Assembly (NCBI GenBank): GCA_051277905.1
Contig: JBNMQI010000001.1
Location: 1-60,810, forward strand
Reading direction: 5' to 3'
From: Gammaproteobacteria bacterium
GTDB taxonomy: Bacteria; Pseudomonadota; Gammaproteobacteria; GCA-001735895
DNA length: 60,810 bases
The notes under the pieces: model-generated
What the model was told of the DNA's origin: nothing
The model's database searches: none
What the model saw: only the letters and a program-made list of their open reading frames with translations
Made by a program: the position numbers and the translations under genes
Part shown: positions 1 through 60,810 of the stretch, in pieces
How the letters are laid out: each line of letters begins with the position of its first letter
Numbering within the stretch: position 1 is the stretch's first letter

Positions 1-2
1 TT

Positions 3-1205
3 GTGACTCTCGACGTGTCTGCAGATGCTGCACTAGACGCAGCAGGAAACGCCAATAGTGCCGCCACTCAATTGCTTGCGACCTATGATGGTTCTGCTCC
101 AACTGTAGCGATTTCGGGGGCTTCTGGTGCAATTAACACGGCCTTCACCGCCACGATTGCCTTCAGCGAAAGCGTCAGTGGTTTTGATGTTAGCGATTTA
201 GGAGTTAGCAACGCTCTTCTGAGTGATTTTGCTGGCTCAGGAGCGTTATACACCGTATTGGTAACACCGAATGCTGACGGCGCGGTGACATTAGATGTCG
301 CCGCCGCGGTAGCTCAAGATGTTGCCGGTAACGACAATAGTGCCGCGACTCAGCTGACTGCTACCTACGATGCAACAGCGCCAACAGCAGTTATTAGTGG
401 GGCATCTGGCTATATTAATGCTGCGTTTACCGCGACTATTACCTTCAGTGAAAGCGTGAATAACTTTGTTGTCGGTGATATTGCCGTGTCGAATGCCACG
501 CTGGCTGATTTTAGTGGCTCGGGTGATACCTATTCTGTGCTGGTAACGCCAACCACGGATGGTGCGGTGACGCTAGATGTTGCTGCTAATGCGGCTCAAG
601 ATGCTGCGGGTAACAACAGCGCAGCCGCAGCACAGTTAGCGGTTACTTACGATGCTATCGCTCCAACTGTATTGCTCTCAGCGCCAGCTACGTTGGTCAA
701 TGCAGCGTTTACCGCAACCATCACCTTTAGTGAAAACGTGACGGATTTTGTTGTCGCCGATATCAGCGCTAGCAACGCCACCTTGAGCGATTTTAGCGGT
801 TCTGGCACCAGCTATACCGTGTTGGTAACGCCGACTACGGACGGTACCGTAACGCTTGATGTGGTTAATGCAGTTGCGGTGGATGTTGCTGGTAATAGCA
901 ATAATGCAGCCGGTCAGTTAGTGGTTACTTATGATGCAACAGCCCCAGCAGTTGCCCTAACGACTGCAGCAACCTTGGTTAACGAACCATTCATCGTGAC
1001 CGCAACCTTTAGCGAAACGGTCACGGGTGTAGAGCTGACCGACTTTGTTGTGACAAACGGCACCGCGGGCAACTTGGCTGCACTTGGTAATACCTATAGT
1101 GTGCTGATAACACCAACGGCCGACGGTGACGTAACCGTCAATATGGCTGCGGGTGCTGCTAGCGACGCAGCAGGAAATACCTCAACGGCAGCGGTTGAGC
1201 TAACC
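3..1205 (+). repeat. Tandem 282-nt coding repeats (Ig-like domain units), at least 4 full units; degenerate copies continue to about 1500
   Basis: The (A/V)TYD codon block recurs at 78, 360, 642 and 924, an exact 282-nt period. Confidence 0.85.
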
Positions 1206-3623
1206 ACGAGCGCGGATACAACGGGTGCGACGACCACCCTTACTGGCGTGCCGAGTTCAGCGATTACGGCCTTCGATGTCACTGTTACCTTTAGCGAAAA
1301 TGTCTCAACTCTGACGTCGGCTGACATTACCGTTACCAACGGTGTTGTCACCCAATTGCTGGGTGGTGGCACTGGCTATACGGCTACTATTATGCCGACG
1401 GCATCGGGTTCTGATACCACCGTGAGTGTGGCAGCGGATGTTGTCACCGACGATGCAGACAACGGTAACCAAGCATCGGCCGTGGCTACCGTTGCCATCG
1501 TTAATGATGTGGGTGTTGCCTCGATTAGTGGCGTTGCTGCAGAAGGCGAAACACTGACTGCAGACATCGCGGACAACAATGGCTTAGCCAACGCGACGAT
1601 TCAATATCAGTGGACGTCGGGTGGTGAAGTCGCTGGCAGCGATCAAGATACCTATCTAATTACCGCGTCTGACGTGGGTAATGTGATTGGCCTAACCGTT
1701 AGTTATACCGATGACTTACTGGCGGTTGAGACCTCAGTAGCTGCGGATACGGCAACGGTTATTTCGTTGGCTCAGGTCGCTTTGAATACTATCTCCAGCC
1801 AAGCGGATGCTAGCGGATCTACGCCTGCAACCATCACTGAATACGATACTGCTGGCGTCACAAGTGTCACGGCTACTGTATTGGATCTCATCAATAACGC
1901 GATTGCCCGTTCGAACTTGGCCGATGTGAATGAGCTCAGCGAAGTACAAGCGCTGGTGGATATCATTCTTGAAGGCCAAGACGATGACGGTGATGGTTTG
2001 CCGAACATGCTAGAGGGAGACGACACAGTCGACACTGATGGTGATGGCATTGCTGATCGTGATGACACTGATTCGGATAACGACGGTATTTCGGATCTTG
2101 TGGAATTGAATTTGGATTTAACCGATACCGATAACGACGGCATTATTGATGCAATCGACGCAGACATTGGCAACGACGGCATTGTTGATACCGGTCTTAC
2201 TGATGACAACCTCGATGGCGTTAACGATGCAATGGATGAGCTAGCCGAGTGGCTGGTGGCATTCGCCAGTACCGATCAAGACGGTGATGGCTTGCTGAAT
2301 ATGATCGATCTAGATGCCGATAACGATGGTTTGTTTGATGTCGCGGAAGCTGGATTGGGTGACCAAGATGGAGACGCCTTGCTGGATGATGGCGTGGATA
2401 TCCTGACAGACGTTATTCAATTACCGGATAGTGACGGAGATACCTTGCCTGACTACTTAGATGTAAGAAATAATGGTGTCGATACCGATTTCAGTAACTC
2501 GAATTTGCCAAGCGATCTAGATGGCGATCTGGATGGTGTGTTGGATAGCACTACCGACGTAGATCGTGACGGTATTATGGACGTGGTCGATAACGCTATT
2601 GGTGCGTTCGGTTCACGTGCCGACTTCGATGGCGACGGCATACCTAACCATCTTGATGACGATGATGATGGAGACGGCATTAGCGATGCGGATGAAAATC
2701 CACAGCAAGCCTTCTTCACCGGCGAAGATGCTGATGCTGATGGCATTGATGATGGTGTTGATGCCAACGTGAATGGCGTTCTTAACGGCGAGGATCTAGA
2801 TGGCAACGGTGTACGTGATGATCGCGAAATGCCTGACCTTGATGGTGATGGCTTTGTTGATCACTTGGATGCTGACGCTGATGGCGATGGCATACCAGAC
2901 AACATTGATCCTGAGATTGCCTTACCGGTGGATGCTGCACCTGAAGCACCTGGGGCCGGCATTACGGATGCGGACGGTGATGGCGTAGACGACAGTATTG
3001 ATCCTTCGATTAATACCGGCGTAGACGTTGAGACATCAACTGGTGGCGGTAGCATGAGCCTAGGCCTAGTGTTCGGCCTTGCACTCTTGCTGGTGGCGCT
3101 GCGTCAACGCCGTTTTTCGGCAACGGTAATGGCTGCATTGCTTGCAACTTCGATGTCAGCGCAAGCGGGTGAGTGGAGCGTTGAAGGTGGCGTTGGCGTT
3201 TCTCAGTTGGATCCAAAGTTAAATAATAATTTAACCTTGAGTGATGACAGCGATAGTAGCTGGCAGTTGTCTACGGCCTATCACTTCAACCGTGAATGGG
3301 CGGCGCAATTACGTTATGTCGATATGGGGAACGCCAGTATTGGTAATGGTCGAATTAACTACCAAGCGCTGGCAGCGATGGCCCAGTATCGACCAGACGC
3401 CTTGCGCATGGGCCGCTGGACGCCGCAACTTCAGCTTGGCATGGGCCGCTTATTTAACGATAGTCAGGGCGGTTTAAATTTAAAATCGCATGATGACCTT
3501 CGGTTAATGGTCGGAGCGGGTATCGACTGTCGTTTAAATAAAACGGACTACTTAGAAGCTCAAGTAAATTCGTATGCTGAGGACGCCCGTGTTTGGACAC
3601 TAGGATTCAGACACCATTTCTGA
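3..3623 (+). CDS. Large cell-surface repeat protein (5' end outside window): Ig-like repeats, thrombospondin-type-3-like Ca-binding Asp repeats, GlyGly-CTERM-like segment, C-terminal OMP beta-barrel-like domain
   Basis: Frame is open from the window edge. About 94-aa units recur (..ATYDxTAPTxxISGASGxINxAFTATIxFSExV..). There are dozens of DxDxDGxxDxxD motifs. The segment GGGSMSLGLVFGLALLLVALRQRRF is followed by ..SMSAQA and about 150 aa of amphipathic strands ending GFRHHF. A terminator follows. Confidence 0.85.
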   Translation: MTLDVSADAALDAAGNANSAATQLLATYDGSAPTVAISGASGAINTAFTATIAFSESVSGFDVSDLGVSNALLSDFAGSGALYTVLVTPNADGAVTLDVAAAVAQDVAGNDNSAATQLTATYDATAPTAVISGASGYINAAFTATITFSESVNNFVVGDIAVSNATLADFSGSGDTYSVLVTPTTDGAVTLDVAANAAQDAAGNNSAAAAQLAVTYDAIAPTVLLSAPATLVNAAFTATITFSENVTDFVVADISASNATLSDFSGSGTSYTVLVTPTTDGTVTLDVVNAVAVDVAGNSNNAAGQLVVTYDATAPAVALTTAATLVNEPFIVTATFSETVTGVELTDFVVTNGTAGNLAALGNTYSVLITPTADGDVTVNMAAGAASDAAGNTSTAAVELTTSADTTGATTTLTGVPSSAITAFDVTVTFSENVSTLTSADITVTNGVVTQLLGGGTGYTATIMPTASGSDTTVSVAADVVTDDADNGNQASAVATVAIVNDVGVASISGVAAEGETLTADIADNNGLANATIQYQWTSGGEVAGSDQDTYLITASDVGNVIGLTVSYTDDLLAVETSVAADTATVISLAQVALNTISSQADASGSTPATITEYDTAGVTSVTATVLDLINNAIARSNLADVNELSEVQALVDIILEGQDDDGDGLPNMLEGDDTVDTDGDGIADRDDTDSDNDGISDLVELNLDLTDTDNDGIIDAIDADIGNDGIVDTGLTDDNLDGVNDAMDELAEWLVAFASTDQDGDGLLNMIDLDADNDGLFDVAEAGLGDQDGDALLDDGVDILTDVIQLPDSDGDTLPDYLDVRNNGVDTDFSNSNLPSDLDGDLDGVLDSTTDVDRDGIMDVVDNAIGAFGSRADFDGDGIPNHLDDDDDGDGISDADENPQQAFFTGEDADADGIDDGVDANVNGVLNGEDLDGNGVRDDREMPDLDGDGFVDHLDADADGDGIPDNIDPEIALPVDAAPEAPGAGITDADGDGVDDSIDPSINTGVDVETSTGGGSMSLGLVFGLALLLVALRQRRFSATVMAALLATSMSAQAGEWSVEGGVGVSQLDPKLNNNLTLSDDSDSSWQLSTAYHFNREWAAQLRYVDMGNASIGNGRINYQALAAMAQYRPDALRMGRWTPQLQLGMGRLFNDSQGGLNLKSHDDLRLMVGAGIDCRLNKTDYLEAQVNSYAEDARVWTLGFRHHF
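1980..3015 (+). repeat. Coding array of Asp-rich calcium-binding-type repeats (TSP type 3-like)
   Basis: Repeated DDDGDGLPN, DTDGDGIADRDD, DSDNDGISD, DTDNDGIID, DADNDGLFD, DFDGDGIPNHLDDDDDGDGISD, DLDGDGFVDHLDADADGDGIPD and similar. Confidence 0.7.
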
Positions 3624-3637
3624 TTGCATATCAGCAT

Positions 3638-3666
3638 AAAAAACCCCTCATTTGAGGGGTTTTTTA
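3638..3666. terminator. Bidirectional rho-independent terminator between convergent genes
   Basis: An A-run, then stem CCCCTC / GAGGGG with a 4-nt loop, then a T-run (AAAAAACCCCTCATTTGAGGGGTTTTTT). Confidence 0.75.
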
Positions 3667-4443
3667 TTGGATTTTATTTAAAGTTAACGCTCGTCCAAGC
3701 TGCGCAAAGTAATTCTGAAAAGCTTGATTGATTAAAATTCTCTGTTCACCTTGAGGGTAAAGTCCAAGCTTTGCTTCTTCTGATTGTTTAGTGCCTTTTA
3801 CCAAATAGTTATTTTTAATATGGGCATCTTGAACAAATGCCTCGAAAGCACGAGCGCACATTTCTTCTGGCAGGCTGTAATAAACGGTACCAGCAGCTCT
3901 ATCTATTTCGGCGGAGCTTAAAAACAATTCACTGGGCTGTTCGCCGGATTTATCCAACAGCACGGCTCGATAGCAATTAAATAATAAAGCGTTAAGAGGA
4001 TGCTCAATCGGTGCGTATTGTGCCAGCCAAGCGGTTGAGGCAAATAATCTCGGTTTGTTAACATTAAATGCTTTATTGCAAATATAATGATCGAAGGCGT
4101 GAAACCATTCGTGGGCAATGCTGCCCGGCCCGGCGTTTTTTGCTAATGCAAAAGCCCGTTGGTCGGGTGCGTAGTGGGCCGCCACACCAGGGCGACCACC
4201 TTTACCGTATTGCAGAATTAAAGTGCCCCGCAGAGAAATAACTTCGTCGGGTACTGCGAGGATTTTAGTTAAATCACACAGTGCGTCGTAAAAATAGACG
4301 GCGGCTTTTTCTTGTTCTTTCTGCGTAACCCAAGCGCCAATTTCTACCCCGCGAAAATCAAAACGGTCACGTACTTCGCGAAACGAAATATATTCATCGT
4401 CAGAGCGATGGTGCGGGCCGCGACGATATAGTTCAAATTCCAA
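3664..4443 (-). CDS. Hypothetical protein with HEWFH (HExxH) metallopeptidase-like motif
   Basis: 259-aa ORF containing ..GSIAHEWFHAFDHY.. The HEWxH form resembles CLCA-type metalloprotease motifs (recollection, unverified). Confidence 0.7.
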   Translation of the reverse strand: MEFELYRRGPHHRSDDEYISFREVRDRFDFRGVEIGAWVTQKEQEKAAVYFYDALCDLTKILAVPDEVISLRGTLILQYGKGGRPGVAAHYAPDQRAFALAKNAGPGSIAHEWFHAFDHYICNKAFNVNKPRLFASTAWLAQYAPIEHPLNALLFNCYRAVLLDKSGEQPSELFLSSAEIDRAAGTVYYSLPEEMCARAFEAFVQDAHIKNNYLVKGTKQSEEAKLGLYPQGEQRILINQAFQNYFAQLGRALTLNKIQ

Positions 4444-4474
4444 AGTCGATCCTTAATACAAGCCTGCGCATTGG

Positions 4475-5212
4475 CTAAGGCTCTGTTGTCGAAACGGGAT
4501 TAAGTTCTCCAGTGGATAACTTAGGGTAGGAATATTTAATATTTTCTAACGGAATATCAATGAGAACATTGTCAAAGGTAATTGGAATGCTGGCGTCTTG
4601 TGCATGCATAGAGCCATAAAACGTATTGGTGACGGGCGCAGTAATCATTTGATCTATGTGCATGCTGGTGGTGATGGTTTGCTGAATATTGGGCGTTATT
4701 GTTTGATTAACATAAAAAGAAATCGGCCCATGATAGCTTAGTGGCAAACTTGTATTCACGGGTACAGTAAACGCGACGGGTAATTCAAAGCGGATGGGTA
4801 TTGTTCCGCGCACTGGCAAATTGGGCAGCCAAGAACTTACTAGTTCGGTGCCAGCAGCTACCTCTATGTCGGTCTCAATTAAAATCGTATCAGAGAAATC
4901 AGCTGTTAAATTCAGTGGAATAGAGGAGTTAATATCCAATTGCGCTTGATATTGCCCTTTAATGTGAAATGGAATACGTAGATTATTTAACGGCACACTG
5001 ATGGGGATATCGCCTAACAAGCGAAAATTAATATTACTGTTAAGGTCGGTATTAAATGTCAACGGCGAATCAAAGCGAATCAAGCTCGCTTGCTGCTTCA
5101 GTGAAATGCCCATGACAACATTGGAATACACGACAAAGCCGAGTATTGCGCCGATAACGGCGAGTACAACTAGAATCCAGCCGCCAATAATAATGCGTGC
5201 CAAAGTGATCAC
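4475..5212 (-). CDS. Membrane-anchored hypothetical protein (paralogue of the upstream gene)
   Basis: N-terminal TM helix IIIGGWILVVLAVIGAILGFVV. GTGA overlap with the upstream stop. Shares the repeated '..IP(I/V)..' beta-rich pattern with 5209-5934. Confidence 0.7.
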   Translation of the reverse strand: MITLARIIIGGWILVVLAVIGAILGFVVYSNVVMGISLKQQASLIRFDSPLTFNTDLNSNINFRLLGDIPISVPLNNLRIPFHIKGQYQAQLDINSSIPLNLTADFSDTILIETDIEVAAGTELVSSWLPNLPVRGTIPIRFELPVAFTVPVNTSLPLSYHGPISFYVNQTITPNIQQTITTSMHIDQMITAPVTNTFYGSMHAQDASIPITFDNVLIDIPLENIKYSYPKLSTGELNPVSTTEP

Positions 5213-5934
5213 GGTTTGTCTCCAACCTGAGCACTTGGGCTAAAGGTAATGGCTTCAAGCGGCACATCGATGTTCAGTTCACGAATCGTGATGTCGGTTG
5301 CTTTATCTAAGGTGACATTAGCGCGTAGAGGCTCTAGAACCGGAATAGATAAGGATTTTTTTACTGGAATATCAGCGATGATGTTGGTATCTAGGCGTAC
5401 TTTTATTTTATCTGAAATTGCCACTTGAGCTGGCGCGCTAAACGCTAGATCAATATTTCGGTCGATAGGGATGCTTAAATTAACCGGAATATCCGCCTTT
5501 ACAGGAACAGAGCCTTTTAGCGGCAATTTAATCCATGCGCCTAGCAACTTAACGCTGAGTTTGCCGTCAATAGGTATGACTTGATCAATATGAATGGACT
5601 GGTGTACGGGCAACGTCATTTTAATGGGTACTTGACCGTTAAAATTAACCTTAACGTCGAAGGTTTCTTCTAAAGGAATGGTCAAGGTTTGATTAATCGG
5701 GACATTTGCAGGGATTACAGTGTCTATATTTACCGACAATGGGTCGAGAATATCGACTGTCGCAGGAAAAGCATCGGCGATTTCAATGCGGGCTTTTTGG
5801 TCATACAAGGGAATGTTGGCCGTAACGTTATTCCAGATCCAATAAGCCACAAACGCGCCCCCTGCAATGGCAGCCAATAGGCCGAGGCCAGCAATAGTGA
5901 GAAGCACGGCAACAAGGATCTTGCGAAGGCTCAT
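5209..5934 (-). CDS. Membrane-anchored hypothetical protein (paralogue of the downstream gene)
   Basis: Start moved to ATG 5934 (MSLRKILVAVLL..), which has ACGGAG upstream. One TM helix followed by a beta-rich region. Confidence 0.7.
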   Translation of the reverse strand: MSLRKILVAVLLTIAGLGLLAAIAGGAFVAYWIWNNVTANIPLYDQKARIEIADAFPATVDILDPLSVNIDTVIPANVPINQTLTIPLEETFDVKVNFNGQVPIKMTLPVHQSIHIDQVIPIDGKLSVKLLGAWIKLPLKGSVPVKADIPVNLSIPIDRNIDLAFSAPAQVAISDKIKVRLDTNIIADIPVKKSLSIPVLEPLRANVTLDKATDITIRELNIDVPLEAITFSPSAQVGDKP

Positions 5935-6261
5935 AGCGCGCTCCGTAAGTAAGAAAACCAATCGATAATAAAAGACATCACATCCGCGATCCGTTTTGGG
6001 CGATACAAAAATTGATCATACCACTTCTATACACTGGCTAGTGGAGGTCTTGCAGGTCGACTGCGCAAGTATGCTCGCAACTGAGTGTAGATAGGCTATG
6101 TTCAATAGCGGTAGCGTGACCGTCATATGCGCCTGCGAGGTGCATATCAGATTAGGTATGCAAAATTACTATCGCATCTATAAATATAATTAAGTTTTTA
6201 AATAGATCGAGACGCCTATTATGGAGTCACAAGAACACATGATTTAACCCGTTAGACGTAA

Positions 6262-8463
<2,202 letters not shown>

Positions 8464-8529
8464 TTAAAACGGTGTGATCTAAAGCCATAACGAAGCCTTG
8501 AAATAGAAATATTGAAAGGAGAAAAGAAA

Positions 8530-8563
8530 GCCAGCAAGAGAGGAACCTCTTGCTGGCTTTTTT
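8530..8563 (+). terminator. Rho-independent terminator of katG
   Basis: GCCAGCAAGAG-aggaac-CTCTTGCTGGC followed by TTTTTT. Confidence 0.85.
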
Positions 8564-8684
8564 AATACTTTGAGGCCTGATGCCCAATTTATGTGTCGTC
8601 AGGCTTTCTCATCGGTTTCAGGCATTCTATGATGAGTGCATACTGATGATTTGGCGTTCAATATCCTTCTTTGGAGACACCATT

Positions 8685-8840
8685 ATGGGTGATGTAGTAG
8701 TTGATCAAAACAAAACGGACGAGACTACCGATTGGGATGATGTGTCGTTCCTTGATGAGATGGAGTTAGGTGAAGTAGACCCTGAGTCCTATCAAGAGCA
8801 AGACGACGATGGCTGTGAAGGCGGTGCTTGTAAGATCTGA
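8685..8840 (+). CDS. Small acidic hypothetical protein (51 aa) ending ..DDDGCEGGACKI
   Basis: ATG at 8685 is preceded by GGAGAC. The upstream part of the track ORF (8580-8684) has no coding look. No family recognised. Confidence 0.4.
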   Translation: MGDVVVDQNKTDETTDWDDVSFLDEMELGEVDPESYQEQDDDGCEGGACKI

Positions 8841-8917
8841 TTCTGTAAGCTGTGGTCGCATTTGCTAATGCAAAGCACTACATCGCCCTTGGTTTTTTAA
8901 ATACTTATTAAATTTTG

Positions 8918-8943
8918 AAGAAAAGGCCGACATTAAGTCGGCC
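8918..8943 (-). terminator. Rho-independent terminator of the minus-strand detox operon
   Basis: GGCCGAC-attaa-GTCGGCC. On the minus strand it is followed by TTTTCTTC. Confidence 0.6.
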
Positions 8944-9033
8944 TCTCGTTATGGTTGCACTGACGCCTGCTATCAATGCTGATGTTATCTGATCAGACTG
9001 CATTTGACGGCAAGCTAGCAATCGTCTGAGTGA

Positions 9034-9642
9034 TCAACCAAAGCTCGCTGCTTTTTGATAGGCTGGTCGCTGCTGCATTTTGGCGAGATAAGCCAGAGTG
9101 CTGTTCTTGCCCTCCAGTAATCCACCGCTAGCCGCAATCTCTAAAATAACCGTCATCATGATATCCGCAGCGGTAAAATGATTCCCTGCGAAGTATGCAC
9201 GCTGACTCAAGGTTGTTTCGATGTAGGCAAAGTCAGTCGCAATTTCTTTTGCGATATAGCCATCCATTGGTTGCTGCCCCGCGCGCGTCTCCATTTTCAT
9301 CAAGAGATTGGTGACTACGGGCAAGCCTAAAGATCCTTCGGCAAAGTGAGACCACTCAAGGTACTGATAATACTCAGCACTCCCTAGCGTCGGTCTTAGT
9401 CGTTGTTGCTCATCTAGATTAATGATGTATTCCATCACCGCGCTGGATTCGCATAAGGTTATATCCCCATCAACCACAACCGGTGCTTTACCTAAAGGAT
9501 GAACCTTTTTTAAGCTTTCTGGTGCGAGGTGCGTGGTGGCATCACGTTGATGATCTATACGTTCGTACGGCATTGTCAGCTCTTCTAACAGCCATAATAC
9601 TCGCTTAGAACGGGATTGATTTAAGTGGTGTACGGTTAACAT
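9034..9642 (-). CDS. Glutathione S-transferase family protein
   Basis: MLTVHHLNQSRSKRVLWLLEEL..PLGKAPVV.. thioredoxin-like N-terminal domain plus a helical C-terminal domain. Start set at ATG 9642, which has GGAG 9 nt upstream. Confidence 0.85.
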   Translation of the reverse strand: MLTVHHLNQSRSKRVLWLLEELTMPYERIDHQRDATTHLAPESLKKVHPLGKAPVVVDGDITLCESSAVMEYIINLDEQQRLRPTLGSAEYYQYLEWSHFAEGSLGLPVVTNLLMKMETRAGQQPMDGYIAKEIATDFAYIETTLSQRAYFAGNHFTAADIMMTVILEIAASGGLLEGKNSTLAYLAKMQQRPAYQKAASFG

Positions 9643-9699
9643 AGTCAGTCGCTCCAACAGGGCAGTTGTAAAAAATAAACTCGTAGAAAAACGCGTATA

Positions 9700-10743
9700 T
9701 TAGCGTTCGTCAGAACCCACTCTTACCACTAATTTCCCAAAATTTTTACCTTCTAATAATCCCATGAAGGCCTCTACCGCATGCTCTAAACCATCCACTA
9801 AATCTTCACGGTATTTAATTTTTCCGGCTTGTAACCATTGCATCATATTTTCGCTAAATTCATTGTAACGATGACCATAATCATCAAATACAATGAACCC
9901 TTGCATTTTGATGCGTTTGACTAGCAGGGTCCTCATGAGCATTGATAAACGATCAGGGCCTCCCGGTAAGTCAGTTGCGTTGTATTGTGAAATCATTCCG
10001 CACAAGGGAATTCGGGCGCATGCGTTTAATAGCGGTAATACTGCATCAAATACCTTACCGCCCACATTTTCAAAATACACATCAATGCCGGCATCACAGG
10101 CTTTGGCTAATTGCTCGGCAAAATCCAGTGTTGTGTGATCAACACACTCATCAAAGCCTAATTCATCGATTGCCGAACGGCACTTCTTCACGCTACCGGC
10201 GATACCAACCACTTTGCAGCCTTTTAATTTGGCAATTTGACCCACGAGGCTACCAACAGCTCCGGTTGCAGCAGCCACAACAACGGTTTCACCGGCTTTC
10301 GGTTGGCCGATATCTAACAGACCCATGTACGCGGTTAATCCCGGCATGCCCATAACCCCTAGTGCGTAGGACGGTTGTGTCGGATGCCTGCCCAATTTTA
10401 ATAAATCAACACCATCTGAAATCGAGTAGTCTTGCCAGCCGGTGAATGAAACTACCCAATCACCCACCTCAAAGTCTGGGTGATTGGAGACGTCTATCCG
10501 ACACACGGCACCACCGACCATCACGTCATTAATTGCGACGGGTTCGGCGTATGATTTAGTATCATTCATGCGCCCGCGCATATAAGGGTCGAGTGATAAG
10601 TAAACCGTGCGTAACAATACTTCGCCTTGCTTAGGGCTAGGTTTTTTCGTCTCTACCAAATTAAAATCGCTAAATTTGGGCGCGCCTACCGGGCGCGACG
10701 CCAATAGCCATTGGCGGTTATTTTGCTGATTGGAAATAGCCAC
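9700..10743 (-). CDS. NADP-dependent oxidoreductase, MDR family (CurA/YncB / alkenal reductase-like)
   Basis: 347 aa with an AAATGAVGSLVGQIAKLKGCKVVGIAGS Rossmann motif and the ..LSLDPYMRGRM.. signature typical of this family. Confidence 0.85.
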   Translation of the reverse strand: MAISNQQNNRQWLLASRPVGAPKFSDFNLVETKKPSPKQGEVLLRTVYLSLDPYMRGRMNDTKSYAEPVAINDVMVGGAVCRIDVSNHPDFEVGDWVVSFTGWQDYSISDGVDLLKLGRHPTQPSYALGVMGMPGLTAYMGLLDIGQPKAGETVVVAAATGAVGSLVGQIAKLKGCKVVGIAGSVKKCRSAIDELGFDECVDHTTLDFAEQLAKACDAGIDVYFENVGGKVFDAVLPLLNACARIPLCGMISQYNATDLPGGPDRLSMLMRTLLVKRIKMQGFIVFDDYGHRYNEFSENMMQWLQAGKIKYREDLVDGLEHAVEAFMGLLEGKNFGKLVVRVGSDER

Positions 10744-10759
10744 AATAGGATTCCGCTAA

Positions 10760-11917
10760 TTACAGTGCAGTGATTAAAATTTTACGGCTTACTTCGGGCG
10801 TGATTGCGCCATGCTCCCCGAGTTTGACCATCCCATGCTGGGTTAATTTTTCAATCAAGCCATCAATGTCAGCTTCACCCAAATCAACATGTGATAAACG
10901 AGTCGGTACTTGCATTGCGTGGAAGAAGGCTTCGGTTTGCTCTATGGCGCGATGAATACGTGACTCTTCGCTACCGTCGGTTAGGTTCCAAATGCGTTCA
11001 GCGTATTGTAATAATTTCTCGCGCTTCGCTTCAGTACACACCTTCATCACGGCAGGCAATACAATCGACAAGGTGCGAGCGTGATCAATTTTATAGGCAC
11101 CGGTTAGCTCATGACCAATCATGTGAGTGGACCAATCTTGCGGAACACCCGCACCGATCAGGCCATTCAATGCCATCGTTGCGGCCCACATAATGTTACC
11201 GCGAACGTCTAAGTCTTTCGCTGTTTCGGCGACTAAGGCTTTTGGCCCTTCTTCTATTAAAGTGAGCAATAAACCCTCGGCGAAACGGTCTTGAACCTTA
11301 CCATTTACGCTATAGGTTAGGTATTGCTCCATTGTGTGAACAAACGCATCGACAACCCCGTTACTGATTTGACGATCCGATAACGATAGCGTTACGACGG
11401 GATCAAGGACGGCAAATAATGGGCGTACAAAGGAGCTCTGGAATGGTAGTTTGTTACCATCACGAGTAACCACTGCGCCGGTATTTGATTCCGAGCCCGT
11501 TGCTGGCAGCGTCAATACACAACCAATTGGTAAGGCTTGCTTGATCGGTTGCCCCTTTGCGACGAAGTCCCATGGATCATCGCCTTCGAACAAGGCGGCG
11601 GCTGCAATAAATTTGGTACCATCAACTACAGATCCGCCACCAACCGCTAATAAAAAGTCGATATTGTGCTCACGGATTAAATTTTGGGCCTTCATTAATG
11701 TGTCGTAACTTGGATTTGGTTCAATACCCGAAAATTCATACCAAGTATGTTCGCTCAAAGCGTTGACTACTTGATCATAAACGCCATTTGTTTTGATCGA
11801 ACCGCCACCATACGTAACTAATACTTTTGCATTCGTAGGAATAGCCTTGCTTAGCGCTTTAATTTGACCTTCGCCAAAGTGAATTTTGGTCGTGTTTTGA
11901 AAACTGAAATTTAACAT
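10760..11917 (-). CDS. Iron-containing alcohol dehydrogenase, YqhD-like NADPH aldehyde reductase
   Basis: 385 aa. The N-terminus MLNFSFQNTTKIHFGEGQI.. resembles YqhD. Also has GGGSVVDGTKFIA and H-rich metal-site motifs. Confidence 0.85.
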   Translation of the reverse strand: MLNFSFQNTTKIHFGEGQIKALSKAIPTNAKVLVTYGGGSIKTNGVYDQVVNALSEHTWYEFSGIEPNPSYDTLMKAQNLIREHNIDFLLAVGGGSVVDGTKFIAAAALFEGDDPWDFVAKGQPIKQALPIGCVLTLPATGSESNTGAVVTRDGNKLPFQSSFVRPLFAVLDPVVTLSLSDRQISNGVVDAFVHTMEQYLTYSVNGKVQDRFAEGLLLTLIEEGPKALVAETAKDLDVRGNIMWAATMALNGLIGAGVPQDWSTHMIGHELTGAYKIDHARTLSIVLPAVMKVCTEAKREKLLQYAERIWNLTDGSEESRIHRAIEQTEAFFHAMQVPTRLSHVDLGEADIDGLIEKLTQHGMVKLGEHGAITPEVSRKILITAL

Positions 11918-11974
11918 GCTGGTTTTCCTATATATTCAATAAAATGGTTAATTAAAGAGGCGCAGAGGGTGTGT

Positions 11975-12673
11975 CTATACTGAAAGAGCGGCTAACAATT
12001 TTTTTGCAGCCAGTTCTGAGCTAGCGGGGTTTTGGCCAGTGATTAGCAAACCATCTTGGACCGCGAATGCACTCCAGTCCGCGACTTTCTGAAATTCTCC
12101 GCCACGTTTAACCAATTCATCTTCTAACAAGAAAGGTACAACATCGGTCAACTGCACGGCCTCTTCTTCACTATTGGTAAAGCCGGTGATGACTTTGCCT
12201 TTGACAACATACTCACCGTCACTGTCTTTAATATTTAAGAATGCGGCCGTTGCATGGCAGACCGCAGCAGCCGGTTTATTCGCCGTTAAGAAATCTTCAA
12301 TTAGCGCGATAGAATCCGTGTTCTCTGGCAAGTCCCATAATGGACCATGTCCACCTGGGTAAAATACGGCGTCATAGTCGGCGGCATTCATATCGGCCAG
12401 CTTTGCAGTATTGGCTACTAAAGCCTTTGCTGCAGAATCGGCATCAAAGCGATGCGTGGATGGGGTTTGGAAGTCAGCCAATTCGCTTTTGGGATCCACC
12501 GGGGGCTGGCCGCCTGCGGGGGATGCAAGTGTTACCTGAACACCGGCATCGACAAACGCGTAGTAAGGGGCGGCGAACTCTTCTACCCAGAATCCGGTCT
12601 TCTCGCCCGTGTTGCCTAGGTCTGCATGAGAGGTAATGACCATTAATACTCGTTTAGTGCTTGAATCAACCAT
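11975..12673 (-). CDS. DJ-1/PfpI family (type 1 glutamine amidotransferase-like) protein
   Basis: 232 aa with ..YDAVFYPGGHGPLWDL.. and ..AAVCHATAAF.. (nucleophile-elbow Cys). Confidence 0.8.
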   Translation of the reverse strand: MVDSSTKRVLMVITSHADLGNTGEKTGFWVEEFAAPYYAFVDAGVQVTLASPAGGQPPVDPKSELADFQTPSTHRFDADSAAKALVANTAKLADMNAADYDAVFYPGGHGPLWDLPENTDSIALIEDFLTANKPAAAVCHATAAFLNIKDSDGEYVVKGKVITGFTNSEEEAVQLTDVVPFLLEDELVKRGGEFQKVADWSAFAVQDGLLITGQNPASSELAAKKLLAALSV

Positions 12674-12818
12674 GTTGTCGTCTCGTCTATTTAGTGGGTT
12701 AGCACCGCACCACGTGTATTGCGATGCTGAATCGTTAGAACCAGTGTATGCCTATGTTTTGGATCGAACAATACGGATAAAATTGAACACATTGGTTTAA
12801 AATTTGATACAATTGGGT

Positions 12819-13730
12819 ATGAATTTATCGATTGAACAACTCAAAAGCATGGTGATTTTTGCTCAGGTCGTTGAGCAGGGTAACCTGACCGAAGCCGCCA
12901 AGCATGTCGGTCTATCACGTGCTGTCGTCAGCTATCACATTAAAAAGCTAGAATCTCAGTTAGGAGTGAAGTTACTCAATCGCTCGACGCGTTCTGTCGC
13001 GCTAACCGAAGCAGGTGCTGAGTATTACCAGTCATGCCGAATCATTGCGGAACAAGCCTCGATCGCAAATCAGAAAATGGAAAATCTCAAAAATGAACCG
13101 GAAGGACTTTTAAAAATAACGTGTCCGGTGAATTTCGGTTTACAAATGGTGGTGCCAGCGTTGAATGATTTTCGCCGCCTGTACCCTAAGATTGAATTAG
13201 ATGTGATGCTGACCGATGAGGTGGTTAACATCATGCAAGAAGGCATTGACCTAGCGATTAGGGGTGCGCCTCTGCCTGATTCTGGATTACAAGCAAGCAA
13301 GCTATCAAGGTTACCTACCTGTCTATGCGGCTCGCCCGAGTACTTTAAAAAACACGGTCGCCCGACCACCCCAGCAGAGCTAGAACGACATGCTTGGGTT
13401 ATTTATAAGTTAACGTCCGGCGTTATAGAATTAAATAAAGGTAGCAGTTCCTACAGCGTTGCCGTCAAAGGCTGCATTAGCACGAACAACGCAGCAGCGC
13501 GCACCGCCTTTATCGTTGGCGGCCATGGCTTGGGGAAGATTCCGCTTTATGATGCATGGCCAAAAATTCAAGCCGGTTTGTTAGAGTCAGTGTTAGACGA
13601 CTATCAACTAAGCAGTATTGATATCTATGGTATTTTTCCTCCGGGCAGTGCCAGCTCGAAAAAGCTACGGCTCTTGCTGGATTACCTCAAGGTTTACTTC
13701 GCAAAGTCACTCGCCCTGATAAATCCCTAG
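12819..13730 (+). CDS. LysR family transcriptional regulator, divergent from the detox operon
   Basis: N-terminal HTH ..FAQVVEQGNLTEAAKHVGLSRAVVSYHIKKLESQLGVKLLNRSTR.. plus a LysR substrate-binding-like C-terminus. First ATG at 12819 (the track uses TTG 12804). Confidence 0.9.
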   Translation: MNLSIEQLKSMVIFAQVVEQGNLTEAAKHVGLSRAVVSYHIKKLESQLGVKLLNRSTRSVALTEAGAEYYQSCRIIAEQASIANQKMENLKNEPEGLLKITCPVNFGLQMVVPALNDFRRLYPKIELDVMLTDEVVNIMQEGIDLAIRGAPLPDSGLQASKLSRLPTCLCGSPEYFKKHGRPTTPAELERHAWVIYKLTSGVIELNKGSSSYSVAVKGCISTNNAAARTAFIVGGHGLGKIPLYDAWPKIQAGLLESVLDDYQLSSIDIYGIFPPGSASSKKLRLLLDYLKVYFAKSLALINP

Positions 13731-13946
13731 CGTCATACCGTGTGCTGATATGTCGCACAAAATGCAAAATAGCTGATCATTTGAAAAACTAATTAATGAA
13801 GATGATTTCACGACTACTTATCGAACAAAATTACTACTAGAATGAATACAGCCCTAAGTGAATTTTCTAAAATTTTGTTCCGAACCCTAATCCCATCAAG
13901 CAGTCATATGGCGTCTATCATATTTGCCATACAAGGATTTCCCTAC

Positions 13947-15167
13947 ATGCCGTTTTTTTGCCGTATCGTGTTTTTATGGACTTTGTTTTTGGGTGTTTCT
14001 GTCAATAATGTATACGCCACCGAACTTGCTGATGACGAAGACATTGTTATCAGCGAGGTAGACGAAAAATCCATTATTGCAGAAGAGCCTGTGTTGGATA
14101 TGCAGGCTTTAGAAACCTCCGTGGAGATTCAAGCTGTAGCCTTGCAGTTATTAGGTGAAGAGGTTTTGCCTGGAAAGTTTATGCCTCTGAACTGGAGCCC
14201 CGAACAATCTTTTCAGAGCCTTAATACACCCGTACCTGTGCTGGTTGCCCACGGTGCAAACCGTGGCCCAGTAATGTGTTTAACGGCGGCAATTCACGGC
14301 GATGAATTAAATGGCATTGAAATGATTCGACGCCTGATTTATCAACTTGATCCAGAAAAAATGAACGGCACTGTCATAGGCATTCCTATCGTGAATTTGG
14401 ATGGCTTTCGTCGTGGTAGTCGCTATTTAGCCGATCGTCGTGATCTCAACCGCCACTTCCCCGGCAGCCCGAAAGGCAGTGCTGCTGATCGCATGGCGTA
14501 TTCGTTATTTCACAATGTTATTCGCCATTGCGAGTATTTGGTTGACCTGCATACCGGTTCGTTAAAACGCACTAACTTGCCACAAATTCGTGGTGATTTA
14601 GGGAGTGAAACAGTATTCGATTTTAGCCGCCATTTTGGTGGTATTACCGTATTACATGGCGTCGGCGCAGAAGGCACCTTACGACGCGCTGCTGAAAATA
14701 TAGGTATTCCAGCGATAACGCTCGAAGCGGGTGGGCCAAATCAATTGGATAAAAGTTCTGTCGATGCTGGGCTTAAGGCACTCGAAACCCTGTTGCAGAA
14801 TCTGGGTATTCAGCCAACGCTGCGGTTTTGGGGTTCTCCTCAACCGGTTTTTTATCAGTCGCATTGGATACGCGCCGATCAAAGCGGAATACTCATATCC
14901 TCAGTTGAGTTGGGTGATAAGGTTAAAAAAGGCGATGTACTTGGAATTGTGACCGATCCAATGACCAATACCGGCACTAAAATAATAGCGACATTTAATG
15001 GCCGTATTTTAGGCATGGCGTTTAATCAGGTCGTACAAACCGGTTTTGCTGCGTATCACGTCGGCGTCGAAAAAGAACCCGAAGCGGTGAAAGAAGAAGT
15101 GCTCATTGAAGGCGAAAAAATCGACAAGCCAGAGGCGCTGCTAGAAAGCAAAATAGAGCAGGAGTGA
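13947..15167 (+). CDS. Succinylglutamate desuccinylase/aspartoacylase (AstE/AspA, M14-like) family protein, secreted
   Basis: ..LTAAIHGDELNGIEMIRRL.. and ..DLHTGS.. zinc-site motifs. Start set at ATG 13947 (AAGGA 10 nt upstream), which yields the signal peptide MPFFCRIVFLWTLFLGVSVNNVYA. Confidence 0.8.
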   Translation: MPFFCRIVFLWTLFLGVSVNNVYATELADDEDIVISEVDEKSIIAEEPVLDMQALETSVEIQAVALQLLGEEVLPGKFMPLNWSPEQSFQSLNTPVPVLVAHGANRGPVMCLTAAIHGDELNGIEMIRRLIYQLDPEKMNGTVIGIPIVNLDGFRRGSRYLADRRDLNRHFPGSPKGSAADRMAYSLFHNVIRHCEYLVDLHTGSLKRTNLPQIRGDLGSETVFDFSRHFGGITVLHGVGAEGTLRRAAENIGIPAITLEAGGPNQLDKSSVDAGLKALETLLQNLGIQPTLRFWGSPQPVFYQSHWIRADQSGILISSVELGDKVKKGDVLGIVTDPMTNTGTKIIATFNGRILGMAFNQVVQTGFAAYHVGVEKEPEAVKEEVLIEGEKIDKPEALLESKIEQE

Positions 15168-15184
15168 GTGCACGGGATTATTTT

Positions 15185-15203
15185 GCCCTGAAAATTTCAG
15201 GGC
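15185..15203. terminator. Hairpin between convergent genes (possible bidirectional terminator)
   Basis: GCCCTGAAA-a-TTTCAGGGC, with T-rich sequence on the left side. Confidence 0.45.
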
Positions 15204-15237
15204 TTCCTGAGACATAACAATGAATACTTAGTGCTTT

Positions 15238-17253
15238 TTATCGGTCATCTCTATTAGAAAAACTCTCGCGCAGACGAGTAATCCAATCTCCTAATGTCTG
15301 TATCGCCGCGTTGCCTTTACCTAACAGTTCATGCATTTCTTCTTCAAACCGAGTTTGTTTAGAATCTTCGGTTTCCGGTAACGGCGGTAGAACATGCGCA
15401 AAGTAGGTTTTATCGAGTAGGCGGTGCAATAAGCGTTCACCGATAAAGGGCTTGCCGTTGTTCAGTGCTCGTGCGCCTTTTAGCATGTGACGAATATCGT
15501 ACTGGGTGGGGTTAATATCTGGAACTTGCTTAGGAATATTGAGCAATTTATACACACCAATGCGAGCGGTGCGGATAGATGCTTCCATGGTGAAAATAAT
15601 ATCGTTACGTGTTTCCACAAACTGGCCAATCAAACCTAAATTGGTGCAGCCTTCTGGTACAGGGTGAGGGCGATCACCTGCCGCGCGAGTCATAAATTGC
15701 GCGGTAATATAAGGCATCAGCGCGAGACGTATTTTGGTATTAGCAATTACCGCTTCTAGTTGATCGCTTATGCCTAGGTGATAACAAAGCTCCGCGAGTA
15801 TTTCTTTACCAGTACATTGCGACATCGTTTTTGGGACGCAGTTACCTTGCTTATCCATCAGCAAACCATACACCCAAAGTACCAAGGTATCGTCTGGCTG
15901 GTCAGGAAAATGCGGTTGACGGTTGCAAGTAACACTCATTAACCAATTTGAATCGGTAAAAGTGATAATACCGCCAGTGACAGTGCGACCAGAATAAGGG
16001 TCGTTAACGGATAAGGTTTTAATTTTGTCTATTAGTGGGGATGGTTTACACGTGAGTGTGGCGGACTCCCAAATAGATTTATCGACATCACCGTAAAATT
16101 TCTCGGGTTTGCCAAATACGGGCGATTTTTGCGCGAGGTTTTTCCATAACGACCAACCGCTATTCTCGCCCGGATCATGCTTATCACATGCGAGTTTAGG
16201 TATTGTGTCCATATCGCCATAGGCTGTGTGTTCCGTCATAGAGCCTGTCAGTGCCAAGACAAGATCCTCGGCTTCCACGTCAATTCTTAAATCTTCTTTT
16301 TCATCTTCCTTGCCCTTCTTAATAGTAACCACGCCGTGAATAGCGGTAACGACTTTTTTCTCACTCGAGAACTTAATATCAAGATCGTGTATGCAAGTAT
16401 TGAATTTAAATACTACGCCTTTTTCGCGTAAAAAATTTGTCAGCGGTTTGATAAAAGTATCGTATTGATTGTATTTAGGGAAAACCAATGCTGACATATC
16501 GCCAAAACCGTCAATGGCATCAAGGAAACGATGTAAATACAGTTTTGTCTCTAACAAACTATGACAGTTCTTAAAGGCAAACATGGAGCGGAATAAAAAC
16601 CAAAAATTAGTTCGTAGAAAGCCAGTGCTGAAATACTCTTCGATACTGATATCGTCTAACGTTTCTTTGCGTTTCAGTATCAGGCGAATTAACTCCCATT
16701 GCTGTGATTTACTTAAACCAAAGTCATTAGCATCTAAAAGCTCACCGCATTTATGCATTAAACGCGCTTTCGAATAGTTTGGATCGTTGTCATTGATCAA
16801 ACGATATTCATCAAGTACGGAGTAGCCGTCTGGCAGCTCTACTGCAGGGATATCCTGGAAGAGATCCCAAAGGGTATCGTAATTCCAATTCATCTCGCGG
16901 CCACCACGAATGATATAACCATCTTCTGGATTGCCAGCGCCATCCATAGAGCCGCCTTCGATATCCATTTCTTCTAATATGGTAATGTTCGCCGCAGGCA
17001 TATGAGCGTCGCGAATAAGATAAAACGCCGCCGCTAGGCCACCGATCCCACCACCAATAATCCATGCCTTACGCTTCTTGATGCCGGGCGTCGGTAAGGT
17101 CTTGTGGCGGGCATATGGCGCAATGTAATCGTAAGGCGGCAAGGTATTTAGCGGTTGATGATGCCAATAATCCCTCGTTGCATCGGGTTCATGCTCAAAT
17201 CCTTCTGGCGCGGTTGCTGTTATAGGAAACTTCGAAATGTCTTCAATACTCAT
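15238..17253 (-). CDS. Oleate hydratase (MCRA family, FAD-dependent)
   Basis: 671 aa with the ..[21 protein letters not shown].. FAD motif. The length and ..GGREM..NY.. pattern are typical of the myosin-cross-reactive-antigen family. Confidence 0.88.
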
Positions 17254-17451
17254 GGCACCGGTTCCTTTCGTTGGTGGCGTTGCTTTGAGTTATGTTGGCA
17301 CAAGTGGAAAAGGTTTGGGGTGAGCTAGATCAAGGGATGGGGGCGAATTAGATTTGAACGGTCTCAATAATCGTTCAGATCGCATACATTGGAATAAAAG
17401 GATTTTAAAGGGTATCTCGTAAGTGCTTACTTACTGTAGATGTCTTGCAGA

Positions 17452-17500
17452 GATGGCCCGCCCGGCAGAATTCGAATCTGCGACCTCTGCCTCCGGAGGG
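17452..17500 (-). repeat. att repeat (left): displaced copy of the 3' 47 nt of tRNA-Arg(CCG) plus 2 nt
   Basis: Identical at 49/49 positions to 53084-53132 by manual alignment. It lacks the 5' 30 nt of the tRNA. Confidence 0.95.
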
Positions 17501-17639
17501 TAATTCATTATAATATACTAAACTACATCCTATTGAATTAAAAGAACTTTTTAGAAAAATATTTCGCCATATGTGACGTCATTTAAGGGTAATTGATAGT
17601 CTTTTGTGTCACATAATTCCGCCCCTATGATTTTGTATT

Positions 17640-18764
17640 TTGACCTCTGCCGCCAGAAAAATTCATTCTGGCGGCAGTAAAAATTACTATGTCGACAGTG
17701 TTGTAATTGAGCAGCGGAGTCAGAGAATTAGGTGTGTTGCATTTAATGGCTTAATTTCAGAAAACAACCTCAGCCCTACCGACGAAGCAAGAAAGTACCT
17801 CTACGCCTTTGTAACAGAAGTGCTGATGAATCCAGCACATGCGGGATTGAAAGAGAAGCTTGCTTCAGAACTAGTGGAAAACTTTTTAGTTGTGCTTAAC
17901 GAAGTTCGGGGAGATCTATCTAAATATGCCCGTGTAACAGATCAACCTGAGCTTGCACGCTACTTCACTCGCGCAATTGAAGCTCTAAATAAGAATGTCG
18001 ATGAGGGGGTTGATAACCTCGCGGATCTGAAGTTTACCTCTGGGCCATTAAAGGTACTGGTCTCGGTGTATGGTGCCGGTGGCATTGATGCGGTGAAAGG
18101 TCTGAGAAATATGAAAGGGTCCAGAAAAGAAGCATTGAACCTATCGTTTGAAGTTACGCTCAGCTACCTAGAAAAAATAGATTACTCGAAGTTCGATGAT
18201 GCAGATCTCGAAGCGATTGGTACGGTCTTCAAGAGATTCGGAGGCAATATCAACGAATCCCAGGGCGCCATTGGTGAAATGCTTACGGTGTTTGCCATGC
18301 AGAAACTTGGGAAGACCGTCTCCAGAATTCAGGAAAGAATTCCAATCACTGGGCCGGGTGGTAAAGTATATGCCCACCGCGTTTCTGATATGTTTATCGA
18401 TGGAGTCTTCGCGGATGTGAAGACCGTGACACCAGAAGGGCTTGCCAAGCTGATGCAGTTTGGTACGCGCCCCGGGGCGGTGATTGAGGACAGCCTTAAG
18501 AAGTCAGGTCAGTTGTTTCGTGATCTGATTGATATGGGAAATAATCCTGACACTAGGAAAATCCTCGTTCTTCCCCCTCATGCTAAAGATCGCGTGAGTG
18601 AAGTTAAAAATGCGATTTTTAATGGCGCGGGGTCGCCGGGTACGAGAAATGAGCTTATGAAAATGTGGGGCCTTGATCCAGGTGACGCAAAGCAAGTCGA
18701 GATATTCGAAACAAAGTTAGAATCTCTAAAAATCAATTTCGAAGTAGTGGTGTTGGACGTATGA
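17640..18764 (+). CDS. Hypothetical protein with C-terminal PD-(D/E)xK-like nuclease signature (putative toxin/effector module)
   Basis: ..QGAIGEML.. then ..VSDMFIDGVFADVK.. (E / D-x9-D-x-K). The track start is TTG, and the first in-frame ATG is at 17826. A hairpin at 17647-17677 lies in the annotated 5' end, so the start is uncertain. Confidence 0.65.
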   Translation: MTSAARKIHSGGSKNYYVDSVVIEQRSQRIRCVAFNGLISENNLSPTDEARKYLYAFVTEVLMNPAHAGLKEKLASELVENFLVVLNEVRGDLSKYARVTDQPELARYFTRAIEALNKNVDEGVDNLADLKFTSGPLKVLVSVYGAGGIDAVKGLRNMKGSRKEALNLSFEVTLSYLEKIDYSKFDDADLEAIGTVFKRFGGNINESQGAIGEMLTVFAMQKLGKTVSRIQERIPITGPGGKVYAHRVSDMFIDGVFADVKTVTPEGLAKLMQFGTRPGAVIEDSLKKSGQLFRDLIDMGNNPDTRKILVLPPHAKDRVSEVKNAIFNGAGSPGTRNELMKMWGLDPGDAKQVEIFETKLESLKINFEVVVLDV

Positions 18765-20140
18765 TTTTTTCAAGTTTTATATCAAGAGTATCGGTTAATT
18801 TATATCGTGAAGAAATCTATATCACCTCTGGTGATATCTATCGCACAGAAAGCTTTTCAATTCATACCGTTATGCCAATTGACAGATACTTGTTCAGCTG
18901 GAATCCGTACTCTTCCGGAAATTATTCTCTCGGTTTTTTAGCTAGTGATAGATCTGGAGGAGATATCTATTCGATAGAATCCAATGAATGGATTAGCAGT
19001 TTTTTACTGTTTCAACTTGATTCGTTTGCCAATTTTTCTATGGAGCCTATCCTGCTCGAGGGTGAGTACTTATATAACATTATGAGATCGAGTGAAGACT
19101 CCACAATAGAGATTACTTTGCCATCTTTTTGGGGTGATAATTATATTGTGACCTTTTATAAAGACAGGAGTGGTAACTTTAGCGATCGTTCTAAAAGATA
19201 CACTGAGATTAGCTTTAGGTCTCTTGATTTGAATGTGATTTGGACGAATTCAGATTATAAATCGGCCTCGTACGGGTCTTCAGGAGATCAACGTTTTTCT
19301 GGTGTTTATGACTTTAATAACTTTATTTGCATAGATAATCATAGTGTTATTTTCGCCCTTGATAAATCCGATGGTAAGGAAGTCTGGCGTTTTGCGCCAG
19401 AAGGGGCTCGTAGCTTTGATGCTTACAATCTTGTCAGTGATGACCTGATTCTGTTTGTAGCAATGAAAACTATTTATCTGCTTAACCCTGAAAATGGTGC
19501 AGTCCTCAATCAAATCGATTTTTCAGAGAAATACAACTATCTGAGAGCGGAATACGACGGCGAATACATTTACATTTTTATCAATGATTCACCGCAGATT
19601 CTGGTGTACGACAAAACATGCTCGACGCTGATTAATCGCATTGATATTCCCGAACCCTACCAATTTATGGCGTTAGAAGTGCCGCATCTGGTCGATGGCG
19701 TTCTCTATGCGTCGCTTAACTGCGCTACCCGTACCTACAACGCCTTAATGACTCTGACTAAAGATGAGTTGCTGGGGAAGACCCCTCTAACCATTGAGTA
19801 TGAAGCACGACCAGAGACCGAAGTCGAATGTGTGAAAAACTCGGATGACTCCGACCACTACGTAGTGACGGTGACGGGTGATAAGCCCGATTGGGTATTC
19901 CGCTATGCCGGAGTCGCGGCGATGGATGTTGTGGCCAAGTACGGCACAGCACCGGTACCCTCGCCAGAATTGAATCAGGACTTTAATGGGTTAATTAAGA
20001 TCCGCATTGGTGGATTGCCGGAAGAAGATCGCACCGATGAGTTCCTTGAGCGTCTTGCTTTTCAGATCGGTAAATCAGCGGCAGACCAACACCACCGAGC
20101 AGGCATCCATAAAATCCGCGCTGAGTGTGAATGGGTATAA
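18761..20140 (+). CDS. Large partner protein 1 (paralogue family, beta-propeller-like repeats inferred)
   Basis: ATGA overlap with the upstream stop. Shares ..LDKSDGKEVWRF.. / ..LNPENGAVL.. repeats and the C-terminal ..PLTIEYE.. region with the 20777 and 22712 products. Confidence 0.8.
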   Translation: MIFSSFISRVSVNLYREEIYITSGDIYRTESFSIHTVMPIDRYLFSWNPYSSGNYSLGFLASDRSGGDIYSIESNEWISSFLLFQLDSFANFSMEPILLEGEYLYNIMRSSEDSTIEITLPSFWGDNYIVTFYKDRSGNFSDRSKRYTEISFRSLDLNVIWTNSDYKSASYGSSGDQRFSGVYDFNNFICIDNHSVIFALDKSDGKEVWRFAPEGARSFDAYNLVSDDLILFVAMKTIYLLNPENGAVLNQIDFSEKYNYLRAEYDGEYIYIFINDSPQILVYDKTCSTLINRIDIPEPYQFMALEVPHLVDGVLYASLNCATRTYNALMTLTKDELLGKTPLTIEYEARPETEVECVKNSDDSDHYVVTVTGDKPDWVFRYAGVAAMDVVAKYGTAPVPSPELNQDFNGLIKIRIGGLPEEDRTDEFLERLAFQIGKSAADQHHRAGIHKIRAECEWV

Positions 20141-20155
20141 TTAAAGGATTAATAA

Positions 20156-20722
20156 ATGTCTGAATTGTCTCTGTCAGCACGAATGACGTTTTCAACACTC
20201 GAAACAGCGGTGGCAGTTAAACATTTATTTCGGCAATGGAATGACAGTGGCAGCTTGCTGGCTGCCTTACTAAAAGAATTCGCAGAGCGAATCCCTCAAG
20301 TAACAGAACTCGGAAAACAACTGGATGCTCTGTTGCAAGAGTTCAAAGAGTCAGACGAGATACGGCTCAGAAACGTTAGTCTGACCTTTATCGGAAATCG
20401 CGATACTCGTTTTTATTACAAATTTTCGCCAGACGACTACACCATCGCAATGCGGTTCACTAATATTGTCATTGAGTGGGTTGCGTCCTTGCCAGCTACC
20501 GAGCAAGTCGTATTAATGACTATCGGCGATGAATATGATTTTACGGTGTACGAGCACGGTAAAACATACAGTGCTGATACCGGTGGTGAACCTAGTTTTT
20601 ATGATTGGATCATGGCGCAGTCTGATGGCGAGCTTCCCGGTGAATCATTTGACCTCCCTATTTGGTACAAAACCTACGAAAAAGACCTTGAAGTAGCGAA
20701 AGTCGCGCTAAGACTTAGTTGA
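20156..20722 (+). CDS. Hypothetical protein (188 aa)
   Basis: ATG at 20156 lies 15 nt after the upstream stop, with AAAGGA upstream. No motif recognised. Confidence 0.6.
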   Translation: MSELSLSARMTFSTLETAVAVKHLFRQWNDSGSLLAALLKEFAERIPQVTELGKQLDALLQEFKESDEIRLRNVSLTFIGNRDTRFYYKFSPDDYTIAMRFTNIVIEWVASLPATEQVVLMTIGDEYDFTVYEHGKTYSADTGGEPSFYDWIMAQSDGELPGESFDLPIWYKTYEKDLEVAKVALRLS

Positions 20723-20777
20723 TCAAGAATTTTTCGATATGGTGGGTGATTTGTACATAGAAATAAGTGATATTTAA
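20712..20777 (+). pseudogene. Vestigial 3' end of a nuclease-module gene (about 21 codons)
   Basis: The frame reads DLVDQEFFDMVGDLYIEISDI*, versus ..NLDKTDEFIKEVMNNFDIKISDI* at 22644-22712. The 22 nt AAATAAGTGATATTTAATGAAA at 20761-20782 are identical to 22696-22717. Confidence 0.55.
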
Positions 20778-22237
20778 TGAAAGCTATTTATTTATCTAAT
20801 GAGCGCGATGAACGTTCTAGGCTAGAAGAAGAGAGTTTGATTTTTGGTGGCCATACTTATGCCTTGAAAGTATGGCGCGATCAACTTAGTTACAACCTGA
20901 TGTCGTATTTACCTGAGTTGGGTTTTCATCGTTGGCGAGAGTCGCCCGCCGGTGATCGATGTTTTTTATCCACAGAGATAACTATGAAGGGAGTCACTGA
21001 GAGTAACGAACTCAGGGTTTATAATGAGGCGTTTGAGCCTTCGACTTATTTCGGCATAGAGTGCGCTAAAAACAACCTCTGGAGTGTCGGCGATATGTAT
21101 ATATCGGATGAGGAAACCACAGACGAATCATATAAAACTATCCATTTTGCCAGATTTTATACCGAACATTCGCATGACCCCTTTTATGAAATCATTGATC
21201 TTTTATCATGTGCTCAACGATATGAGTGCCAGACGCTATTAATTTTCAATAGTTCACGGACACTTATATCTCTTAACGATGATATGACGATTGGGTGGCA
21301 ACGGGTATTTCCTCAAGTGAATGGTTATTTTAAAGGTGATTTTTTTAAGTATAAGAATAATTTTATTGTAAGCGCAGGAACTATGACAGGCCAAGATCAT
21401 AGTGGCCAGCTACTGTACTTAGATGCCGACACCGGTGCTACACTGTGGCAGCGAGATCTTCCATTCAGTATTTATTTTTGTACGATGGTTGGTGATCGAG
21501 TTTACTTATCAAGTCAATGTGATTGGCACTGGTGTGTATTATGCGCCGATACCGGCGACATACTATTGCAAGACAGCTATGTGATTAAACATGAAATGGA
21601 TACAATGGGCTGGCTGTGGGGCGACAGTGGGTATATTTTTTTAAGCTATGGGGAGAATATTCTTCGGATAATGGATGAAGTGACCGGTGAAATCGTGCAA
21701 GACGTACCTATCCCCGAAGACTTTAGTTTGAGTAATACGTCCCACCCTATCGTAAATGATGATTTTATTTATATCCGATTAAGCAATGGGGGGGGGATCG
21801 AAAAAATACATACCTATGGTGGTGTCATAATTTTGCCACGTGAGGAGCTCAAACAAGGCTTTCCACTGACCATTGAAGTTGAAGACAAAGGGGATATTAG
21901 CCATCAAGCCATTGCCGATGGAAAAACTGAATACTACGAAATTACTGCCTCCTATGAAGAGCTTGGCGATGTACTGCGTTTTGGTCAGATAGAAATAAAA
22001 CTTGTTGCCCATCGTTTCGCTTACCATCAGCTAGGAAATTTAGATAATGACTGGAAAACCCGCATTAATAAAAAATTCGATGGACGCATGGTATTTAATG
22101 TCGATAAAGCCAAACTAAAGAACCCTGACGACAGCAAGTTTGATTTGATGGTCGAACTGTTCAATAAACACTTTGCCGAAAAATTCCGCGCCCCAGCGAA
22201 TAAAAAGCCGTTGACGATTGAGTGGCGGTATATTTGA
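20777..22237 (+). CDS. Large partner protein 2 (paralogue family)
   Basis: 486 aa. TAATG coupling to the remnant upstream. ..LDADTGATLWQRDLPF.. and ..CADTGDILLQD.. repeats. The C-terminal 157 aa are nearly identical to the 22712 product. Confidence 0.85.
   Translation: MKAIYLSNERDERSRLEEESLIFGGHTYALKVWRDQLSYNLMSYLPELGFHRWRESPAGDRCFLSTEITMKGVTESNELRVYNEAFEPSTYFGIECAKNNLWSVGDMYISDEETTDESYKTIHFARFYTEHSHDPFYEIIDLLSCAQRYECQTLLIFNSSRTLISLNDDMTIGWQRVFPQVNGYFKGDFFKYKNNFIVSAGTMTGQDHSGQLLYLDADTGATLWQRDLPFSIYFCTMVGDRVYLSSQCDWHWCVLCADTGDILLQDSYVIKHEMDTMGWLWGDSGYIFLSYGENILRIMDEVTGEIVQDVPIPEDFSLSNTSHPIVNDDFIYIRLSNGGGIEKIHTYGGVIILPREELKQGFPLTIEVEDKGDISHQAIADGKTEYYEITASYEELGDVLRFGQIEIKLVAHRFAYHQLGNLDNDWKTRINKKFDGRMVFNVDKAKLKNPDDSKFDLMVELFNKHFAEKFRAPANKKPLTIEWRYI
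21767..22237 (+). repeat. Copy A of 471-bp near-identical direct repeat (3' ends of partner genes 2 and 3)
   Basis: Aligns without gaps to 23699-24169 (offset 1932). Only 6 differences in the last 187 nt by manual alignment. Confidence 0.85.
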
Positions 22238-22256
22238 TTAAGGGGATGATTCATAG

Positions 22257-22712
22257 ATTCGGGGAAAGGAAAAAGCTTACCTAGATGAGCTAGCCAGTAT
22301 TCAAACGACCGTTAAGATTGGGCCAGAAAGCTTTAAGCAATCCCGTATTTATGACTATATCTTGAAAGATGGTTGGCACGTTGATAAAAAAGCGTGGTCA
22401 GTCTCCAATATTCAGAAATACCTGAAGGGTTCGGCTAAAGGCGATATTCTAATCTCGGGTGAAGAAAGCACAGGCCAGCTGTTTCGTGATTTGGTTGCAG
22501 CGGGTAATGGAACTAAAATTCGCTGGAGTTTTGATGCACGGGCAGGGGAGTTAGGTGTGGATAAAATTAAGGAGCTAGTTAGGCAAGGGCTTAAAGAAAA
22601 CATTGATGATATAGCTCAGGTTGCTAAAAAAGATATTAGCAACCTTGATAAAACCGATGAATTCATTAAAGAAGTAATGAATAATTTTGATATTAAAATA
22701 AGTGATATTTAA
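22257..22712 (+). pseudogene. Orphan C-terminal nuclease module (no ATG; TTG at 22362 in track)
   Basis: The open frame from 22257 aligns with the last about 150 aa of the 17640 product: RIYDYILKDGWHVDKK vs RVSDMFIDGVFADVK, TGQLFRDLV vs SGQLFRDLI. The upstream helical/E-motif part is absent. Confidence 0.6.
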
Positions 22713-24169
22713 TGAAATTTATTTATGTTTCGGATGAAGTTGATGAAAAGTCTTACCCTTGTAGTTTGAATCTTGTTTTTCGCGGATATACGTACTCTAT
22801 CGAAGTAGAAAAAGATAGCTATAGTTATAACTTTTCCAGTTATATGCCAGAGCATCGTCTCGGACCATGGTTGGACTCTCCTGAGGGATCTGTTGTTTTG
22901 GTTTCAAAAGATATTGGAATTGAACCAAAATACTTTTTTGTTGAGAAAAACGTTTATGGAAGAGACTTCGAGCCAACTGAGTACTTTGGTAGTAAAAGTG
23001 TGAACAGGGAGGGGAATAAATTTGGAGATTTATGCGTTATTAATGAAGAATCATCTGTAGCTGGTGAGTACATTCTTAGGGTGTATCGTAACTTAAATGC
23101 CCCGTGCCTTTTTGAACTTAATGTAGGGTTAGTGAATGCTTGTACGGTGGTTGATGATAATCTTATTATTCTAACGAAATACCCCCGTGGAATTCTAAGT
23201 CTAGATTCTTCATTTGTCATAAACTGGAAAAAAGAATTTCAGAATGCCAATCCCAGGCATGCCGATATCGCTTTCTTTCAGTATGAAAACAGTGCGATTG
23301 CTAGCTTAGGAAGCACCCATCGTGACGCTGGCGATGGGCAAATTATCTCCGTTGACACTAAAAATGGAGACACACTATGGCTTCGAGATATCCCGTTTGT
23401 TGTTGACTACTGCACACTTGTTGGTGATCGTATTTACCTCTCTGGTCGAGACGATTGGCAATGGTACATATTAAGCGCAGATACCGGTGAAATATTACTT
23501 GAGGATTCAATCAATTTTGAAGACGAAGATGCAGATTTAGGGCGTTTATGGTCGCATGATGGTTTTCTCTTTCTTTATCTAAGATATAACGTATTGCGCA
23601 TTATGGATGAAACGACGGGGAGAGTTCTTCAGGATATCCCAATACCAGAGGAGTTTATCTTATCTCTGGGGTTCTACCCCGAGGTCATTGGTGATTACAT
23701 CTATATCCGGTTAAGCAATGGGGGTGGCATCGAAAAAATGTCTACTTACGGGGGCGTCATGATTTTGCCACGTGAGGAACTCAAACAAGGCTTTCCTCTT
23801 AGTATTGAAGTCGAAGACAAAGGCGATATTAGCCATCAAGCCATTGCAGATGGAAAAACAGAATACTACGAAATTACCGCCTCCTATGAAGAGCTTGGCG
23901 ATGTATTGCGTTTTGGTCAGATAGAAGTAAAACTCGTTGCGCAACGTTTTGCTTATAACCATTGGGGAAACCTAGACGATAACTGGAAAACTCGCATTAA
24001 TAAAAAATTCGATGGACGCATGGTATTTAATGTCGATAAAGCCAAACTAAAGAACCCTGATGACAGCAAGTTTGATCTGATGGTCGAATTGTTCAATAAA
24101 CACTTTGCCGAAAAATTCCGCGCCCCAGCGAATAAAAAGCCGCTGACGATTGAGTGGCGGTATATTTAA
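22712..24169 (+). CDS. Large partner protein 3 (paralogue family)
   Basis: 485 aa. The ATG overlaps the TAA of the orphan module. Co-linear with the 20777 product. Confidence 0.85.
   Translation: MKFIYVSDEVDEKSYPCSLNLVFRGYTYSIEVEKDSYSYNFSSYMPEHRLGPWLDSPEGSVVLVSKDIGIEPKYFFVEKNVYGRDFEPTEYFGSKSVNREGNKFGDLCVINEESSVAGEYILRVYRNLNAPCLFELNVGLVNACTVVDDNLIILTKYPRGILSLDSSFVINWKKEFQNANPRHADIAFFQYENSAIASLGSTHRDAGDGQIISVDTKNGDTLWLRDIPFVVDYCTLVGDRIYLSGRDDWQWYILSADTGEILLEDSINFEDEDADLGRLWSHDGFLFLYLRYNVLRIMDETTGRVLQDIPIPEEFILSLGFYPEVIGDYIYIRLSNGGGIEKMSTYGGVMILPREELKQGFPLSIEVEDKGDISHQAIADGKTEYYEITASYEELGDVLRFGQIEVKLVAQRFAYNHWGNLDDNWKTRINKKFDGRMVFNVDKAKLKNPDDSKFDLMVELFNKHFAEKFRAPANKKPLTIEWRYI
23699..24169 (+). 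repeat. Copy B of 471-bp near-identical direct repeat
   Basis: See 21767-22237. Confidence 0.85.
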
Positions 24170-24187
24170 TTTTTAAGAGGATAAATC

Positions 24188-24637
24188 ATGGATGATCAAC
24201 GCGAACAGATCAAACAACTATTTATTGGTATGCCATTCGCGCTACTGCGTTGGGTAACACTGGCAGACGGCAATACCCTGGATAGAGCGACAAAGGTAAC
24301 CTTTGTTACTGTCATCAGTCGTGAGCCACACAAGACAGTAATCGGGTCTTCCTGGCAAGAGGTCAACCCAGAGGTTGGTGATGGATTGTTAGGATCTGAT
24401 GCTGAGGACCTTTCAGCGTTATTTCAGGCGTTTGTTGGTATCTCAGAAGTCATTGCCGGAGATAAAGAGAGCGGTGAAGGATTACGTAAAGCGCTCTTCG
24501 ATTTTGCCTACGATCTGGCTCTGGAGTTGGCCGAGCTTCCAAAAGAGGCAAGTGACTCTGAGCTACCTGATATTCAGAGGCTGTGTCTTCATGCACTCCT
24601 AGACCTGTTTGCATTATCGGAGAATGTCACGGAGTAA
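24188..24637 (+). CDS. Hypothetical acidic protein (149 aa)
   Basis: ATG preceded by AAGAGGA. No motif recognised. Confidence 0.55.
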   Translation: MDDQREQIKQLFIGMPFALLRWVTLADGNTLDRATKVTFVTVISREPHKTVIGSSWQEVNPEVGDGLLGSDAEDLSALFQAFVGISEVIAGDKESGEGLRKALFDFAYDLALELAELPKEASDSELPDIQRLCLHALLDLFALSENVTE

Positions 24638-24742
24638 AACGTTTTTTACAAGGAAACCGTTAAAAAATTTGATATCGATCCGGGTCGTCAGATTTGAGTA
24701 CTTAAATTCTCGGGTGAAGAAGCATTCCATCATTATTTTCAA

Positions 24743-25858
24743 GTGAATGGGTATTCTTCCGGCGAGCAAAATGACTTCTCTTCAGGTGACCAAGCAGGCC
24801 CGCTAAGACACCGCCCCAACCGTTACGTACCGGTAAAAGTGCCACTGTATGACGAACAAGGCACCATTAACGACCAAATAGCCGTTGCTAATAGCGATGA
24901 CGACAGGCTAACAAAAGCCGATGTTGATGCACGCTTTGGCTGGGTCTACCGCCCAGAACTCAGCTTCAGCATGATTGACCTTATGGTCAGCGAAATAAAC
25001 GAAGAGGATTTACTCAACCCGAGCAACACCATCAACCTGCTGAACGAAAAATCCCCCGTGATTAGCAGTACCGCCGATCTGGTTAAAGTGATTTTTAATT
25101 TAATTGGCTCAGAATACGAACGCATCACCTCGCTTGATGGCGAGCAGCAATACATCTTCGCCCTTGGTGATCAAGAAATCGAAGTCACACTGGATAAAGG
25201 CAAAGACGGAAGTGAAGAACAACAAATCAGTTTCAGCAATCTTGAATACCTCAGTGAACTCGAAGTAGAGGATTACCTGACGTTGAGTTTGTATTTAAAT
25301 CAAGATGCACAGAATACGCTTTGGGAGTGGGCTTTCACCACGCTAGATGTCGATATCGACTCAGACAATAACAATGGCTTTGAATCGCCTGATAGAACCC
25401 CAGAAGAAGAAAACATAGAAAAAACTCAACAACACACCGGTAAGCGCATTCGAGTCAACACCGGAGATATTAACAACAATGATATTCCCGACTTTGCAGA
25501 ATTTGACTATCTAGATGAAACCGGTGCGCGCATAGGTAAACCCTTTGTGCCTTTTGTGGTTGAAATCCCGCCCGAAGTGCCCATCGTTAGAGCGACACTC
25601 AGTTTTCAATATAGCGGTTCAGATCCCCTTGGCGTCACCAGTATTGACGACCCTGATAATGAAGGCAAAAAAATCTACACCCGCTTCTACGACGACCGCG
25701 AACGCGACCAACCCATCGAAGACTTAGAACGTCAGTTCACCACACCAGAATGGGAAGTAGCCATGTTTGACTGCGATGATGAGGCGTTATTGAAACTCAC
25801 AGAAGCGCTAACGGATGCATGGGGCCATGCTTTGAAGGACGGTAATCTTCCGGAGTAA
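24743..25858 (+). CDS. Hypothetical acidic protein (371 aa), start uncertain
   Basis: GTG start without an obvious RBS. The frame is open from 24698 with no ATG until residue about 85. Contains an Asp/Asn-rich ..DVDIDSDNNNGFESPD..GDINNNDIPDF.. segment. Confidence 0.5.
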   Translation: MNGYSSGEQNDFSSGDQAGPLRHRPNRYVPVKVPLYDEQGTINDQIAVANSDDDRLTKADVDARFGWVYRPELSFSMIDLMVSEINEEDLLNPSNTINLLNEKSPVISSTADLVKVIFNLIGSEYERITSLDGEQQYIFALGDQEIEVTLDKGKDGSEEQQISFSNLEYLSELEVEDYLTLSLYLNQDAQNTLWEWAFTTLDVDIDSDNNNGFESPDRTPEEENIEKTQQHTGKRIRVNTGDINNNDIPDFAEFDYLDETGARIGKPFVPFVVEIPPEVPIVRATLSFQYSGSDPLGVTSIDDPDNEGKKIYTRFYDDRERDQPIEDLERQFTTPEWEVAMFDCDDEALLKLTEALTDAWGHALKDGNLPE

Positions 25859-26034
25859 GGTTCAAACCCGCATCGTTTCTGATGCTGTTGGTAGCTACGA
25901 ACATAATACCTGTAAATATGATTCAACTAATTCCACCTGTCTGAAAACTGGTGGATTCGGGTACTCAGTTAACATATGCATGTAGAATTTAGCTTTGCAA
26001 TGAAACTATCTTCTGAGAATTATGCGAGTGTCAC

Positions 26035-26066
26035 GGTATTAGTCAGGTATTAGTCATGGTATTAAG
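26035..26066 (+). repeat. 2.7 tandem copies of GGTATTAGTCA (11-12 bp phasing)
   Basis: GGTATTAGTCA GGTATTAGTCA t GGTATTAAG, lying 29 bp left of the IS target site. Related to the palindrome arm GTATTAGTTCAGACC at 34536. Confidence 0.7.
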
Positions 26067-26189
26067 AGTAGTGATCTGAGAACACCGATGCTTAGAAAAT
26101 AGGGGTAAGCGGATTAAATGGTTGATCTTACCTTTGCATGAGAGTGAGACAGACCGGCATCTCATCGGATTATCTGGTTGATGCTTCAC

Positions 26190-26597
26190 CTACTGCTGGT
26201 GCATGTTTCCTTCGCTAATTCCAGCAAGAACCCCACACGCCTCAACTTCCCGGTCATCGTTGCAACTCGCTCTCAGTGAAACGAGTTGTTTCTCAAGCGC
26301 TTGCAGAGCGGTTATCTGCGACCGCACATGAGAGATGTGATCATCGAGCAAGGCGTTGACGGCGGTACAAGGCTGATGAGGGTCGTCCTGATAGCTCTGT
26401 AGTTCGTGAATCTCAGCCAGTGACAGGCCCAGGATTCTGCAGCGACGGATGAAGGCCAGCCCCTCACCATGCTTCTCGGTATAGACACGGTAACCGTTGT
26501 CCTGCCGATCAGGCGGCGGCAACAAGCCCTGCTGTTCATAGAAGCGGATCGTCTGTGTTTCGACCCCTACCAACTGCGCCAACTGACCAATGCGCAT
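26190..26597 (-). CDS. MerR family metal-responsive regulator (CadR/ZntR-like), IS passenger
   Basis: MRIGQLAQLVGVETQTIRFYEQQGLLPPPDR.. HTH. Cys residues near the C-terminus (..CTAVN.., ..CNDDREVEACG..). GAGGAGGAGG RBS. Confidence 0.88.
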   Translation of the reverse strand: MRIGQLAQLVGVETQTIRFYEQQGLLPPPDRQDNGYRVYTEKHGEGLAFIRRCRILGLSLAEIHELQSYQDDPHQPCTAVNALLDDHISHVRSQITALQALEKQLVSLRASCNDDREVEACGVLAGISEGNMHQQ

Positions 26598-26629
26598 CAG
26601 CCTCCTCCTCAACGGATTCTTTACTCTAT

Positions 26630-26660
26630 TGACCTTATAGTAGCTTTATAGTTTTAAATG
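26630..26660 (+). promoter_or_regulatory. MerR-type promoter with 19-bp spacer for the CDF gene
   Basis: TTGACC (26630-35), then a 19-bp spacer with TATAG..TATAG partial dyad, then TTAAAT (26655-60). It sits in the divergent merR-like/CDF intergenic region. Confidence 0.45.
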
Positions 26661-26692
26661 GTACCACAACATTGTTCAAGTGGAGTCGTATC

Positions 26693-27589
26693 ATGAGCAA
26701 ATCCTGTGGTGGCGCCTGTGGCGGTGACGCAACGTCCGCAGCGGATACCGATATACAGGCCTCCTCCGAGGCGCCAGGGAGATGGGTCAGTGTTTATGCC
26801 GTGCCGAAGATGGACTGTCCATCAGAAGAACGAATGATTCGCCTAGCCCTGAACGGCTTTGAGGAGATTCGGGCGCTGTCCTTCGACTTGTCGAACCGCC
26901 GGCTGAAGGTCGTGCATGACGGCGAGGTCGAGCCCGTCACCTCGAAACTGAAGACCTTGGGGCTAGGCGCCTCGCTTCAGGAAACCGTCGCTGCAAATCC
27001 GGAGACCATCAAGGCCGCCGAGTTTTCGGCAGCTTCTGCTAAGCAAGAATCCGGGACCCTGCGCTGGTTGCTCGGCATCAATGCACTTCTGTTCGTGGTG
27101 GAAATGACTGCCGGTCTGATCGCCCAGTCCACCGGCCTGATTGGAGAATCCCTGGACAATTTTGCCGATGCGGCGGTGTACGGGCTTGCCCTTTATGCGG
27201 TTGGACATAGCGTGAAAATGCAGGTACGTGCCGCGCATCTTGCTGGTGTACTGCAACTGATCTTGGCTGTGGGCGTGCTCGTAGAGGTGGTGAGACGCTT
27301 TGTATTCGGTAGTGAGCCTGAATCGCTGGTGATGATGGCTATCGCATTCGTCGCATTGATTGCCAATACCAGTTGTCTGCTGCTCATATCCAAACATCGG
27401 GAAGGCGGGGCGCACATGAAGGCAAGCTGGATATTCTCGGCCAACGACGTGGTGATCAACCTGGGGGTCATCACCGCCGGCGCCCTGGTCGCGTGGACCG
27501 GTTCCAATTATCCGGATCTGATTATCGGCACCATCGCGGGGGGCATTGTACTTAACGGTGCCAGACGCATTTTGGCGTTGAAGGGTTAA
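26693..27589 (+). CDS. Cation diffusion facilitator (CzcD-like) efflux protein with Cys-rich N-terminus, IS passenger
   Basis: MSKSCGGACGGD.., an HMA-like ..VPKMDCPSEERMIRLAL.. segment, then TM helices with ..GESLDNFADAAVY.. Start at ATG 26693 (GGAG upstream). Confidence 0.85.
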   Translation: MSKSCGGACGGDATSAADTDIQASSEAPGRWVSVYAVPKMDCPSEERMIRLALNGFEEIRALSFDLSNRRLKVVHDGEVEPVTSKLKTLGLGASLQETVAANPETIKAAEFSAASAKQESGTLRWLLGINALLFVVEMTAGLIAQSTGLIGESLDNFADAAVYGLALYAVGHSVKMQVRAAHLAGVLQLILAVGVLVEVVRRFVFGSEPESLVMMAIAFVALIANTSCLLLISKHREGGAHMKASWIFSANDVVINLGVITAGALVAWTGSNYPDLIIGTIAGGIVLNGARRILALKG

Positions 27590-27592
27590 ATA

Positions 27593-28105
27593 ATGCTCAT
27601 TATTGGCAAAAAGCTCTCGCCGTATGCCCTATTGTCCATATCGGGCCTGCTGGCAGCGTCTGATCAGGCTGTAAAGTGGCTGGTGCAGCAATCAATGGCC
27701 TATGGCGAGTATGTTTCGGTGACCCCGTTCTTTAACTGGGTGCACCTATGGAACACCGGTGCCGCATTCAGTCTTTTTGCGAATGGTGGAGGCTGGCAGC
27801 GCTACTTTTTTATCGGAATCGCGGTAGTGGTCTCGATTTTTCTGATCAAGCTGATCCTTGAAAATCGTCATAAAGGAGAAGCCATCGCTTACAGTCTTAT
27901 CCTCGGTGGCGCCATGGGCAACCTGATTGACCGGGTCTTTCGCGGCTATGTTGTGGATTCCTTTGATTTCTATTGGCGAGACTGGCATTGGCCGGCCTTC
28001 AACCTGGCTGATATTGCAATTGTCCTCGGTGCCTTACTTTTCGTTTCCAGCAGCTTGTTGGGTAAAAAAGCAAACACCAATGCCGAGCCGGATGGATCTG
28101 ACTGA
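27593..28105 (+). CDS. lspA: Signal peptidase II (lipoprotein signal peptidase), IS passenger
   Basis: 170 aa with ..FNWVHLWNTGAAFS.. and ..GGAMGNLIDRV..GYVVDSFDF..FNLADIAI.. LspA motifs. Confidence 0.9.
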   Translation: MLIIGKKLSPYALLSISGLLAASDQAVKWLVQQSMAYGEYVSVTPFFNWVHLWNTGAAFSLFANGGGWQRYFFIGIAVVVSIFLIKLILENRHKGEAIAYSLILGGAMGNLIDRVFRGYVVDSFDFYWRDWHWPAFNLADIAIVLGALLFVSSSLLGKKANTNAEPDGSD

Positions 28106-28126
28106 CACCTACGCCTATACAACACC

Positions 28127-29404
28127 ATGACCGAACTTCCCGACAACATCCTTCACCTGCCGCAATACCAAGTACTGGGCTGCAAATCAACCGACGACGA
28201 AATGCACTTCCAGGTGGACGTGCCCGATCCCATCGCCTGCGAGGAATGCGGCGTGCAGGGTGAGTTCGTACGGTTCGGCAAGCGTGACGTTCCCTATCGT
28301 GATCTGCCCATCCACGGCAAGCGGGTCACTCTCTGGGTGGTCCGCCGCCGATACACCTGCCGGGCCTGCAAGACAACATTCAGGCCCCAGCTACCGGAGA
28401 TGGTGGACGGATTCCGTATGACACTGCGGCTGCATGAGTACGTGGAGAAGGAATCCTTCAACCACCCCTACACCTTTGTGGCGGCACAGACCGGCCTGGA
28501 CGAGAAGACGGTGCGCGACATCTTCAACGCCCGCGCCGAGTTCCTGGGGCGCTGGCACCGCTTCGAGACGCCCCGCATCCTGGGCATTGACGAGCTATAC
28601 CTGAACAAGCGCTACCGCTGCATTCTGACCAACATTGAGGAGCGAACCCTGCTCGACCTGCTGGCCACCCGCCGCCAGGACGTGGTGACCAACTACCTGA
28701 TGAAGCTGAAAGACCGGCAGAAGGTCGAGATCGTCAGCATGGACATGTGGAACCCCTACCGGGCAGCGGTCAAGGCTGTGCTGCCCCAGGCCCGTATCGT
28801 GGTCGATAAGTTCCATGTGGTGCGCATGGCCAACGATGCCCTAGAGAGAGTGCGCAAGGGCCTCAGAAAGGAGCTGAAACCGTCCCAGAGCCGGACCCGG
28901 AAAATCCTGCTGAAACGCGCTCACGAAGTCTCAGACCGGGAGCGCCTCATCATGGAGACCTGGACAGGCGCGTTCCCGCAACTGCTGGCCGCCTACGAGC
29001 ACAAGGAGCGCTTCTACGGCATCTGGGACGCCACCACACGGCTCCAGGCAGAAGCCGCCCTGGACGAGTGGATAGCCACCATCCCGAAGGGCCAAAAGGA
29101 AGTCTGGAGCGATCTGGTCAGGGCAGTGGGAAACTGGCGCGAAGAGACCATGACCTACTTCGAGACGGACATGCCCGTCACCAACGCTTACACGGAGTCC
29201 ATCAACCGACTGGCCAAGGACAAGAACCGTGAAGGGCGCGGTTACTCCTTCGAGGTGATGCGGGCACGAATGCTCTACACCACGAAGCACAAGAAGAAGG
29301 CACCGACTGCGAAGGTCTCTCCTTTCTACAAGAAAACCATCGGTTACGGACTGCCGGACTTCGCAGAGGAACTCAACTACGGAGTCGATCTATCAACCAT
29401 CTGA
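28127..29404 (+). CDS. ISL3 family transposase
   Basis: 425 aa with an N-terminal Zn-ribbon (CEECG..CRACK). DDE context: ..LGIDELY.., ..VSMDMWNPY.., ..TNAYTESINR.. Confidence 0.92.
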   Translation: MTELPDNILHLPQYQVLGCKSTDDEMHFQVDVPDPIACEECGVQGEFVRFGKRDVPYRDLPIHGKRVTLWVVRRRYTCRACKTTFRPQLPEMVDGFRMTLRLHEYVEKESFNHPYTFVAAQTGLDEKTVRDIFNARAEFLGRWHRFETPRILGIDELYLNKRYRCILTNIEERTLLDLLATRRQDVVTNYLMKLKDRQKVEIVSMDMWNPYRAAVKAVLPQARIVVDKFHVVRMANDALERVRKGLRKELKPSQSRTRKILLKRAHEVSDRERLIMETWTGAFPQLLAAYEHKERFYGIWDATTRLQAEAALDEWIATIPKGQKEVWSDLVRAVGNWREETMTYFETDMPVTNAYTESINRLAKDKNREGRGYSFEVMRARMLYTTKHKKKAPTAKVSPFYKKTIGYGLPDFAEELNYGVDLSTI

Positions 29405-29602
29405 GGGTGGTATCAGATTGATGGGGTGAAGGTGCCCCATCAACCATTAAATCCGTATACCCGAAAATAGAACCCTTTCAATTCTGACGGAGTTGCCGTC
29501 ACTAGAATCACCATAAATCTCCATATTCCCTATCACCCAATCCCATTATTCCTTCTAACCATCATCTGTTGTCACAACGATAGTACCGTCCCTCCTGCTA
29601 AG

Positions 29603-29626
29603 GGTCTGTTGCCATGGTAACAAACA
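29603..29626 (+). promoter_or_regulatory. GGTCTGTTGC..ACAAACA motif, copy 1 (possible recombinase/regulator site)
   Basis: GGTCTGTTGCCATGGTAACAAACA. Recurs as GGTCTGTTGCATACAAACAG at 29777-29796, directly upstream of ATG 29807. Confidence 0.3.
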
Positions 29627-29776
29627 ACCTCGTCTCTCAATAGAGTTATTAAACTTCAATAAAATCAGTCACTTGAATTATTTTCAGGTGCCTTTTTTAG
29701 CCGATTTTTAGATCTGAACCCCCCGAATATTTCAAGAAATCTCGCCCCAAATCTGTTCTGTCCCATCGCTGCTATA

Positions 29777-29796
29777 GGTCTGTTGCATACAAACAG
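29777..29796 (+). promoter_or_regulatory. GGTCTGTTGC..ACAAACA motif, copy 2
   Basis: See 29603-29626. Confidence 0.3.
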
Positions 29797-29806
29797 AGGC
29801 ACGGAA

Positions 29807-31975
29807 ATGAATAAATTTTTAGAAATGCTGAATCCGCCAGATGGGCAACCGGGGCTGAATCAGGTTCGGGCGAACGTTGGTCGAATTGTGAATCCGGACA
29901 ATCCGTTGGCTGGAAAAATCAGCGAGGCGCTGATTGAAATCGCAAATTCTGAGATTCGCGGGTCGGGCTGGCATGAGGATTATGCGGTCATCGCAGATCG
30001 ACGATTTTACGGGCTGATCGTCAAACACCAGATATGGGCGGCGCTATATACGGATAACCGGCATCGAGAAATTATTCGTCAACTGCAAAACATAATGATT
30101 TTAGCAATCGATTTAATTGAAAACGACAAATTAAAAGCGATTGAACTCGATCCGTTACAAAAAATTCCTGAGCATGATATTGCTGGACTAGGATCGCTGA
30201 TACGAAAAATCGCAAAAAAACCAGACGATTATAAAGAAATTTCTTTGATTAATAATCTATTGGATTTATTGGAAGGGAGGGAACATCAACGACATGATTT
30301 TTACATGCTGATGAGATTTATAAAAATTTTAGATGGCGTGAATGTCAGTCGTCATCATAAAAAAGAGCTAGAAAAATCAAATCGGGTTGGAAATGGTCGT
30401 GATGGAATCAAAAAATATTTTTTTGGTACGAGAATACAGCTAACACCCGATGATCCGGATGATCTAAATGCTCTTCCAGCAATTCATGAGATTTTGCCGA
30501 ACGATGAACATCGAAAAACTAATTTGTACATTGATCCCGCAGAAGAAGATTTAGGTGGTCAGGTATTAATATATCGAGAGAAATTAAAAGCGCTGTCAGT
30601 AGAATTTAAAATAGGACATCGTAAAACCGAGGCTAGTCGCGCGATACTCGCTAGATATAATTCTGCACCACCAATTACAAACCGACAGCTAACTGATACA
30701 GAATTAATTAAATTGTGGCGATACATACAGCGAACAAAAAATCATGAATCACACATGGCAAATAAACGGGTGGGGATGATTCTGGAGGTGATGTTGCTGA
30801 CGTCAAGCTCATATGAAAATGCTATATCAATGCTAACAGAGGAACAAGATTCTCCAATAAAATTCGTTCAATCTAAAAATGAATTTCGGATAGATCGAAT
30901 ACGACCGGAATATAGAACCAACTCATTAGGTGTGAGAAATAGAATTACCGATAATTTATTGCAGTCGAGAGACTACGTTTCAATTCCAAATTATTGTAAT
31001 TTAAATAATTTTAAAGAGATTTTTGGAGGGGTAGATAAATTAGAGTTGAAAAAAAATGTTAAAGAAATTATTTTAATTCTTGGTGATAGAATAACACTAT
31101 CGAAAATTTCTAGACAAGTTTTTGAAATTGCACGATCATCGTATGATCCAGTCATTGTTCAAACAACATTCGGAATTAGGGTGTCATCAGCTACAGTACA
31201 AATGTTTTATACGGCAGTTTCGGGTAAGCAGGTATCTGATTGTTATACTGAATCGGCGAATGAATTTTTGAGACGCGTTGGAGCAGATTGTGTAAATCAT
31301 CAGCGATACGATCCCGGGTATTATTCGCCAAGAAACACACCAGAAATTGATGATTTTAAAAATATTTTTAATAGTATTCATCAGCAAATCGTCTTGAGTA
31401 ATGAGAATTTTTATAGGCTGCATAATTTGAATACCCTACTATGTGTTTTATGCCAATCGGTGTTTACGACAATACGAGGCATCTACGATCCAATGGTAGA
31501 GGTTGATGATTATAAATGTGCAGTTTTTTATAGAGATAAAGACCGCCAAGATTTTTCCAATTCGCGATTTCAATTTGTGCATCCGATGGCAATTCGAATT
31601 TCAGAATATTATTTATCGGTACGGAAAAATTCGATTGATACGCTGAATCTAGATGAAATTGATACATTCACATTTTTAGTATCTGATGATGGAAGATTGA
31701 TAACACCTAGACCACAAAATATACAAAAGTTTCTCGATGAATTTACGCAATATCCAATAAACTCAATCAGAAAACTCATCAGAACCCAGTTTGTTGAACG
31801 TTGTGTATCGTATGACTCGATCAATATGATTATGAATCACAATTCTCAGGGAGAGGCAGTATGGGATAAATATTCAACCGTTTCTCCAATAGATATTCAC
31901 AACGAATTAAAAATTGAATTTGATAAATTAATTGAAGATTTAGGAATTCAGGAGGATTGGTTTAATGCTGTCTGA
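29807..31975 (+). CDS. Large divergent tyrosine-recombinase-like protein (about 722 aa)
   Basis: AT-rich gene. The C-terminal third has a degenerate R..K..(H)xxR..H..Y layout (..FTTIRGIYD.., ..INSIRKLIRTQF.., ..MNHNSQGEAVWDKYS..). Start set at the first ATG (the track uses TTG 29783). 11-nt overlap with the next gene. Confidence 0.6.
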   Translation: MNKFLEMLNPPDGQPGLNQVRANVGRIVNPDNPLAGKISEALIEIANSEIRGSGWHEDYAVIADRRFYGLIVKHQIWAALYTDNRHREIIRQLQNIMILAIDLIENDKLKAIELDPLQKIPEHDIAGLGSLIRKIAKKPDDYKEISLINNLLDLLEGREHQRHDFYMLMRFIKILDGVNVSRHHKKELEKSNRVGNGRDGIKKYFFGTRIQLTPDDPDDLNALPAIHEILPNDEHRKTNLYIDPAEEDLGGQVLIYREKLKALSVEFKIGHRKTEASRAILARYNSAPPITNRQLTDTELIKLWRYIQRTKNHESHMANKRVGMILEVMLLTSSSYENAISMLTEEQDSPIKFVQSKNEFRIDRIRPEYRTNSLGVRNRITDNLLQSRDYVSIPNYCNLNNFKEIFGGVDKLELKKNVKEIILILGDRITLSKISRQVFEIARSSYDPVIVQTTFGIRVSSATVQMFYTAVSGKQVSDCYTESANEFLRRVGADCVNHQRYDPGYYSPRNTPEIDDFKNIFNSIHQQIVLSNENFYRLHNLNTLLCVLCQSVFTTIRGIYDPMVEVDDYKCAVFYRDKDRQDFSNSRFQFVHPMAIRISEYYLSVRKNSIDTLNLDEIDTFTFLVSDDGRLITPRPQNIQKFLDEFTQYPINSIRKLIRTQFVERCVSYDSINMIMNHNSQGEAVWDKYSTVSPIDIHNELKIEFDKLIEDLGIQEDWFNAV

Positions 31976-34508
31976 TCTAGCAGAGGAAGTTTTGAGCGAT
32001 TCTGGTGTTGATTTGAATGCTAACGATCACATTGAATCACATGTTTTTTTACTGATAATAGAGAAACTCCGCGCCCGGGTGGGTGCGGAGATGGTTGACG
32101 CGACACTGGATGAAATTATCAAATATTTTTTTGATACAGAACGAACCTCGCAAGACGATCTTAGTCGAATTGCTAAGATTGCTCGCCCAGCAGCACCTGT
32201 AACACCAGAGAATTTAGCGGGGTATCAGGAACTACTGAAATTCGATAAAATTTTTATAAATTTAATAAAATCTGCTCAGGCAGATGATTTCATCGGGTTA
32301 ATAACCTACAGTGCGATTCGGTATGGATTACTACTCGATGATAATTTGATTTGTAGTTGGTATGATCAAAATTGGTTAACAAATTTACGCCGAGTCAATG
32401 ATGAATACTGGTTTGTTTTAAATAAACCTAAGCAAAAAATTGGAATGGTATGGACGCCTGATAACTTCACGCTCGCACTGATTAGTAAGTTTCATGATCG
32501 TTTTAAAAAAAATAATAAATGGTTTTTTAATATTAAAAAATTATTAGATAAACACATGGATTCATCTGGATTGAATACCAAAAATAAATTTTTATCGGCA
32601 ATGAAAGCTCTTCTGCATAATTATTATCCAGGATTCATTATAGAGAGTTTATCTAATCGTAAAAATAATAGAGGGCTAAGCGAGATCGGTCATATTCGTA
32701 GAATAACCCGTCTAGTTCCACCTAATGCTAAGGTCAAAAAAAGAAATTGTTCAAAGAAAAGCCGAAAAAATTCTAAGGGCAAATCGCTTCGTATAATCAC
32801 CGATTCACTCAAAGTTGTGAGTAGCTCGGATGAATTTTTAGAAAAAATTAAGCATGTGGAATTTTCACCAGTAGTTAAGTTGATTATAGATTGTTCTGTT
32901 TTTTATGCGAATAATGAAACTGAGGCTGGAACAAAATTGAAAATTTCAGCGATCTATCGAATAATTAATGATTTGACAGATCGTTTTACTGGTGAGTTTA
33001 AAGATCAAGATTTGCAATTTTTACCAGATGAGGAATTGTTAGATAGATTCAAGCAAGTAATTTTAAATTCTAAAGAACACTCGAAGTTTAACATTCAGAA
33101 ATCGATTAATTATTTTTTATGGTTTTTGCATAATTATCAAAATCGACCAAGATTTTCAATAAATATCGTTATAAGTAGAAAATCTGAACCTCACCCAGTT
33201 ATGATTTTTCCATGGGAATATTCTCATGTCCATAAAGTGCTTAAAAACGAGTTGAGAATGGAGCTATCTGATGATAAAAAAATTCTTATAAATTTTGCTC
33301 GAATGGCCTTAATACTCGGATATCGATTAGGGCTACGACGTGGTGAAATACAGAATATCAGATTGTGTGATTTTCATATGAATGGTTTTCCAATGTTAGT
33401 TGTAACACCCTATGAAGACAAGACTCAAAAATCTATTCATTCAAATAGAAATATTGCTATTGGCGGACGATTTAGTTCTGATGAAATGATATTTTTAAAT
33501 GAATTTCTCGAATGGAGAAGGAAAAACTCAAAATCTAATGAAGATTTATTTCTAGACTGGGATTCTGAATTTTCGATTGTAACGAATCGGAATAAAATCT
33601 TCCTTTATTTGTCTACAGCTTTTAGGATGATAACCTCAGATCCAATCTGTGCATTTCATACATTAAGGCACAGTTTTGCTAGCAATAACATGTTCTATTT
33701 ACAACTACGGAATGATGAATCAATTATAGAGAATAATTTTCTTGGTTTGGATGTTGAGCAAATTAATGAATTTAAAAACTATTATGATCGAGTTAAAACT
33801 CTGTCTGGTGGGACTCGAGTATTCAACCCATTGCATCAATTATCAATGGAATTGGGACATGCCTCACCTGAAACCACACTCAGAAATTATGTTCATTCTA
33901 TTGATTTGATACTATCTAATTATCAGTCACGGCTATCGCCTGAATTGAGTACATTAGGGTTGGCGGATTTGTTTGATGTCGATAGAACCTCTATACAGAA
34001 AAAATTTAAATCTAATTCTGATGATCATTTACGTCCTAGTATTATTTATCGTGATTTCACACATAAAAAATTGAAAAAACTTGTTGAATCAGTTGATATT
34101 GATTCATGGAGATCTGTAGAAGACTCTTATCATTGTTTAAATCTGACTAAGCCGTTGCATGGATTCGACGGGTTTTTGAATGATTTGAAAAAATTTGATT
34201 GTAAAAAAATAACATTACGTCAATTATTAATGCGATACCCTGAACTAAGAAAGATTCGGAAAGATTTTTTATTGGACAAGGCGCTATATGATTTCCTAGT
34301 CAAGCATAATCTAATTAAATCTAAAGATTTACTGGATTCCATGATAGAGAATTTATCAAAATTGGCTGATTACGATCAGAGGTGTCGATATAAACGCTGG
34401 TGTACTCTGAGAAGGCATGCCGAGAATATAACTCTGGAAAATAACGCTAAGATAAAAAATACTCGCGGAGGGCAAGCGTTGGTGTATCTGATCAAGAGTC
34501 TAGGATGA
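31965..34508 (+). CDS. Large tyrosine recombinase (847 aa)
   Basis: Canonical catalytic motifs in the C-terminal half: ..LGLRRGEIQNIRLCDF.. (R), ..KTQKSIHSNRNIAI.. (K), ..HTLRHSFAS.. (HxxR), ..LGHASPETTLRNYVH.. (H..Y). Confidence 0.85.
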   Translation: MLSDLAEEVLSDSGVDLNANDHIESHVFLLIIEKLRARVGAEMVDATLDEIIKYFFDTERTSQDDLSRIAKIARPAAPVTPENLAGYQELLKFDKIFINLIKSAQADDFIGLITYSAIRYGLLLDDNLICSWYDQNWLTNLRRVNDEYWFVLNKPKQKIGMVWTPDNFTLALISKFHDRFKKNNKWFFNIKKLLDKHMDSSGLNTKNKFLSAMKALLHNYYPGFIIESLSNRKNNRGLSEIGHIRRITRLVPPNAKVKKRNCSKKSRKNSKGKSLRIITDSLKVVSSSDEFLEKIKHVEFSPVVKLIIDCSVFYANNETEAGTKLKISAIYRIINDLTDRFTGEFKDQDLQFLPDEELLDRFKQVILNSKEHSKFNIQKSINYFLWFLHNYQNRPRFSINIVISRKSEPHPVMIFPWEYSHVHKVLKNELRMELSDDKKILINFARMALILGYRLGLRRGEIQNIRLCDFHMNGFPMLVVTPYEDKTQKSIHSNRNIAIGGRFSSDEMIFLNEFLEWRRKNSKSNEDLFLDWDSEFSIVTNRNKIFLYLSTAFRMITSDPICAFHTLRHSFASNNMFYLQLRNDESIIENNFLGLDVEQINEFKNYYDRVKTLSGGTRVFNPLHQLSMELGHASPETTLRNYVHSIDLILSNYQSRLSPELSTLGLADLFDVDRTSIQKKFKSNSDDHLRPSIIYRDFTHKKLKKLVESVDIDSWRSVEDSYHCLNLTKPLHGFDGFLNDLKKFDCKKITLRQLLMRYPELRKIRKDFLLDKALYDFLVKHNLIKSKDLLDSMIENLSKLADYDQRCRYKRWCTLRRHAENITLENNAKIKNTRGGQALVYLIKSLG

Positions 34509-34535
34509 TTTTGATTTTTTAATGTTATCTAGATT

Positions 34536-34566
34536 GTATTAGTTCAGACCTGGTCTGAACTACTAC
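34536..34566. repeat. 31-bp palindrome (15-bp arms, 14/15) after the recombinase pair
   Basis: GTATTAGTTCAGACC-t-GGTCTGAACTACTAC. Lies between convergent genes, with a T-run 12 nt downstream on the plus strand. Confidence 0.8.
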
Positions 34567-34587
34567 ATCTGATTTTTTGGATCTTTG

Positions 34588-34749
34588 CTATTGATTAAAC
34601 ACGGAATCCAACGGGTCACTCCCCGGATTCTCAGCATAATATTCATTGAGGCGTCTATTTTTTATGCCGGATATTATCAAATAGATTGATAGTCCGACGA
34701 TGGTTAATAGTCCAATAATTACAAAAGCGTTCAGCATTTCAGTCAGCAT
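34588..34749 (-). CDS. Small single-TM protein (53 aa), not in the ORF track
   Basis: MLTEMLNAFVIIGLLTIVGLSIYLIISGIKNRRL.., with a GAGAGG RBS 5 nt upstream. Last gene of the minus-strand lipoprotein operon. Confidence 0.45.
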   Translation of the reverse strand: MLTEMLNAFVIIGLLTIVGLSIYLIISGIKNRRLNEYYAENPGSDPLDSVFNQ

Positions 34750-34769
34750 AGAGACCTCTCAAATATCTG

Positions 34770-35174
34770 TTATTTGCAATCTAATTTTAGCGCAGTTCCA
34801 GATAGACTGGCGACCCCTGAAATTAAAACATTGCGTTGAGCTGTGCCATACTCACTGTATTCCAGTCCGCCGGAACCTCCAAGCCAATTTTCCCTATAGT
34901 CCACCAATGCATTGAAGCCGGCCTTTTGAATAATAGTCACAAACTTATCTCTATGGGCTGTAAAATTTTCGGAAAGAGCCACTGGTAGGCTATTGGTGCT
35001 ATAGAATTGATAATACATAGGCCTGTACCCCAATATGGTACAGCTTATCTGTAATAGGCTATGGTCGGAGTTCAAGAGGCCCATCCAAAGGGGTTGAGTG
35101 CTGTTCTCGGCCAGCGATGATTGGTATAAGCCAATCATCATAAGCCCTGACAGTATCCTTAGCCTAAACCTCAC
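34770..35174 (-). CDS. Secreted hypothetical protein (134 aa)
   Basis: Signal-peptide-like MRFRLRILSGLMMIGLYQSSLA. 11-nt overlap with the upstream lipoprotein gene. Confidence 0.6.
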   Translation of the reverse strand: MRFRLRILSGLMMIGLYQSSLAENSTQPLWMGLLNSDHSLLQISCTILGYRPMYYQFYSTNSLPVALSENFTAHRDKFVTIIQKAGFNALVDYRENWLGGSGGLEYSEYGTAQRNVLISGVASLSGTALKLDCK

Positions 35175-35673
35175 TAGAGTACACCTTGTATTGCATGAGT
35201 TTTAATTCGCACGAGTGTTTGTTCAATACACGGTCTGTTTTTCCTAAAAAGCTTTTCTCAGTGTAATACCACTGTGAAGAAGGCAAGTTATGAATCTGTC
35301 CTACCAGCTTGTAATGTACGCCCGGAGCAACGTCGATCGTTGCTTTAGCATGCCCGACCTTTGGATCATTATTTCCACCCATGACATTGGGGTTTAAATC
35401 GCATTCGTAATCGATCTCATGTTGGCCAGGTAAGATCGCGTGTTTTGATTGAGGTAATAAGGCTAGTTTTTTCCCATCAATGGAATTGATTATCACACCA
35501 GACCCCATCCCCCAACCCGAGTTACCGTTGTTTTCAATGATAGCAACGTCGGTGATTGGGCGTTTTTCGCCGTCGTAAAAATCCGTGACGCCATGGCCAA
35601 CCAAACTTTTCATGGTGCTACAGCCACTTAAAACTGTCGTCAGAATCAATAAAGCTGAAGAAATCGATTTCAT
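35164..35673 (-). CDS. Lipoprotein (169 aa)
   Basis: MKSISSALLILTTVLSGC lipobox (LSGC). Confidence 0.75.
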   Translation of the reverse strand: MKSISSALLILTTVLSGCSTMKSLVGHGVTDFYDGEKRPITDVAIIENNGNSGWGMGSGVIINSIDGKKLALLPQSKHAILPGQHEIDYECDLNPNVMGGNNDPKVGHAKATIDVAPGVHYKLVGQIHNLPSSQWYYTEKSFLGKTDRVLNKHSCELKLMQYKVYSSEV

Positions 35674-35859
35674 TTAGTACGTCCCTTGTGTGGTTTGTTC
35701 TCAAAATGAGTAAAATAAAACTATAAATTATTCTTCTAGGAGAGACAATAAATGATAGTTACCCTATAAATACAAAGTTCTAATACTTTTTACGCTCTGT
35801 ATCTGTCACTTATAAGTACTCAATTTGGGTAAACAGTCGTATGTTCTCATGATGAGAAC

Positions 35860-36090
35860 ATGATTAAGACCATAGCATCTCCAAAGTACGGCAAACTTAT
35901 CGGCTGGTTAATCGCAGCCAGGAAGGCTCGTGGGTTGAGTTTGCGCGAGTTGTCTACTTCCCTAAACATCACGCTGACAGCGGTTCACAGGATAGAATCG
36001 CTAGAACGTCGGCTGGATGTGTTTGAGTATGTGCAGTATTGCCATGCCTTGGGTGTTGATCCTATTGATGGCATCAAAATGCTCAGATGA
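35860..36090 (+). CDS. XRE-family helix-turn-helix protein (76 aa)
   Basis: ..ARKARGLSLRELSTSLNITLTAVHRIESLERRLDVFEY.. HTH_XRE pattern. Confidence 0.7.
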   Translation: MIKTIASPKYGKLIGWLIAARKARGLSLRELSTSLNITLTAVHRIESLERRLDVFEYVQYCHALGVDPIDGIKMLR

Positions 36091-36181
36091 TGATTGTTGT
36101 TGTGTGCTTCTAACAAACCGAATACACCTTCTTAGTTCTATGAAGCTATAAAGTAAGAAGGCGCGTTACGGTGTATTTTCC

Positions 36182-36439
36182 TTAGTTTGTCGCGTCGGGT
36201 AGAAGTCGTGCAAAGCTTGTTCGTAAGTCTCCAAGAGTCTGAAACTCTTTTGGTCGGGTGTGCATCTTTTGATGCACCCAAAGTCTCACCGCGTCGTGAT
36301 TACCTACCCCCGAACGAATGCCAAGATACGAAGACAATCCCCGCCCGTCTTGAATCTCATAAAGAAATATCAACCAATCAGCGATGCTGTGAGCTTTTGG
36401 AGCTACCCACAAAGGTTCGAAGTGCGCATGGTGCATCAC
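36182..36439 (-). CDS. Hypothetical protein coupled to the integrase gene (85 aa)
   Basis: The ATG overlaps the integrase stop (4-nt overlap). Competing plus-strand ORFs have no such coupling. No motif recognised. Confidence 0.4.
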   Translation of the reverse strand: MMHHAHFEPLWVAPKAHSIADWLIFLYEIQDGRGLSSYLGIRSGVGNHDAVRLWVHQKMHTRPKEFQTLGDLRTSFARLLPDATN

Positions 36440-37665
36440 AATTCATCCCCCTTCGATAATATGTCCTTTATGCTCTTGGGCGATTCCTTCTCAAAGCGTT
36501 GCTCCAGTAACCGATCGAACGCCGAGCCATCTTGGCGGGTGAGGTTGGGTACATAGCGTGAGTACACACGAAACAGCATCTCGGTGGTGGTATGGCCCAT
36601 CTGTCGCGCAATCCACTCTGGGCTTTCCCCAGCAGCCAACCACAAGGTCGCAGCCGTATGGCGCGTCTGATAAGGGCGTCTTTGCTTGATCCCTAAATAG
36701 CGCAGCAATGGATACCACACGCGCTTAGTCACATTGTTATGTGATAAAGGCGTGTCATTGCGGGTTGAGAACACCAACTCCTGGCGGCGAGTCAGATTGC
36801 GCTGCTTCATCAGCGCGTCATACACCGGCTGCGACATATGAATCTCGCGTTGCGATCCATCCGTTTTGGTGTAAGTCATCTTGCCATCGACCACCGTTTC
36901 ACGAATTAAAATCTGGCGACGCTCAAAATCCACGTACTTCCACTTCAAGCCATCAATTTCACCGGTACGCATGCCCGTAAAGAAACGCACCGTGTAATAG
37001 GCTTTAAAATCCTCACGAACATTCGCCAGAATGAGCTGAACTTCTTCAATGGAGAACGGCTCGACATCCACTCTTTGAATTTTGAGAGATTTGACCCCTT
37101 TATAAGGTGAGGTAAACTCATAGCGGTCAGCGGCTTCATTCATAATCATCCTCAACGGGGTCATAACCTTGTTGATGGTGGCAGGCTTTAGTTCACTGTT
37201 TTTCCGCTTTGGATCTTTGGCGAGAGTGGAGCGGAAATTCAGGATGTCTGCTTTGGTGATGTCGTTGACTCTTTTACTACCCAACCTAGGAATCACGTAC
37301 GCATTAATATTCGTGATCACCGTCATCAAATGGCTGTCACGCCATTCGATCTTCTTCTCGGCAAGCCACAACTCAGTAAACTCCTCTAAGGTTGGAAAGC
37401 TAGCATCCACAGAGTAGGGCGAGAGCTTGGCCGCCAGTACTTTTTTGTCCAGTTCGTCAAAGAAATCCGCCTTCGCACTTTTAGGAAAGTAATCGCGATA
37501 AACGAATGTACCTAGGGTTATTTCTGCCTCGATACGCTCAACAATCTTTTTCAAACGCTGACGATGTTGCGGCGTGTCTTCGAACTTGGTTTGCTCTCGG
37601 CAGCGTTGTCCTTTGTACTGAAAGTTAATTCTCAATTTACCACTTCGGGCAATAATAGAAGCCAT
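36436..37665 (-). CDS. Tyrosine integrase (phage integrase family)
   Basis: 409 aa with an N-terminal arm/SAM-like region. Motifs: ..FFTGMRTGEIDGLKW.. (R), ..YQTRHTAATLWL.. (HxxR region), ..MGHTTTEMLFRVYSRY.. (H..Y). Confidence 0.92.
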   Translation of the reverse strand: MASIIARSGKLRINFQYKGQRCREQTKFEDTPQHRQRLKKIVERIEAEITLGTFVYRDYFPKSAKADFFDELDKKVLAAKLSPYSVDASFPTLEEFTELWLAEKKIEWRDSHLMTVITNINAYVIPRLGSKRVNDITKADILNFRSTLAKDPKRKNSELKPATINKVMTPLRMIMNEAADRYEFTSPYKGVKSLKIQRVDVEPFSIEEVQLILANVREDFKAYYTVRFFTGMRTGEIDGLKWKYVDFERRQILIRETVVDGKMTYTKTDGSQREIHMSQPVYDALMKQRNLTRRQELVFSTRNDTPLSHNNVTKRVWYPLLRYLGIKQRRPYQTRHTAATLWLAAGESPEWIARQMGHTTTEMLFRVYSRYVPNLTRQDGSAFDRLLEQRFEKESPKSIKDILSKGDEL

Positions 37666-37676
37666 GAGGATCCTCC

Positions 37677-37892
37677 TTATTGCAGAGCAATGTATTGAGT
37701 ATTTATAGCCGGAGCCCTAAACATGTCGGCTTCGATTTTCTCCCAAACATAAAGGATCTTGCGCCCACCGAAAGGGCGGAAGTAATGCACCCCTTCAAGC
37801 AGGACCGAGTCCTTTAATTGGTTACGAATGGTACGAGCATCATATTTGATGCGTTTTGCTAGTTCTTCAGTGGTTAGATAGGTTTGGCTCAT
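37677..37892 (-). CDS. Excisionase/AlpA-like DNA-binding protein (71 aa)
   Basis: MSQTYLTTEELAKRIKYDARTIRNQLKD.. MerR/Xis-type HTH. AAGGAG RBS before ATG 37892. Lies directly upstream of int. Confidence 0.75.
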   Translation of the reverse strand: MSQTYLTTEELAKRIKYDARTIRNQLKDSVLLEGVHYFRPFGGRKILYVWEKIEADMFRAPAINTQYIALQ

Positions 37893-37914
37893 AATGAACT
37901 CCTTAGTGGTTGTT

Positions 37915-37932
37915 TGTAGCGTATAAGCTACA
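37915..37932. promoter_or_regulatory. Palindromic operator 1 (TGTAGC-N6-GCTACA) in the xis/XRE divergent region
   Basis: TGTAGCgtataaGCTACA. The 12-mer TTTGTAGCGTAT is shared with the second site. Confidence 0.6.
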
Positions 37933-37966
37933 TTAGAAGCGTAAGGAGTCCATGTCAAGATGTATT

Positions 37967-37984
37967 TGTAGCGTATGCGCTACA
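37967..37984. promoter_or_regulatory. Palindromic operator 2 (TGTAGC-N6-GCTACA)
   Basis: TGTAGCgtatgcGCTACA, 52 bp from operator 1. Confidence 0.6.
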
Positions 37985-38063
37985 AAGATAGATTGAGGTG
38001 GCTATCTGATGTGGAAAGTCGGTTCACGTAGCACTCTGAGCGCGGTAAGATGAGTACAGAGAA

Positions 38064-38300
38064 ATGAGAGTTAATAAAATGATTAGATTTAGATTAAAAG
38101 AACTTATTGCTGAAAAGGGTTTTCAGGAAGGGCGCAGAGTTACGATCGACGAAGTGGCCAAGGAGACAGGCGTTCATAGAACTACGCTCTCTAAAATAGC
38201 TAACCAAAAAGGCTATAAAACCAATACTGAGGTTTTAGATAAACTGTGCCGTTACTTTGGAGTCGAGATCGGACAAGTAGCTGAATATTTAGAAGAGTAA
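38064..38300 (+). CDS. XRE-family helix-turn-helix protein (73-78 aa)
   Basis: ..RVTIDEVAKETGVHRTTLSKIANQKG..EVLDKLCRYFGVEIGQV.. An alternative ATG is at 38079. Confidence 0.75.
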   Translation: MRVNKMIRFRLKELIAEKGFQEGRRVTIDEVAKETGVHRTTLSKIANQKGYKTNTEVLDKLCRYFGVEIGQVAEYLEE

Positions 38301-38357
38301 CCAAGCCGCAGAGTCGTTAAGAGAAAATAAAACTACGTGCTTGTTAAAGGAATAATC

Positions 38358-38480
38358 ATGGCAAAATTTATCTACCAAACACTCATGCTCACCTTTCTTA
38401 AGTTAGTGGCAGACGGTGCTGAACATGCTCTTCAAGAAGTCACTGAATCGTTATCACTTGAATTTAGCCCCATGGTTTGA
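38358..38480 (+). pseudogene. Remnant of an Mrr-type restriction endonuclease gene (N-terminal wHTH, 40 codons)
   Basis: MAKFIYQTLMLTFLKLVADGAEHALQEVTESLSLEF.. resembles the Mrr_N domain start (..F..LM.P.L..LADGKEH.L.E....L...F). It stops after 40 aa and no nuclease domain follows. Confidence 0.45.
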
Positions 38481-38629
38481 TGGATGATTTTCAAAACAGG
38501 ATCTTTGGCCGTTTTAGAACACGAAGAATGATTAATGTGCAGCTTGAACGTTTTCAACCAGTTGCAACGACAGCGAATCATTCACAATCAACAAACGAAT
38601 TATGATGAATTAAAAGCAGGAATTAAAAC

Positions 38630-40210
38630 ATGACAAGCTTGCAACAACGTGCCGAACTTCAACGCCAAATCTGGGCGATTGCCAACGATGTGCGTGGCTC
38701 AGTGGATGGCTGGGATTTTAAACAATATGTACTGGGAACGCTGTTCTACCGTTTTATCAGTGAAAACTTTGAAGCCTACATCACAGGCGGTGATGAAAGT
38801 GTTAATTATGCGGCCATGTGTGACGATGACGAAAACATCACGTTTGCTAAAGAGGATGCCATTCGTACAAAAGGCTATTTTCTTTACCCTAGCCAGTTGT
38901 TTAGCAATGTGGCGGCTAATGCACACAAAAACGAAAATTTAAATACGGATTTGGCGGCTATTTTTGCTGCAATCGAAAACTCAGCCAATGGCTATGATTC
39001 AGAAAAAGACATCAAAGGCTTGTTTGCGGATTTTGATACCACCAGTAATCGTCTGGGTAATACGGTAGAGGCAAAAAACAAACGCTTAGCCGCTGTGTTA
39101 AAAGGCGTGGCAGGTTTAACCTTCGGTAATTTTGAAGACAACCAAATTGATTTATTCGGTGATGCCTACGAGTTCCTGATTTCAAACTATGCCGCCAATG
39201 CGGGTAAATCCGGTGGCGAATTTTTTACCCCTCAGCACGTATCAAAATTGATTGCCCAACTCGCTATGCACGGCCAAACCAGCGTCAATAAAATCTATGA
39301 CCCTGCGGCGGGTTCGGGCTCTTTGCTGTTACAAGCCAAGAAACACTTTGATGCGCATATCATTGAAGATGGTTTTTTTGGCCAAGAGCTCAACCACACC
39401 ACCTACAACTTAGCGCGTATGAATATGTTTTTGCACAACATTAACTACGACAAGTTTAATATTCAGTTGGGTGATACCTTAACCGAACCGCACTTTTTAG
39501 ATGACAAACCCTTTGATGCTATTGTCTCTAACCCGCCTTATTCGGTGAAATGGATTGGTAGCGACGACCCAACCTTAATCAACGACGACCGCTTTGCGCC
39601 CGCTGGCGTACTTGCGCCTAAATCAAAAGCCGACTTTGCCTTCGTGCTGCATGCCCTAAGTTACCTATCAAGCAAAGGCCGCGCTGCAATTGTTTGTTTC
39701 CCCGGTATTTTTTACCGTGGCGGCGCTGAGCAAAAAATTCGCCAATATCTGGTTGATAACAACTATGTTGAAACAGTGATTTCATTGGCTCCTAACCTGT
39801 TCTTTGGCACCACTATTGCCGTGAATATTTTGGTGCTGTCTAAACACAAAACCGACACCACCACCCAGTTTATCGATGCCAGCGGTTTGTTTAAAAAAGA
39901 AACCAATAACAACGTTTTAACGGACAACGAAGACGAAAAAAATCCGGGTCATATTCAGCAAATTATGAAGGCGTTCGCCAGCAAAGAGAACGTGGATCAC
40001 TTTGCTAAATCGGTTGATTTGGACGTCATAGCAGGCAACAGCTACAACCTTTCGGTGAGCAGTTATGTAGAAGCGAAAGACAACCGCGAGCTAGTGGACA
40101 TTACAGAGCTTAATGCCGAACTTAAAACTACTGTCGCTAAAATTGATGCGCTTCGTAGTGATATTGATGCCATTGTTGCAGAGATTGAAGGTGAGGAGCT
40201 TGAAGCATGA
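38630..40210 (+). CDS. hsdM: Type I restriction-modification system, DNA methyltransferase subunit M
   Basis: 526 aa with an HsdM N-terminal domain (..[10 protein letters not shown]..), motif [11 protein letters not shown] and motif [12 protein letters not shown]. Confidence 0.95.
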
Positions 40211-41457
40211 ATCATTTGAGTTACATGGAAAAACTGCTAGATGGGGTTGAGGTTGAGTGGAAAAAGTTAGCTGATATTTTTCAGCTTAAGAATGGATATA
40301 CACCATCAAAATCAAAAAAAGAATTCTGGGAAAATGGAACTGTTCCATGGTTTAGAATGGACGATATCCGAGAAAATGGTCAAATTCTGGATGAATCGCT
40401 ACAGAAAGTCTCAGAGAGTGCAATCAAAGGTGGAAAGCTATTTCCTGAAAATTCAATAATAATTGCCACATCAGCAACTATTGGAGAGCACGCTTTGATT
40501 CGTGTTCCATTTTTAGCAAATCAGAGATTTACTAATTTGAGTTTAAAGCCAGTATATAAAGACACATTTAACAACAAGTTTATTTTCTACTACTGCTTTA
40601 TGTTGGCGGATTGGTGTAAAAAAAACACAACCATGTCTAGCTTTGCATCTGTTGATATGGATGGATTTAAAAAATATCCTTTCCCAATTCCATGCCCGAA
40701 TGATCCAAAAAAATCCCTGGAAATCCAGGCCGAAATAGTGCGCATTCTGGACGCATTTACCGCCATGACCGCCGAGCTGACCGCCGAGCTGACCGCCGAG
40801 CTTAACATGCGGAAAAAACAATACAACTACTACCGCGACCAGTTGTTAAGTGCTGAAAATGAAGGAGTAGAATGGAAAACATTAGAGCATATTTGTACCT
40901 CTATATCTGCTGGCGGAGATGTACCTAAAAATAGTTCTAAAGGTCAGACTGAGCCTACCGACGAATACCCATATCCAATTTATGCAAACGCTACAGGCGA
41001 AAAAGGATTATATGGTTTCACTGATGACTATAAAATTGACAGCGATGCAGTAACCATTTCTGCGCGTGGAGCAAAAGTCGGATACCACACTGTTCGAGAA
41101 GCTAAGTTCACACCAATTATTCGTCTAATTGTTTTAATAGCCAACAAAAATATAGTTAGTACGAGATATTTAAACTATGTTTTAGATATGACTCCCATTG
41201 GTGGTACTGAGGCTGGGATCCCGCAACTTACAGTTCCAATGGTCAAAAAGCTCACAGTTCCAATTCCTTTTCCAAATGACCCAAAAAAATCACTTATTGA
41301 GCAGGCTCGAATAGTTTCTATTTTGGATAAGTTCGACACCTTAACCACTTCGATCCAAGAAGGTCTCCCCCGCGAAATCGAGTTACGTCAAAAGCAATAC
41401 GAATACTACCACGACTTACTGTTGAACTTCCCCAAACCTATGGAGGAAACAGCGTAA
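40207..41457 (+). CDS. hsdS: Type I (IC family-like) specificity subunit S
   Basis: Two target recognition domains separated by conserved regions: ..[46 protein letters not shown].. and ..[52 protein letters not shown] overlap with hsdM. Confidence 0.93.
40768..40803 (+). repeat. Three tandem 12-bp repeats ACCGCCGAGCT(G/T) encoding TAEL x3 in the hsdS central conserved region
   Basis: ACCGCCGAGCTG ACCGCCGAGCTG ACCGCCGAGCTT, preceded by a partial ACCGCCATG. Confidence 0.95.
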
Positions 41458-43056
41458 ATGAGCGGTCAAATGTACAACCTGATCATGGCAAGCGTGCCTA
41501 GCTTTTACTCGGGCGATCAAGGGGAATTCACGATTCCGAAAGACAGGTTTCTTGAATACACGGAAGCCTCTATCAAAGGGCAATTTCAATCATTAGATCA
41601 GGGTGCAATAAATAAGCTCAAGAATCTGCCAACCATGTTTGCGGTCGAGGATGAAGTCGCTGATGCAAGAATTGGGAAAATTACCGATATTAAAGTTAAT
41701 TCTAATAATTTACGCATTAAATATAGATTTGACAAAGACTACTACCCATTAACCAGAGGGCTTCTAAAGGAGAAACAACAAAAATTAGATATCGATGATT
41801 TTGAGTTTCACCGGGGGCATTGGGCCGTTAAGAAATGTGATATTTCTGAATTTTATGGGGAGTATTTAAAATCGCTTGCAGGGATTGCCCATAAATTAAA
41901 GAATACTGATAAAAAGGTGCAGTTGATCTATGCCTTTAACGGCACAGGTAAAACGCGTTTGTCGCGTGAATTTAAAGAGATCATCGCGCCGAAAGACGAT
42001 GGGCAAGATGCGCTTGACGATGCAGAGCAAGCGCCACTGTCACGCCACAAGATTTTGTATTACAACGCGTTTACGGAAGACTTGTTTTACTGGGATAACG
42101 ACTTAGATGCTGATGCCGAGCCGAAGCTAAGAATTCAACCCAATACGTTTACCGATTGGATTTTGCAAGACCAAGGGCAAGACATGAACGTGATCAGCAC
42201 GTTCCAGCGTTATGCCAACGATAAACTAACGCCACGCTTTAATCCGCAATACACGGCTAAAGACAAAGACGGTAAAGACGTTACCGTCAAAGCCTTTTCT
42301 GAGGTGACGTTTTCACATCAAGGTGGCGATGACGAACCGGATAGAAAAATTAAAATATCAAAGGGTGAAGAAAGTAACTTTATTTGGAGTATTTTTTATT
42401 CATTGCTCGAACAAGTGATTAGCATCTTAAATGTACCAGAAGAAGCTGATCGCGAAACTGACCAGTTTAACCAATTAAAGTATGTGTTTATTGATGATCC
42501 AGTAAGTTCGTTAGATGACAACCATCTAATAGAGTTGGCTGTTGATTTAGCTCGTTTAATTAAGTCGAGTGATTTCGCTATTTCTGGCCTTAAGTTCATC
42601 ATCACTACTCATAATCCGCTTTTTTATAATGTTTTGCATAACGAGTTCAACAAAGCACCCAAGTTTGTTTTGCGCAATCTCGATGATGGCCAGCATGACC
42701 TGATTGAGCAAAAAAATGATTCGCCCTTCTCGTATCACCTGCATTTAAAGAATGAGTTAATGAAAGCAGCAGACTCAGGCGATATCCACAAGTACCACTT
42801 TAATTTTTTGCGAAATGTACTCGAAAAAACCTCAACGTTTTTGGGCTACGAAGAGTGGGGGGAGCTGTTGCCCGGTGTCAAAGGTGATCGGGCGGCAGGT
42901 AAAGTTAACCCGTATGCACGTGTGATTAACCTGTATAACCATGCAAAACACGCAGGCCATGAAGTGGCCGAAGTCGAAGAAGATCATAAGCGCGTCTTTA
43001 AGTTTTTAGTGAAAGAGATAGACAATATTTATAAAGGGACGAGAGCACCTTCATGA
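41458..43056 (+). CDS. ABC-type AAA ATPase with PrrC-like (anticodon nuclease-like) C-terminus and a unique about 150-aa N-terminal extension
   Basis: Walker A ..[12 protein letters not shown].. and Walker B/D-loop ..[14 protein letters not shown].. C-terminal ..FLRNVLEKT.. (R-x3-E) then ..[11 protein letters not shown].. The start abuts the hsdS stop (TAAATG). Confidence 0.7.
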
Positions 43057-43334
43057 GTAAACCTAACAAAACACACCTAACTAACATTCGCTCATCGGCT
43101 GCCGAGTATCTAACTTTTATCGCCGCAACCGGCGAAGGCGGTATTGAAGCGATTTATGCCGACGAGGATATTTGGTTAAGCCAAAAAATGATGGGCGTGT
43201 TGTACGATGTAGAAACTAATACCATTAACTATCATCTTAAAAAAATTTTTTCCGACAGTGAATTAGAAGAAAATTCAGTTATTCGAGATTTTCGAATAAC
43301 TGGCCGTGATGGTAACCATAAGGAGGCAGCTTAA
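43053..43334 (+). CDS. RhuM-family N-terminal fragment (93 aa; probably truncated)
   Basis: ..[48 protein letters not shown].. matches the start of RhuM-family proteins (about 330 aa as I recall). ATGA overlap upstream and TAATG overlap downstream. Confidence 0.6.
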
Positions 43335-44311
43335 TGGCCTATCAACCGCCGTTTACCATTACTAGTGAAATTGTCAATTTGGTGGCACAAATCAGCCAGC
43401 AGGTGGGTGAGTTAAACGCCAGCCAGCTCAATGCCTCGCCGCAACTGCGCAAGCAAAACCGCATTAAAACCATTACCGGCACGCTGGCGATTGAAGGCAA
43501 TACCTTAACCGAAGAACAGATCACTGCCATTGTTGAAGGTAAGCCCGTGCTGGGCAGCGTGCGCGAGCTGGCCGAGGTAAAAGGTGCAATTGCGGCTTAT
43601 GATGCACTGCCTAAATTCACACCCAGCTCCATTGACGATTTACTCGCTGCTCATGGTTTAATGCTGTCAGATATTCTGGTCAATGCGGGTGAGTTTCGCA
43701 GTAAAGGCGTGGGGATCCATAAAGCGGGTGTGGTGCACCACGTTGCACCGCCTGCGCATCAAGTATCCGGTTTAATGGCTGATTTAATCCAATGGCTCAA
43801 GCAAACAAAAGACCACCCATTGATCGCCAGTTGTGTATTTCATTACGAATTTGAGTTTATTCACCCCTTTGCCGATGGTAACGGTCGTATGGGGCGGTTA
43901 TGGCAAACGCTGATTTTGTCCAAGTGGCATCCGTTGTTTTTATCTTTGCCGCTAGAAAGTGTGATTAAAGACCATCAGCAAGCCTATTATCACGCCCTAG
44001 AGCAGGCAGATAACCAAGCGGATAGCACGCCGTTTATTCATTTTATGTTATCGGTTATTCAGCAAACACTTGCTCAAAACGCCTCTGTAAACGCCCCCGT
44101 AAATGCCCTTGTAAATTTATCTGAGCTTAAAACGCCTGAGGCCATTTTAGCCTTGCTTACTAGCACGCCCGAGCTAACCCGACAACAGCTCGCTGATACC
44201 TTGAATAAAGACGTTAGAACCATTGGTCGCGCCATTAGCAAGTTGCAAAAAGAAGGCAGGTTAACTCGGGTAGGTTCAGATAAAACCGGCCATTGGCAAG
44301 TCACTGAATAA
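43334..44311 (+). CDS. Fic family protein (AMPylase-type) with N-terminal inhibitory motif and C-terminal wHTH
   Basis: Canonical Fic motif HPFADGNGRMGR. A (S/T)xxxE(G/N) motif in ..TGTLAIEGNTL.. C-terminal ..LTRQQLADTLNKDVRTIGRAISKLQKEGRLTRVG.. Confidence 0.9.
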   Translation: MAYQPPFTITSEIVNLVAQISQQVGELNASQLNASPQLRKQNRIKTITGTLAIEGNTLTEEQITAIVEGKPVLGSVRELAEVKGAIAAYDALPKFTPSSIDDLLAAHGLMLSDILVNAGEFRSKGVGIHKAGVVHHVAPPAHQVSGLMADLIQWLKQTKDHPLIASCVFHYEFEFIHPFADGNGRMGRLWQTLILSKWHPLFLSLPLESVIKDHQQAYYHALEQADNQADSTPFIHFMLSVIQQTLAQNASVNAPVNALVNLSELKTPEAILALLTSTPELTRQQLADTLNKDVRTIGRAISKLQKEGRLTRVGSDKTGHWQVTE

Positions 44312-44374
44312 TGCGACGCCGTGGCTATTGCCATATTGGAAAACACCACGGCTAACAAAAAAGGATGTAAACGA

Positions 44375-47300
44375 ATGACAACGTATAAAACGGTTGCTGA
44401 ATCCAATAATTTTATTGTTTTGGATAAATACACTAAAGAATGGAAAGTTGCTGAGAACTTTCAAAGCGAAGGTGATTTAGAACGTGAGCTGATTCAGGAC
44501 CTAAGCAACCAGGGCTATGAGTATTTACCTGCGCTTACGACACCCGATGCCATGATGGCGAATGTGCGCAAACAGCTACAAGCCCTCAACAAGGTCCAGT
44601 TTACTGATGCCGAGTGGGCTCGCTTTTGCGAGCAATACCTGAACACACCCAGCGACAATATTCTCGACAAAACCCGCAAGGTGCACAGTGACTATATCTT
44701 CGATTTTGTCTTTGATGATGGCCATATAGAAAACATCTACCTGTTCGACAAGAAAACCATTGCTCGTAACAAAGTGCAGGTCATTAAGCAGTTTGAGCAA
44801 ACGGGCCAGTCTGCCGGACAGGCAGGAAGCCATGCCAACCGTTACGATGTGACGATTTTGGTCAATGGTTTGCCTTTGGTGCAAATCGAACTTAAAAAGC
44901 GTGGTGTGGCTATTCGTGAGGCGTTTAACCAAATACATCGCTACAGCAAAGAAAGCTTTAATGCAGAGAACTCCTTGTACAAGTTCTTGCAGCTGTTTGT
45001 GATCTCGAATGGCACCGACACGCGCTATTTTGCCAATACCACCAAGCGCGACAAGAACAGCTTCGATTTTACGATGAACTGGGCGAAGTCAGACAATACG
45101 CTGATCAAGGATTTAAAAGATTTTACCGCCACTTTTTTCCAGAAAGAGACCTTGCTTGAAGTAATCTTGCGTTACTCGGTATTTGATGTCAGTAACACCC
45201 TGCTAGTGATGCGCCCCTACCAGATTGCGGCCACTGAGCGTATTTTATGGAAGATAAAGAGCGCATTTAACGCTAAAAATTGGAGCTCTCCTAGTAATCA
45301 AAATAAGGAAAGCGGCGGGTACATTTGGCACACCACGGGTTCAGGCAAAACGCTCACCAGCTTTAAAGCGGCACGTTTGACCACCGATTTAGACTGTATC
45401 GATAAAGTCTTTTTTGTGGTGGACCGTAAAGACCTCGACTACCAGACCATGAAGGAATATCAGCGTTTCTCCCCTGATAGTGTGAATGGCTCAGACAGTA
45501 CCGCAGGGCTTAAGAGCAACCTGGATAAAGACGATAACAAGATTGTCGTTACCACTATTCAAAAGCTCAACAACTTAATCAAAAGCGAAAGCGATTTAGC
45601 GATATACAACAAGCAAGTGGTCTTTATTTTTGATGAGTGTCATCGAAGCCAGTTTGGTGAAGCGCAGAAAAACCTGAAGAAGAAATTCAAAAAGTACTAC
45701 CAGTTTGGCTTTACCGGTACGCCAATTTTCCCTGAAAACGCCTTGGGTGCTGAAACCACGGGCGACGTGTTTGGCCAGCAGTTGCACACGTATGTGATCA
45801 CGGATGCCATTCGTGATGAGAAAGTACTCAAATTCAAAGTGGACTATAACGATGTGCGCCCGCAATTTAAGAGCATTGAGACTGAGCAGGATGATAAAAA
45901 ACTGAGTGCAGCGGAAAACAAGCAAGCGTTTTTACATCCGATGCGTATTCGTGAAATCTCGCAGTATATTCTCAATCATTTTAATCAGAAAACTCATCGA
46001 GCTCATTCAGGTGCGAAAGGGTTTAACGCCATGTTTGCGGTCAGCAGTGTTGACGCGGCGAAAGCGTATTATGAAACCTTTAAAACATTACAGGCCGAGA
46101 CTGAACATGGCCCGACAAGTAAACCTCTGCGCATTGCGACTATCTTCTCATTTGCGGCCAATGAAGAGCAGGACGCCATTGGTGATATTTTAGATGAGAG
46201 CTTTGAAGTTAGCGCGATGAACAGCAGCGCAAAAGAGTTTTTGAGCGCCGCGATTAACGATTACAACGCCATGTTTAAATCTAACTATGGTGTGGACAGT
46301 AATGGCTTTCAAAATTATTACCGTGACCTTGCCCAGCGAGTGAAGAATCAAGAAATAGATCTGCTCATAGTGGTTGGTATGTTTTTAACGGGCTTTGATG
46401 CGCCTACGCTCAATACCTTGTTTGTTGACAAGAATTTGCGCTATCACGGCTTGATGCAGGCGTTTTCTCGCACCAATCGCATTTATGATGCGACGAAAAC
46501 CTTTGGCAATATTGTTACCTTCCGGGACTTGGAACAGGCAACCATTGACGCCATCACCTTGTTTGGTGACAAAAACACCAAAAACGTGGTGTTGGAGAAG
46601 AGCTACAAAGAATACATGGAAGGCTTTAACGATATTGTTACTGGCCAAGCGCGTCGAGGTTTTGTTGATATCGTAAAAGAGCTGCAAGAACGTTTTCCAA
46701 ACCCAGAAAATATTGAGAAAGAACAAGATAAAAAAGAATTTGCCAAGCTGTTTGGTGAATATCTAAAAGCAGAAAATATTTTACAAAACTACGATGAGTT
46801 TGCTGGATTAAAAGCACTGCAAAGCTTAGATACCAGTGATGAACAAGCTGTTGAAGCGTTCAAGTCAAAGTACTATCTGGTCGATACTGACATCGAGGCA
46901 ATGCAAACCATCGATATGCCGAGCGAGCGTGCTATTCAAGATTATCGCTCTACCTACAACGATACCCGCGACTGGTTGCGACGCGATAAAGAAGGTCAGG
47001 ACAAAGATAAGTCAACGGTAGACTGGGACGATGTGGTCTTTGAAATTGATTTGCTTAAATCGCAAGAAATCAACCTCGATTACATTCTTGAACTGATTTT
47101 TGATCACAATAAGAAGAACAAGAGCAAAGAAGGCTTGATTGAAGAAGTCCGCCGTATGATTCGCGGTAGCCTTGGCAATAGAGCGAAAGAGAGCTTAGTG
47201 GTTGATTTTATTAACCAGACAAATCTGGATGAGATCAATGACAAGGCCAGCATTATCGACGCCTTCTTCAAGTTCGCCCAGGCGGAACAGAAACGCGAAG

Positions 47301-47524
47301 CTGATGCCATTATTGCCTCTGAAAAGCTCAATATCGATGCTGCCAAACGCTATATTGCCTCATCACTCAAACGTGAGTACGCCTCTGAAAATGGCACTGC
47401 ACTTAATGAGGCGCTGCCCAAACTTAGCCCATTGAGCCCACAGTACCGAACCCAGAAGCAAACAGTTTTTCAGAAAATTGCCGCTTTTGTTGAGAAGTTT
47501 AAAGGTGTGGGTGGGCAGTTATAA
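44375..47524 (+). CDS. hsdR: Type I restriction enzyme, R subunit
   Basis: ..[12 protein letters not shown].. (Walker A), ..[10 protein letters not shown].. (DEAH-type motif II), ..FLTGFDAP.. and ..QAFSRTNR.. helicase motifs. Start set at ATG 44375 (AAGGA upstream) rather than GTG 44321. Confidence 0.94.
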
Positions 47525-47560
47525 AAGGCCTTTTAGAGAGGTATTAATGGAGGAAGCGGT

Positions 47561-48646
47561 TTGCTAAGAGCTATATCAGATTTGTTGGAGTATTCACCAG
47601 GACTGAAAGGACGTCAAATTGCCAAGGAGCTGAGACTGGATAAATCTCAAGTGAACTCGTTTCTTCACAAAAACCAGGATAAGTTTGTGAAAAACTCAAA
47701 TCATGAATGGAGCCTGATACGGGCTCATCACGTCGAAATTGATTTCGCTACCGGTTGGATTGATGATAAAGCCTTTGAGAGTGCTATCGGTAAGCTTGCG
47801 TATCAAAATGATGCCACAAAGGTAACATTTAAATTCGGCATCGATTGTAAGTTTTTGCTGATAGCATTGGCCCGTTTTCTTGCCCTCGCGAATCAGCTTA
47901 CTGCTATTGGGAAGGATGTGGTGATAGATACTACAGCATGTCCTAATACACACAGTTTTTTTAGCAGAAATGGCTTCTTTGATTATCTTAAGCAAAGTGT
48001 AACTTGTTTTCCTGAAAGGCCCGTTATGTCAGCTGCTAAAACTTATCGGGATAATAGCGATACCTTGGTCGAACTAGGAGAAATTGCACAGCCAACCCAA
48101 AACAAAGAGCTTGTGATTCGTTTGGGCGACAGGTTTGTAGAGCATTCTTCAGCTAGCTATTTCTTAGCGGCTAAGACTGTTTTTTCAGAGCTTGTAGGCA
48201 ACGTAACTGATCACAGTGAATCCCAAATACCCGGACTAGCAGGCCTGCAAGTATATCGACCGTATAATAAACCAAAGCATATTCAAACTGTTATATCCGA
48301 CTCTGGTTTAGGTATTGCCACTACCTTGAGAACAACGTTACAAAGTGAACATCCGAAGTTATACGCACAGTTTTCAGCAGAAACTGTTGAGAATGATATT
48401 TCGCTCGTTCAAAAAGCATTTACATCTGGTGAGGTTAGTCGTTTTGGTAAAGGCCGGGGGCTAGGCTTTAAGAGTAGTCGAGAGCACGCTAGTAAAGAGA
48501 AAGTTATCATTGTTATCAGGCAGCTAACTTTCTCATTGGCTTTGGAATACTCGAAGGGTCAACTTATCAATGTTTCTGAAGATCGGGGATTGGTCCCTAT
48601 AACAGGAACCCATATCTGTTTTGACTTCTATGTTGACAATTTCTGA
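47561..48646 (+). CDS. wHTH + GHKL (HATPase_c-like, RsbW/SpoIIAB-like) ATP-binding protein
   Basis: TTG start with a strong GGAGGAAG RBS. N-terminal ..GLKGRQIAKELRLDKSQVNSFLHKN.. GHKL boxes ELVGNVTDHS (N), DSGLGI (G1) and GRGLGF (G2). No TM helix and no HisKA H-box seen. Confidence 0.7.
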   Translation: MLRAISDLLEYSPGLKGRQIAKELRLDKSQVNSFLHKNQDKFVKNSNHEWSLIRAHHVEIDFATGWIDDKAFESAIGKLAYQNDATKVTFKFGIDCKFLLIALARFLALANQLTAIGKDVVIDTTACPNTHSFFSRNGFFDYLKQSVTCFPERPVMSAAKTYRDNSDTLVELGEIAQPTQNKELVIRLGDRFVEHSSASYFLAAKTVFSELVGNVTDHSESQIPGLAGLQVYRPYNKPKHIQTVISDSGLGIATTLRTTLQSEHPKLYAQFSAETVENDISLVQKAFTSGEVSRFGKGRGLGFKSSREHASKEKVIIVIRQLTFSLALEYSKGQLINVSEDRGLVPITGTHICFDFYVDNF

Positions 48647-48668
48647 TAAATAGTATCAACTTAAGCAG

Positions 48669-49220
48669 ATGAAACAGTTAACTCATAAAATTCTTCTTTC
48701 AGAAGTAGTAGGTTCTGATCATGCCTTTGGTAACGATGAAGGTAGTGAAGTCTATGTGAAGATTAAAAAGATCGTTGATGGACATCCATCATGCGATATT
48801 TTTGCTATTAGCTTGGAAGGGATTCGGTTCACTGATGCTTCATTTCCTCGTGAAAGTGTAATCTCGTTGGCTAAAGCATTAAAAGGTGAAAAAGGTTTTT
48901 ACCTTTCTAATGTTCCGAGTCGGGATCTTCTGGACAATTGGTCTTATGGCGCTAAAGCTAAAGATCAGCCTCTTCTAGTCAAGAGCGATAGCGGTTACGA
49001 AGTGCTCGGTGTGAAACTTAGTGCGACTGTCAAAGAGCTTCTAGATTTTGTTATTGCAAAAAAGACAGTGACTTCGTCACATGTATCTAAGCACTTTGAC
49101 ATTTCAGCACAGAATGCCAGTGGTCGATTGAAGAAGCTTCATGCTACAGGTCTTGTGTTAGGTCAAAAAGAAGTGGCAGAGTCAGGTGGACTGGAATTTG
49201 TCTACCGATCAATTTTGTAG
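48669..49220 (+). CDS. STAS-like (DUF4325-like) protein with C-terminal wHTH
   Basis: ..[20 protein letters not shown].. resembles the DUF4325 core. C-terminal ..[30 protein letters not shown].. Lies 22 nt after the GHKL gene. Confidence 0.6.
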
Positions 49221-49282
49221 TTTTTTTTGATTTTCTGGTTAATCTGATTGCGTTAATCAGAATTGAAGTTTATTGTTTGATC

Positions 49283-49304
49283 AGATCCTTTGGATCTTTT
49301 TTAT
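49283..49304 (+). terminator. Rho-independent terminator after the GHKL/STAS-like pair
   Basis: AGATCC-ttt-GGATCT followed by TTTTTATT. Confidence 0.6.
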
Positions 49305-49349
49305 TAATATCTGATAAATGTGATTAATTTAAGCAGAATAGGAGGCTAT

Positions 49350-49523
49350 ATGGCTACAAATCCCCCATCAGGTGACGGACACAGAAACGGTGCCGTTAAA
49401 GGTAGATCTCAGACTCAGACGCCAAGCGGACATTGGGTAAAGCGAGATGCTGATACTGGTCGATTCATGGATATAAAGACATCCGACAAAACACCTTTTA
49501 AAGATGTCAGGAAGGAGAAATAG
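49350..49523 (+). CDS. Small basic hypothetical protein (57 aa)
   Basis: ATG preceded by AGGAGG. MATNPPSGDGHRNGAVKGRSQTQTPSGHWVKRDADTGRFMDIKTSDKTPFKDVRKEK. Confidence 0.55.
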   Translation: MATNPPSGDGHRNGAVKGRSQTQTPSGHWVKRDADTGRFMDIKTSDKTPFKDVRKEK

Positions 49524-49893
49524 TTTGGCTAATGGTAAAACCCATTTGGTCGTCGGGGCTGCGGTTGGTTTAACCGTTGCCCTGGCGGACAACAAAAAAC
49601 AAGCGGTCAGTCACCATCCTGTAACTGCCATTACGGTTGGCTCTCTATTTGGCAAGCTTCCAGATATTTTGGAACCCTCTTTGGGTAACCCTCACCATCG
49701 CCAGTTTTGCCACAGTCTATTGGTGTTAACTGCACTAGGTGTTGGTCTCAAACATTTGTATGAGTGGCAACCGGAAGAGGCAATTGATAAGTGTCTTCGC
49801 GGGCTGGGGCTAATCGCTGGATGTGCTTATGTCAGCCATTTGCTCTGTGATGCGACAACACCGCGCTCACTTCCTTTAATTGGTAAACTATAG
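49504..49893 (+). CDS. Membrane-bound metal-dependent hydrolase-like protein (YdjM/DUF457-like)
   Basis: ..GKTHLVVGAAVG.., ..PDILEPSLGNPHHRQFCHSLL.., ..SHLLCDATTPRSLPLIG. The real start may be TTG at about 49525, after AGGAGA. Confidence 0.6.
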   Translation: MSGRRNSLANGKTHLVVGAAVGLTVALADNKKQAVSHHPVTAITVGSLFGKLPDILEPSLGNPHHRQFCHSLLVLTALGVGLKHLYEWQPEEAIDKCLRGLGLIAGCAYVSHLLCDATTPRSLPLIGKL

Positions 49894-49902
49894 GAGTTTT
49901 GA

Positions 49903-51057
49903 ATGGTCGCTAAAGTCACAAGACCCATAGACCGTAAAGTTGAGCGAGAACTTTGGGCTCGTGCCGCTGCTCGTTGTCAGTTTAGCGGGTGTAATAAATT
50001 GCTATACAAATCAGCGGTGACTCAGGAATCGGTCAATGTCTCTCAAAATGCTCATATTTACGCATTTTCTGAGAATGGGCCTCGTGGTTGGGGACTCTTT
50101 AAAACTAAGCCAACCAGCTTGAATGACGTCAGCAACCTCATGTTGATGTGCTATGACTGTCACAAAAAAATTGACCAGAAAGGCAGCGAAGATAGGTATC
50201 CAGCCGACCTCTTGATTAGTTGGAAAATGCAGCATGAGCAACGAATAGAAATCCTCACAGGCATTGCTCCTGATCGCAAATCAAATGTTGTCTTATATGG
50301 TGCCAATATTGGAACCGAAAGATCACCGATGAATTATCACGGTTGTGTTGAGGCAATGTTTCCGAATTGGTATCCGGCAACTGAAAAGCCAGTGACACTA
50401 TCCATGGTATCAGAGCTGAAAGATCACTCTGAACAATATTGGCAAGCAGAGTCGCAACACCTAACGAAGCGTTTTCAAAGTAAAATTTCATCGATCATCG
50501 AAGAGGATTCTTGTAAGCATTTTTCATTGTTCGCGTTAGCTCCTCAACCATTGTTAATAAAACTTGGCGCTTTGCTCACCGACAAAATTGATGTCGAGAC
50601 TTATCAGCTGCATCGAGAGCCTAAAGGCTGGTTTTGGCAAGACTGTTCAGATGATTTTGAGTACATCATCAACAGACCTCAAAATATGGAGGGAAAGCCA
50701 GCCCTGGTACTTTCTTTGAGTGACCATGTGTCGCATGAGCGAATTACTCGGGTTATAGGGCCAGATACATCGATTTGGGAAGTGACTATCAAGCACCCTC
50801 ATAATGATTTCATGCAGTCAAAGCAGCAGCTCTCCTTGTTCAGGAAGTGCATAAGAAAACTGATTGTTGAAATCAAGAATACACACGGCGATGCGACTCC
50901 ACTGCAAATTTTTCCTGTGATGCCAGTATCGTGTGCCGTCGAATTAGGACGGGCCAGAATGCCTAAGGCTGATATGCCATGGCTTATTTATGACCACGAC
51001 ATAAAAACACAACAATTTGTAATGGCAGTCGAGCTTCGAGGAGATCTCCATGAGTAA
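49903..51057 (+). CDS. cap5: CBASS effector, HNH endonuclease + SAVED-like sensor (Cap5-like)
   Basis: N-terminal HNH: ..CQFSGCNKLLY..NAHIYAFSENGPRG..NLMLMCYDCHKKID.. The about 270-aa C-terminal domain is called SAVED by architecture and context only. AGGAG RBS and an 8-nt overlap with the cyclase gene. Confidence 0.7.
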   Translation: MVAKVTRPIDRKVERELWARAAARCQFSGCNKLLYKSAVTQESVNVSQNAHIYAFSENGPRGWGLFKTKPTSLNDVSNLMLMCYDCHKKIDQKGSEDRYPADLLISWKMQHEQRIEILTGIAPDRKSNVVLYGANIGTERSPMNYHGCVEAMFPNWYPATEKPVTLSMVSELKDHSEQYWQAESQHLTKRFQSKISSIIEEDSCKHFSLFALAPQPLLIKLGALLTDKIDVETYQLHREPKGWFWQDCSDDFEYIINRPQNMEGKPALVLSLSDHVSHERITRVIGPDTSIWEVTIKHPHNDFMQSKQQLSLFRKCIRKLIVEIKNTHGDATPLQIFPVMPVSCAVELGRARMPKADMPWLIYDHDIKTQQFVMAVELRGDLHE

Positions 51058-52240
51058 TACTAAAAGTAACGATGTTCTAAACACAATTCTGGAAAAAATT
51101 GAACTACCAGACAGTGCTTATGAAAAGGCTGAAAAACGCTATAAGGATCTAGGTGATTGGTTACATCGCCCAGAGTCAACATGCGTGAATTTTGATCCCC
51201 ACGTGTTTTCTCAAGGTTCCTTTCGTCTAGGTACGGCGATTAGGCCCGATTCAGAAGAACAGTATGACCTAGACATGGGTTGCAATCTTCGGCGTGGCCT
51301 GGATAAAACGTCCATCACTCAAAAGCAATTAAAGCACCTAGTCGGTCATGAATTAGAGCTTTATCGAAACGCCAGAGGCATTAAGGAAGAGCTAGTCGAG
51401 AAAAAACGCTGTTGGCGCTTAGAGTATGCCGATGGGCTTAGCTTTCACATGGATATAGTTCCGTGTGTGCCAGAGAGTGATACAGGAAGAGGCCTTTTGA
51501 AAAAGCGGATGGTCGAAAACTCTAAGTTTGATGAAAACTTGGCTCAAAGCGTGTCTCAGCTTGCAGTTTCGATTACCGACAACACAGATTCCACTTATGC
51601 AGTTGTGAATGAAAACTGGCGTATCAGCAATCCTGAAGGATATGCTCGATGGTTTGAAACGCGCATGAAAACCGCGCGTTTAGTAATAAACGAACGCGAA
51701 ATGCGATTTAAAGCCAGTATAGATAGTCTGCCATATTATCAATGGAAGACACCCTTACAGCAGGTTATCCAATTATTGAAGCGTCATCGTGACACTATGT
51801 TTAAGAATAATGAGGATAGTAAGCCAATATCGGTAATTATCACTACATTGGCTGCTAAATCATATAAAGGTGAAAGTGATTTGGCTTCAGCGTTGAATAC
51901 GGTGCTCTCCGAGATGGATGACTATATTTCTGCACAAGCGCCAATGATTCCGAATCCAGTCAATCCAGCCGAAGATTTTGCAGACAAGTGGTATGACGAA
52001 AAATCTGCTCAATACCGATTGCAAGAAAATTTTTATAAATGGCTATATCAAGCTAGAGCTGATTTTAGTGCTCTTTGTTCAAGTGATGATACGCAACGAA
52101 TAGTAAATGCGGCGCAAAATGGTTTGGATCTGAAGCTTGATTCAAGTTCGGTAGCACGTCTCTTGGGTATTCCTGCGGTAACAACAAAACCAACGTTCGC
52201 AATTCAATCATCTGACCCAAAGCCATGGTTTAAGCAATAG
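51050..52240 (+). CDS. CD-NTase (cGAS/DncV-like cyclic oligonucleotide synthase)
   Basis: Pol-beta NTase motifs: ..SQGSFRLGTAIRP.. (GS), ..YDLDMGC.. (DxD), ..SFHMDIVPC.. (third Asp). 396 aa. Confidence 0.78.
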   Translation: MSNTKSNDVLNTILEKIELPDSAYEKAEKRYKDLGDWLHRPESTCVNFDPHVFSQGSFRLGTAIRPDSEEQYDLDMGCNLRRGLDKTSITQKQLKHLVGHELELYRNARGIKEELVEKKRCWRLEYADGLSFHMDIVPCVPESDTGRGLLKKRMVENSKFDENLAQSVSQLAVSITDNTDSTYAVVNENWRISNPEGYARWFETRMKTARLVINEREMRFKASIDSLPYYQWKTPLQQVIQLLKRHRDTMFKNNEDSKPISVIITTLAAKSYKGESDLASALNTVLSEMDDYISAQAPMIPNPVNPAEDFADKWYDEKSAQYRLQENFYKWLYQARADFSALCSSDDTQRIVNAAQNGLDLKLDSSSVARLLGIPAVTTKPTFAIQSSDPKPWFKQ

Positions 52241-52921
52241 ATGAAGCACTGGAAGGCTGTAGGCCTAGAGGCTTTTCTCTCGGCCTATCCGAACATTAGA
52301 TTAGTAGATGTCCATGCAGATAAGATTGAGTTGCAGGGAGAGTATCAGTTAAAAGCACAGCTAGCTGGAAGTCGGTTTATTGAGCGAACATTTTCTCTAA
52401 GGATTATATGCCCAAGTGATTATCCTAGGGCTTTACCTGTGGTGTTTGATACAGCTGGTTACTTTCCTCGTAAGCAGGACTTCCATACTTACTCTGATGG
52501 ATCATTTTGTCTTGGCTCAGACCTGAAAATTAAGTCAATTTTAAAAACCGACTCGTCATTGACAACCTTTTTCGAAAAGATTGTTGTCAGGTTTCTTTAT
52601 TCGGTGTCCCATCGGGTTGAATTTGGCAACTTTCCATATGGCGAACTGGACCATGGTGAGAAAGGCCTGATTGATGATTATTCTCAGTTGTTCAATGTCA
52701 ATGGTAAAGCATCAGTTCTACGGGCTCTGAAAGCGTTAGGTTTGCGCAAGCGTGAGGCAAATAAATTACCTTGTCCATGTGGTTGTGGTGATCGTCTTGG
52801 CTCGTGTGACTATCGGTTTGTCTTGAACGAGTTTCGTCAAGTTGAGCGTCGCCGATGGTTTCGCGCTCATCTATTCGAAGCTTTTACACCGATTCCCCCC
52901 CCCCGAAAAGAGATCTGGTAG
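52241..52921 (+). CDS. E2-like ubiquitin-conjugating-fold protein (short type II CBASS Cap2-like), SEC-C-like Cys cluster at the C-terminus
   Basis: ..FHTYSDGSFCLGSD.. (E2-like H..G..C catalytic Cys context). ..LPCPCGCGDRLGSCDY.. The start abuts the cyclase stop (TAGATG). Confidence 0.6.
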   Translation: MKHWKAVGLEAFLSAYPNIRLVDVHADKIELQGEYQLKAQLAGSRFIERTFSLRIICPSDYPRALPVVFDTAGYFPRKQDFHTYSDGSFCLGSDLKIKSILKTDSSLTTFFEKIVVRFLYSVSHRVEFGNFPYGELDHGEKGLIDDYSQLFNVNGKASVLRALKALGLRKREANKLPCPCGCGDRLGSCDYRFVLNEFRQVERRRWFRAHLFEAFTPIPPPRKEIW

Positions 52922-53010
52922 ATTGATTAACAAAACACGTAAAAATGTATTGTGATTTTGTAGGGTAGAGGTCAAAAATTAAGATAGCAGTGAAATGTCA
53001 TTTTTTGCTT

Positions 53011-53039
53011 GGGCACAAATCGGGCACATTTAGGGCACA
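53011..53039 (+). repeat. Three GGGCACA direct repeats with 11-bp phasing near the island end
   Basis: GGGCACA at 53011, 53022 and 53033, lying 45-75 bp from the att core. Confidence 0.75.
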
Positions 53040-53083
53040 GCTAAGATTTTGTAAGTGGTCACTTACTTGGCAGGCCTTACACT

Positions 53084-53162
<79 letters not shown>

Positions 53163-53248
53163 TTAGGACTCAGGTTACTTTTAACGGACCGCTGAGCCGC
53201 AGCATTGTATACGTTTTTTCTGCTCTGCTCTACTTCCTGTAGTACCCT

Positions 53249-54025
53249 TTAAGCTTTTGGCTTTACACAGGTAATGAAGTGCAGTTGCCAGTGTAATCCT
53301 ACCTTGCCATTCGCCAGTGTTTCGAAGCCTAGTAATTGATCTAGCGCGTTTTCTATCTCTGTTGCTGATGCTAGGTCAATACCAAACATGAGTTTGCAGT
53401 AGTCAGCAGCTTGTTCGGAGGAATCAAAACACCAGTAGTAATTTCGATTTTCAGCTTTGGTTACAATAAAGCCTGCTTGTTCTAAGTCGATTAAATCTTG
53501 GCTACTGAAGTACCAACCGTGATGGCCCATACTGTTGTGTTGTCCCATCCAGCCATCAAGAAAATCCGCTGTTTTAGAGTCTTTATGCGCGTCAGCTAGA
53601 ACTAGAACTCCTTCTGCTTTAAGAACTCGAAAGAGTTCTCCAAATAGTGGTTTTTTATCTTCGGTGTGATGTAAACCCGCCAAACTTAGGGCTAGGTCAA
53701 TGGTGTTACTGGCATCAGGCAAATTATCGAGCCGACATAGTGTTATCGGGTGACGGCTACCCGAATGACAGTGTTGCTCGAATAGTTTTGCAAATAATTC
53801 ACTGGTTTCAATATGATGAATATGAGTGTCATTAGGCAGATAGTTGGCAAGGTAACCGCCGCCTGAAGGGACATCTAGAATGCGCATATTCGGAATAATG
53901 TCCAAGCCACTGAGTATAGCCTGAAACTCTTGATCACGTGCCGATGGCCAGTCTAACATGGCCTTGTGGTAAGCATCTGCTCGCTGATCAAAAATAGCTT
54001 GATAGGTTGTGGCGGGTTTAAACAC
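53249..54025 (-). CDS. Class I SAM-dependent methyltransferase
   Basis: ..ILDVPSGGGYLANYL.. (motif I) and ..LKAEGVLVLAD.. Confidence 0.8.
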   Translation of the reverse strand: MFKPATTYQAIFDQRADAYHKAMLDWPSARDQEFQAILSGLDIIPNMRILDVPSGGGYLANYLPNDTHIHHIETSELFAKLFEQHCHSGSRHPITLCRLDNLPDASNTIDLALSLAGLHHTEDKKPLFGELFRVLKAEGVLVLADAHKDSKTADFLDGWMGQHNSMGHHGWYFSSQDLIDLEQAGFIVTKAENRNYYWCFDSSEQAADYCKLMFGIDLASATEIENALDQLLGFETLANGKVGLHWQLHFITCVKPKA

Positions 54026-54027
54026 AA

Positions 54028-55335
54028 TTAAATCCTTGAGACAAACTCTTCGAATTTACCAGAAGGAGCTCGCGGTACGTTATTAACCAGATGAAGGGTT
54101 ACTTTGAAAGGGTAACCTATAGCTTTTTGAATTATTTCTTCGGCTTGTCGACACTGCTCCGATGTTGGCGTATCTGGCGCTTCAATATTAAGTCGTAATT
54201 CTTCAACACTAAGTTGTTCTATCTGAAAGCGCGCGAGGGGGAATAAATTCATCAATGCCATTGGATTGTAGGCTGGCCAGCTTTTATCGCCATTTGGATA
54301 AGATACGAGATTTCGTGAGCGACCAATAATGCGTTCTAATACGGGTAAATTAATTCCGCAATCACATTTTTTTCCAGGAATGGCGTAGTCACCAATTTCA
54401 TACCGAATGAGTGGCATTAAGTAATTTTGCAAAGAAGTGACAATAACACGACCCACTTGGCCAGGGGTACAAGGTTGATTATTGTCATCTAGTATTTCCA
54501 CCATGCAATTTTCTAATTGAATATGATAATGGTCATATAGAGGACATTGAAGAGCAATATATCCGATTTCTTGAGAGCTGTAGATGTCATGAATTTTGCA
54601 GTTGAACGCTTCCATTACTAATGTTCTGACGAATGGAGGTAGGGTTTCTCCTAATGTCGAAATATTATGTAAGCTATTTAGTTTTTGTTCTCTTATTTGT
54701 ATTTTGGCTAGCTCTTGCAGTGTGCTCGGGTAGGTCACTAAGTATTTAGGTTGATGTTCGACTAACCACTGATATTGGCGTTCAACTGGCTCTGAGCTAT
54801 TTAGTAGCATAGCGGGAGCGCTATATCCCAAAATTGCCGTCGATAAGCCCCAGTTGTTACTGGTTTGACCTGGGTATAAGGCTTTGCCATCCGCTAGAAA
54901 TTTTATCGCTGCTAGCGAAGCGGTTAAATCTCTTTTAGCCCATAAGTGGTCTCGCATTGTGAATGCTCGCCAAAAAAATTGAGCATACTCTGTTGTCCAT
55001 GTATGTACTGGGCGTCCGGTAGAGCCAGAGCTACGAAAATCGAAGTGTTTACCATGATTTTTAGGTGGATTCTTACTTATTAATAGCTCTTCATTGGCTT
55101 GTAATTCTTTACGGGTCAATATCGGGAATTTATTCCATTCAATATTGCCATTCATGGATCGTATTTTGGGGTGCTGCTGGTAGTAAGGGACAGAACTTAA
55201 TGCATGAGCCAAAATCGATTGTATCGATTTGCTTTGAAGGCTGGTTTGAAGTGCTGTCGGAGTCTTTTCGCTTTGTAGTAGTTTAAATTGTAAAGCGAGC
55301 GGGAGTGCTTCTTCTGCTGATGGAAGACTAATCAT
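54028..55335 (-). CDS. Adenylate-forming enzyme, phenylacetate-CoA ligase (PaaK)/F390 synthetase-like
   Basis: ..FRSSGSTGRPV.. AMP-binding P-loop, ..YSSQEIGYIA.., ..YEIGDY.., C-terminal ..PRAPSGKFEEF.. 435 aa. Confidence 0.75.
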   Translation of the reverse strand: MISLPSAEEALPLALQFKLLQSEKTPTALQTSLQSKSIQSILAHALSSVPYYQQHPKIRSMNGNIEWNKFPILTRKELQANEELLISKNPPKNHGKHFDFRSSGSTGRPVHTWTTEYAQFFWRAFTMRDHLWAKRDLTASLAAIKFLADGKALYPGQTSNNWGLSTAILGYSAPAMLLNSSEPVERQYQWLVEHQPKYLVTYPSTLQELAKIQIREQKLNSLHNISTLGETLPPFVRTLVMEAFNCKIHDIYSSQEIGYIALQCPLYDHYHIQLENCMVEILDDNNQPCTPGQVGRVIVTSLQNYLMPLIRYEIGDYAIPGKKCDCGINLPVLERIIGRSRNLVSYPNGDKSWPAYNPMALMNLFPLARFQIEQLSVEELRLNIEAPDTPTSEQCRQAEEIIQKAIGYPFKVTLHLVNNVPRAPSGKFEEFVSRI

Positions 55336-56038
55336 CCGTACTACTACCTTCAGAGTTATCGGTTAATTCCGCCTCAATGTTAGGGTAGCGGCTTTTATGT
55401 ATCATAAGTAGGCGGTCGTATATTTCGGGGTCAGTTTTTTTGAACTTTTTGAGTTCCGTAATAGCCTCATTTTTTAATTCATTTTCTTTTTTCAACCGTT
55501 TCTTTTCATGTGCTTCTCTTTCTTCTTTTGAACGTGATCTATTTTCTTCGTGTTTTTCTTGCGCATCTAATCTGGCGGCTTCTCTTAATGCTTTTGCTTT
55601 TAAAACTAATTGGCGCTGCTCACTTTCTTGTGTGGATAACTTTGCGATTGACTGGTCGGTTAGGTGTGGAGTTGATGAATCGTCATTCGCTTTAATTAGT
55701 GTGCTGCGTTGATATTCGCCTTTCGGTAACACTTGTAGCGTGATGATATTTTTTTGATCATTGAACGTTTTAATTATTGAGAAGTTTTGATCTAAAAAGC
55801 GTAGTACTGCGTCTTCTGATAAATTTGACCCTCGTAATAAGTCCGGTACGACCACTTGAGGGTCGTAAAATATTTGTATTCCTGATAAAGAACTAAATTC
55901 ATTGAAAAGCTCTGTTGAGCTGAGTATTTTTTCTGGAAAGTGGTAAGTTTGCGAGGTGTTATCGTATTGAATGGTTGAATCACACCAGACGCTAGGAGCA
56001 AAACAAATAAAAAAAAGAGCGAATAAGAGTGACTTCAT
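55328..56038 (-). CDS. Secreted protein with Lys/Glu-rich coiled-coil C-terminal half
   Basis: Signal peptide MKSLLFALFFICFAPSVWC. ..EKHEENRSRSKEEREAHEKKRLKKENELKNE.. 8-nt overlap with the ligase gene. Confidence 0.7.
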   Translation of the reverse strand: MKSLLFALFFICFAPSVWCDSTIQYDNTSQTYHFPEKILSSTELFNEFSSLSGIQIFYDPQVVVPDLLRGSNLSEDAVLRFLDQNFSIIKTFNDQKNIITLQVLPKGEYQRSTLIKANDDSSTPHLTDQSIAKLSTQESEQRQLVLKAKALREAARLDAQEKHEENRSRSKEEREAHEKKRLKKENELKNEAITELKKFKKTDPEIYDRLLMIHKSRYPNIEAELTDNSEGSSTDD

Positions 56039-56078
56039 TGTACCAAGACTTAAAAATAAAATGGGTTGATTGATTATA

Positions 56079-56110
56079 AAAAAAGGGAGGCCATACGGCC
56101 TCCTTTTTTA
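56079..56110 (-). terminator. Rho-independent terminator after the Gly-rich lipoprotein gene
   Basis: AAAAAAAGGGAGGCC-atac-GGCCTCCTTTTTT, symmetric A/T runs. Confidence 0.75.
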
Positions 56111-56123
56111 TCGTGTAGCAGTG

Positions 56124-58385
56124 TTATGGCATTGCAATAGTATTCGTACCACAAATGCCTTCTAAGCAATCAGATTCTAAGAATACACCGCCAGAGAAGC
56201 CAGCATCTGTGCCAGTGCCTCCTGCGATATCATAGGCAGCGCCAATTTTGGCTTTTGCATTACCACTAACGACGTATAGAGAGCCGCCTGCACCACCTAG
56301 GGTATCTTCATCATTGATGAGGGCTGTGGAAGCATTACCGCCGCCTACGTCAATATTGCCCTTAACGCTACCACCCAGTGCGGATGTAACTGCGATATAG
56401 CCACCGTTACCACCCTCTATTTGACCGTTACCACCAGCTGCCGTAACGGAGGCATTCACATTTGCTACGCCAAATGTACTAGCAATGCTTATGCTGCCAC
56501 CTTGCTTACCTTCATTGTAACCATCGTCTTCACCTTCTTCCGGAATGGCATTATCACTACCACCATTAAAGGAGAACTCTCCGGTTACATTGACATCATG
56601 AATTGCTGAAATCCATGCATATCCAGCGCGAGATGTAGAACCATTATTCACATCGGAACCATTCGATGAAACAATACCGTCGAACTCAATATTCAAGTTC
56701 TTCTGTAGAGAAGCAAATCCAGTATCGATATAGATGTCTAAATCCCCGCCACGAGATCCCGATGGCGTAGCCGTTAGTTCCCCAGTCGTAACAACCTCAC
56801 CGGCATTCAATGTCAGGTTGGTCTTAACATTGATTGGAGCCGCTGGTGCATATGCGGTTTGATAGCCGTCGTTAGAATTTGATTCCGTGTAGATTTCGAT
56901 ATAGCCGCCGCTGCTCGCTTGATGTGCAGAGCCACCAGATACGTCAATACTGGTATAACCAACAATTTGGGTAGCTAGTGTCGACGCAATTTGAGATGCG
57001 TGTGATATCACAATGTCACCACCGTTTCCTGCGTCACCAGATCCTGTATCAGTGGTGGCCGATGTATTACCACCATTCGCGGATAGATTACCCGAGATAG
57101 CGACTAATATCGGGTTTACGTAGCTTTCACCACCATCATATGAATCACTGGCACCGATGTATATTGCACCACCATTACCAGCATCGTAGCTGTCAAATGC
57201 GCTGTTACCACCATTTACATTGATGCTGCCGGTATTGATCATGCGTGGAATGGCAATATTCGTACCGCCTTCACCGCCACCTACGTATAGCGATACGTAC
57301 CCACCTTCACCGCCCTCGCCACCTGCTGTTACGTCGGTATTGGTCACTGCGGTTGAGCCGATGGCGGTGATATCACCCGTGTTAATCACTTCACTGCTTG
57401 AAAAAATGTATGTATTACTTGGGTCAATATAAGTGGAACCATTGATACCGGTACCAGCATTACTGCTTATGGTCCCTGTGTTATAGACACCTTTGTAACC
57501 GTAGATGTTAATGTTTTCACCTGCACCTGCGGTGCTTGATGCGCTATCGCCACCTTCGGCAGTTAAGTTGCCGGTGTTTTCAATATACACATTACTATTG
57601 ATACCGATACTTCCTGCGTCTCCACCAGCAAGCCCCTCCGTATCACCATCTGCGCCTGATGTGTTGAACGTTCCACTGTTCTGTATGATCGATGCGTAAA
57701 CACTTAGATCACCGCCATCTTGGCCTGGATATTGGCCTGATAAATCTATGCTGCCACTGCCGTAATAGGCTGCTGGATAGAATGAAAGGTTACGAACGGC
57801 ACTGTCACCTTCTTCCGCAAGGACTTTAATTGTTCCGTCGTTCTGAACGTCATTGAAGAAGTACAATGAATTTGACGTGTTAGTAAATTCTAAAGATAGC
57901 GTTGTCCCCGCGGCCACTTGTAAGCCGGTAATGATAGTGGTTCGTTTACCAAGTATCGGAGCATCGACATCGTCAACGGCGCCATCATAGCGATAGATGC
58001 GTTGATTATAAAAATAGAGTGTTCCCACGGATGCGGCGTTAAAACTCGAGGTGTCAGCTGAAATAGTAGTATCAGCCGAAATTGTCGCAGGATTTGTTCC
58101 AAGCTGGACCTCGCTGTTGAGCAGGTCATAAGATGCATCAGGGATCCCGTTGACAGTAATATTCAAAGGAGCATCGCTATAGCTTTTATATATGGTGACA
58201 TCACCACCGTCGCCACTATTGTGCTGCCCATTACCACCTTTAGCGCTCATAACTGCAGTGCCAGCATTATTGCTTGCTAGTCCGGAAGGCGTACTACCGC
58301 CGGATGAGCTGCCACCACCGCATGCTGTCAACGTGACGGCTATCGCGAGTATGCTTGTTTTAAAGGGAAGTTGATTTAGGTACAT
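56124..58385 (-). CDS. Gly-rich repeat lipoprotein, predicted parallel beta-helix (Pmp-like GGx(I/L/V) motifs)
   Basis: Lipobox ..AVTLTACGG. More than 12 irregular repeats such as GDGGDVTIY, GGDAGSIGI, GNGGAIYI, GNGGDIVI, SSGGYIEI, RGGDLDIYI, KQGGSISI, GNGGYIAV, GAGGSLYV. No C-terminal autotransporter barrel. Confidence 0.8.
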   Translation of the reverse strand: MYLNQLPFKTSILAIAVTLTACGGGSSSGGSTPSGLASNNAGTAVMSAKGGNGQHNSGDGGDVTIYKSYSDAPLNITVNGIPDASYDLLNSEVQLGTNPATISADTTISADTSSFNAASVGTLYFYNQRIYRYDGAVDDVDAPILGKRTTIITGLQVAAGTTLSLEFTNTSNSLYFFNDVQNDGTIKVLAEEGDSAVRNLSFYPAAYYGSGSIDLSGQYPGQDGGDLSVYASIIQNSGTFNTSGADGDTEGLAGGDAGSIGINSNVYIENTGNLTAEGGDSASSTAGAGENINIYGYKGVYNTGTISSNAGTGINGSTYIDPSNTYIFSSSEVINTGDITAIGSTAVTNTDVTAGGEGGEGGYVSLYVGGGEGGTNIAIPRMINTGSINVNGGNSAFDSYDAGNGGAIYIGASDSYDGGESYVNPILVAISGNLSANGGNTSATTDTGSGDAGNGGDIVISHASQIASTLATQIVGYTSIDVSGGSAHQASSGGYIEIYTESNSNDGYQTAYAPAAPINVKTNLTLNAGEVVTTGELTATPSGSRGGDLDIYIDTGFASLQKNLNIEFDGIVSSNGSDVNNGSTSRAGYAWISAIHDVNVTGEFSFNGGSDNAIPEEGEDDGYNEGKQGGSISIASTFGVANVNASVTAAGGNGQIEGGNGGYIAVTSALGGSVKGNIDVGGGNASTALINDEDTLGGAGGSLYVVSGNAKAKIGAAYDIAGGTGTDAGFSGGVFLESDCLEGICGTNTIAMP

Positions 58386-58706
58386 ATTTGCTCCGAGCTC
58401 TTTACTTTTTGATTGGTTACTAATTGTTCAGTAACTGGGTATTAAAAACGTCTACTAAAGCAGCAGGTTGTGTCGTGGTGTAAATCAGTTATTGTGAAAA
58501 TCAATCTCTATTTTTTGTATTTATAATTTCGACGTAAGGATTTGGTCACCATCTTGTCATTCCCCATTGTTACACTTCCGCGATTATTAAAAATGTCCGC
58601 TTCTGTCGGTTGTTTCTTCAGTGGAATAGGATGTTCTCTGGCGGCGGTCGCTTGTCGTCGTTGAAAGGAGTAACGTGTGCTCACGTCTTTAGAAGGATGG
58701 CAGACC

Positions 58707-59240
58707 ATGAATACATCACACACAGAGCTACTGGATTATGGTTGGGGTTTGTCCTCGCTGGGTTTAATTCTAGTGGCGGGTTCTGATACCGCTATTTGTG
58801 CAATTTTGGTGGGGGATGATCGTAGTTCGCTCTTAAATGAATTACAGCAGTCGTTTCCTGCTGCGCGCATTCGTCAGGATGATGGGCGCTTGGCTACGCG
58901 CATTGGTAAGGTTATTCGGTGCCTAGAGCAACCCCAAGAATTATCGGCATTACCGGTGTTAGAAATGCGTGGTACAGAGTTTCAGCGTCGTGTTTGGAGT
59001 GCTTTGCAGCATATTCCGGTTGGTTCAACAGTAAGTTATTCGGCGTTGGCAGAGCAAATCGGTGCGCCAGCGGCAGTTCGTGCGGTGGCCGGTGCTTGTG
59101 CGGCGAATAAGTTGGCGGTGTTGGTTCCTTGTCATCGAGTGGTGCGCTCAAATGGCGAGCTATCAGGTTATCGATGGGGTGTTCAGCGTAAGCAGTTTTT
59201 ATTGCAGCGTGAGCGTCAGTGGGTAAAAGAAGCGGGCTAA
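58707..59240 (+). CDS. ogt: Methylated-DNA-protein-cysteine methyltransferase
   Basis: Active site ..LVPCHRVVRSNGELSGYRWG.. and ..GTEFQRRVWSAL..IP.G.T.SY.. Start at ATG 58707 (AAGGA upstream). Confidence 0.88.
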   Translation: MNTSHTELLDYGWGLSSLGLILVAGSDTAICAILVGDDRSSLLNELQQSFPAARIRQDDGRLATRIGKVIRCLEQPQELSALPVLEMRGTEFQRRVWSALQHIPVGSTVSYSALAEQIGAPAAVRAVAGACAANKLAVLVPCHRVVRSNGELSGYRWGVQRKQFLLQRERQWVKEAG

Positions 59241-59491
59241 TCTGTACTATTGTTTTTCTTATTGCTGAGTAGCTGCTCGGCTTTTTCTTGCTGTACCTTA
59301 ACGATGGCCAATTTTTCTCGCGCGTTTTGGCGTTCTTCTTCGCTTAGCTCTGAATCAATAATGTGTGCTTCGAGTTTAAGTTGTTTTTCTTTAAGCCCTT
59401 TTATGACTTGTTTGATGGCTCGTCGAGACACTCCGCGCGCGTCATCACTCATAAAGTTCGCTATTTTCTGCACTATTTTTTCAAGCTTCAT
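59237..59491 (-). CDS. Small coiled-coil hypothetical protein (84 aa)
   Basis: MKLEKIVQKIANFMSDDARGVSRRAIKQ.. GAGGAA RBS. Overlaps the stop of the upstream transporter gene by 11 nt. Confidence 0.5.
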   Translation of the reverse strand: MKLEKIVQKIANFMSDDARGVSRRAIKQVIKGLKEKQLKLEAHIIDSELSEEERQNAREKLAIVKVQQEKAEQLLSNKKNNSTD

Positions 59492-60810
59492 TACTTGATT
59501 CCTCGCTCGCATCCGTGGCGAGAGTTTGGCGAACTTGGGTTACATCTTCGTCACTGAGCTGAATCATAGTTTGTGCTTTGGATGTCTGCGGTAGCTGAGC
59601 CAAAATAAGTGCCTGCCCTGCGTTAATCAAGCTCAAGGCTATTTGGCGCGCGTAGCCTTGATCGTTCATTAGTGATGTTGCTTGTGCCGGTGTCACTATA
59701 TGTTCACGAATCATACGTTCGGTTTCACTATCTGCCCGCTCGTGCGCATCATCAAGACGTAATTTCTGGTGTTCTAATTCCAGCAAATAATCATTGAAGA
59801 AACTGGCCGCTGCGCTCGGCTCATTGGTGCTTTTGGCAATAATGTTTTCGAGTAATGTAATCACCTGACGGATGTCTTGGCGTAGGGCTTCATAAGCTGC
59901 GTGCAAAGTGTGGTGACGACCGTGAAGCGCTGGGTATAAGTTACCATGCAGTTGACCTGATGTTTTAACTGCTTCGACCATGTGATACGTCGCAGAGCGA
60001 AACTGCCTGAGGGGCTCAAGCTCTGTTGTGCCAGGAGTTTTATGAGCAAGGCTAATAAAACGCACGATGGCGTTGTAGAGCGTTTTGATGCGGTTGTGAT
60101 AAGCATCGTCGATTTGTTTTTCAGTGAATTCTTTTGCGGGTGGTAGAAGCGATTCGGTATGAGAGCTGCGCGGCTCCCAATCTAACGCTCGTAATACAAT
60201 ATCCAAAGCATGACGTGTCAGGCGCTGACTTTCTTGGCGCGTGACGCTGGTTGTCGCCAGAGCGGACTCTAGCGCTGCATCGTTAAGGTAGCGCGGTACT
60301 TTTATCGAAATCGTATCCGCAGGAATGCGTTTTTCTAGCCACTTTGTTAGGCGTTCTAACTGCGGCAGCATGATGGCTACCCCTAAGGTATTAAAGACCG
60401 TATGGAACAGGGCGAGACGTAAGGTGTAGTTGTCTGCTGCTATGCCCAAGCCATTACCCAGCAGTTCGACCACAGGTATTAGAATAGGCAGCGCGAGGAG
60501 CGCAACAAGACCGGTGACGAGATTAAAAACAACATGCCCCAACGCTAAGCGTTTACCGGCTGCATTAGCGCTAATACTGCCGAGGATGGCCGTGACTGTG
60601 GTGCCAATATTGGCGCCGATAGCGACAGCAAGTGCATCCTCATAGTGAATTTGTTGATGAGCTAGAGCGGTGAGTATCAATATTAATGTCGCATGACTTG
60701 ACTGCATAACAACGGTGGCAATGATGCCTAAGCCGGTAAATAGCAGAAGAGCGGTAAAACCTTGAAAAGGCATCGCGGTTAATTGCATTTGGCTTTGCAA
60801 ATTGCTGAAG
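59481..60810 (-). CDS. Na/Pi cotransporter family protein with PhoU-like C-terminal region (N-terminus outside window)
   Basis: ..AIGANIGTTVTAILGSI.. Na/Pi-cotransporter repeat. The frame is still open at the window edge. Confidence 0.8.
   Translation of the reverse strand, partial: FSNLQSQMQLTAMPFQGFTALLLFTGLGIIATVVMQSSHATLILILTALAHQQIHYEDALAVAIGANIGTTVTAILGSISANAAGKRLALGHVVFNLVTGLVALLALPILIPVVELLGNGLGIAADNYTLRLALFHTVFNTLGVAIMLPQLERLTKWLEKRIPADTISIKVPRYLNDAALESALATTSVTRQESQRLTRHALDIVLRALDWEPRSSHTESLLPPAKEFTEKQIDDAYHNRIKTLYNAIVRFISLAHKTPGTTELEPLRQFRSATYHMVEAVKTSGQLHGNLYPALHGRHHTLHAAYEALRQDIRQVITLLENIIAKSTNEPSAAASFFNDYLLELEHQKLRLDDAHERADSETERMIREHIVTPAQATSLMNDQGYARQIALSLINAGQALILAQLPQTSKAQTMIQLSDEDVTQVRQTLATDASEESSNEA

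Follow-up and report, generated by a model that had tools for sequence, protein, structure and literature searches.

Why should a row of 5'-truncated coding fragments, each joined to an intact gene for a large protein, sit at one end of a genomic island? The region between 17.45 and 25.9 kb of the window (by which we mean the whole 60,810-nt stretch of DNA that was analysed) raises this question, and the initial annotation left two answers: a new family of toxins and immunity proteins whose orphan cassettes have been displaced, or an intracellular nuclease-plus-sensor defence pair. We consider it likely that orphan cassettes, each pairing a toxin tip with an immunity gene, are arrayed in this region and that they derive from giant antibacterial toxins of an exported, undescribed family. 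A locus of this kind is familiar, but no curated family covers the toxin tip, the large propeller antidote or the giant carrier.

A 35.7-kb tRNA-Arg island carries the array as a passenger at its distal end. One island boundary is the intact tRNA-Arg gene at 53086–53162, and the far end is marked by a displaced 3' part of tRNA-Arg(CCG) on the minus strand (17452–17500), a direct repeat whose 49 nt are identical to 53084–53132. This repeat pair bears out the earlier placement of the locus at the att end of a defence island, and the island's cargo includes a type I R-M system, an AAA_13/Fic insert and CBASS. In two related loci, L002 and L003, the stretch from att to the toxin is 98–100% conserved relative to the window, while the DNA to the left of att differs. 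There is no full-length giant gene within the 60.8-kb window, and PADLOC gave zero matches on the cluster.

There are three 5'-truncated tips in the window (about 340, 21 and 151 codons), all on the plus strand, and each is coupled to an intact gene for a partner of 459–486 aa. From the ORF coordinates and the sequence, the overlaps are 4 nt (18761–18764), 1 nt (20777) and 1 nt (22712), which agrees with the ATGA or TAATG coupling first described at these three partner starts. The original picture of full, orphan and vestigial modules with paralogous partners is thus borne out, except for the label "full".

That label had been given to the 374-aa ORF at 17640–18764, which was called mechanically and opens on a TTG immediately after a stop codon. 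Its similarity to full-length relatives begins at codon 36, so we place orphan tip 1 at 17745–18764 (~340 codons): here the C-terminal toxin domain of a giant toxin is complete, but its carrier is missing. A 12-bp hairpin stem without mismatches, closed by a 7-nt loop (17647–17677), falls in codons 3–13 and suggests that the 5' stretch of the ORF is non-coding island-end DNA. Translation might instead start internally, at M63 (17826), where an alternative, NCBI-type annotation begins a protein of only 312 aa. We found no plus-strand promoter-like site in 17300–17640. The motif residues of tip 1 are E213, R247, D250, D259-x-K261 and G290-Q291..D295, set in GAIGE(213)ML and R247-V-S-D250-MFIDGVFA-D259-V-K261; the E / D-x9-D-x-K pattern reported before is present, but its spacing is D-x8-D-x-K.

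Tip 3 (22257–22712, plus strand, 151 codons) has no ATG, and its first codons lie shortly before the R..D strand. The initial annotation aligned it with about the last 150 aa of the 374-aa protein, and BLASTP between the two gives E=3e-6 over the D..DxK..GQLFRDL core. The whole-library search assigns it to the same family as tip 1, of which it represents a different subtype. Tip 2 (20712–20777, plus strand) is a vestige of the last 21 codons, whose frame ends ..DQEFFDMVGDLYIEISDI before the stop, and it overlaps the 3' end of a 188-aa gene in another frame. Across its stop/start junction, 64 nt are 77% identical to 22684–22747, and the 22 identical nt already noticed between this remnant and the orphan's end lie inside that stretch. 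Tip 2 marks a displacement junction. Comparable remnants occur in other loci: L012 has a 149-codon orphan tip cut at the same point as tip 3, and L001 has a 36-codon vestige ahead of its second partner, much like tip 2.

The partners are also encoded on the plus strand. Partner 1 (18761–20140, 459 aa), whose start overlaps the toxin stop as ATGA, is the predicted cognate immunity protein, and partners 2 (20777–22237, 486 aa) and 3 (22712–24169, 485 aa) are its predicted immunity paralogues. Partner 1 is ~21% identical to each of the other two. Partners 2 and 3 are 18–44% identical in the N-terminal part and 78–100% in the last third (~170 aa), with the terminal ~50 aa identical, and these values support the three being paralogous. 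Partner 1 consists of a beta-propeller (~residues 1–333) followed by an alpha/beta C-terminal domain, and it does not have a hydrophobic signal-like stretch at the N-terminus. The suspected propeller-like character is supported by its AF2 model (pLDDT 74, pTM 0.71), by the best Foldseek matches (tetrathionate hydrolase and BamB, E ~1e-10) and by the partner profile against PDB BamB (E=2.7e-6). The fold matches the BamB/PQQ-type eight-bladed beta-propellers, but the partner differs from these in having no lipoprotein signal, an extra C-terminal alpha/beta domain and a different genomic role. Among 15 homologues the N-terminal third of partner 1 is hypervariable and the C-terminus is constant. 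The partners had been noted as several-fold larger than usual immunity proteins; their size is real, but it is conserved in the family (462, 463 and 506 aa directly after full-length toxin genes).

The origin of the tips is best seen in relatives, where the ~310-aa toxin domain forms the extreme C-terminus of proteins of 2,050–2,550 aa. An HMM search of the whole library found the domain plus its linker at the C-terminus of proteins of 2,056–2,197 aa and matched P0138, P0141, P0168, P0249 and P0267; in P0138 (2071 aa), residues 1570–2067 match the tip 1 domain and the upstream linker with E=2e-146. P0138 is the single giant that was read at its N-terminus, and that N-terminus, MKRILILALWWLASSVYA, is a Sec-type signal peptide. 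In the complete genes a ~1,500-aa body is followed by a hydrophobic linker of ~190 aa, in which a C..GD.RD motif is invariant, and then by the toxin domain, and several bodies contain Big (bacterial Ig-like) and LamG/ConA-like lectin domains. A propeller protein of 460–510 aa is encoded immediately downstream of complete giant genes, and the giant carrier is paired with a second giant protein upstream. The same tip family was found on 8/8 giants examined.

Three MAGs from other lineages also have tip and partner side by side at a full-length giant gene. In L017 the toxin domain has an hhalign probability of 99.2, and the 462-aa partner after the giant matches partner 2 by BLASTP with E=4e-15 and PQQ_2 above the Pfam cut-off. 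The probabilities are 98.1 (toxin domain) and 96.1 (partner) in L015. In L018 the partner reaches 99.4, and there is a further orphan tip plus partner downstream (98.4). Homologues occur outside islands, beside giant toxin genes, and members of the giant toxin family are found in marine Gammaproteobacteria and Desulfobacterales. For the giant proteins themselves, no known trafficking domain or secretion system was found. The lack of a trafficking domain in the window had been held against a toxin model, and such a domain is indeed absent there, but this is because only 3' toxin fragments survive; the same domain in relatives ends giant proteins, which resolves the objection.

Three further genes of the region were not listed in the initial annotation. 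The first encodes 188 aa (20156–20722, plus strand) and travels with type-1 partners; homologues, 38–41% identical, lie directly after the partners in L012 and L010. It has zero matches in Pfam, NCBIfam and PDB, and it may be a third component of the cassette or else a second immunity/accessory protein. The second is a 149-aa ORF (24188–24637, plus strand) with zero family matches (Pfam, NCBIfam, PADLOC) and a weak, widely gapped alignment to the 188-aa family (24%), and its membership in the array is uncertain. The third is a piece of giant toxin body on the plus strand (24659–25858). In the called ORF (24743–25858, 371 aa), the first 230 aa match P0138 residues 680–912 (BLASTP, 46% identity, E=9e-59) and the remainder runs into unrelated sequence; with the L015 giant as tblastn query, the homology covers 24659–25351 (E=9e-36).

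What kind of toxin the tip is can be judged from its conserved residues. The R, D250 and K261 are invariant across 16 diverse homologues, the local alignments always have D or E at position 259, and G290, Q291 and D295 vary hardly or not at all. Secondary-structure prediction gives the order helix(E), strand, strand(D), strand(DxK), helices, strand. PD-(D/E)xK enzymes usually have the D-(D/E)xK on consecutive strands, then a Q-containing helix. The tip is most likely a PD-(D/E)xK-type nuclease, predicted to act in the target cytoplasm; we take this label from the invariant R..D, (D/E)xK and GQ..D motifs and the secondary-structure order only. The motif part of the first nuclease call stands, but its profile and fold searches are null, with zero matches in Pfam, NCBIfam, PHROGs or PDB sequence profiles and no meaningful Foldseek match for an AF2 model with pLDDT <50 across the core. 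Together with an upstream helix residue that is not strictly conserved, though most members have E or Q there, these nulls make it possible, though less likely, that the array is as we describe while the tip is another hydrolase or a non-enzymatic toxin with a coincidental motif pattern. Against this, the acidic and lysine residues that never vary fall on strands predicted to be consecutive, their spacing is D-x8-13-(D/E)xK, and a conserved helix containing Q comes next; a cytoplasmic immunity protein also suits a cytoplasmic target.

The remaining alternatives place the nuclease and its partner inside the cell. Tip 1 and partner 1, either by themselves or together with the 188-aa gene, could be expressed from M63 as a toxin-antitoxin-like addiction or abortive-infection module by which the island is stabilised or defended, with the other cassettes as decayed copies. 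Tip 1 does keep every conserved motif residue and the ATGA overlap, the 312-aa call exists, the pair lies <300 nt from the end of an island with several defence systems, and ParE/ParD pairs flank a homologous cassette in L012. We nevertheless find this unlikely given the PADLOC result and the missing plus-strand promoter-like site, and the domain is otherwise seen at the end of giant proteins, one of them read as having a signal peptide, or as start-less fragments. In L010 a partner and a 196-aa gene occur without any toxin in a core-genome context, which suits immunity to an incoming toxin better than an addiction pair. The sensor model, in which the propeller senses infection and frees the nuclease and the system diversifies by cassette displacement, we regard as very improbable, although the island is rich in defence genes and the partner is large and repeat-built like some sensors. 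Two of the three nuclease modules are start-less or vestigial and untranslatable as functional proteins, the domain is the tip of giants of up to ~2,550 aa, homologues adjoin giant toxin genes outside islands, PADLOC is again null, and toxin end and partner start vary together, as they do in tight inhibitor pairs. This second answer of the initial annotation found no support, and the first is favored by the giant relatives and their adjacent partners.

Orphan toxin-tip/immunity cassettes have close parallels in CdiA-CT/CdiI and Rhs-CT/RhsI arrays (polymorphic toxin systems, Zhang et al. 2012, PMC3482391; orphan Rhs toxins, PMC3967940). There, as here, a very large exported protein ends in the toxin domain, its coupled immunity gene lies directly downstream, 5'-truncated cassettes are stacked downstream, and there is a sharp identity break at the tip, with tip and immunity varying together. 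However, the family here has no TPS/FHA, RHS/YD, PAAR, VgrG or other known trafficking domain; its carriers are signal-peptide, Big and LamG-like proteins paired with an upstream second giant; its immunity proteins are 460–510-aa beta-propellers; and, unlike classical polymorphic toxins with their many unrelated folds, it has one tip family on all examined carriers. Vibrio cholerae T6SS immunity-gene arrays (PMC5361080) also pile up intact immunity genes beside vestigial 3' ends of displaced effectors, and recombination appears to use conserved flanks, but the window has no T6SS genes or markers and no active upstream effector, and its array is at a tRNA island end instead of beside secretion-system genes. 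Nuclease colicins and S-type pyocins with their Im proteins (review PMC12927319) likewise diversify one toxin-domain family allelically with a matched downstream immunity protein. Here the carrier is unrelated and ~ten times larger, the immunity protein is ~five times larger and a propeller plus alpha/beta domain rather than small and helical, and no similarity could be detected between the toxin domain and the HNH or other nuclease domains of colicins.

A strain comparison indicates how such an array may arise. The window and L002 are ~99% identical from att to ~18260, only 45–60% over 18625–19450 (the toxin's last codons and the partner's first ~230 codons), and 96–100% again after 19630. 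Incoming tip and immunity cassettes may recombine through conserved sequence, in the 3' halves of the partner genes and the 5' regions of the toxin genes, and older tips would be displaced, leaving truncated remnants. The partner would act in the cytoplasm as an immunity protein, with the variable N-terminal blades of its propeller binding the tip. Its intact immunity genes would shield the host, a Thalassolituus-like Oceanospirillaceae bacterium, from neighbours' toxins, and the tips may form a silent reservoir that recombination can draw on to supply a full-length gene.

The array lies on the forward strand and opens with a 374-aa ORF with a TTG start (17640-18764). It continues, on the same strand, with partner 1 (459 aa, 18761-20140), a 188-aa gene (20156-20722), partner 2 (486 aa, 20777-22237), partner 3 (485 aa, 22712-24169), a 149-aa ORF (24188-24637) and a 371-aa ORF (24743-25858). 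An ATG-less open frame of 151 codons lies at 22257-22712, also on the plus strand. We refer to the toxin 3' remnants at 17745-18764, 20712-20777 and 22257-22712 as tips 1, 2 and 3. The partners are the predicted immunity proteins coupled to them.

The initial annotation saw here a set of nuclease-like modules with paralogous partners. This feature was correctly spotted, and it is real and not a product of chance. The three partner genes are paralogous and coupled as described, each overlapping the end of the preceding frame by 4 nt or 1 nt. The open frame at 22257-22712 does align with the 374-aa product (BLASTP E=3e-6 across RIYDYILKDGWHVDKK...GQLFRDLV). The 21-codon remnant at 20712-20777 ends in DQEFFDMVGDLYIEISDI and a stop, and it has a 22-nt identical run in common with the end of the orphan frame; that run sits in a 64-nt stretch that is 77% identical to the orphan frame's end. 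The reported E / D..DxK pattern is present in the 374-aa product as GAIGE(213)ML and R247-VS-D250-MFIDGVFA-D259-V-K261, with a spacer of x8 in place of the x9 that had been given. The 188-aa gene, the 3' end of which overlaps tip 2 in a different frame, and the two ORFs 3' of the array had been left out. Searches with all 8 cluster proteins against Pfam, NCBIfam and PADLOC returned weak PQQ_2/BamB signals for the partners and nothing else.

Truncation. The 374-aa module had been called full, which needs correction: it is a 3' fragment, and its homology to a 613-aa relative, P0004, which reaches further upstream, starts only at residue 36 (NGLISENNLSPTDEARKY, nt 17745). The ORF begins with TTG immediately 3' of a stop, and its codons 3-13 are made up of a perfect 12-bp inverted repeat (17647-17677). 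We found no promoter-like site upstream of it on the same strand. An alternative annotation of the tip 1 product starts at M63 and gives a protein of 312 aa. An index of 5.8 billion proteins held only four close homologues of the 374-aa protein.

An exhaustive HMM search of 1.84 billion representatives found the domain, together with a linker of ~190 residues upstream of it, at the extreme C-terminus of giant proteins of 2,056-2,197 aa. In P0138 (2071 aa), residues 1570-2067 match residues 114-609 of the query with E=2e-146. P0141 (2085 aa), P0168 (2197 aa), P0249 (2180 aa) and P0267 (2166 aa) were matched too, along with fragments of 871-1355 aa. Because the domain is the extreme C-terminus of the giants, all three modules in the window are 3' fragments, of ~340, 21 and 151 codons. 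The 371-aa ORF tells of the same source: its first 230 residues are 46% identical to residues 680-912 of P0138 (E=9e-59), and with tblastn the homology to the giant body opens at nt 24659, 5' of the called start at 24743. With a piece of toxin body present, the cluster is a collection of fragments of giant-toxin loci and not a self-contained operon. The last ~140 codons of this ORF (25352-25858) are unrelated to the giant toxin body and have a faint match to the Tis1 immunity protein family (E=0.066); they may be another fused remnant.

Giant carriers. The giants range from Oceanospirillaceae to Desulfobacterales, and the giant genes of two related loci, L015 and L017, also have the toxin domain at their end. 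A Sec-type signal peptide (MKRILILALWWLASSVYA) stands at the N-terminus of P0138. Pfam and NCBIfam gave only weak matches on the giants, to Big and LamG/ConA-like lectin domains, and no recognised trafficking module. A single tip family with identical invariant residues is common to 8/8 of the giants that we aligned. For giants whose match came only by way of the linker we considered other toxin folds and rejected them, as the alignment shows one tip family throughout. The linker itself (P0138 ~1556-1700, alignments A9/A10) lies between the LamG-like region and the toxin domain. It contains cysteines and a G-D-x-R-D motif that are invariant, and hydrophobic segments rich in glycine come after them. 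This module, which the tips in the window lack, may serve in cleavage or in membrane translocation.

A second giant is encoded just upstream, and its C-terminal ~870 residues are conserved in L017, L019, L020 and L021. In L015 this protein has 1917 aa, with Big, glucodextranase-B-like and CarboxypepD_reg domains. The L015 operon (7-20891) also encodes a 773-aa protein without an assigned function, two PPIases and a protein of 935 aa that carries an HExxH motif and has a C-terminus like that of an outer-membrane barrel, with a final F. The second giant and these operon neighbors may be a dedicated export/assembly apparatus.

We rejected P0004 (613 aa) as a complete protein and regard it as a chimeric orphan. 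Its ORF, at a contig edge, begins directly behind a stop. Residues 1-100 correspond to residues 201-286 of a widespread but unrelated family of ~325-aa toxins, and from residue 114 it matches the giants from residue 1570 onward. The hairpin region of the ~325-aa family is thus joined to the giant-toxin linker. That family (L006, L009; P0005-P0124, for example P0055, which is PBPRA2800 of Photobacterium profundum) is widespread in marine Gammaproteobacteria and has a conserved N-terminal part of ~200 aa and a C-terminal glycine-rich transmembrane hairpin. Its genes are translationally coupled to a gene for a ~125-aa membrane protein, which is followed by small ORFs. The family is absent from Pfam and NCBIfam and has the look of a toxin/immunity pair, so far uncharacterised, that acts on membranes. 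UniRef names call it a "channel forming colicins domain" or "LXG domain" protein, and we discarded the T6SS, LXG or colicin affiliation that these names imply, with no Pfam support and no secretion genes nearby.

Pairing. A partner gene lies directly 3' of the tip, on the same strand, in the window and in L017, L015, L018, L001, L002 and L012. In three MAGs from other lineages, homologous partners stand immediately 3' of full-length giant genes. The Desulfobacterales MAG (L017) has a giant ORF of up to 2551 aa (hhalign probability of the toxin domain 99.2) and a 462-aa partner that matches partner 2 of the window with a BLASTP E of 4e-15. L015, from an Enterobacterales MAG according to the record name, has a 2161-aa giant (toxin domain probability 98.1) and a 506-aa partner (probability 96.1). 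The Desulfobacteraceae MAG (L018) has a 463-aa partner (probability 99.4) after the giant gene and, further downstream, a 181-aa orphan tip with a 479-aa partner (probability 98.4), which is the classical main-plus-orphan layout. Remnants recur elsewhere: L012 has a 149-codon tip with a cut point identical to that of the window's orphan, a 36-codon vestige precedes the second partner in L001, and L010 has a partner and a 196-aa gene, with no toxin, among core genes.

The comparison with L002, which comes from the window's own lineage, shows where the loci differ. DNA identity is ~99% from the att repeat to ~18260, drops to 45-60% over 18625-19450, and is again 96-100% after 19630. The divergent segment covers the toxin end and the first ~230 partner codons. 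It is a specificity cassette that has been exchanged, with one breakpoint within the toxin gene and one within the partner gene, and such a swap points to an interface in which the C-terminal part of the toxin would contact the N-terminal blades of the partner.

The partners themselves are a rare family, with only 13 matches. A profile of the three window partners matched BamB in the PDB (E=2.7e-6). An AlphaFold2 model built from 15 sequences (pLDDT 74, pTM 0.71) is all-beta over residues 1-333 and then has a beta-beta-alpha-beta-alpha-beta domain; its top Foldseek matches were tetrathionate hydrolase and BamB (E ~1e-10, probability 1.0, with low TM-scores of 0.3-0.5). The propeller-like character that had been suggested for the partners is therefore borne out, as a BamB/PQQ-like propeller, by both sequence and structure. 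For the PQQ_2 Pfam model, the window partners score below the cut-off and the L017 partner above it. The partners had also been described as several-fold larger than usual immunity proteins, and this size turns out to be a trait of the whole family. The N-terminal third is hypervariable and the remainder strongly conserved; between partners 2 and 3, identity is 18-44% towards the N-terminus and 78-100% towards the C-terminus. Reading the sequences, we saw a hydrophobic signal-like N-terminus in 0/3 partners, so they are probably cytoplasmic. According to Zhang et al. 2012 (PMC3482391), beta-propellers had not been found among immunity proteins, and in open-access text we found no description of this system in the literature on propeller or BamB-like immunity proteins.

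Homologues of the 188-aa protein, 38-41% identical, trail type-1 partners in L012 and L010, so the gene belongs to the type-1 cassette. We found no counterpart after the L017 partner. The protein had no family match in Pfam or NCBIfam and no structure match in the PDB; a role as second immunity protein, as chaperone or as accessory factor is conceivable. In the metagenomic locus L012 (3036-3498 and 6173-6725), a ParE-family toxin gene stands on either side of the cassette of orphan tip, partner and 185-aa gene. One of the two is accompanied by a ParD antitoxin and the other by a TraY-like gene, a context that is mobile or rich in addiction modules.

Is the tip a nuclease? We aligned 16 diverse members of the toxin domain (A8, numbered as the 374-aa protein). 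R247, D250, K261, G290 and D295 are invariant and Q291 nearly so, and in local alignments position 259 is occupied by D or E. This gives the pattern R.YD ... (D/E)xK(A/S)W ... GQLxxD, preceded by a helix that reads sqGA..(E/Q), with E or Q as the helix residue in most members. The D ... (D/E)xK signature of the PD-(D/E)xK superfamily is thus seen in these alignments. An AlphaFold2 model from four sequences was poor (mean pLDDT 54.6, below 50 over the core), and the order of elements in this low-pLDDT core is helix, strand, strand, strand, helices, strand. This order fits that of the PD-(D/E)xK core. Foldseek of the weak model against the PDB gave no match at E<=0.001, and we disregarded G-alpha proteins, which had TM-scores of 0.1-0.2. 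Pfam, NCBIfam, PHROGs and PDB profile searches gave no nuclease match for any of the 16 members, with nothing consistent when Pfam and PHROGs were run on each homologue. PDB sequence searches with the 613-aa relative, the toxin-domain profile and the 188-aa profile had no match, and hhalign of the toxin profile against the nuclease domain of the window's own HsdR was not significant (probability 1.4). Since profile, PDB and fold searches lend the call no statistical support, we keep it at the level of the motif, where a PD-(D/E)xK nuclease is a reasonable and fairly likely assignment.

Island setting. The 3' part of tRNA-Arg(CCG) recurs as a 49-nt repeat at 17452-17500 and 53084-53132, and the two copies bracket a 35.7-kb island. 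The array does lie at the att end of this defence island, as had been noted, at the end distal to the tRNA. The island holds a MerR/cation-efflux/LspA block with an ISL3 transposase, a tyrosine integrase, and a type I R-M system (HsdM, HsdS, HsdR; 38630-47524) in which two inserted genes stand between hsdS and hsdR: one (41458-43056) encodes an AAA_13 ATPase, the other (43334-44311) a Fic/DOC protein that has an HTH domain. A CBASS-like pair (49903-52921 region) consists of an HNH-SAVED effector (49903-51057) and a CD-NTase (51050-52240); a 226-aa gene with no Pfam match lies 3' of the CD-NTase, and the block adjoins tRNA-Arg (53086-53162). The island also has a pair of overlapping genes at 29783-34508, for proteins of 730 and 847 aa, with a GC of 32-36% against ~44%. 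The 730-aa gene has no Pfam match and the 847-aa gene has only a weak tyrosine-recombinase (integrase-like) domain in mid-protein; the two may form an insertion of their own or a pair of defence genes. Some 30 nt beyond the 49-nt repeat (17420-17451 and 53052-53083) are partly alike (TAAGTG.T.ACTTACT), also in L002, which suggests repeated or tandem integrations at tRNA-Arg. In L002 and L003 the DNA left of the repeat differs while the segment from repeat to toxin is conserved, so the array travels with the island end. Exact copies of the array proteins are found in MAGs of Thalassolituus/Oceanospirillaceae and in assemblies of marine metagenomes, in every case with the annotation hypothetical.

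The reading that best accounts for this, and which we consider highly likely, is that the array consists of orphan toxin-tip/immunity cassettes of a new giant-toxin family. The tips are fragmentary and originate in giants (a signal peptide is seen in the one inspected); the synteny of tip and partner is conserved, toxin end and partner start vary together, and orphans recur. The initial annotation had left room for an intracellular nuclease-plus-sensor defence pair, and the array does sit among defence genes. This reading is not supported: 0/8 cluster proteins matched any defence-system model in PADLOC-DB 2.0, and hitch-hiking explains the island location. Island-borne nuclease-like ORFs of this sort should accordingly not be read as defence genes. 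It had also counted the lack of a trafficking domain as a misfit with polymorphic toxins. Pfam and NCBIfam indeed found no trafficking module (TPS, RHS/YD, PAAR/VgrG, LXG, MIX etc.) in the window proteins; that part is missing because only tips are present, and relatives carry the tip on giants (in P0138 with a signal peptide). A toxin-antitoxin-like role is conceivable for tip 1 and partner 1 because tip 1 is intact and has an internal ATG, and we regard it as improbable. For the orphan cassettes of a giant toxin, the toxin would cut nucleic acid and its partner would neutralise it, intact partners may protect against the toxins of neighbors, and the tips could serve as a recombination reservoir.

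The array follows the logic known from orphan arrays of the CdiA-CT/Rhs-CT type and from the immunity arrays of Vibrio T6SS (PMC3482391, PMC3967940, PMC5361080). As in CdiA-CT/Rhs-CT loci, there is a C-terminal toxin domain on a large exported multidomain protein (in the relatives, not in the window itself), a downstream gene on the same strand for a predicted immunity protein, 5'-truncated tip and immunity cassettes (the window, the main-plus-orphan layout of L018, the remnants in L012 and L001), and a sharp loss of identity at the tip with co-varying tip and partner (window vs L002; the partner N-termini). However, CdiA-CT/Rhs-CT carriers display many unrelated toxin folds, whereas 8/8 giants here have one tip family, and neither the giants nor the window proteins have a recognised trafficking module. 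Because trafficking domains are absent, we do not place the system in the CdiA-CT, Rhs-CT or T6SS families. Nuclease colicins and pyocins with their Im proteins are a closer match for allelic diversification within one tip family.

The locus logic is familiar and every protein component is uncharacterised. Pfam and NCBIfam have no curated family for the tip, the propeller partner of 460-510 aa, the 188-aa companion or the ~2,100-aa carrier, beyond weak signals of Big and LamG/ConA-like lectin domains in the carrier and of a PQQ-type propeller in the partner. No solved structure is related to the tip or to the 188-aa protein, and for the partner the one match is to the generic BamB/PQQ propeller fold. 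More tentatively, as something plausible if short of probable, we propose that the array leads to an undescribed interbacterial toxin system. It would have a conserved, adjacent pair of giants (the one checked with a signal peptide), the second with a hydrophobic C..GD.RD linker and then a nuclease-like tip at its end, delivered without known trafficking domains and neutralised by the first large beta-propeller immunity family, with variable blades setting specificity. If the partner is confirmed as an immunity protein, a large propeller scaffold would join the known immunity folds, and the swapped toxin-end/partner-start segment would be a ready-made natural experiment on specificity. The parent system may be a new delivery route, and the giants, if they are toxins, would offer an entry point to marine toxin delivery without T5SS, T6SS or Rhs machinery.

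Follow-up and report, generated by a model that had tools for sequence, protein, structure and literature searches.

We found that a marine bacterium carries, on an integrase-bearing defence island, a type IC restriction-modification (R-M) operon whose cargo is, by sequence, two intact embedded effector genes, prrC and fic, and one gene remnant, rhuM'. Taken as a whole, the locus is likely best explained as a type IC R-M operon with a long-form PrrC, an R-M-embedded Fic protein and a RhuM remnant. Our comparisons established its gene order, the sequence-based family membership of its products, the distribution of their domains, a recombination event and the history of the junctions. The open reading frame list and the sequence of the window, i.e. 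the whole stretch of 60,810 nucleotides that was analysed, place hsdM, hsdS, a prrC of 532 amino acids (aa), a 93-aa rhuM', a 325-aa fic and hsdR in this order on one strand (Table 1). Two features of type IC systems were both present: HsdR carries EcoR124_C (PF12008, 2.6e-72) and HsdS a central TAEL repeat, which we take to be a hallmark of the type. The earlier note had described all junctions as overlapping or abutting; TAAATG, ATGA and TAATG were indeed read in the sequence, but a gap of 63 nt separates the fic stop codon from the ATG of hsdR. This ATG (44375) is more likely the start of hsdR than the upstream in-frame GTG at 44321, and the gene calls in identical contigs give an HsdR of 1049 aa. 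No terminator-like sites were found on the + strand in the intergenic regions of the operon, and the genes are predicted to be co-transcribed. In a Thiotrichales MAG (L002) whose operon is otherwise ~90% identical, prrC is joined to hsdR by ~60 bp (blastn).

Table 1. Genes, domains and sequence elements of the operon, with positions in the window.
Feature	Position	Strand	Assignment and evidence
hsdM	38630..40210	+	Type I N6-adenine DNA methyltransferase; Pfam N6_Mtase 4e-115, HsdM_N; NCBIfam hsdM equivalog 4.8e-193
hsdS	40207..41457	+	Specificity subunit; Pfam Methylase_S x2; PADLOC Specificity_I 3e-146; central TAEL repeat in translation
prrC, long form, 532 aa	41458..43056	+	N-domain, ABC ATPase and anticodon-nuclease domain; PADLOC PrrC, motifs, homologues
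PrrC N-terminal domain, residues 1-135	41458..41862	+	Uncatalogued alpha/beta domain
PrrC C-terminal anticodon-nuclease domain, residues 401-532	42658..43053	+	R452, E456, R488, N491, H495; EcoPrrC-type stretch
rhuM' remnant, 93 aa	43053..43334	+	N-terminal HTH part of a RhuM / PDC-S05 protein; PADLOC
Perfect 11-bp inverted repeat CAGTTATTCGA-N5-TCGAATAACTG	43276..43302		Candidate operator or hairpin; repeat search
fic, 325 aa	43334..44311	+	Class II Fic with N-terminal inhibitory helix motif and C-terminal wHTH; Pfam Fic, HTH_24; PADLOC SoFic
hsdR	44375..47524	+	Type IC restriction subunit; Pfam HSDR_N, SWI2_SNF2, T1R_D3-like, EcoR124_C; NCBIfam hsdR 1.3e-211
rhuM'-fic segment	43038..44395	+	Without counterpart in the L002 operon (blastn of window vs L002)

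PrrC is the textbook suicide enzyme guarded by a restriction system, and its nuclease domain, of the PrrC/RloC type, is HEPN-like by published assignment. The ATPase that the earlier note had called PrrC-like is a bona fide PrrC in the canonical slot between hsdS and hsdR of a type IC system, as indicated by PADLOC, motifs and gene order. The PADLOC PrrC model covered residues 135-526 (E=9.2e-143), and the core was 66-68% identical, over an aligned 73-74% of the query, to proteins named 'anticodon nuclease' in their sources. The ABC motifs, i.e. Walker A (GTGKT, 162-166), C-loop (KISKGEES, 299-306), Walker B / D-loop (344-353) and H-loop (TTHN, 383-386), were all invariant in alignment A1, and K165/T166, K299/K302, D346/D347, S350-D353 and T384/H385 correspond to the NTPase residues K46/T47, K168/K171, D215/D216, S219-D222 (the SSLD222 D-loop) and T250/H251 of E. 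coli PrrC (EcoPrrC; PMC3025547). The family-unique PrrC box, located at residues 82-96 of EcoPrrC (PMC3025547), was found at 201-215, where 14 of the 15 positions equal the EcoPrrC motif and E207, W212, D213 and N214 are present. The C-terminal domain carries YHLHLK (426-431), FLRNVLE (450-456) and RVINLYNH (488-495, the first part of an 11-residue motif at 488-498). Its R452, E456 and H495, invariant in 22 and in 50 homologues (alignments A1 and A7), match the catalytic triad Arg320-Glu324-His356 of EcoPrrC (PMC1484252), and the essential EcoPrrC residues H295, H297, K299, R349 and N352 are all present as H427, H429, K431, R488 and N491. The AF2 prediction of this domain was of moderate confidence (pLDDT 75.5) and its top structural match in the PDB, the HEPN homologue 1WOL, was insignificant (E=0.43, TM 0.39-0.44); a PDB search found no PrrC structure for comparison. 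Among the PrrC loci fetched, hsdR lay directly downstream of prrC in 80 of 80, with hsdM-hsdS upstream wherever the contig reached.

The N-terminal extension noticed earlier proved to be real and unplaced in curated libraries, although its length is ~135 residues rather than ~150 and it is not unique to this locus. It matched none of the Pfam, NCBIfam and PADLOC models (Pfam even at E<=10 gave chance matches only), and a sequence search of the PDB returned one chance match. Its AF2 prediction was confident (pLDDT 94.1, pTM 0.89) and its signature consists of RFLEYT, LPTxFAxE, RIGKITDI and an 11-residue stretch. The N-domain has 610 relatives at E<=1e-3 and 181 at E<=1e-10 (50%-identity cluster representatives), and it is mostly N-terminal in single-gene effectors of the abortive-infection type (TIR, SEFIR, FRG, HEPN/Abi_C, Ser/Thr kinase and KAP-NTPase proteins): the fusion partners of 105 relatives included CAP12/PycTIR (35), TIR_2 (15), Pkinase (9), Abi_C (7) and SEFIR (5), and those of 61 metagenome hosts FRG (23) and TIR_2 (15). 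A validated defence system was sought for the domain and the candidates were rejected, as PADLOC PDC-S35 and PD-T4-6 match the effector halves of family members only. Given that it stands mostly at the N-termini of varied effectors, the N-domain resembles a portable module for sensing or regulation; since its fold matches are weak or negative, the term sensor is taken from this promiscuous fusion pattern only, and an oligomerisation or auto-inhibitory role would fit equally well.

Long-form PrrC is recurrent, being found in 47 of the 120 best database clusters and in 6 of the 80 species-representative loci kept, and its gene lay between hsdS and hsdR in 7 of 7 loci examined. The PrrC-fused N-domains formed one clade, a monophyly based on branch support (97/95) only. 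Comparison of the parts of the protein revealed that its N-domain is 93-98% identical to those of the six other long forms closest in N-domain, whereas against the same six the ATPase is only 65-83% and the C-domain 35-44% identical (35-47% across other long forms). ATPase and C-domain were mostly 87-93% identical to those of the four closest short forms (77% at the lowest), and the C-domain reached 87-94% against short-form PrrCs. Judged by these identities, this prrC is a recombinant of a long-form N-domain and a short-form core, in which recombination has placed the N-domain in front of a short PrrC of the Vibrio type.

The ORF that follows prrC is, as had been noted, a truncated RhuM: only its N-terminal ~80 residues match PDC-S05, the RhuM N-terminus model of PADLOC (E=3.9e-35 on residues 9-90), and the break falls after about codon 87. 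The Virulence_RhuM domain (Pfam PF13310) gave no match in this ORF even at E<=10, and because this domain is missing we regard the ORF as a remnant. Its final codons (HKEAA and stop) are the ribosome-binding site of fic read in frame. The piece does not count as a third cargo gene, as the earlier note had it, but as debris of recombination or deletion. Full-length RhuM (341-361 aa) occupies the same slot between prrC and hsdR in L034, L037, L080 and L212. Nor is the triple cargo new to this genome, given that L212 holds an intact prrC-rhuM-fic trio and L201 and L207 hold deletion derivatives. In L201, only the last 20 codons of the 93-aa ORF survive, joined to the first 9 codons of prrC, and fic is kept; in L207, the breakpoint in rhuM differs from that of the window; and in L200, L202, L205 and L209 the ORF is wholly absent. 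In 5 loci, fic is preceded by RhuM, either whole or in pieces. A Fic-like C-terminus of RhuM, which might account for a swap between rhuM and fic, was considered and rejected, as hhalign gave only HTH-to-wHTH similarity at 2% probability. The 93-aa ORF is probably what was left of a RhuM gene after the fic cassette had been joined to it, and the junction comparisons show recombination both assembling and eroding such cargo.

That the Fic protein is a complete enzyme carrying both an inhibitory motif and a wHTH was borne out by the motifs and by Pfam (Fic, 2.6e-22; HTH_24), and it belongs to class II. Its active-site motif HPFADGNGRMGR at residues 177-188 fits HxFx(D/E)GNGRxxR, and the inhibitory motif TLAIEG(N) at 50-56, N-terminal to the Fic core, fits (S/T)xxxE(G/N) and aligns with SLAIEN of 4RGL. 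The SoFic-type Fic model of PADLOC matched at E=3.2e-49, while in the PDB the protein matched 4RGL at E=1.2e-89 and SoFic structures only at E=2e-13. SoFic has EF-Tu as its AMPylation target and also binds its own promoter (bioRxiv 10.64898/2026.07.09.737422); since our protein scored 67.2 bits against a cut-off of 550 with the NCBIfam SoFic equivalog NF046030, the SoFic target is not simply transferable to it. The earlier concern that fic might be an independent hitchhiker was not upheld. Homologues 79-100% identical lie directly upstream of a type IC hsdR in 10 of 12 contexts (the window, L200, L201, L202-204, L205, L206, L207, L209-211, L212 and L213), and only L208 and L214 are outside R-M; the lineage itself is R-M-embedded and therefore not a random hitchhiker. 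Elsewhere fic and hsdR often share a 4-nt start/stop overlap (ATGA, by coordinates), whereas in the window they stand apart. Exact-sequence look-ups of Fic and of the 93-aa protein led only to marine-metagenome copies of the same island and gave no independent context. The 11-bp inverted repeat ends 32 nt upstream of the fic ATG and is kept in L201 via two compensatory double changes, and may serve as an operator or a hairpin. This Fic lineage is almost always found immediately upstream of a type IC hsdR, which suggests that PrrC is not the only kind of R-M-guarded effector and that AMPylating enzymes are among them.

Latency, triggers and targets we infer from known systems. By analogy with EcoprrI and its PrrC, a PrrC of the E. 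coli (tRNA-Lys-type) kind would most likely be held latent by the R-M complex and would cut tRNA when a phage disables restriction; the N-domain, as a portable input module, would place PrrC under a second control input in addition to the R-M complex. To our knowledge, T4 Stp in E. coli is the only case in which the way PrrC senses infection is known. The Fic protein is most likely an auto-inhibited AMPylating toxin and, by analogy with SoFic, its target may be EF-Tu or translation, and its wHTH may mediate auto-regulation. The layered fail-safe proposed in the earlier note, in which R-M is backed by a tRNA nuclease and possibly by an AMPylating effector, is retained as a plausible inference.

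It could be argued that the cargo consists of self-contained modules for defence or addiction that ride in an R-M recombination hot spot, coupled neither physically nor in their regulation to the restriction enzyme. Unrelated cargo does occupy the prrC-hsdR junction elsewhere, namely the RhuM genes of L034, L037 and L080 and, by eye, a Bro-N-like ORF of 280 aa (L026), a YhcG/DUF1016-like ORF of 254 aa (L074) and two small ORFs resembling a HigBA pair (L013); thousands of genes are embedded in type I R-M (Payne et al., bioRxiv 10.1101/2024.01.29.577857), full-length PDC-S05/RhuM was by itself protective in E. coli (bioRxiv 10.1101/2024.09.26.614923), and two close Fic homologues are found outside R-M. 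However, the coupling of PrrC to the R-M enzyme was established experimentally in E. coli (PMC1484252), the linkage is kept in all PrrC loci fetched, including every long form, and the Fic lineage adjoins hsdR in most of its contexts, often with overlapping start and stop codons, so we regard uncoupled cargo as unlikely. It is quite improbable that the 93-aa ORF is no debris but a functional small HTH protein, e.g. one regulating fic or the operon, even though its frame is unbroken, its start is coupled via ATGA and the HTH segment is preserved (in hhalign, RhuM residues 35-64 align with the Fic wHTH), and even though it has short counterparts among the PDC-S05 models of PADLOC (several of 82-141 aa) and belongs to the RhuM sequences that recur before fic in five loci. 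At its 3' end the ORF merely reads through the ribosome-binding site of fic, it was nearly deleted in L201 with fic kept and is absent from four further loci, the breakpoint in L207 is a different one, and identical 93-aa copies were found only in the same island.

As for the N-domain, we tentatively propose a previously unnamed, widespread trigger-sensing immunity module that would recognise a specific phage cue, whether a protein, a nucleic acid or a nucleotide, and thereby activate the fused effector, and that in PrrC-long would open a second activation route that does not depend on R-M being inhibited (dual-input guard); this is possible, though we would not call it probable. Alternatively, the domain could be a PUA-like (YTH / ASCH / EVE / Lon-N-type) pocket sensing a modified nucleotide, e.g. 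m6-dAMP from the phage-degraded methylated host chromosome, as in Metis and PUA-Cal-HAD, so that PrrC-long would be triggered by the product of its own operon's methylase. Its top Foldseek matches in the PDB were all PUA-like (YTHDF3 YTH with m6A RNA, Lon N-domain, SUVH6 SRA, cereblon Lon-like domain), its gene lies within an N6-adenine methylase operon, and PUA-like domains fused to TIR, HEPN and others and embedded in R-M operons sense m6-dAMP (bioRxiv 10.64898/2026.01.15.699771; 10.1101/2025.11.05.686725). Yet these matches were insignificant (best E=0.04, TM 0.45; throughout E>=0.04, TM<=0.48), Foldseek against BFVD gave nothing and hhalign against a 30-sequence EVE alignment gave 0.85% probability, and the label PUA-like was dropped. 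In addition, the PUA-Cal motifs VWWGWWxKxxExxP and TPxYY are missing from the N-domain alignment, conservation falls mostly on charged residues (R, E, E, E, R, H, W, K) and not on an aromatic cage, and 61 stand-alone N-domain genes had no recurrent partner gene beside them and no methyltransferase among the 25 most frequent neighbour families listed. We hold a PUA-like m6-dAMP pocket to be doubtful at best. If the trigger-sensing module is the correct reading, the near identity of N-domains that sit on widely differing PrrC cores would mean that a useful sensor has recently spread by horizontal transfer. The N-domain heads at least 7 other effector classes, many of them NAD+-consuming, an indication that prokaryotic immunity has an input domain not yet catalogued, and PrrC-long offers a tractable route to its ligand, with PrrC toxicity and tRNA cleavage as easy read-outs.

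Among known systems, the E. coli prr locus (hsdM-hsdS-prrC-hsdR, EcoprrI) shares with ours the gene order and the R-M family (EcoR124_C HsdR, TAEL HsdS), and the two PrrC proteins have in common the ABC motifs, the PrrC box, the R/E/H triad, the additional essential residues and the tRNA-Lys-recognition-type stretch NDSPFSY. Unlike EcoPrrC and the short-form homologues (385-404 aa), which are without the N-terminal domain, the protein described here has 135 residues preceding a complete PrrC, and whereas prrC adjoins hsdR in E. coli, two further ORFs (rhuM' and fic) intervene here. RhuM / PDC-S05 proteins in type I R-M are alike in their N-terminal 80 residues (E=4e-35) and in their slot, but here only the HTH-bearing N-terminus is left. 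Metis (MisA) and PUA-Cal-HAD resemble the N-domain in placing a small alpha/beta domain N-terminally on diverse effectors (TIR, HEPN, others), sometimes in adenine-methylase R-M operons, and in a weak PUA-like structural resemblance; they differ in sequence motifs that the N-domain does not have, in the negative EVE profile comparison and in the stand-alone N-domain members being without methylase linkage. Finally, Fic shares HPFxxGNGRxxR, (S/T)xxxE(G/N) and the C-terminal wHTH with SoFic and other class II Fic-wHTH proteins (Shewanella SoFic PDB 3EQX; 4RGL; the anti-phage 'SoFic' systems), and a palindrome lies less than 100 bp upstream of the fic start, the region in which SoFic binds its own promoter. 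It is not an orthologue of SoFic and is much closer to 4RGL, and a downstream AS1-like antitoxin gene is not evident beside it. No context upstream of a type IC hsdR was found described for SoFic, the word 'restriction' being absent from the SoFic preprint, whereas the Fic lineage described here is so embedded.

The gene order and ORFs proposed in the earlier note, with three cargo genes between hsdS and hsdR, were borne out by an ORF listing and by direct reading of the sequence. Pfam, PADLOC and NCBIfam models assign the R-M system to type IC, through the match to HsdM, an EcoR124_C domain in HsdR and the HsdS repeat. The operon lies in an island: an integrase is found upstream of it, and a CapK/CapS-CBASS module follows downstream. 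All gene junctions had been described as abutting or overlapping; TAAATG, ATGA and TAATG were read directly in the window, but 63 nt separate the Fic stop from the hsdR start. A consensus scan of the operon found no + strand intergenic terminator, and we infer that the cargo is co-transcribed with the R-M genes. The fic-hsdR spacer holds an imperfect hairpin (GCCGTGG ... CCACGGC, 16-nt arms 75% complementary) that is followed by no T-run and is thus not a typical terminator.

Genes and sequence elements of the type IC operon in the window
Feature	Position	Strand	Basis
hsdM	38630-40210	+	ORF listing; NCBIfam 4.8e-193
hsdS	40207-41457	+	ORF listing; central repeat present
532-aa ORF (PrrC)	41458-43056	+	PADLOC E=9.2e-143, on residues 135-526 only
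Anticodon-nuclease domain (PrrC residues 401-532)	42658-43053		alignments of PrrC homologues (A1, A7)
93-aa ORF (rhuM')	43053-43334	+	N-terminal part of PDC-S05/RhuM, E=3.9e-35
11-bp inverted repeat	43276-43302		perfect; within rhuM' 3' end
325-aa ORF (Fic)	43334-44311	+	SoFic-type Fic with wHTH, E=3.2e-49
Imperfect hairpin	44318-44352		in fic-hsdR spacer
hsdR	44375 (ATG, most likely start)-47524	+	ORF listing; 1049-aa gene call in identical contigs

To identify the 532-aa ATPase, the features that define PrrC were taken from the literature (PMC3025547, PMC1484252) and located in the protein: Walker A residues K165/T166, a PrrC box at 201-215 matched to that of E. coli PrrC, C-loop K299/K302, Walker B D346/D347, D-loop S350-D353, H-loop T384/H385 and the triad R452/E456/H495, together with the other essential residues H427, H429, K431, R488 and N491. 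The presence of all these sequence features and the PADLOC match strongly support the view that the ATPase, earlier called PrrC-like, is a true PrrC, and it shares the NDSPFSY stretch of the E. coli (tRNA-Lys-type) PrrC subgroup. R452, E456 and H495 were invariant in alignments of 22 and of 50 homologues; H498, the second histidine of the motif in the earlier note, was not. No PrrC or RloC structure was found in the PDB, and the AF2 model of residues 388-532 was of moderate confidence (pLDDT 75.5), its best match being an insignificant one to a HEPN homologue. Separately, the anticodon-nuclease domain was found to fall into two or more allelic types that diverge deeply, an EcoPrrC-like '...SHSKHAGEE...' and a '...SHSTLSNE...' type, only 35-47% identical. 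These types reassort independently of both the ATPase and the N-terminal domain, which suggests swapped tRNA specificities.

The novel N-terminal domain (N-domain, residues 1-135) proved to be real: it folds in AF2 as a six-stranded alpha/beta domain (pLDDT 94.1), and none of the Pfam, NCBIfam and PADLOC models matches it. In a database search, canonical PrrC measured ~385-404 aa and the long form carrying the N-domain 511-554 aa, with the extension conserved over its full length. The long form made up 47 of the best 120 PrrC clusters and 6 of the 80 PrrC loci kept from the species-representative genome collection; hsdR lies directly downstream of prrC in all 80, and hsdM-hsdS upstream wherever the contig reaches. 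N-domains fused to PrrC form one clade (support 97/95), indicating a single capture. The N-domain of the window PrrC is 93-98% identical to those of its six closest other long forms, in which the ATPase is 65-83% and the nuclease domain 35-44% identical. Across its ATPase and nuclease domains, the window PrrC is mostly 87-93% (lowest 77%) identical to the four nearest short-form proteins, whose sources are Vibrio parahaemolyticus, Proteus, Francisella and an unnamed cluster. These segment-wise identities show that the window prrC is a recombinant.

When 1.84 billion cluster representatives were searched exhaustively with HMMER, 610 N-domain relatives were recovered, 181 of them at E<=1e-10, mostly at the extreme N-terminus of host proteins of 109-1109 aa. 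They share the signature MYNLLV..W..RFLEYT...P.LFAYE...ARVG.IT.I...E..RTHWAVKDVDL, with invariant R, P, E, E, R, W and K residues. Fusion partners among 105 relatives were CAP12/Pycsar-type TIR (35), TIR_2 (15), protein kinases (9), Abi_C (7) and SEFIR (5), as well as KAP NTPase, PNP_UDP, CHAT, Schlafen and others; among 61 metagenomic hosts they were FRG, a predicted ART-superfamily NADase (PMC9503650), in 23, TIR_2 in 15, CAP12-type TIR in 4, and SEFIR and Abi_C in 2 each. The flanking genes of these 61 hosts contained no recurrent partner gene, so their fusions look like single-gene systems. In two metagenomic loci (L119:1014-5649 and L154:2725-8184) we observed, just upstream of stand-alone fusion genes of 450 and 302 aa, ORFs of 527 and 411 aa and of 526 and 271 aa, sizes typical of hsdM and hsdS, suggesting that non-PrrC members may also occur in R-M operons. 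What makes the N-domain more interesting than first proposed is the large, uncatalogued family of effector-associated domains that it defines.

From architecture alone, we prefer to read the N-domain as a portable input module, either sensor or regulatory. That it is specifically a PUA-like domain sensing m6-dAMP is a minority reading that we consider improbable. PUA-like N-terminal domains do sense m6-dAMP (bioRxiv 10.64898/2026.01.15.699771, 10.1101/2025.11.05.686725), and the same two preprints describe their fusion to effectors such as TIR and HEPN, in some cases within R-M operons. The best Foldseek matches of the N-domain were all PUA-like (YTH bound to m6A RNA, Lon-N, SRA and cereblon), but they were weak (E=0.04-0.3, TM at most 0.48), and hhalign against an EVE alignment gave a probability of 0.85%. 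The sensor motifs VWWGWWxKxxExxP and TPxYY are absent from the N-domain, and stand-alone members occur without methylase neighbours. A BFVD structure search with the N-domain returned nothing.

Turning to the Fic protein, its catalytic motif HPFADGNGRMGR lies at 177-188, its inhibitory motif TLAIEG at 50-55 and its wHTH at the C-terminus. The best 120 clusters listed were 76-100% identical, their named sources being several gammaproteobacterial genera and Neisseriaceae. We found fic directly upstream of a type IC hsdR in 10 of 12 distinct sampled contexts, indicating that this Fic regularly travels in R-M operons, in the 'PrrC slot', and belongs to an R-M-embedded lineage. By coordinates, several loci have a 4-nt overlap between the end of fic and the beginning of hsdR.

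Gene contexts of fic in the window and in relative loci fetched for comparison
Locus	Source	Context
window	marine MAG	hsdM-hsdS-prrC(long)-rhuM'-fic-hsdR
L200	Marinomonas dokdonensis	hsdM-hsdS-prrC(long)-fic-hsdR
L201	metagenome	hsdM-yhcG-hsdS-(29 aa)-fic-hsdR
L202-204	Vreelandella, vent metagenomes	hsdM-hsdS-fic-hsdR
L205	NCBI genome assembly	hsdM-RelA_SpoT-hsdS-fic-hsdR
L206	metagenome	decayed operon
L207	Halothiobacillus	hsdS-rhuM'(102 aa)-fic-hsdR-rhuM C-fragment
L209-211	metagenome	hsdM-hsdS-fic-hsdR
L212	metagenome	hsdM-hsdS-prrC(short)-rhuM(full, 347 aa)-fic-hsdR
L213	metagenome, short contig	rhuM (cut at contig end)-fic-hsdR
L208, L214	Marinomonas shanghaiensis, metagenome	fic outside R-M locus

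The inverted repeat CAGTTATTCGA-N5-TCGAATAACTG ends 32 nt before the fic ATG. Its counterpart in L201, CAGTTATCCGG...CCGGATAACTG, lies ~32-58 nt upstream of fic and carries two paired (compensatory) changes, so that the palindrome stays perfect. The repeat may serve as an operator bound by the Fic wHTH, or may form an RNA hairpin. In L205, a 226-aa RelA_SpoT-domain protein and a 94-aa ORF (3796-4744), probably a toxSAS-type toxin-antitoxin pair, were seen between hsdM and hsdS; a small Mrr_cat gene upstream of hsdM echoes the decayed Mrr-like ORF upstream of the window hsdM.

The earlier note had rightly described the RhuM ORF as truncated, but the ORF is debris and not a functional third cargo gene. 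rhuM' aligns with only the N-terminal HTH region of full-length RhuM, which lies between prrC and hsdR in four loci (L034, L037, L080 and L212; 341-361 aa), and its final codons amount to an in-frame reading of AAGGAGG, the Fic Shine-Dalgarno. The rhuM'-fic junction recurs in L201 (88 nt, 81% identical), where an extra deletion left the nine opening codons of a short-form prrC fused to the final 20 of rhuM'; this scar shows that prrC-rhuM'-fic was present in an ancestor. The resulting chimeric ORF of 29 aa (L201:6912-7001) reads MSKTLTEIA + ESVIRNFRITVNEGKYKEAA. The rhuM breakpoint in L207 differs from that of the window, and window 43038-44395 stands where a Thiotrichales MAG (L002), whose operon is otherwise ~90% identical, has ~60 bp. 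Together, the truncation and these junction comparisons indicate that the 93-aa ORF is debris of a recurrent prrC-rhuM-fic arrangement; that it acts as a small HTH protein is improbable. In L207 we also observed a 102-aa RhuM N-fragment just upstream of fic (5691-5999) and a 191-aa C-fragment just downstream of hsdR (10103-10678), an arrangement that looks like the outcome of a fic-hsdR insertion into a rhuM gene, or of recombination across one.

Among the sampled fic contexts, L212 has an intact prrC(short)-rhuM-fic trio. Other species have further cargo at the prrC-hsdR junction, which is a cargo hot spot. Examination by eye of translations at this junction showed a 280-aa Bro-N-like protein (L026:9333-10175), a 254-aa YhcG/DUF1016-like protein (L074:9222-9986) and a HigB/HigA-like pair with an hsdS fragment (L013:9959-10547). 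Defence genes embedded in type I R-M are a known phenomenon (bioRxiv 10.1101/2024.01.29.577857), and full-length PDC-S05/RhuM has already been validated (bioRxiv 10.1101/2024.09.26.614923). For Fic, the nearest solved relative is PDB entry 4RGL (E=1.2e-89), whereas Shewanella SoFic is a remote match (E=2e-13) and the protein scores below the NCBIfam SoFic equivalog cut-off. A Sofic homologue causes abortive infection; SoFic itself AMPylates switch I of EF-Tu, and it also binds its own promoter, at a site no more than 100 bp from the start (bioRxiv 10.64898/2026.07.09.737422). By analogy with SoFic, the window Fic is most likely a translation-blocking, auto-inhibited toxin.

What the first reader, a model, noticed from the sequence alone, without database searches (positions are those of the whole stretch)
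47561..49304. Unclassified two-gene module in the defence cluster: wHTH-GHKL ATPase plus STAS-like/wHTH protein (partner-switching-like)
Seen in sequence:
- A compact pair with a 22-nt gap, a strong GGAGGAAG RBS and its own terminator at 49283-49304, wedged between hsdR and the CBASS region.
- Protein 1 has Bergerat-fold boxes (ELVGNVTDHS, DSGLGI, GRGLGF) but no TM segment and no histidine phosphotransfer H-box. It therefore resembles the anti-sigma serine kinases RsbW/SpoIIAB, fused to an N-terminal wHTH.
- Protein 2 has a DUF4325/STAS-like N-terminal half (..[18 protein letters not shown]..) and a C-terminal wHTH.

Established knowledge: GHKL kinase plus STAS antagonist pairs form partner-switching modules.

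Inference: I know of no named anti-phage system with this composition. Given the strict defence-island context, this is a plausible undescribed defence or defence-regulating system.
Basis: partly seen in the sequence, partly recalled or inferred. Interest (0 to 1): 0.7.

Follow-up and report, generated by a model that had tools for sequence, protein, structure and literature searches.

The report
CapK–CapS regulator of a CBASS operon
The two genes are real, but they are the recently published CapK kinase and CapS repressor, a DNA-damage switch that turns on the neighbouring CBASS anti-phage operon, so they are not an undescribed defence system.

Summary
Two ORFs (47561-48646, 361 aa; 48669-49220, 183 aa) lie 22 nt apart between hsdR and a CBASS operon. 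They carry the stated Bergerat boxes, and a terminator-like hairpin follows them.

The pair is not unclassified. It is CapK (HTH-STAS-GHKL kinase) plus CapS (STAS-wHTH repressor), described by Chambers et al., EMBO J 2026 (PMC13373217; preprint February 2026). The window's CapS differs at only three aligned positions from the crystallised V. cholerae 964015 CapS (PDB 9Z72/9Z73). One of those three is the engineered S58A.

In the published model, ssDNA from DNA damage activates CapK. CapK phosphorylates the conserved CapS serine (S58 here). The CapS dimer then falls apart and leaves its TTAA-palindrome operators, and the downstream immune operon is de-repressed.

The window has both operator types between capS and the next gene: wide at 49239-49256 and narrow at 49324-49332. 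These sites are strongly enriched at the same positions in 85 related loci.

The novelty claim and the DUF4325 label were not.

The residual interest is a very conserved 57-aa gene (49350-49523, PADLOC PDC-S38). The papers I read do not discuss it.

The parts
47549..47556 (+). Shine-Dalgarno GGAGGAAG of capK
   Evidence: Read directly from the sequence. hsdR stops at 47524, and the scan finds no + strand promoter or terminator between hsdR and capK. Co-transcription with hsdR is therefore plausible, but this is inferred.
47561..48646 (+). capK: HTH (about residues 1-53), STAS-like domain (about 57-175) and GHKL kinase (about 178-361)
   Evidence: ORF. More than 350 homologues of about 360 aa. 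The N-box Asn214, the G1 and G2 boxes and Trp66 are invariant. AF2 model has pLDDT 85.7. Foldseek matches Hsp90, GyrB and SpoIIAB (1til_E, probability 1.0). Pfam HATPase_c is sub-threshold at E 4e-4. The architecture equals published CapK.
48633..48664 (+). capS promoter-like element inside the capK 3' end: -35 TTGACA (48633-48638), a 17-nt spacer, then a degenerate narrow CapS site TCAACTTAA (48656-48664)
   Evidence: TTGAC(A/T) is conserved at the same place across loci. In 33 of 85 loci TTAAnTTAA lies just upstream of the capS ATG, mostly starting 13 nt before it. The window subfamily has one mismatch. This matches the published 'promoter #1 / narrow palindrome'.
48669..49220 (+). capS: N-terminal STAS domain with the phospho-acceptor Ser58 (TDAS58FPRES), and a C-terminal MarR-like wHTH (about residues 115-183)
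   Evidence: PDB 9z72/9z73 at E 1.9e-89, with only 3 differences including the engineered S58A. S58, N149, K155 and G173-G174 are invariant. AF2 model has pLDDT 90.6. MarR_2 at E 1.7e-5.
49239..49256 (.). Wide CapS operator TTAA-N10-TTAA (TTAATCTGATTGCGTTAA)
   Evidence: One of only 2 matches in the 60.8-kb window. A wide site is present after capS in 53 of 85 loci, against a background of 0.006 per 240 bp. Half-site and spacing are as published.
49283..49304 (+). Intrinsic-terminator-like hairpin (AGATCC TTT GGATCT) plus T-run, lying between the two operators
   Evidence: Found by the scan. Conserved in position, with differing stem sequences, in 47 of 75 distinct intergenic regions, against 0.9% of shuffles.
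49324..49332 (.). Narrow CapS operator TTAATTTAA, 17 nt upstream of the ATG of the next gene
   Evidence: A narrow site sits 83-105 nt after the capS stop in 38 of 85 loci. Alignment of the intergenic regions shows a conserved ctgATAAA...TTAAnTTAAgcaga block.
49350..49523 (+). Conserved 57-aa basic protein (PADLOC candidate PDC-S38), the first gene after the CapS operators. RBS AGGAGG at 49340-49345.
   Evidence: PDC-S38 over its full length, E 3e-31. No Pfam hit. 1990 homologue clusters, of which the best 120 are 82-95% identical. Codon-position differences of 0.13/0.10/0.61 indicate a real coding gene. Present in 57 of 89 capKS loci.
49504..49893 (+). YdjM-family small membrane protein, between the 57-aa gene and the CBASS effector
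   Evidence: Pfam YdjM at E 1.3e-14. No PADLOC hit. Present at this position in 25 of 81 species-level loci.
49903..52921 (+). Regulated cargo, a CBASS operon: HNH-SAVED effector (49903-51057), CD-NTase (51050-52240) and an E2-like protein (52241-52921)
   Evidence: Pfam SAVED/HNH_2 and DncV-like NTase/SMODS. PADLOC SAVED_HNH effector at 2.5e-154, cyclase at 2.7e-126 and E2 at 2.1e-99.
38630..47524 (+). Upstream type I R-M operon with embedded PrrC-like and SoFic genes: hsdM, hsdS, AAA_13/PrrC, Fic, hsdR
   Evidence: Pfam. PADLOC PrrC at 9e-143, SoFic at 3e-49 and REase_I. A same-strand hsdR or hsdS ends directly upstream of capK in 30 of 70 species-level loci.

Best explanation
The pair is CapK-CapS, a DNA-damage-responsive kinase/repressor switch that controls the CBASS operon just downstream.

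**Resting state.** CapS (48669-49220) is a STAS-wHTH protein. As a dimer it binds palindromes made of TTAA half-sites. In this window those are a wide site (49239-49256) and a narrow site (49324-49332) in the capS-to-cargo intergenic region, plus a degenerate narrow site over its own promoter at the end of capK. Binding keeps the 57-aa gene, the ydjM-like gene and the CBASS genes off.

**Induced state.** CapK (47561-48646) has an HTH, a STAS-like domain and a GHKL kinase domain. [quoted passage not shown] Active CapK phosphorylates CapS on Ser58. This breaks the CapS dimer, releases it from DNA and de-represses the operon.

**Shown here.** Gene structure, domain folds, conserved catalytic and acceptor residues, near-identity to crystallised CapS, operator motifs and their conservation, the conserved terminator, and the cargo and R-M context.

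**Shown in the literature for orthologues (E. roggenkampii and V. cholerae proteins).** Repression, ssDNA-activated phosphorylation of the conserved serine, dimer loss and TTAA binding.

**Inferred for this window.** That the same circuit controls this particular CBASS operon, and that capK is read through from hsdR.
For: **Identity with the published proteins**
- The CapS profile hits PDB 9z72/9z73 at E 1.9e-89. The aligned sequence differs from the window at only 3 positions (V28A, K96T and the engineered S58A).
- The paper that deposited 9Z72 defines CapK as HTH-STAS-GHKL and CapS as STAS-wHTH. It states that capS always follows capK, that 75 of 443 loci precede CBASS and that 88 of 443 follow an R-M system.
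- The V. cholerae 964015 CapS crystal structure is the S58A mutant.
- The 90% clusters containing the window's proteins include V. cholerae 'ATP-binding protein' and 'MarR family transcriptional regulator' entries.

**Folds and residues**
- CapK: GHKL fold and invariant N214, G1, G2 and W66.
- CapS: invariant S58, N149, K155 and G173-174. These match the published S54, N145, K151 and G169-170 with a +4 offset.

**Operators**
- Both the narrow and the wide TTAA palindromes fall in the 129-nt capS-to-next-gene spacer.
- Across 85 loci, a narrow site lies just upstream of the capS start in 33, a narrow site lies downstream in 38 and a wide site lies downstream in 53. Background is about 0.005 per 240 bp (alignments).

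**Synteny and cargo**
- capS is directly downstream of capK in 87 of 89 loci.
- The cargo here is a CBASS operon.

**Published mechanism:**
Against: - Nothing was tested experimentally for this window.
- The reporter, ChIP-seq and kinase assays in the paper used the E. roggenkampii locus, whose CapS is 41% identical and whose cargo is a Bub operon. The V. cholerae-type proteins were used only for crystal structures and a co-purification.
Autoregulation may therefore differ from the published case.
- A conserved terminator lies between the wide and narrow sites, and the paper sections I read do not mention it.
- Pfam hits to HATPase_c and MarR_2 are below the gathering thresholds.
- Foldseek did not return a STAS structure for the CapS model. 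The STAS assignment rests on the published crystal structure of the near-identical protein.
- The published role of CapK's N-terminal HTH is unknown.
Confidence: 0.93

Rival explanations
1. A stand-alone, undescribed two-gene anti-phage defence system, in which the GHKL ATPase and the STAS/wHTH protein themselves provide immunity.
For: The pair sits in a strict defence-island context between a type I R-M operon and CBASS. It is widely mobile, with 93-95% identical copies in many genera.
Against: - Neither protein has an effector domain.
- There is no PADLOC model for either.
- Among 443 capK-capS loci in the published survey, 348 were followed by a known or predicted immune operon. Cargo types seen here include CBASS, Bub, DUF4747, Thoeris and YegP.
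- Published deletions show a repressor/activator phenotype on the downstream operon.
Confidence: 0.03
2. An accessory or regulator of the upstream type I restriction-modification system, for example controlling hsdR expression or restriction alleviation, rather than of the CBASS operon.
For: A same-strand hsdR or hsdS ends directly upstream of capK in 30 of 70 species-level loci, mostly within 100 nt. One database protein is an hsdR-C-terminus/CapK fusion call (P0009). No promoter or terminator is predicted between hsdR and capK.
Against: - 40 of 70 loci have no adjacent type I gene.
- All conserved TTAA operators lie at the capS promoter and downstream of capS, not upstream of the hsd genes.
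- Published data show control of the downstream operon. The authors propose only that R-M-generated damage could feed into CapK.
Confidence: 0.04
3. A classical partner-switching module of the SpoIIAB/SpoIIAA or RsbW/RsbV type, controlling an alternative sigma factor.
For: The CapK model matches SpoIIAB in Foldseek (1til_E, probability 1.0). A conserved serine sits in a STAS domain at the SpoIIAA Ser58-equivalent position.
Against: - No sigma-factor or PP2C phosphatase gene was found among the 19 neighbouring ORFs scanned.
- The STAS protein carries its own DNA-binding wHTH, so the output is direct repression.
- The kinase has extra HTH and STAS domains that anti-sigma factors lack.
Confidence: 0.01
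4. A VapKSC-type toxin-antitoxin system, in which the STAS protein is an antitoxin released from a PIN toxin on phosphorylation.
For: The same paper describes VapK/VapS, which are paralogous to CapK/CapS.
Against: - There is no PIN/VapC gene next to the pair.
- Protein B has a full wHTH rather than VapS's short C-terminal helix, and matches CapS at all but three aligned positions.
- Protein A keeps the N-terminal HTH; VapK is described only as having CapK-like STAS and GHKL domains.
Confidence: 0.01

Closest known systems
CapK + CapS ('Controller of associated pathways', Kinase and STAS). Chambers, Rani, Min, Villa & Corbett, EMBO J 2026;45:5079 (PMC13373217); structures PDB 9Z71 (E. roggenkampii CapS) and 9Z72/9Z73 (V. 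cholerae 964015 CapS S58A)
   Same: - Gene order, sizes (361 and 183 aa) and domain architectures.
- The conserved N-box Asn, the Trp in the STAS/GHKL groove, the acceptor Ser58 and the DNA-contact residues.
- TTAA half-site operators in both narrow and wide spacing.
- A CBASS operon downstream and a type I R-M operon upstream. The paper says this sandwich accounts for nearly 20% of loci.
- CapS differs at only three aligned positions from the crystallised V. cholerae protein.
   Different: - In this subfamily the narrow site at the capS promoter is degenerate, and a perfect narrow site lies in the downstream spacer together with the wide site.
- A conserved intrinsic-terminator-like hairpin separates the two downstream sites.
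- A conserved 57-aa gene and a ydjM-like gene lie between the operators and CBASS.
- The paper sections I read (Results parts 1-4 and Discussion) do not mention the hairpin, and term searches of the main text found no mention of the 57-aa gene.
SpoIIAB/SpoIIAA and RsbW/RsbV anti-sigma kinase / STAS antagonist pairs
   Same: A GHKL serine kinase phosphorylates a conserved Ser at the start of helix 2 of a STAS domain. Phosphorylation switches the partner's interactions.
   Different: - No sigma factor is involved, and no phosphatase was found in the locus.
- The STAS protein is itself a wHTH repressor, and its dimer is broken by phosphorylation.
- The kinase carries extra HTH and STAS domains and is switched on by ssDNA.
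CapW/BrxR (WYL) and CapH+CapP (HTH plus M78 peptidase), the other regulators of CBASS/BREX/Bub operons
   Same: They work alike: a repressor at the promoter of an adjacent immune operon is released in response to DNA damage or ssDNA. The same 57-aa gene follows all three regulator types.
   Different: The protein families and chemistry are unrelated. CapW acts through ligand-induced conformational change and CapH/CapP through repressor cleavage, whereas CapK/CapS acts through serine phosphorylation.
VapKSC toxin-antitoxin system (same paper)
   Same: A paralogous ssDNA-activated GHKL kinase and a STAS substrate.
   Different: VapS lacks the wHTH and inhibits a PIN nuclease, VapC. This window has no PIN gene.

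Membership tests
CapK-CapS | CapK is about 360 aa, with an N-terminal HTH, a central STAS-like domain and a C-terminal GHKL kinase domain | tested here: met
   AF2 model has pLDDT 85.7 with three domains. Foldseek matches GHKL proteins including SpoIIAB. Pfam HATPase_c at residues 205-312 and HTH_69 at 7-50 are both sub-threshold. The middle domain is called STAS on the basis of the paper; I did not search that domain on its own.
CapK-CapS | A catalytic N-box asparagine (E. roggenkampii N218) and an ssDNA-contacting tryptophan (W68) are conserved in CapK | tested here: met
   N214 and W66 are invariant in 25 homologues at 44-88% identity.
CapK-CapS | capS lies immediately downstream of capK. 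It has a STAS domain plus a wHTH, about 183 aa, with an absolutely conserved phospho-acceptor serine. | tested here: met
   capS is directly downstream of capK in 87 of 89 loci. S58 is invariant. The sequence differs at only three aligned positions from PDB 9Z72, V. cholerae CapS S58A. MarR_2 wHTH.
CapK-CapS | CapS operators are palindromes of TTAA half-sites spaced by 1 bp (narrow) or 10 bp (wide), at the capS promoter and in the capS-to-cargo spacer | tested here: met
   In the window, the wide site is at 49239-49256, the narrow site at 49324-49332 and a degenerate narrow site at 48656-48664. Of 85 loci, a site is present at the expected place in 33 (narrow upstream), 38 (narrow downstream) and 53 (wide downstream), against about 0.005 expected.
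CapK-CapS | Followed by an immune or stress operon (CBASS, Bub, Thoeris, DUF4747, YegP and others) | tested here: met
   HNH-SAVED, CD-NTase and E2.
CapK-CapS | ssDNA-stimulated phosphorylation of CapS, loss of the dimer and of DNA binding, and de-repression on DNA damage | not testable with these tools
   Shown for orthologues in PMC13373217.
SpoIIAB/RsbW-type partner switching | The kinase is an anti-sigma factor with a cognate sigma factor, usually with a PP2C phosphatase in the locus | tested here: not met
   No sigma-factor or PP2C family was found among the 19 neighbouring ORFs scanned.
Pfam DUF4325 (PF14213, STAS-like) | A match to the family HMM | tested here: not met
   No hit for protein B, even at E<=1.
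Two-component sensor histidine kinase | A HisKA/H-box dimerisation and phosphotransfer domain upstream of HATPase_c | tested here: not met
   Pfam reports only a sub-threshold HATPase_c. The region upstream is an alpha/beta STAS-like domain.
VapKSC | A third gene encoding a PIN/VapC toxin, and a VapS without a wHTH | tested here: not met
   The neighbours are a 57-aa protein with no Pfam hit and a YdjM-like protein. No PIN family was found. Protein B has a wHTH.
Known stand-alone defence systems (PADLOC-DB v2) | A match to a defence-system protein model | tested here: not met
   Only chance-level hits for A (DrmA at E 0.0034) and wHTH-only hits for B.

The most novel reading that the evidence does not exclude
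The pair itself is known. The open piece is the 57-aa protein encoded right after the CapS operators (49350-49523, PADLOC candidate PDC-S38).

- Its family is very large, with 1990 clusters. The best 120 homologue clusters are 82-95% identical to it. CapK homologues spanning comparable taxa are only about 45-50% identical.
- In a sample of 66 metagenomic copies with enough upstream sequence, it is the first gene behind CapS in 25, behind a divergent WYL (CapW-like) regulator in 15 and behind HTH_3 + M78 (CapH/CapP-like) pairs in 11. This holds whatever cargo follows.

The most novel reading my evidence does not exclude is that this protein is an undescribed, shared component of DNA-damage-induced immune operons. 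It could be a feedback, priming or effector-licensing factor that acts on a conserved host target. Under this reading it is not a passenger gene.
Probability: 0.35. Interest if true: 0.55.

Novelty: already known. Interest (0 to 1): 0.15.

Why it matters
For annotation, the two 'ATP-binding protein' and 'MarR family' genes should be labelled capK and capS. The CBASS operon downstream should be read as DNA-damage-inducible, not constitutive. The locus is a clean natural example of the R-M / CapKS / abortive-infection sandwich that the authors propose couples first-line restriction to second-line immunity.

The finding adds nothing new about the pair itself. Three details of local architecture could be useful to people working on the system:
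- a conserved terminator between two operators;
- the relocated narrow site in the V. cholerae-type subfamily;
- the ubiquitous 57-aa first gene shared with CapW- and CapH/P-regulated operons.

Tried and rejected
- **Family libraries on both proteins.** Pfam, NCBIfam and PADLOC gave only sub-threshold HATPase_c and wHTH hits, with no DUF4325 and no defence model. On their own these would have left the pair 'unclassified'.
- **Literature search for 'DUF4325'.** Nothing relevant was found.
- **Search on type I R-M embedded genes.** This turned up RptR and TgvAB, which are different proteins, so I rejected them.
- **Foldseek of the full CapK model.** Only low-TM GHKL matches were returned, because the model has several domains.
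- **Foldseek of the CapS model.** Only wHTH, ESCRT-II and Csa3 matches were returned, with no STAS hit. The structure library (releases up to April 2026) did not return 9Z72.
- **Sequence search of PDB chains.** This is what identified the protein.
- **CapK profile against PDB sequences.** The only hit was a marginal Z-alpha-like match for the N-terminal HTH (E 0.046), which I did not pursue.
- **Mapping the paper's CapK residue numbers through Salmonella and Citrobacter homologues.** This failed because their numbering differs.
- **Is the 57-aa gene the paper's 'YegP homologue'?** No. It has no DUF1508 hit, and in P. aeruginosa loci it precedes a separate DUF1508 gene.
- **Window-wide counts of the two operator patterns.** Alone they are not significant. 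Their significance comes from co-location and cross-locus conservation.
- **Searches for 'PDC-S38' and for a small protein in the Bub and CapKS papers.** Nothing was found.
Full report
**1. The observation**

The two ORFs exist as described. A is 47561-48646 (+), with a TTG start, 361 aa. B is 48669-49220 (+), 183 aa. They are separated by 22 nt, and GGAGGAAG lies just upstream of the TTG.

The Bergerat boxes ELVGNVTDHS (from residue 210), DSGLGI (247) and GRGLGF (298) are present. Their key residues are invariant in 25 homologues of 44-88% identity.

The hairpin plus T-run at 49283-49304 is picked up by the terminator scan.

The context is a type I R-M operon upstream and a CBASS operon downstream:
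- Upstream: hsdM, hsdS, a PrrC-like AAA_13 gene, SoFic and hsdR.
- Downstream: a YdjM-like gene, HNH-SAVED, CD-NTase and E2.

- Pfam finds no DUF4325 in B, even at E<=1.

**2. What the standard libraries say**

Pfam, NCBIfam and PADLOC give only sub-threshold HATPase_c and wHTH hits, and no defence model. Both proteins belong to compact, well-conserved families of more than 350 clusters each, annotated only as 'ATP-binding protein' and 'MarR/wHTH/DNA-binding protein'.

The AF2 models are confident: CapK has pLDDT 85.7 and pTM 0.81, and CapS has pLDDT 90.6 and pTM 0.86. The model of A matches Hsp90, GyrB and SpoIIAB, so it has a GHKL fold. The model of B matches winged-helix repressors.

**3. 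Identification**

A profile of B searched against the sequences of all PDB chains hits 9z72/9z73 ('MarR family transcriptional regulator', 185 aa) at E 1.9e-89, and 9z71 at 6e-64. The aligned 9z72 sequence differs from the window's B at three positions. One of them turns the otherwise invariant Ser58 into Ala, which marks an engineered mutant.

A full-text search for '9Z72' and for STAS/GHKL/anti-phage terms led to Chambers, Rani, Min, Villa & Corbett, EMBO J 2026 (PMC13373217; bioRxiv 5 Feb 2026).

[quoted passage not shown] It reports the following:
- There are 443 loci in which capS always follows capK.
- 348 of these are followed by immune operons, including 75 CBASS.
- 88 lie directly downstream of an R-M system.
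- CapS is a dimeric repressor that binds TTAA half-site palindromes. The narrow type has 1-bp spacing and sits at the capS promoter. The wide type has 10-bp spacing and sits before the cargo.
- CapK is activated by ssDNA and phosphorylates the conserved serine (S54 in E. roggenkampii, S58 in V. cholerae).
- Phosphorylation breaks the dimer and de-represses transcription on mitomycin C or levofloxacin treatment.
- The crystallised V. cholerae 964015 protein is the S58A mutant.

The window's exact proteins are annotated in marine gammaproteobacterial MAGs. They share 90% clusters with V. cholerae, Klebsiella, Shewanella and other copies.

**4. Membership tests done here**

- **Architecture and residues.** CapK N214 and W66 are invariant. 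CapS S58, N149, K155 and G173-174 are invariant and match the published S54, N145, K151 and G169-170 with a +4 offset.
- **Synteny.** capS directly follows capK in 87 of 89 loci. The two exceptions are at contig ends.
- **Operators in the window.**
  - The 129-nt spacer after capS contains one of only two TTAA-N10-TTAA matches in the whole window (49239-49256). It also contains one of four TTAAnTTAA matches (49324-49332).
  - The window-wide counts alone are not significant.
- **Operators across 85 loci**:

| Site | Loci with site (of 85) |
|---|---|
| Narrow, just upstream of the capS ATG (mostly 13 nt before it) | 33 |
| Narrow, downstream of the capS stop (mostly 83-105 nt) | 38 |
| Wide, downstream of capS | 53 |

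  The background expectation is about 0.005-0.006 per 240 bp for either pattern.
- **Promoter at the capK 3' end.** The alignments show a conserved TTGAC(A/T) -35 box encoded by the last codons of capK, a 17-nt spacer and then the narrow site overlapping the -10. The capS ATG lies only a few nucleotides beyond. In the window's subfamily this narrow site is degenerate (TCAACTTAA, 48656-48664).
- **Cargo.** The downstream genes are a CBASS operon: a SAVED-HNH effector (PADLOC 2.5e-154), a cyclase (2.7e-126) and an E2 (2.1e-99).

All sequence-testable defining features are met. The biochemical ones cannot be tested here.

**5. Mechanism for this window**

The best-supported reading, at confidence about 0.93, runs as follows:
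- At rest, CapS dimers occupy the wide and narrow sites and keep the 57-aa gene, the ydjM-like gene and the CBASS genes silent.
- ssDNA from DNA damage activates CapK.
- CapK phosphorylates Ser58 of CapS.
- CapS becomes monomeric and leaves the DNA.
- The operon is induced.

The steps from ssDNA sensing onward are taken from the orthologue experiments, not shown for this locus.

hsdR stops 36 nt before capK, and no promoter or terminator is predicted between them. capK may therefore be read through from the R-M operon, which is an inference. The authors' idea that restriction-generated damage feeds CapK fits this layout. In my species-level sample, a same-strand hsdR or hsdS ends directly upstream of capK in 30 of 70 loci.

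**6. Small additions to the published picture**

- **A conserved terminator.**
  - An equivalent GC-rich hairpin plus T-run lies 42-66 nt into the post-capS region (counted from the capS stop codon) in 46 of 75 distinct spacers, and at 25 nt in one more.
  - Shuffled sequences show this in 0.9% of cases. The stems differ in sequence, so the structure is conserved and the sequence is not.
  - The hairpin sits between the wide site and the narrow site. It would insulate the cargo from capK-capS (and hsd) read-through, leaving cargo expression dependent on a promoter next to the narrow site. This is inferred.
- **A relocated narrow site.** In the V. cholerae-type subfamily the perfect narrow site has moved from the capS promoter to the downstream spacer.

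**7. Noticed in passing: the 57-aa gene (49350-49523)**

It has an AGGAGG RBS, and it matches PADLOC's single-gene candidate PDC-S38 over its full length (E 3e-31). It has no Pfam hit.

It is a real coding gene under strong purifying selection. Among 92 distinct DNA copies, pairwise differences per codon position are 0.13, 0.10 and 0.61.

The family has 1990 clusters. The best 120 are 82-95% identical to it, with almost every residue conserved.

It follows capS in 57 of 89 capKS loci. It does so whether the cargo is CBASS, Bub, DUF4747, YegP/DUF1508 or Thoeris.

I drew a pattern-based sample of 80 metagenomic copies; 66 had enough upstream sequence to classify:

| Upstream neighbour of the 57-aa gene | Loci (of 66) |
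|---|---|
| CapS | 25 |
| Divergent WYL protein (CapW-like) | 15 |
| HTH_3 + Peptidase_M78 (CapH/CapP-like) | 11 |
| Something else | 15 |

The 'something else' group includes two loci with a carB-type carbamoyl-phosphate synthase gene upstream. A similar lone copy occurs in a Sinirhodobacter genome.

In the non-CapKS loci the gene that follows it is again often ydjM-like (5) or a Bub multi-ubiquitin (4).

It is not the paper's 'YegP homologue'. In P. aeruginosa it precedes a separate DUF1508 gene.

I found no discussion of it in the CapKS paper, the Bub preprint or any full text containing 'PDC-S38'. Its function is unknown.

**8. Verdict**

However, the pair is the already named and mechanistically characterised CapK-CapS regulator. 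Novelty is 'already known', and interest is low (0.15). The only open thread is the shared 57-aa first gene of Cap-regulated operons.

Noticed in passing
window 49350-49523 (+); also L004, L008, L089-L107, L108-L187: A conserved 57-aa basic protein (consensus MATNPPxGDGHRNGAVRxRSQTQTPSGHWVKRDAxTGRFMDVKTSDKTPFKGVRKEK), equal to PADLOC candidate PDC-S38. It is the first gene behind CapS. In other loci it is the first gene behind CapW-like WYL regulators and CapH/CapP-like pairs, whatever the cargo. The family has 1990 clusters, the best 120 of them 82-95% identical to it, and shows a clear coding signature. The papers I read do not discuss it.
   Followed up: partly
window 49283-49304 (+) and the equivalent position in 47 of 75 related spacers: The terminator-like hairpin between the wide and narrow CapS operators is conserved in position and form but not in sequence. 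It is present in 47 of 75 distinct spacers, against 0.9% of shuffles. This suggests deliberate insulation of the cargo operon from capK-capS and hsd read-through.
   Followed up: yes
window 48633-48668: The last codons of capK encode a conserved TTGAC(A/T) -35 box. With a 17-nt spacer, the -10/narrow operator ends only about 4-7 nt before the capS ATG, and there is no Shine-Dalgarno sequence. A transcript from this promoter would therefore be leaderless or nearly so. In the window's subfamily the operator is degenerate (TCAACTTAA).
   Followed up: partly
window 49504-49893 (+): A YdjM-family small membrane protein lies between the 57-aa gene and the CBASS effector. It is present there in 25 of 81 species-level capKS loci, and it also follows the 57-aa gene in 5 loci with other regulators. 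It has no PADLOC model. To my knowledge E. coli ydjM belongs to the LexA/SOS regulon, which would fit a DNA-damage theme.
   Followed up: partly
window 41458-43056 (+) and 43334-44311 (+): The type I R-M operon carries two embedded defence genes between hsdS and hsdR. One is a PrrC-like anticodon-nuclease homologue (PADLOC PrrC, 9e-143). The other is a SoFic protein with a C-terminal wHTH (3e-49).
   Followed up: no
L009-L021 versus window: CapK copies 93-95% identical to the window's occur with the same hsdR upstream and CBASS downstream in many genera (Thalassotalea, Shewanella, Vibrio, Marinomonas, Alteromonas, Aliidiomarina, Methyloprofundus, Porticoccus). This indicates recent horizontal spread of the whole R-M/capKS/CBASS block. 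A tyrosine integrase lies at window 36436-37665 (-).
   Followed up: no
CapK residues 1-46 (window 47561-47698): The N-terminal HTH of CapK gives a marginal profile match to the Z-alpha (Z-DNA/RNA-binding) domain of fish PKZ (E 0.046). The paper reports that deleting this HTH has no phenotype, so its role is open.
   Followed up: no
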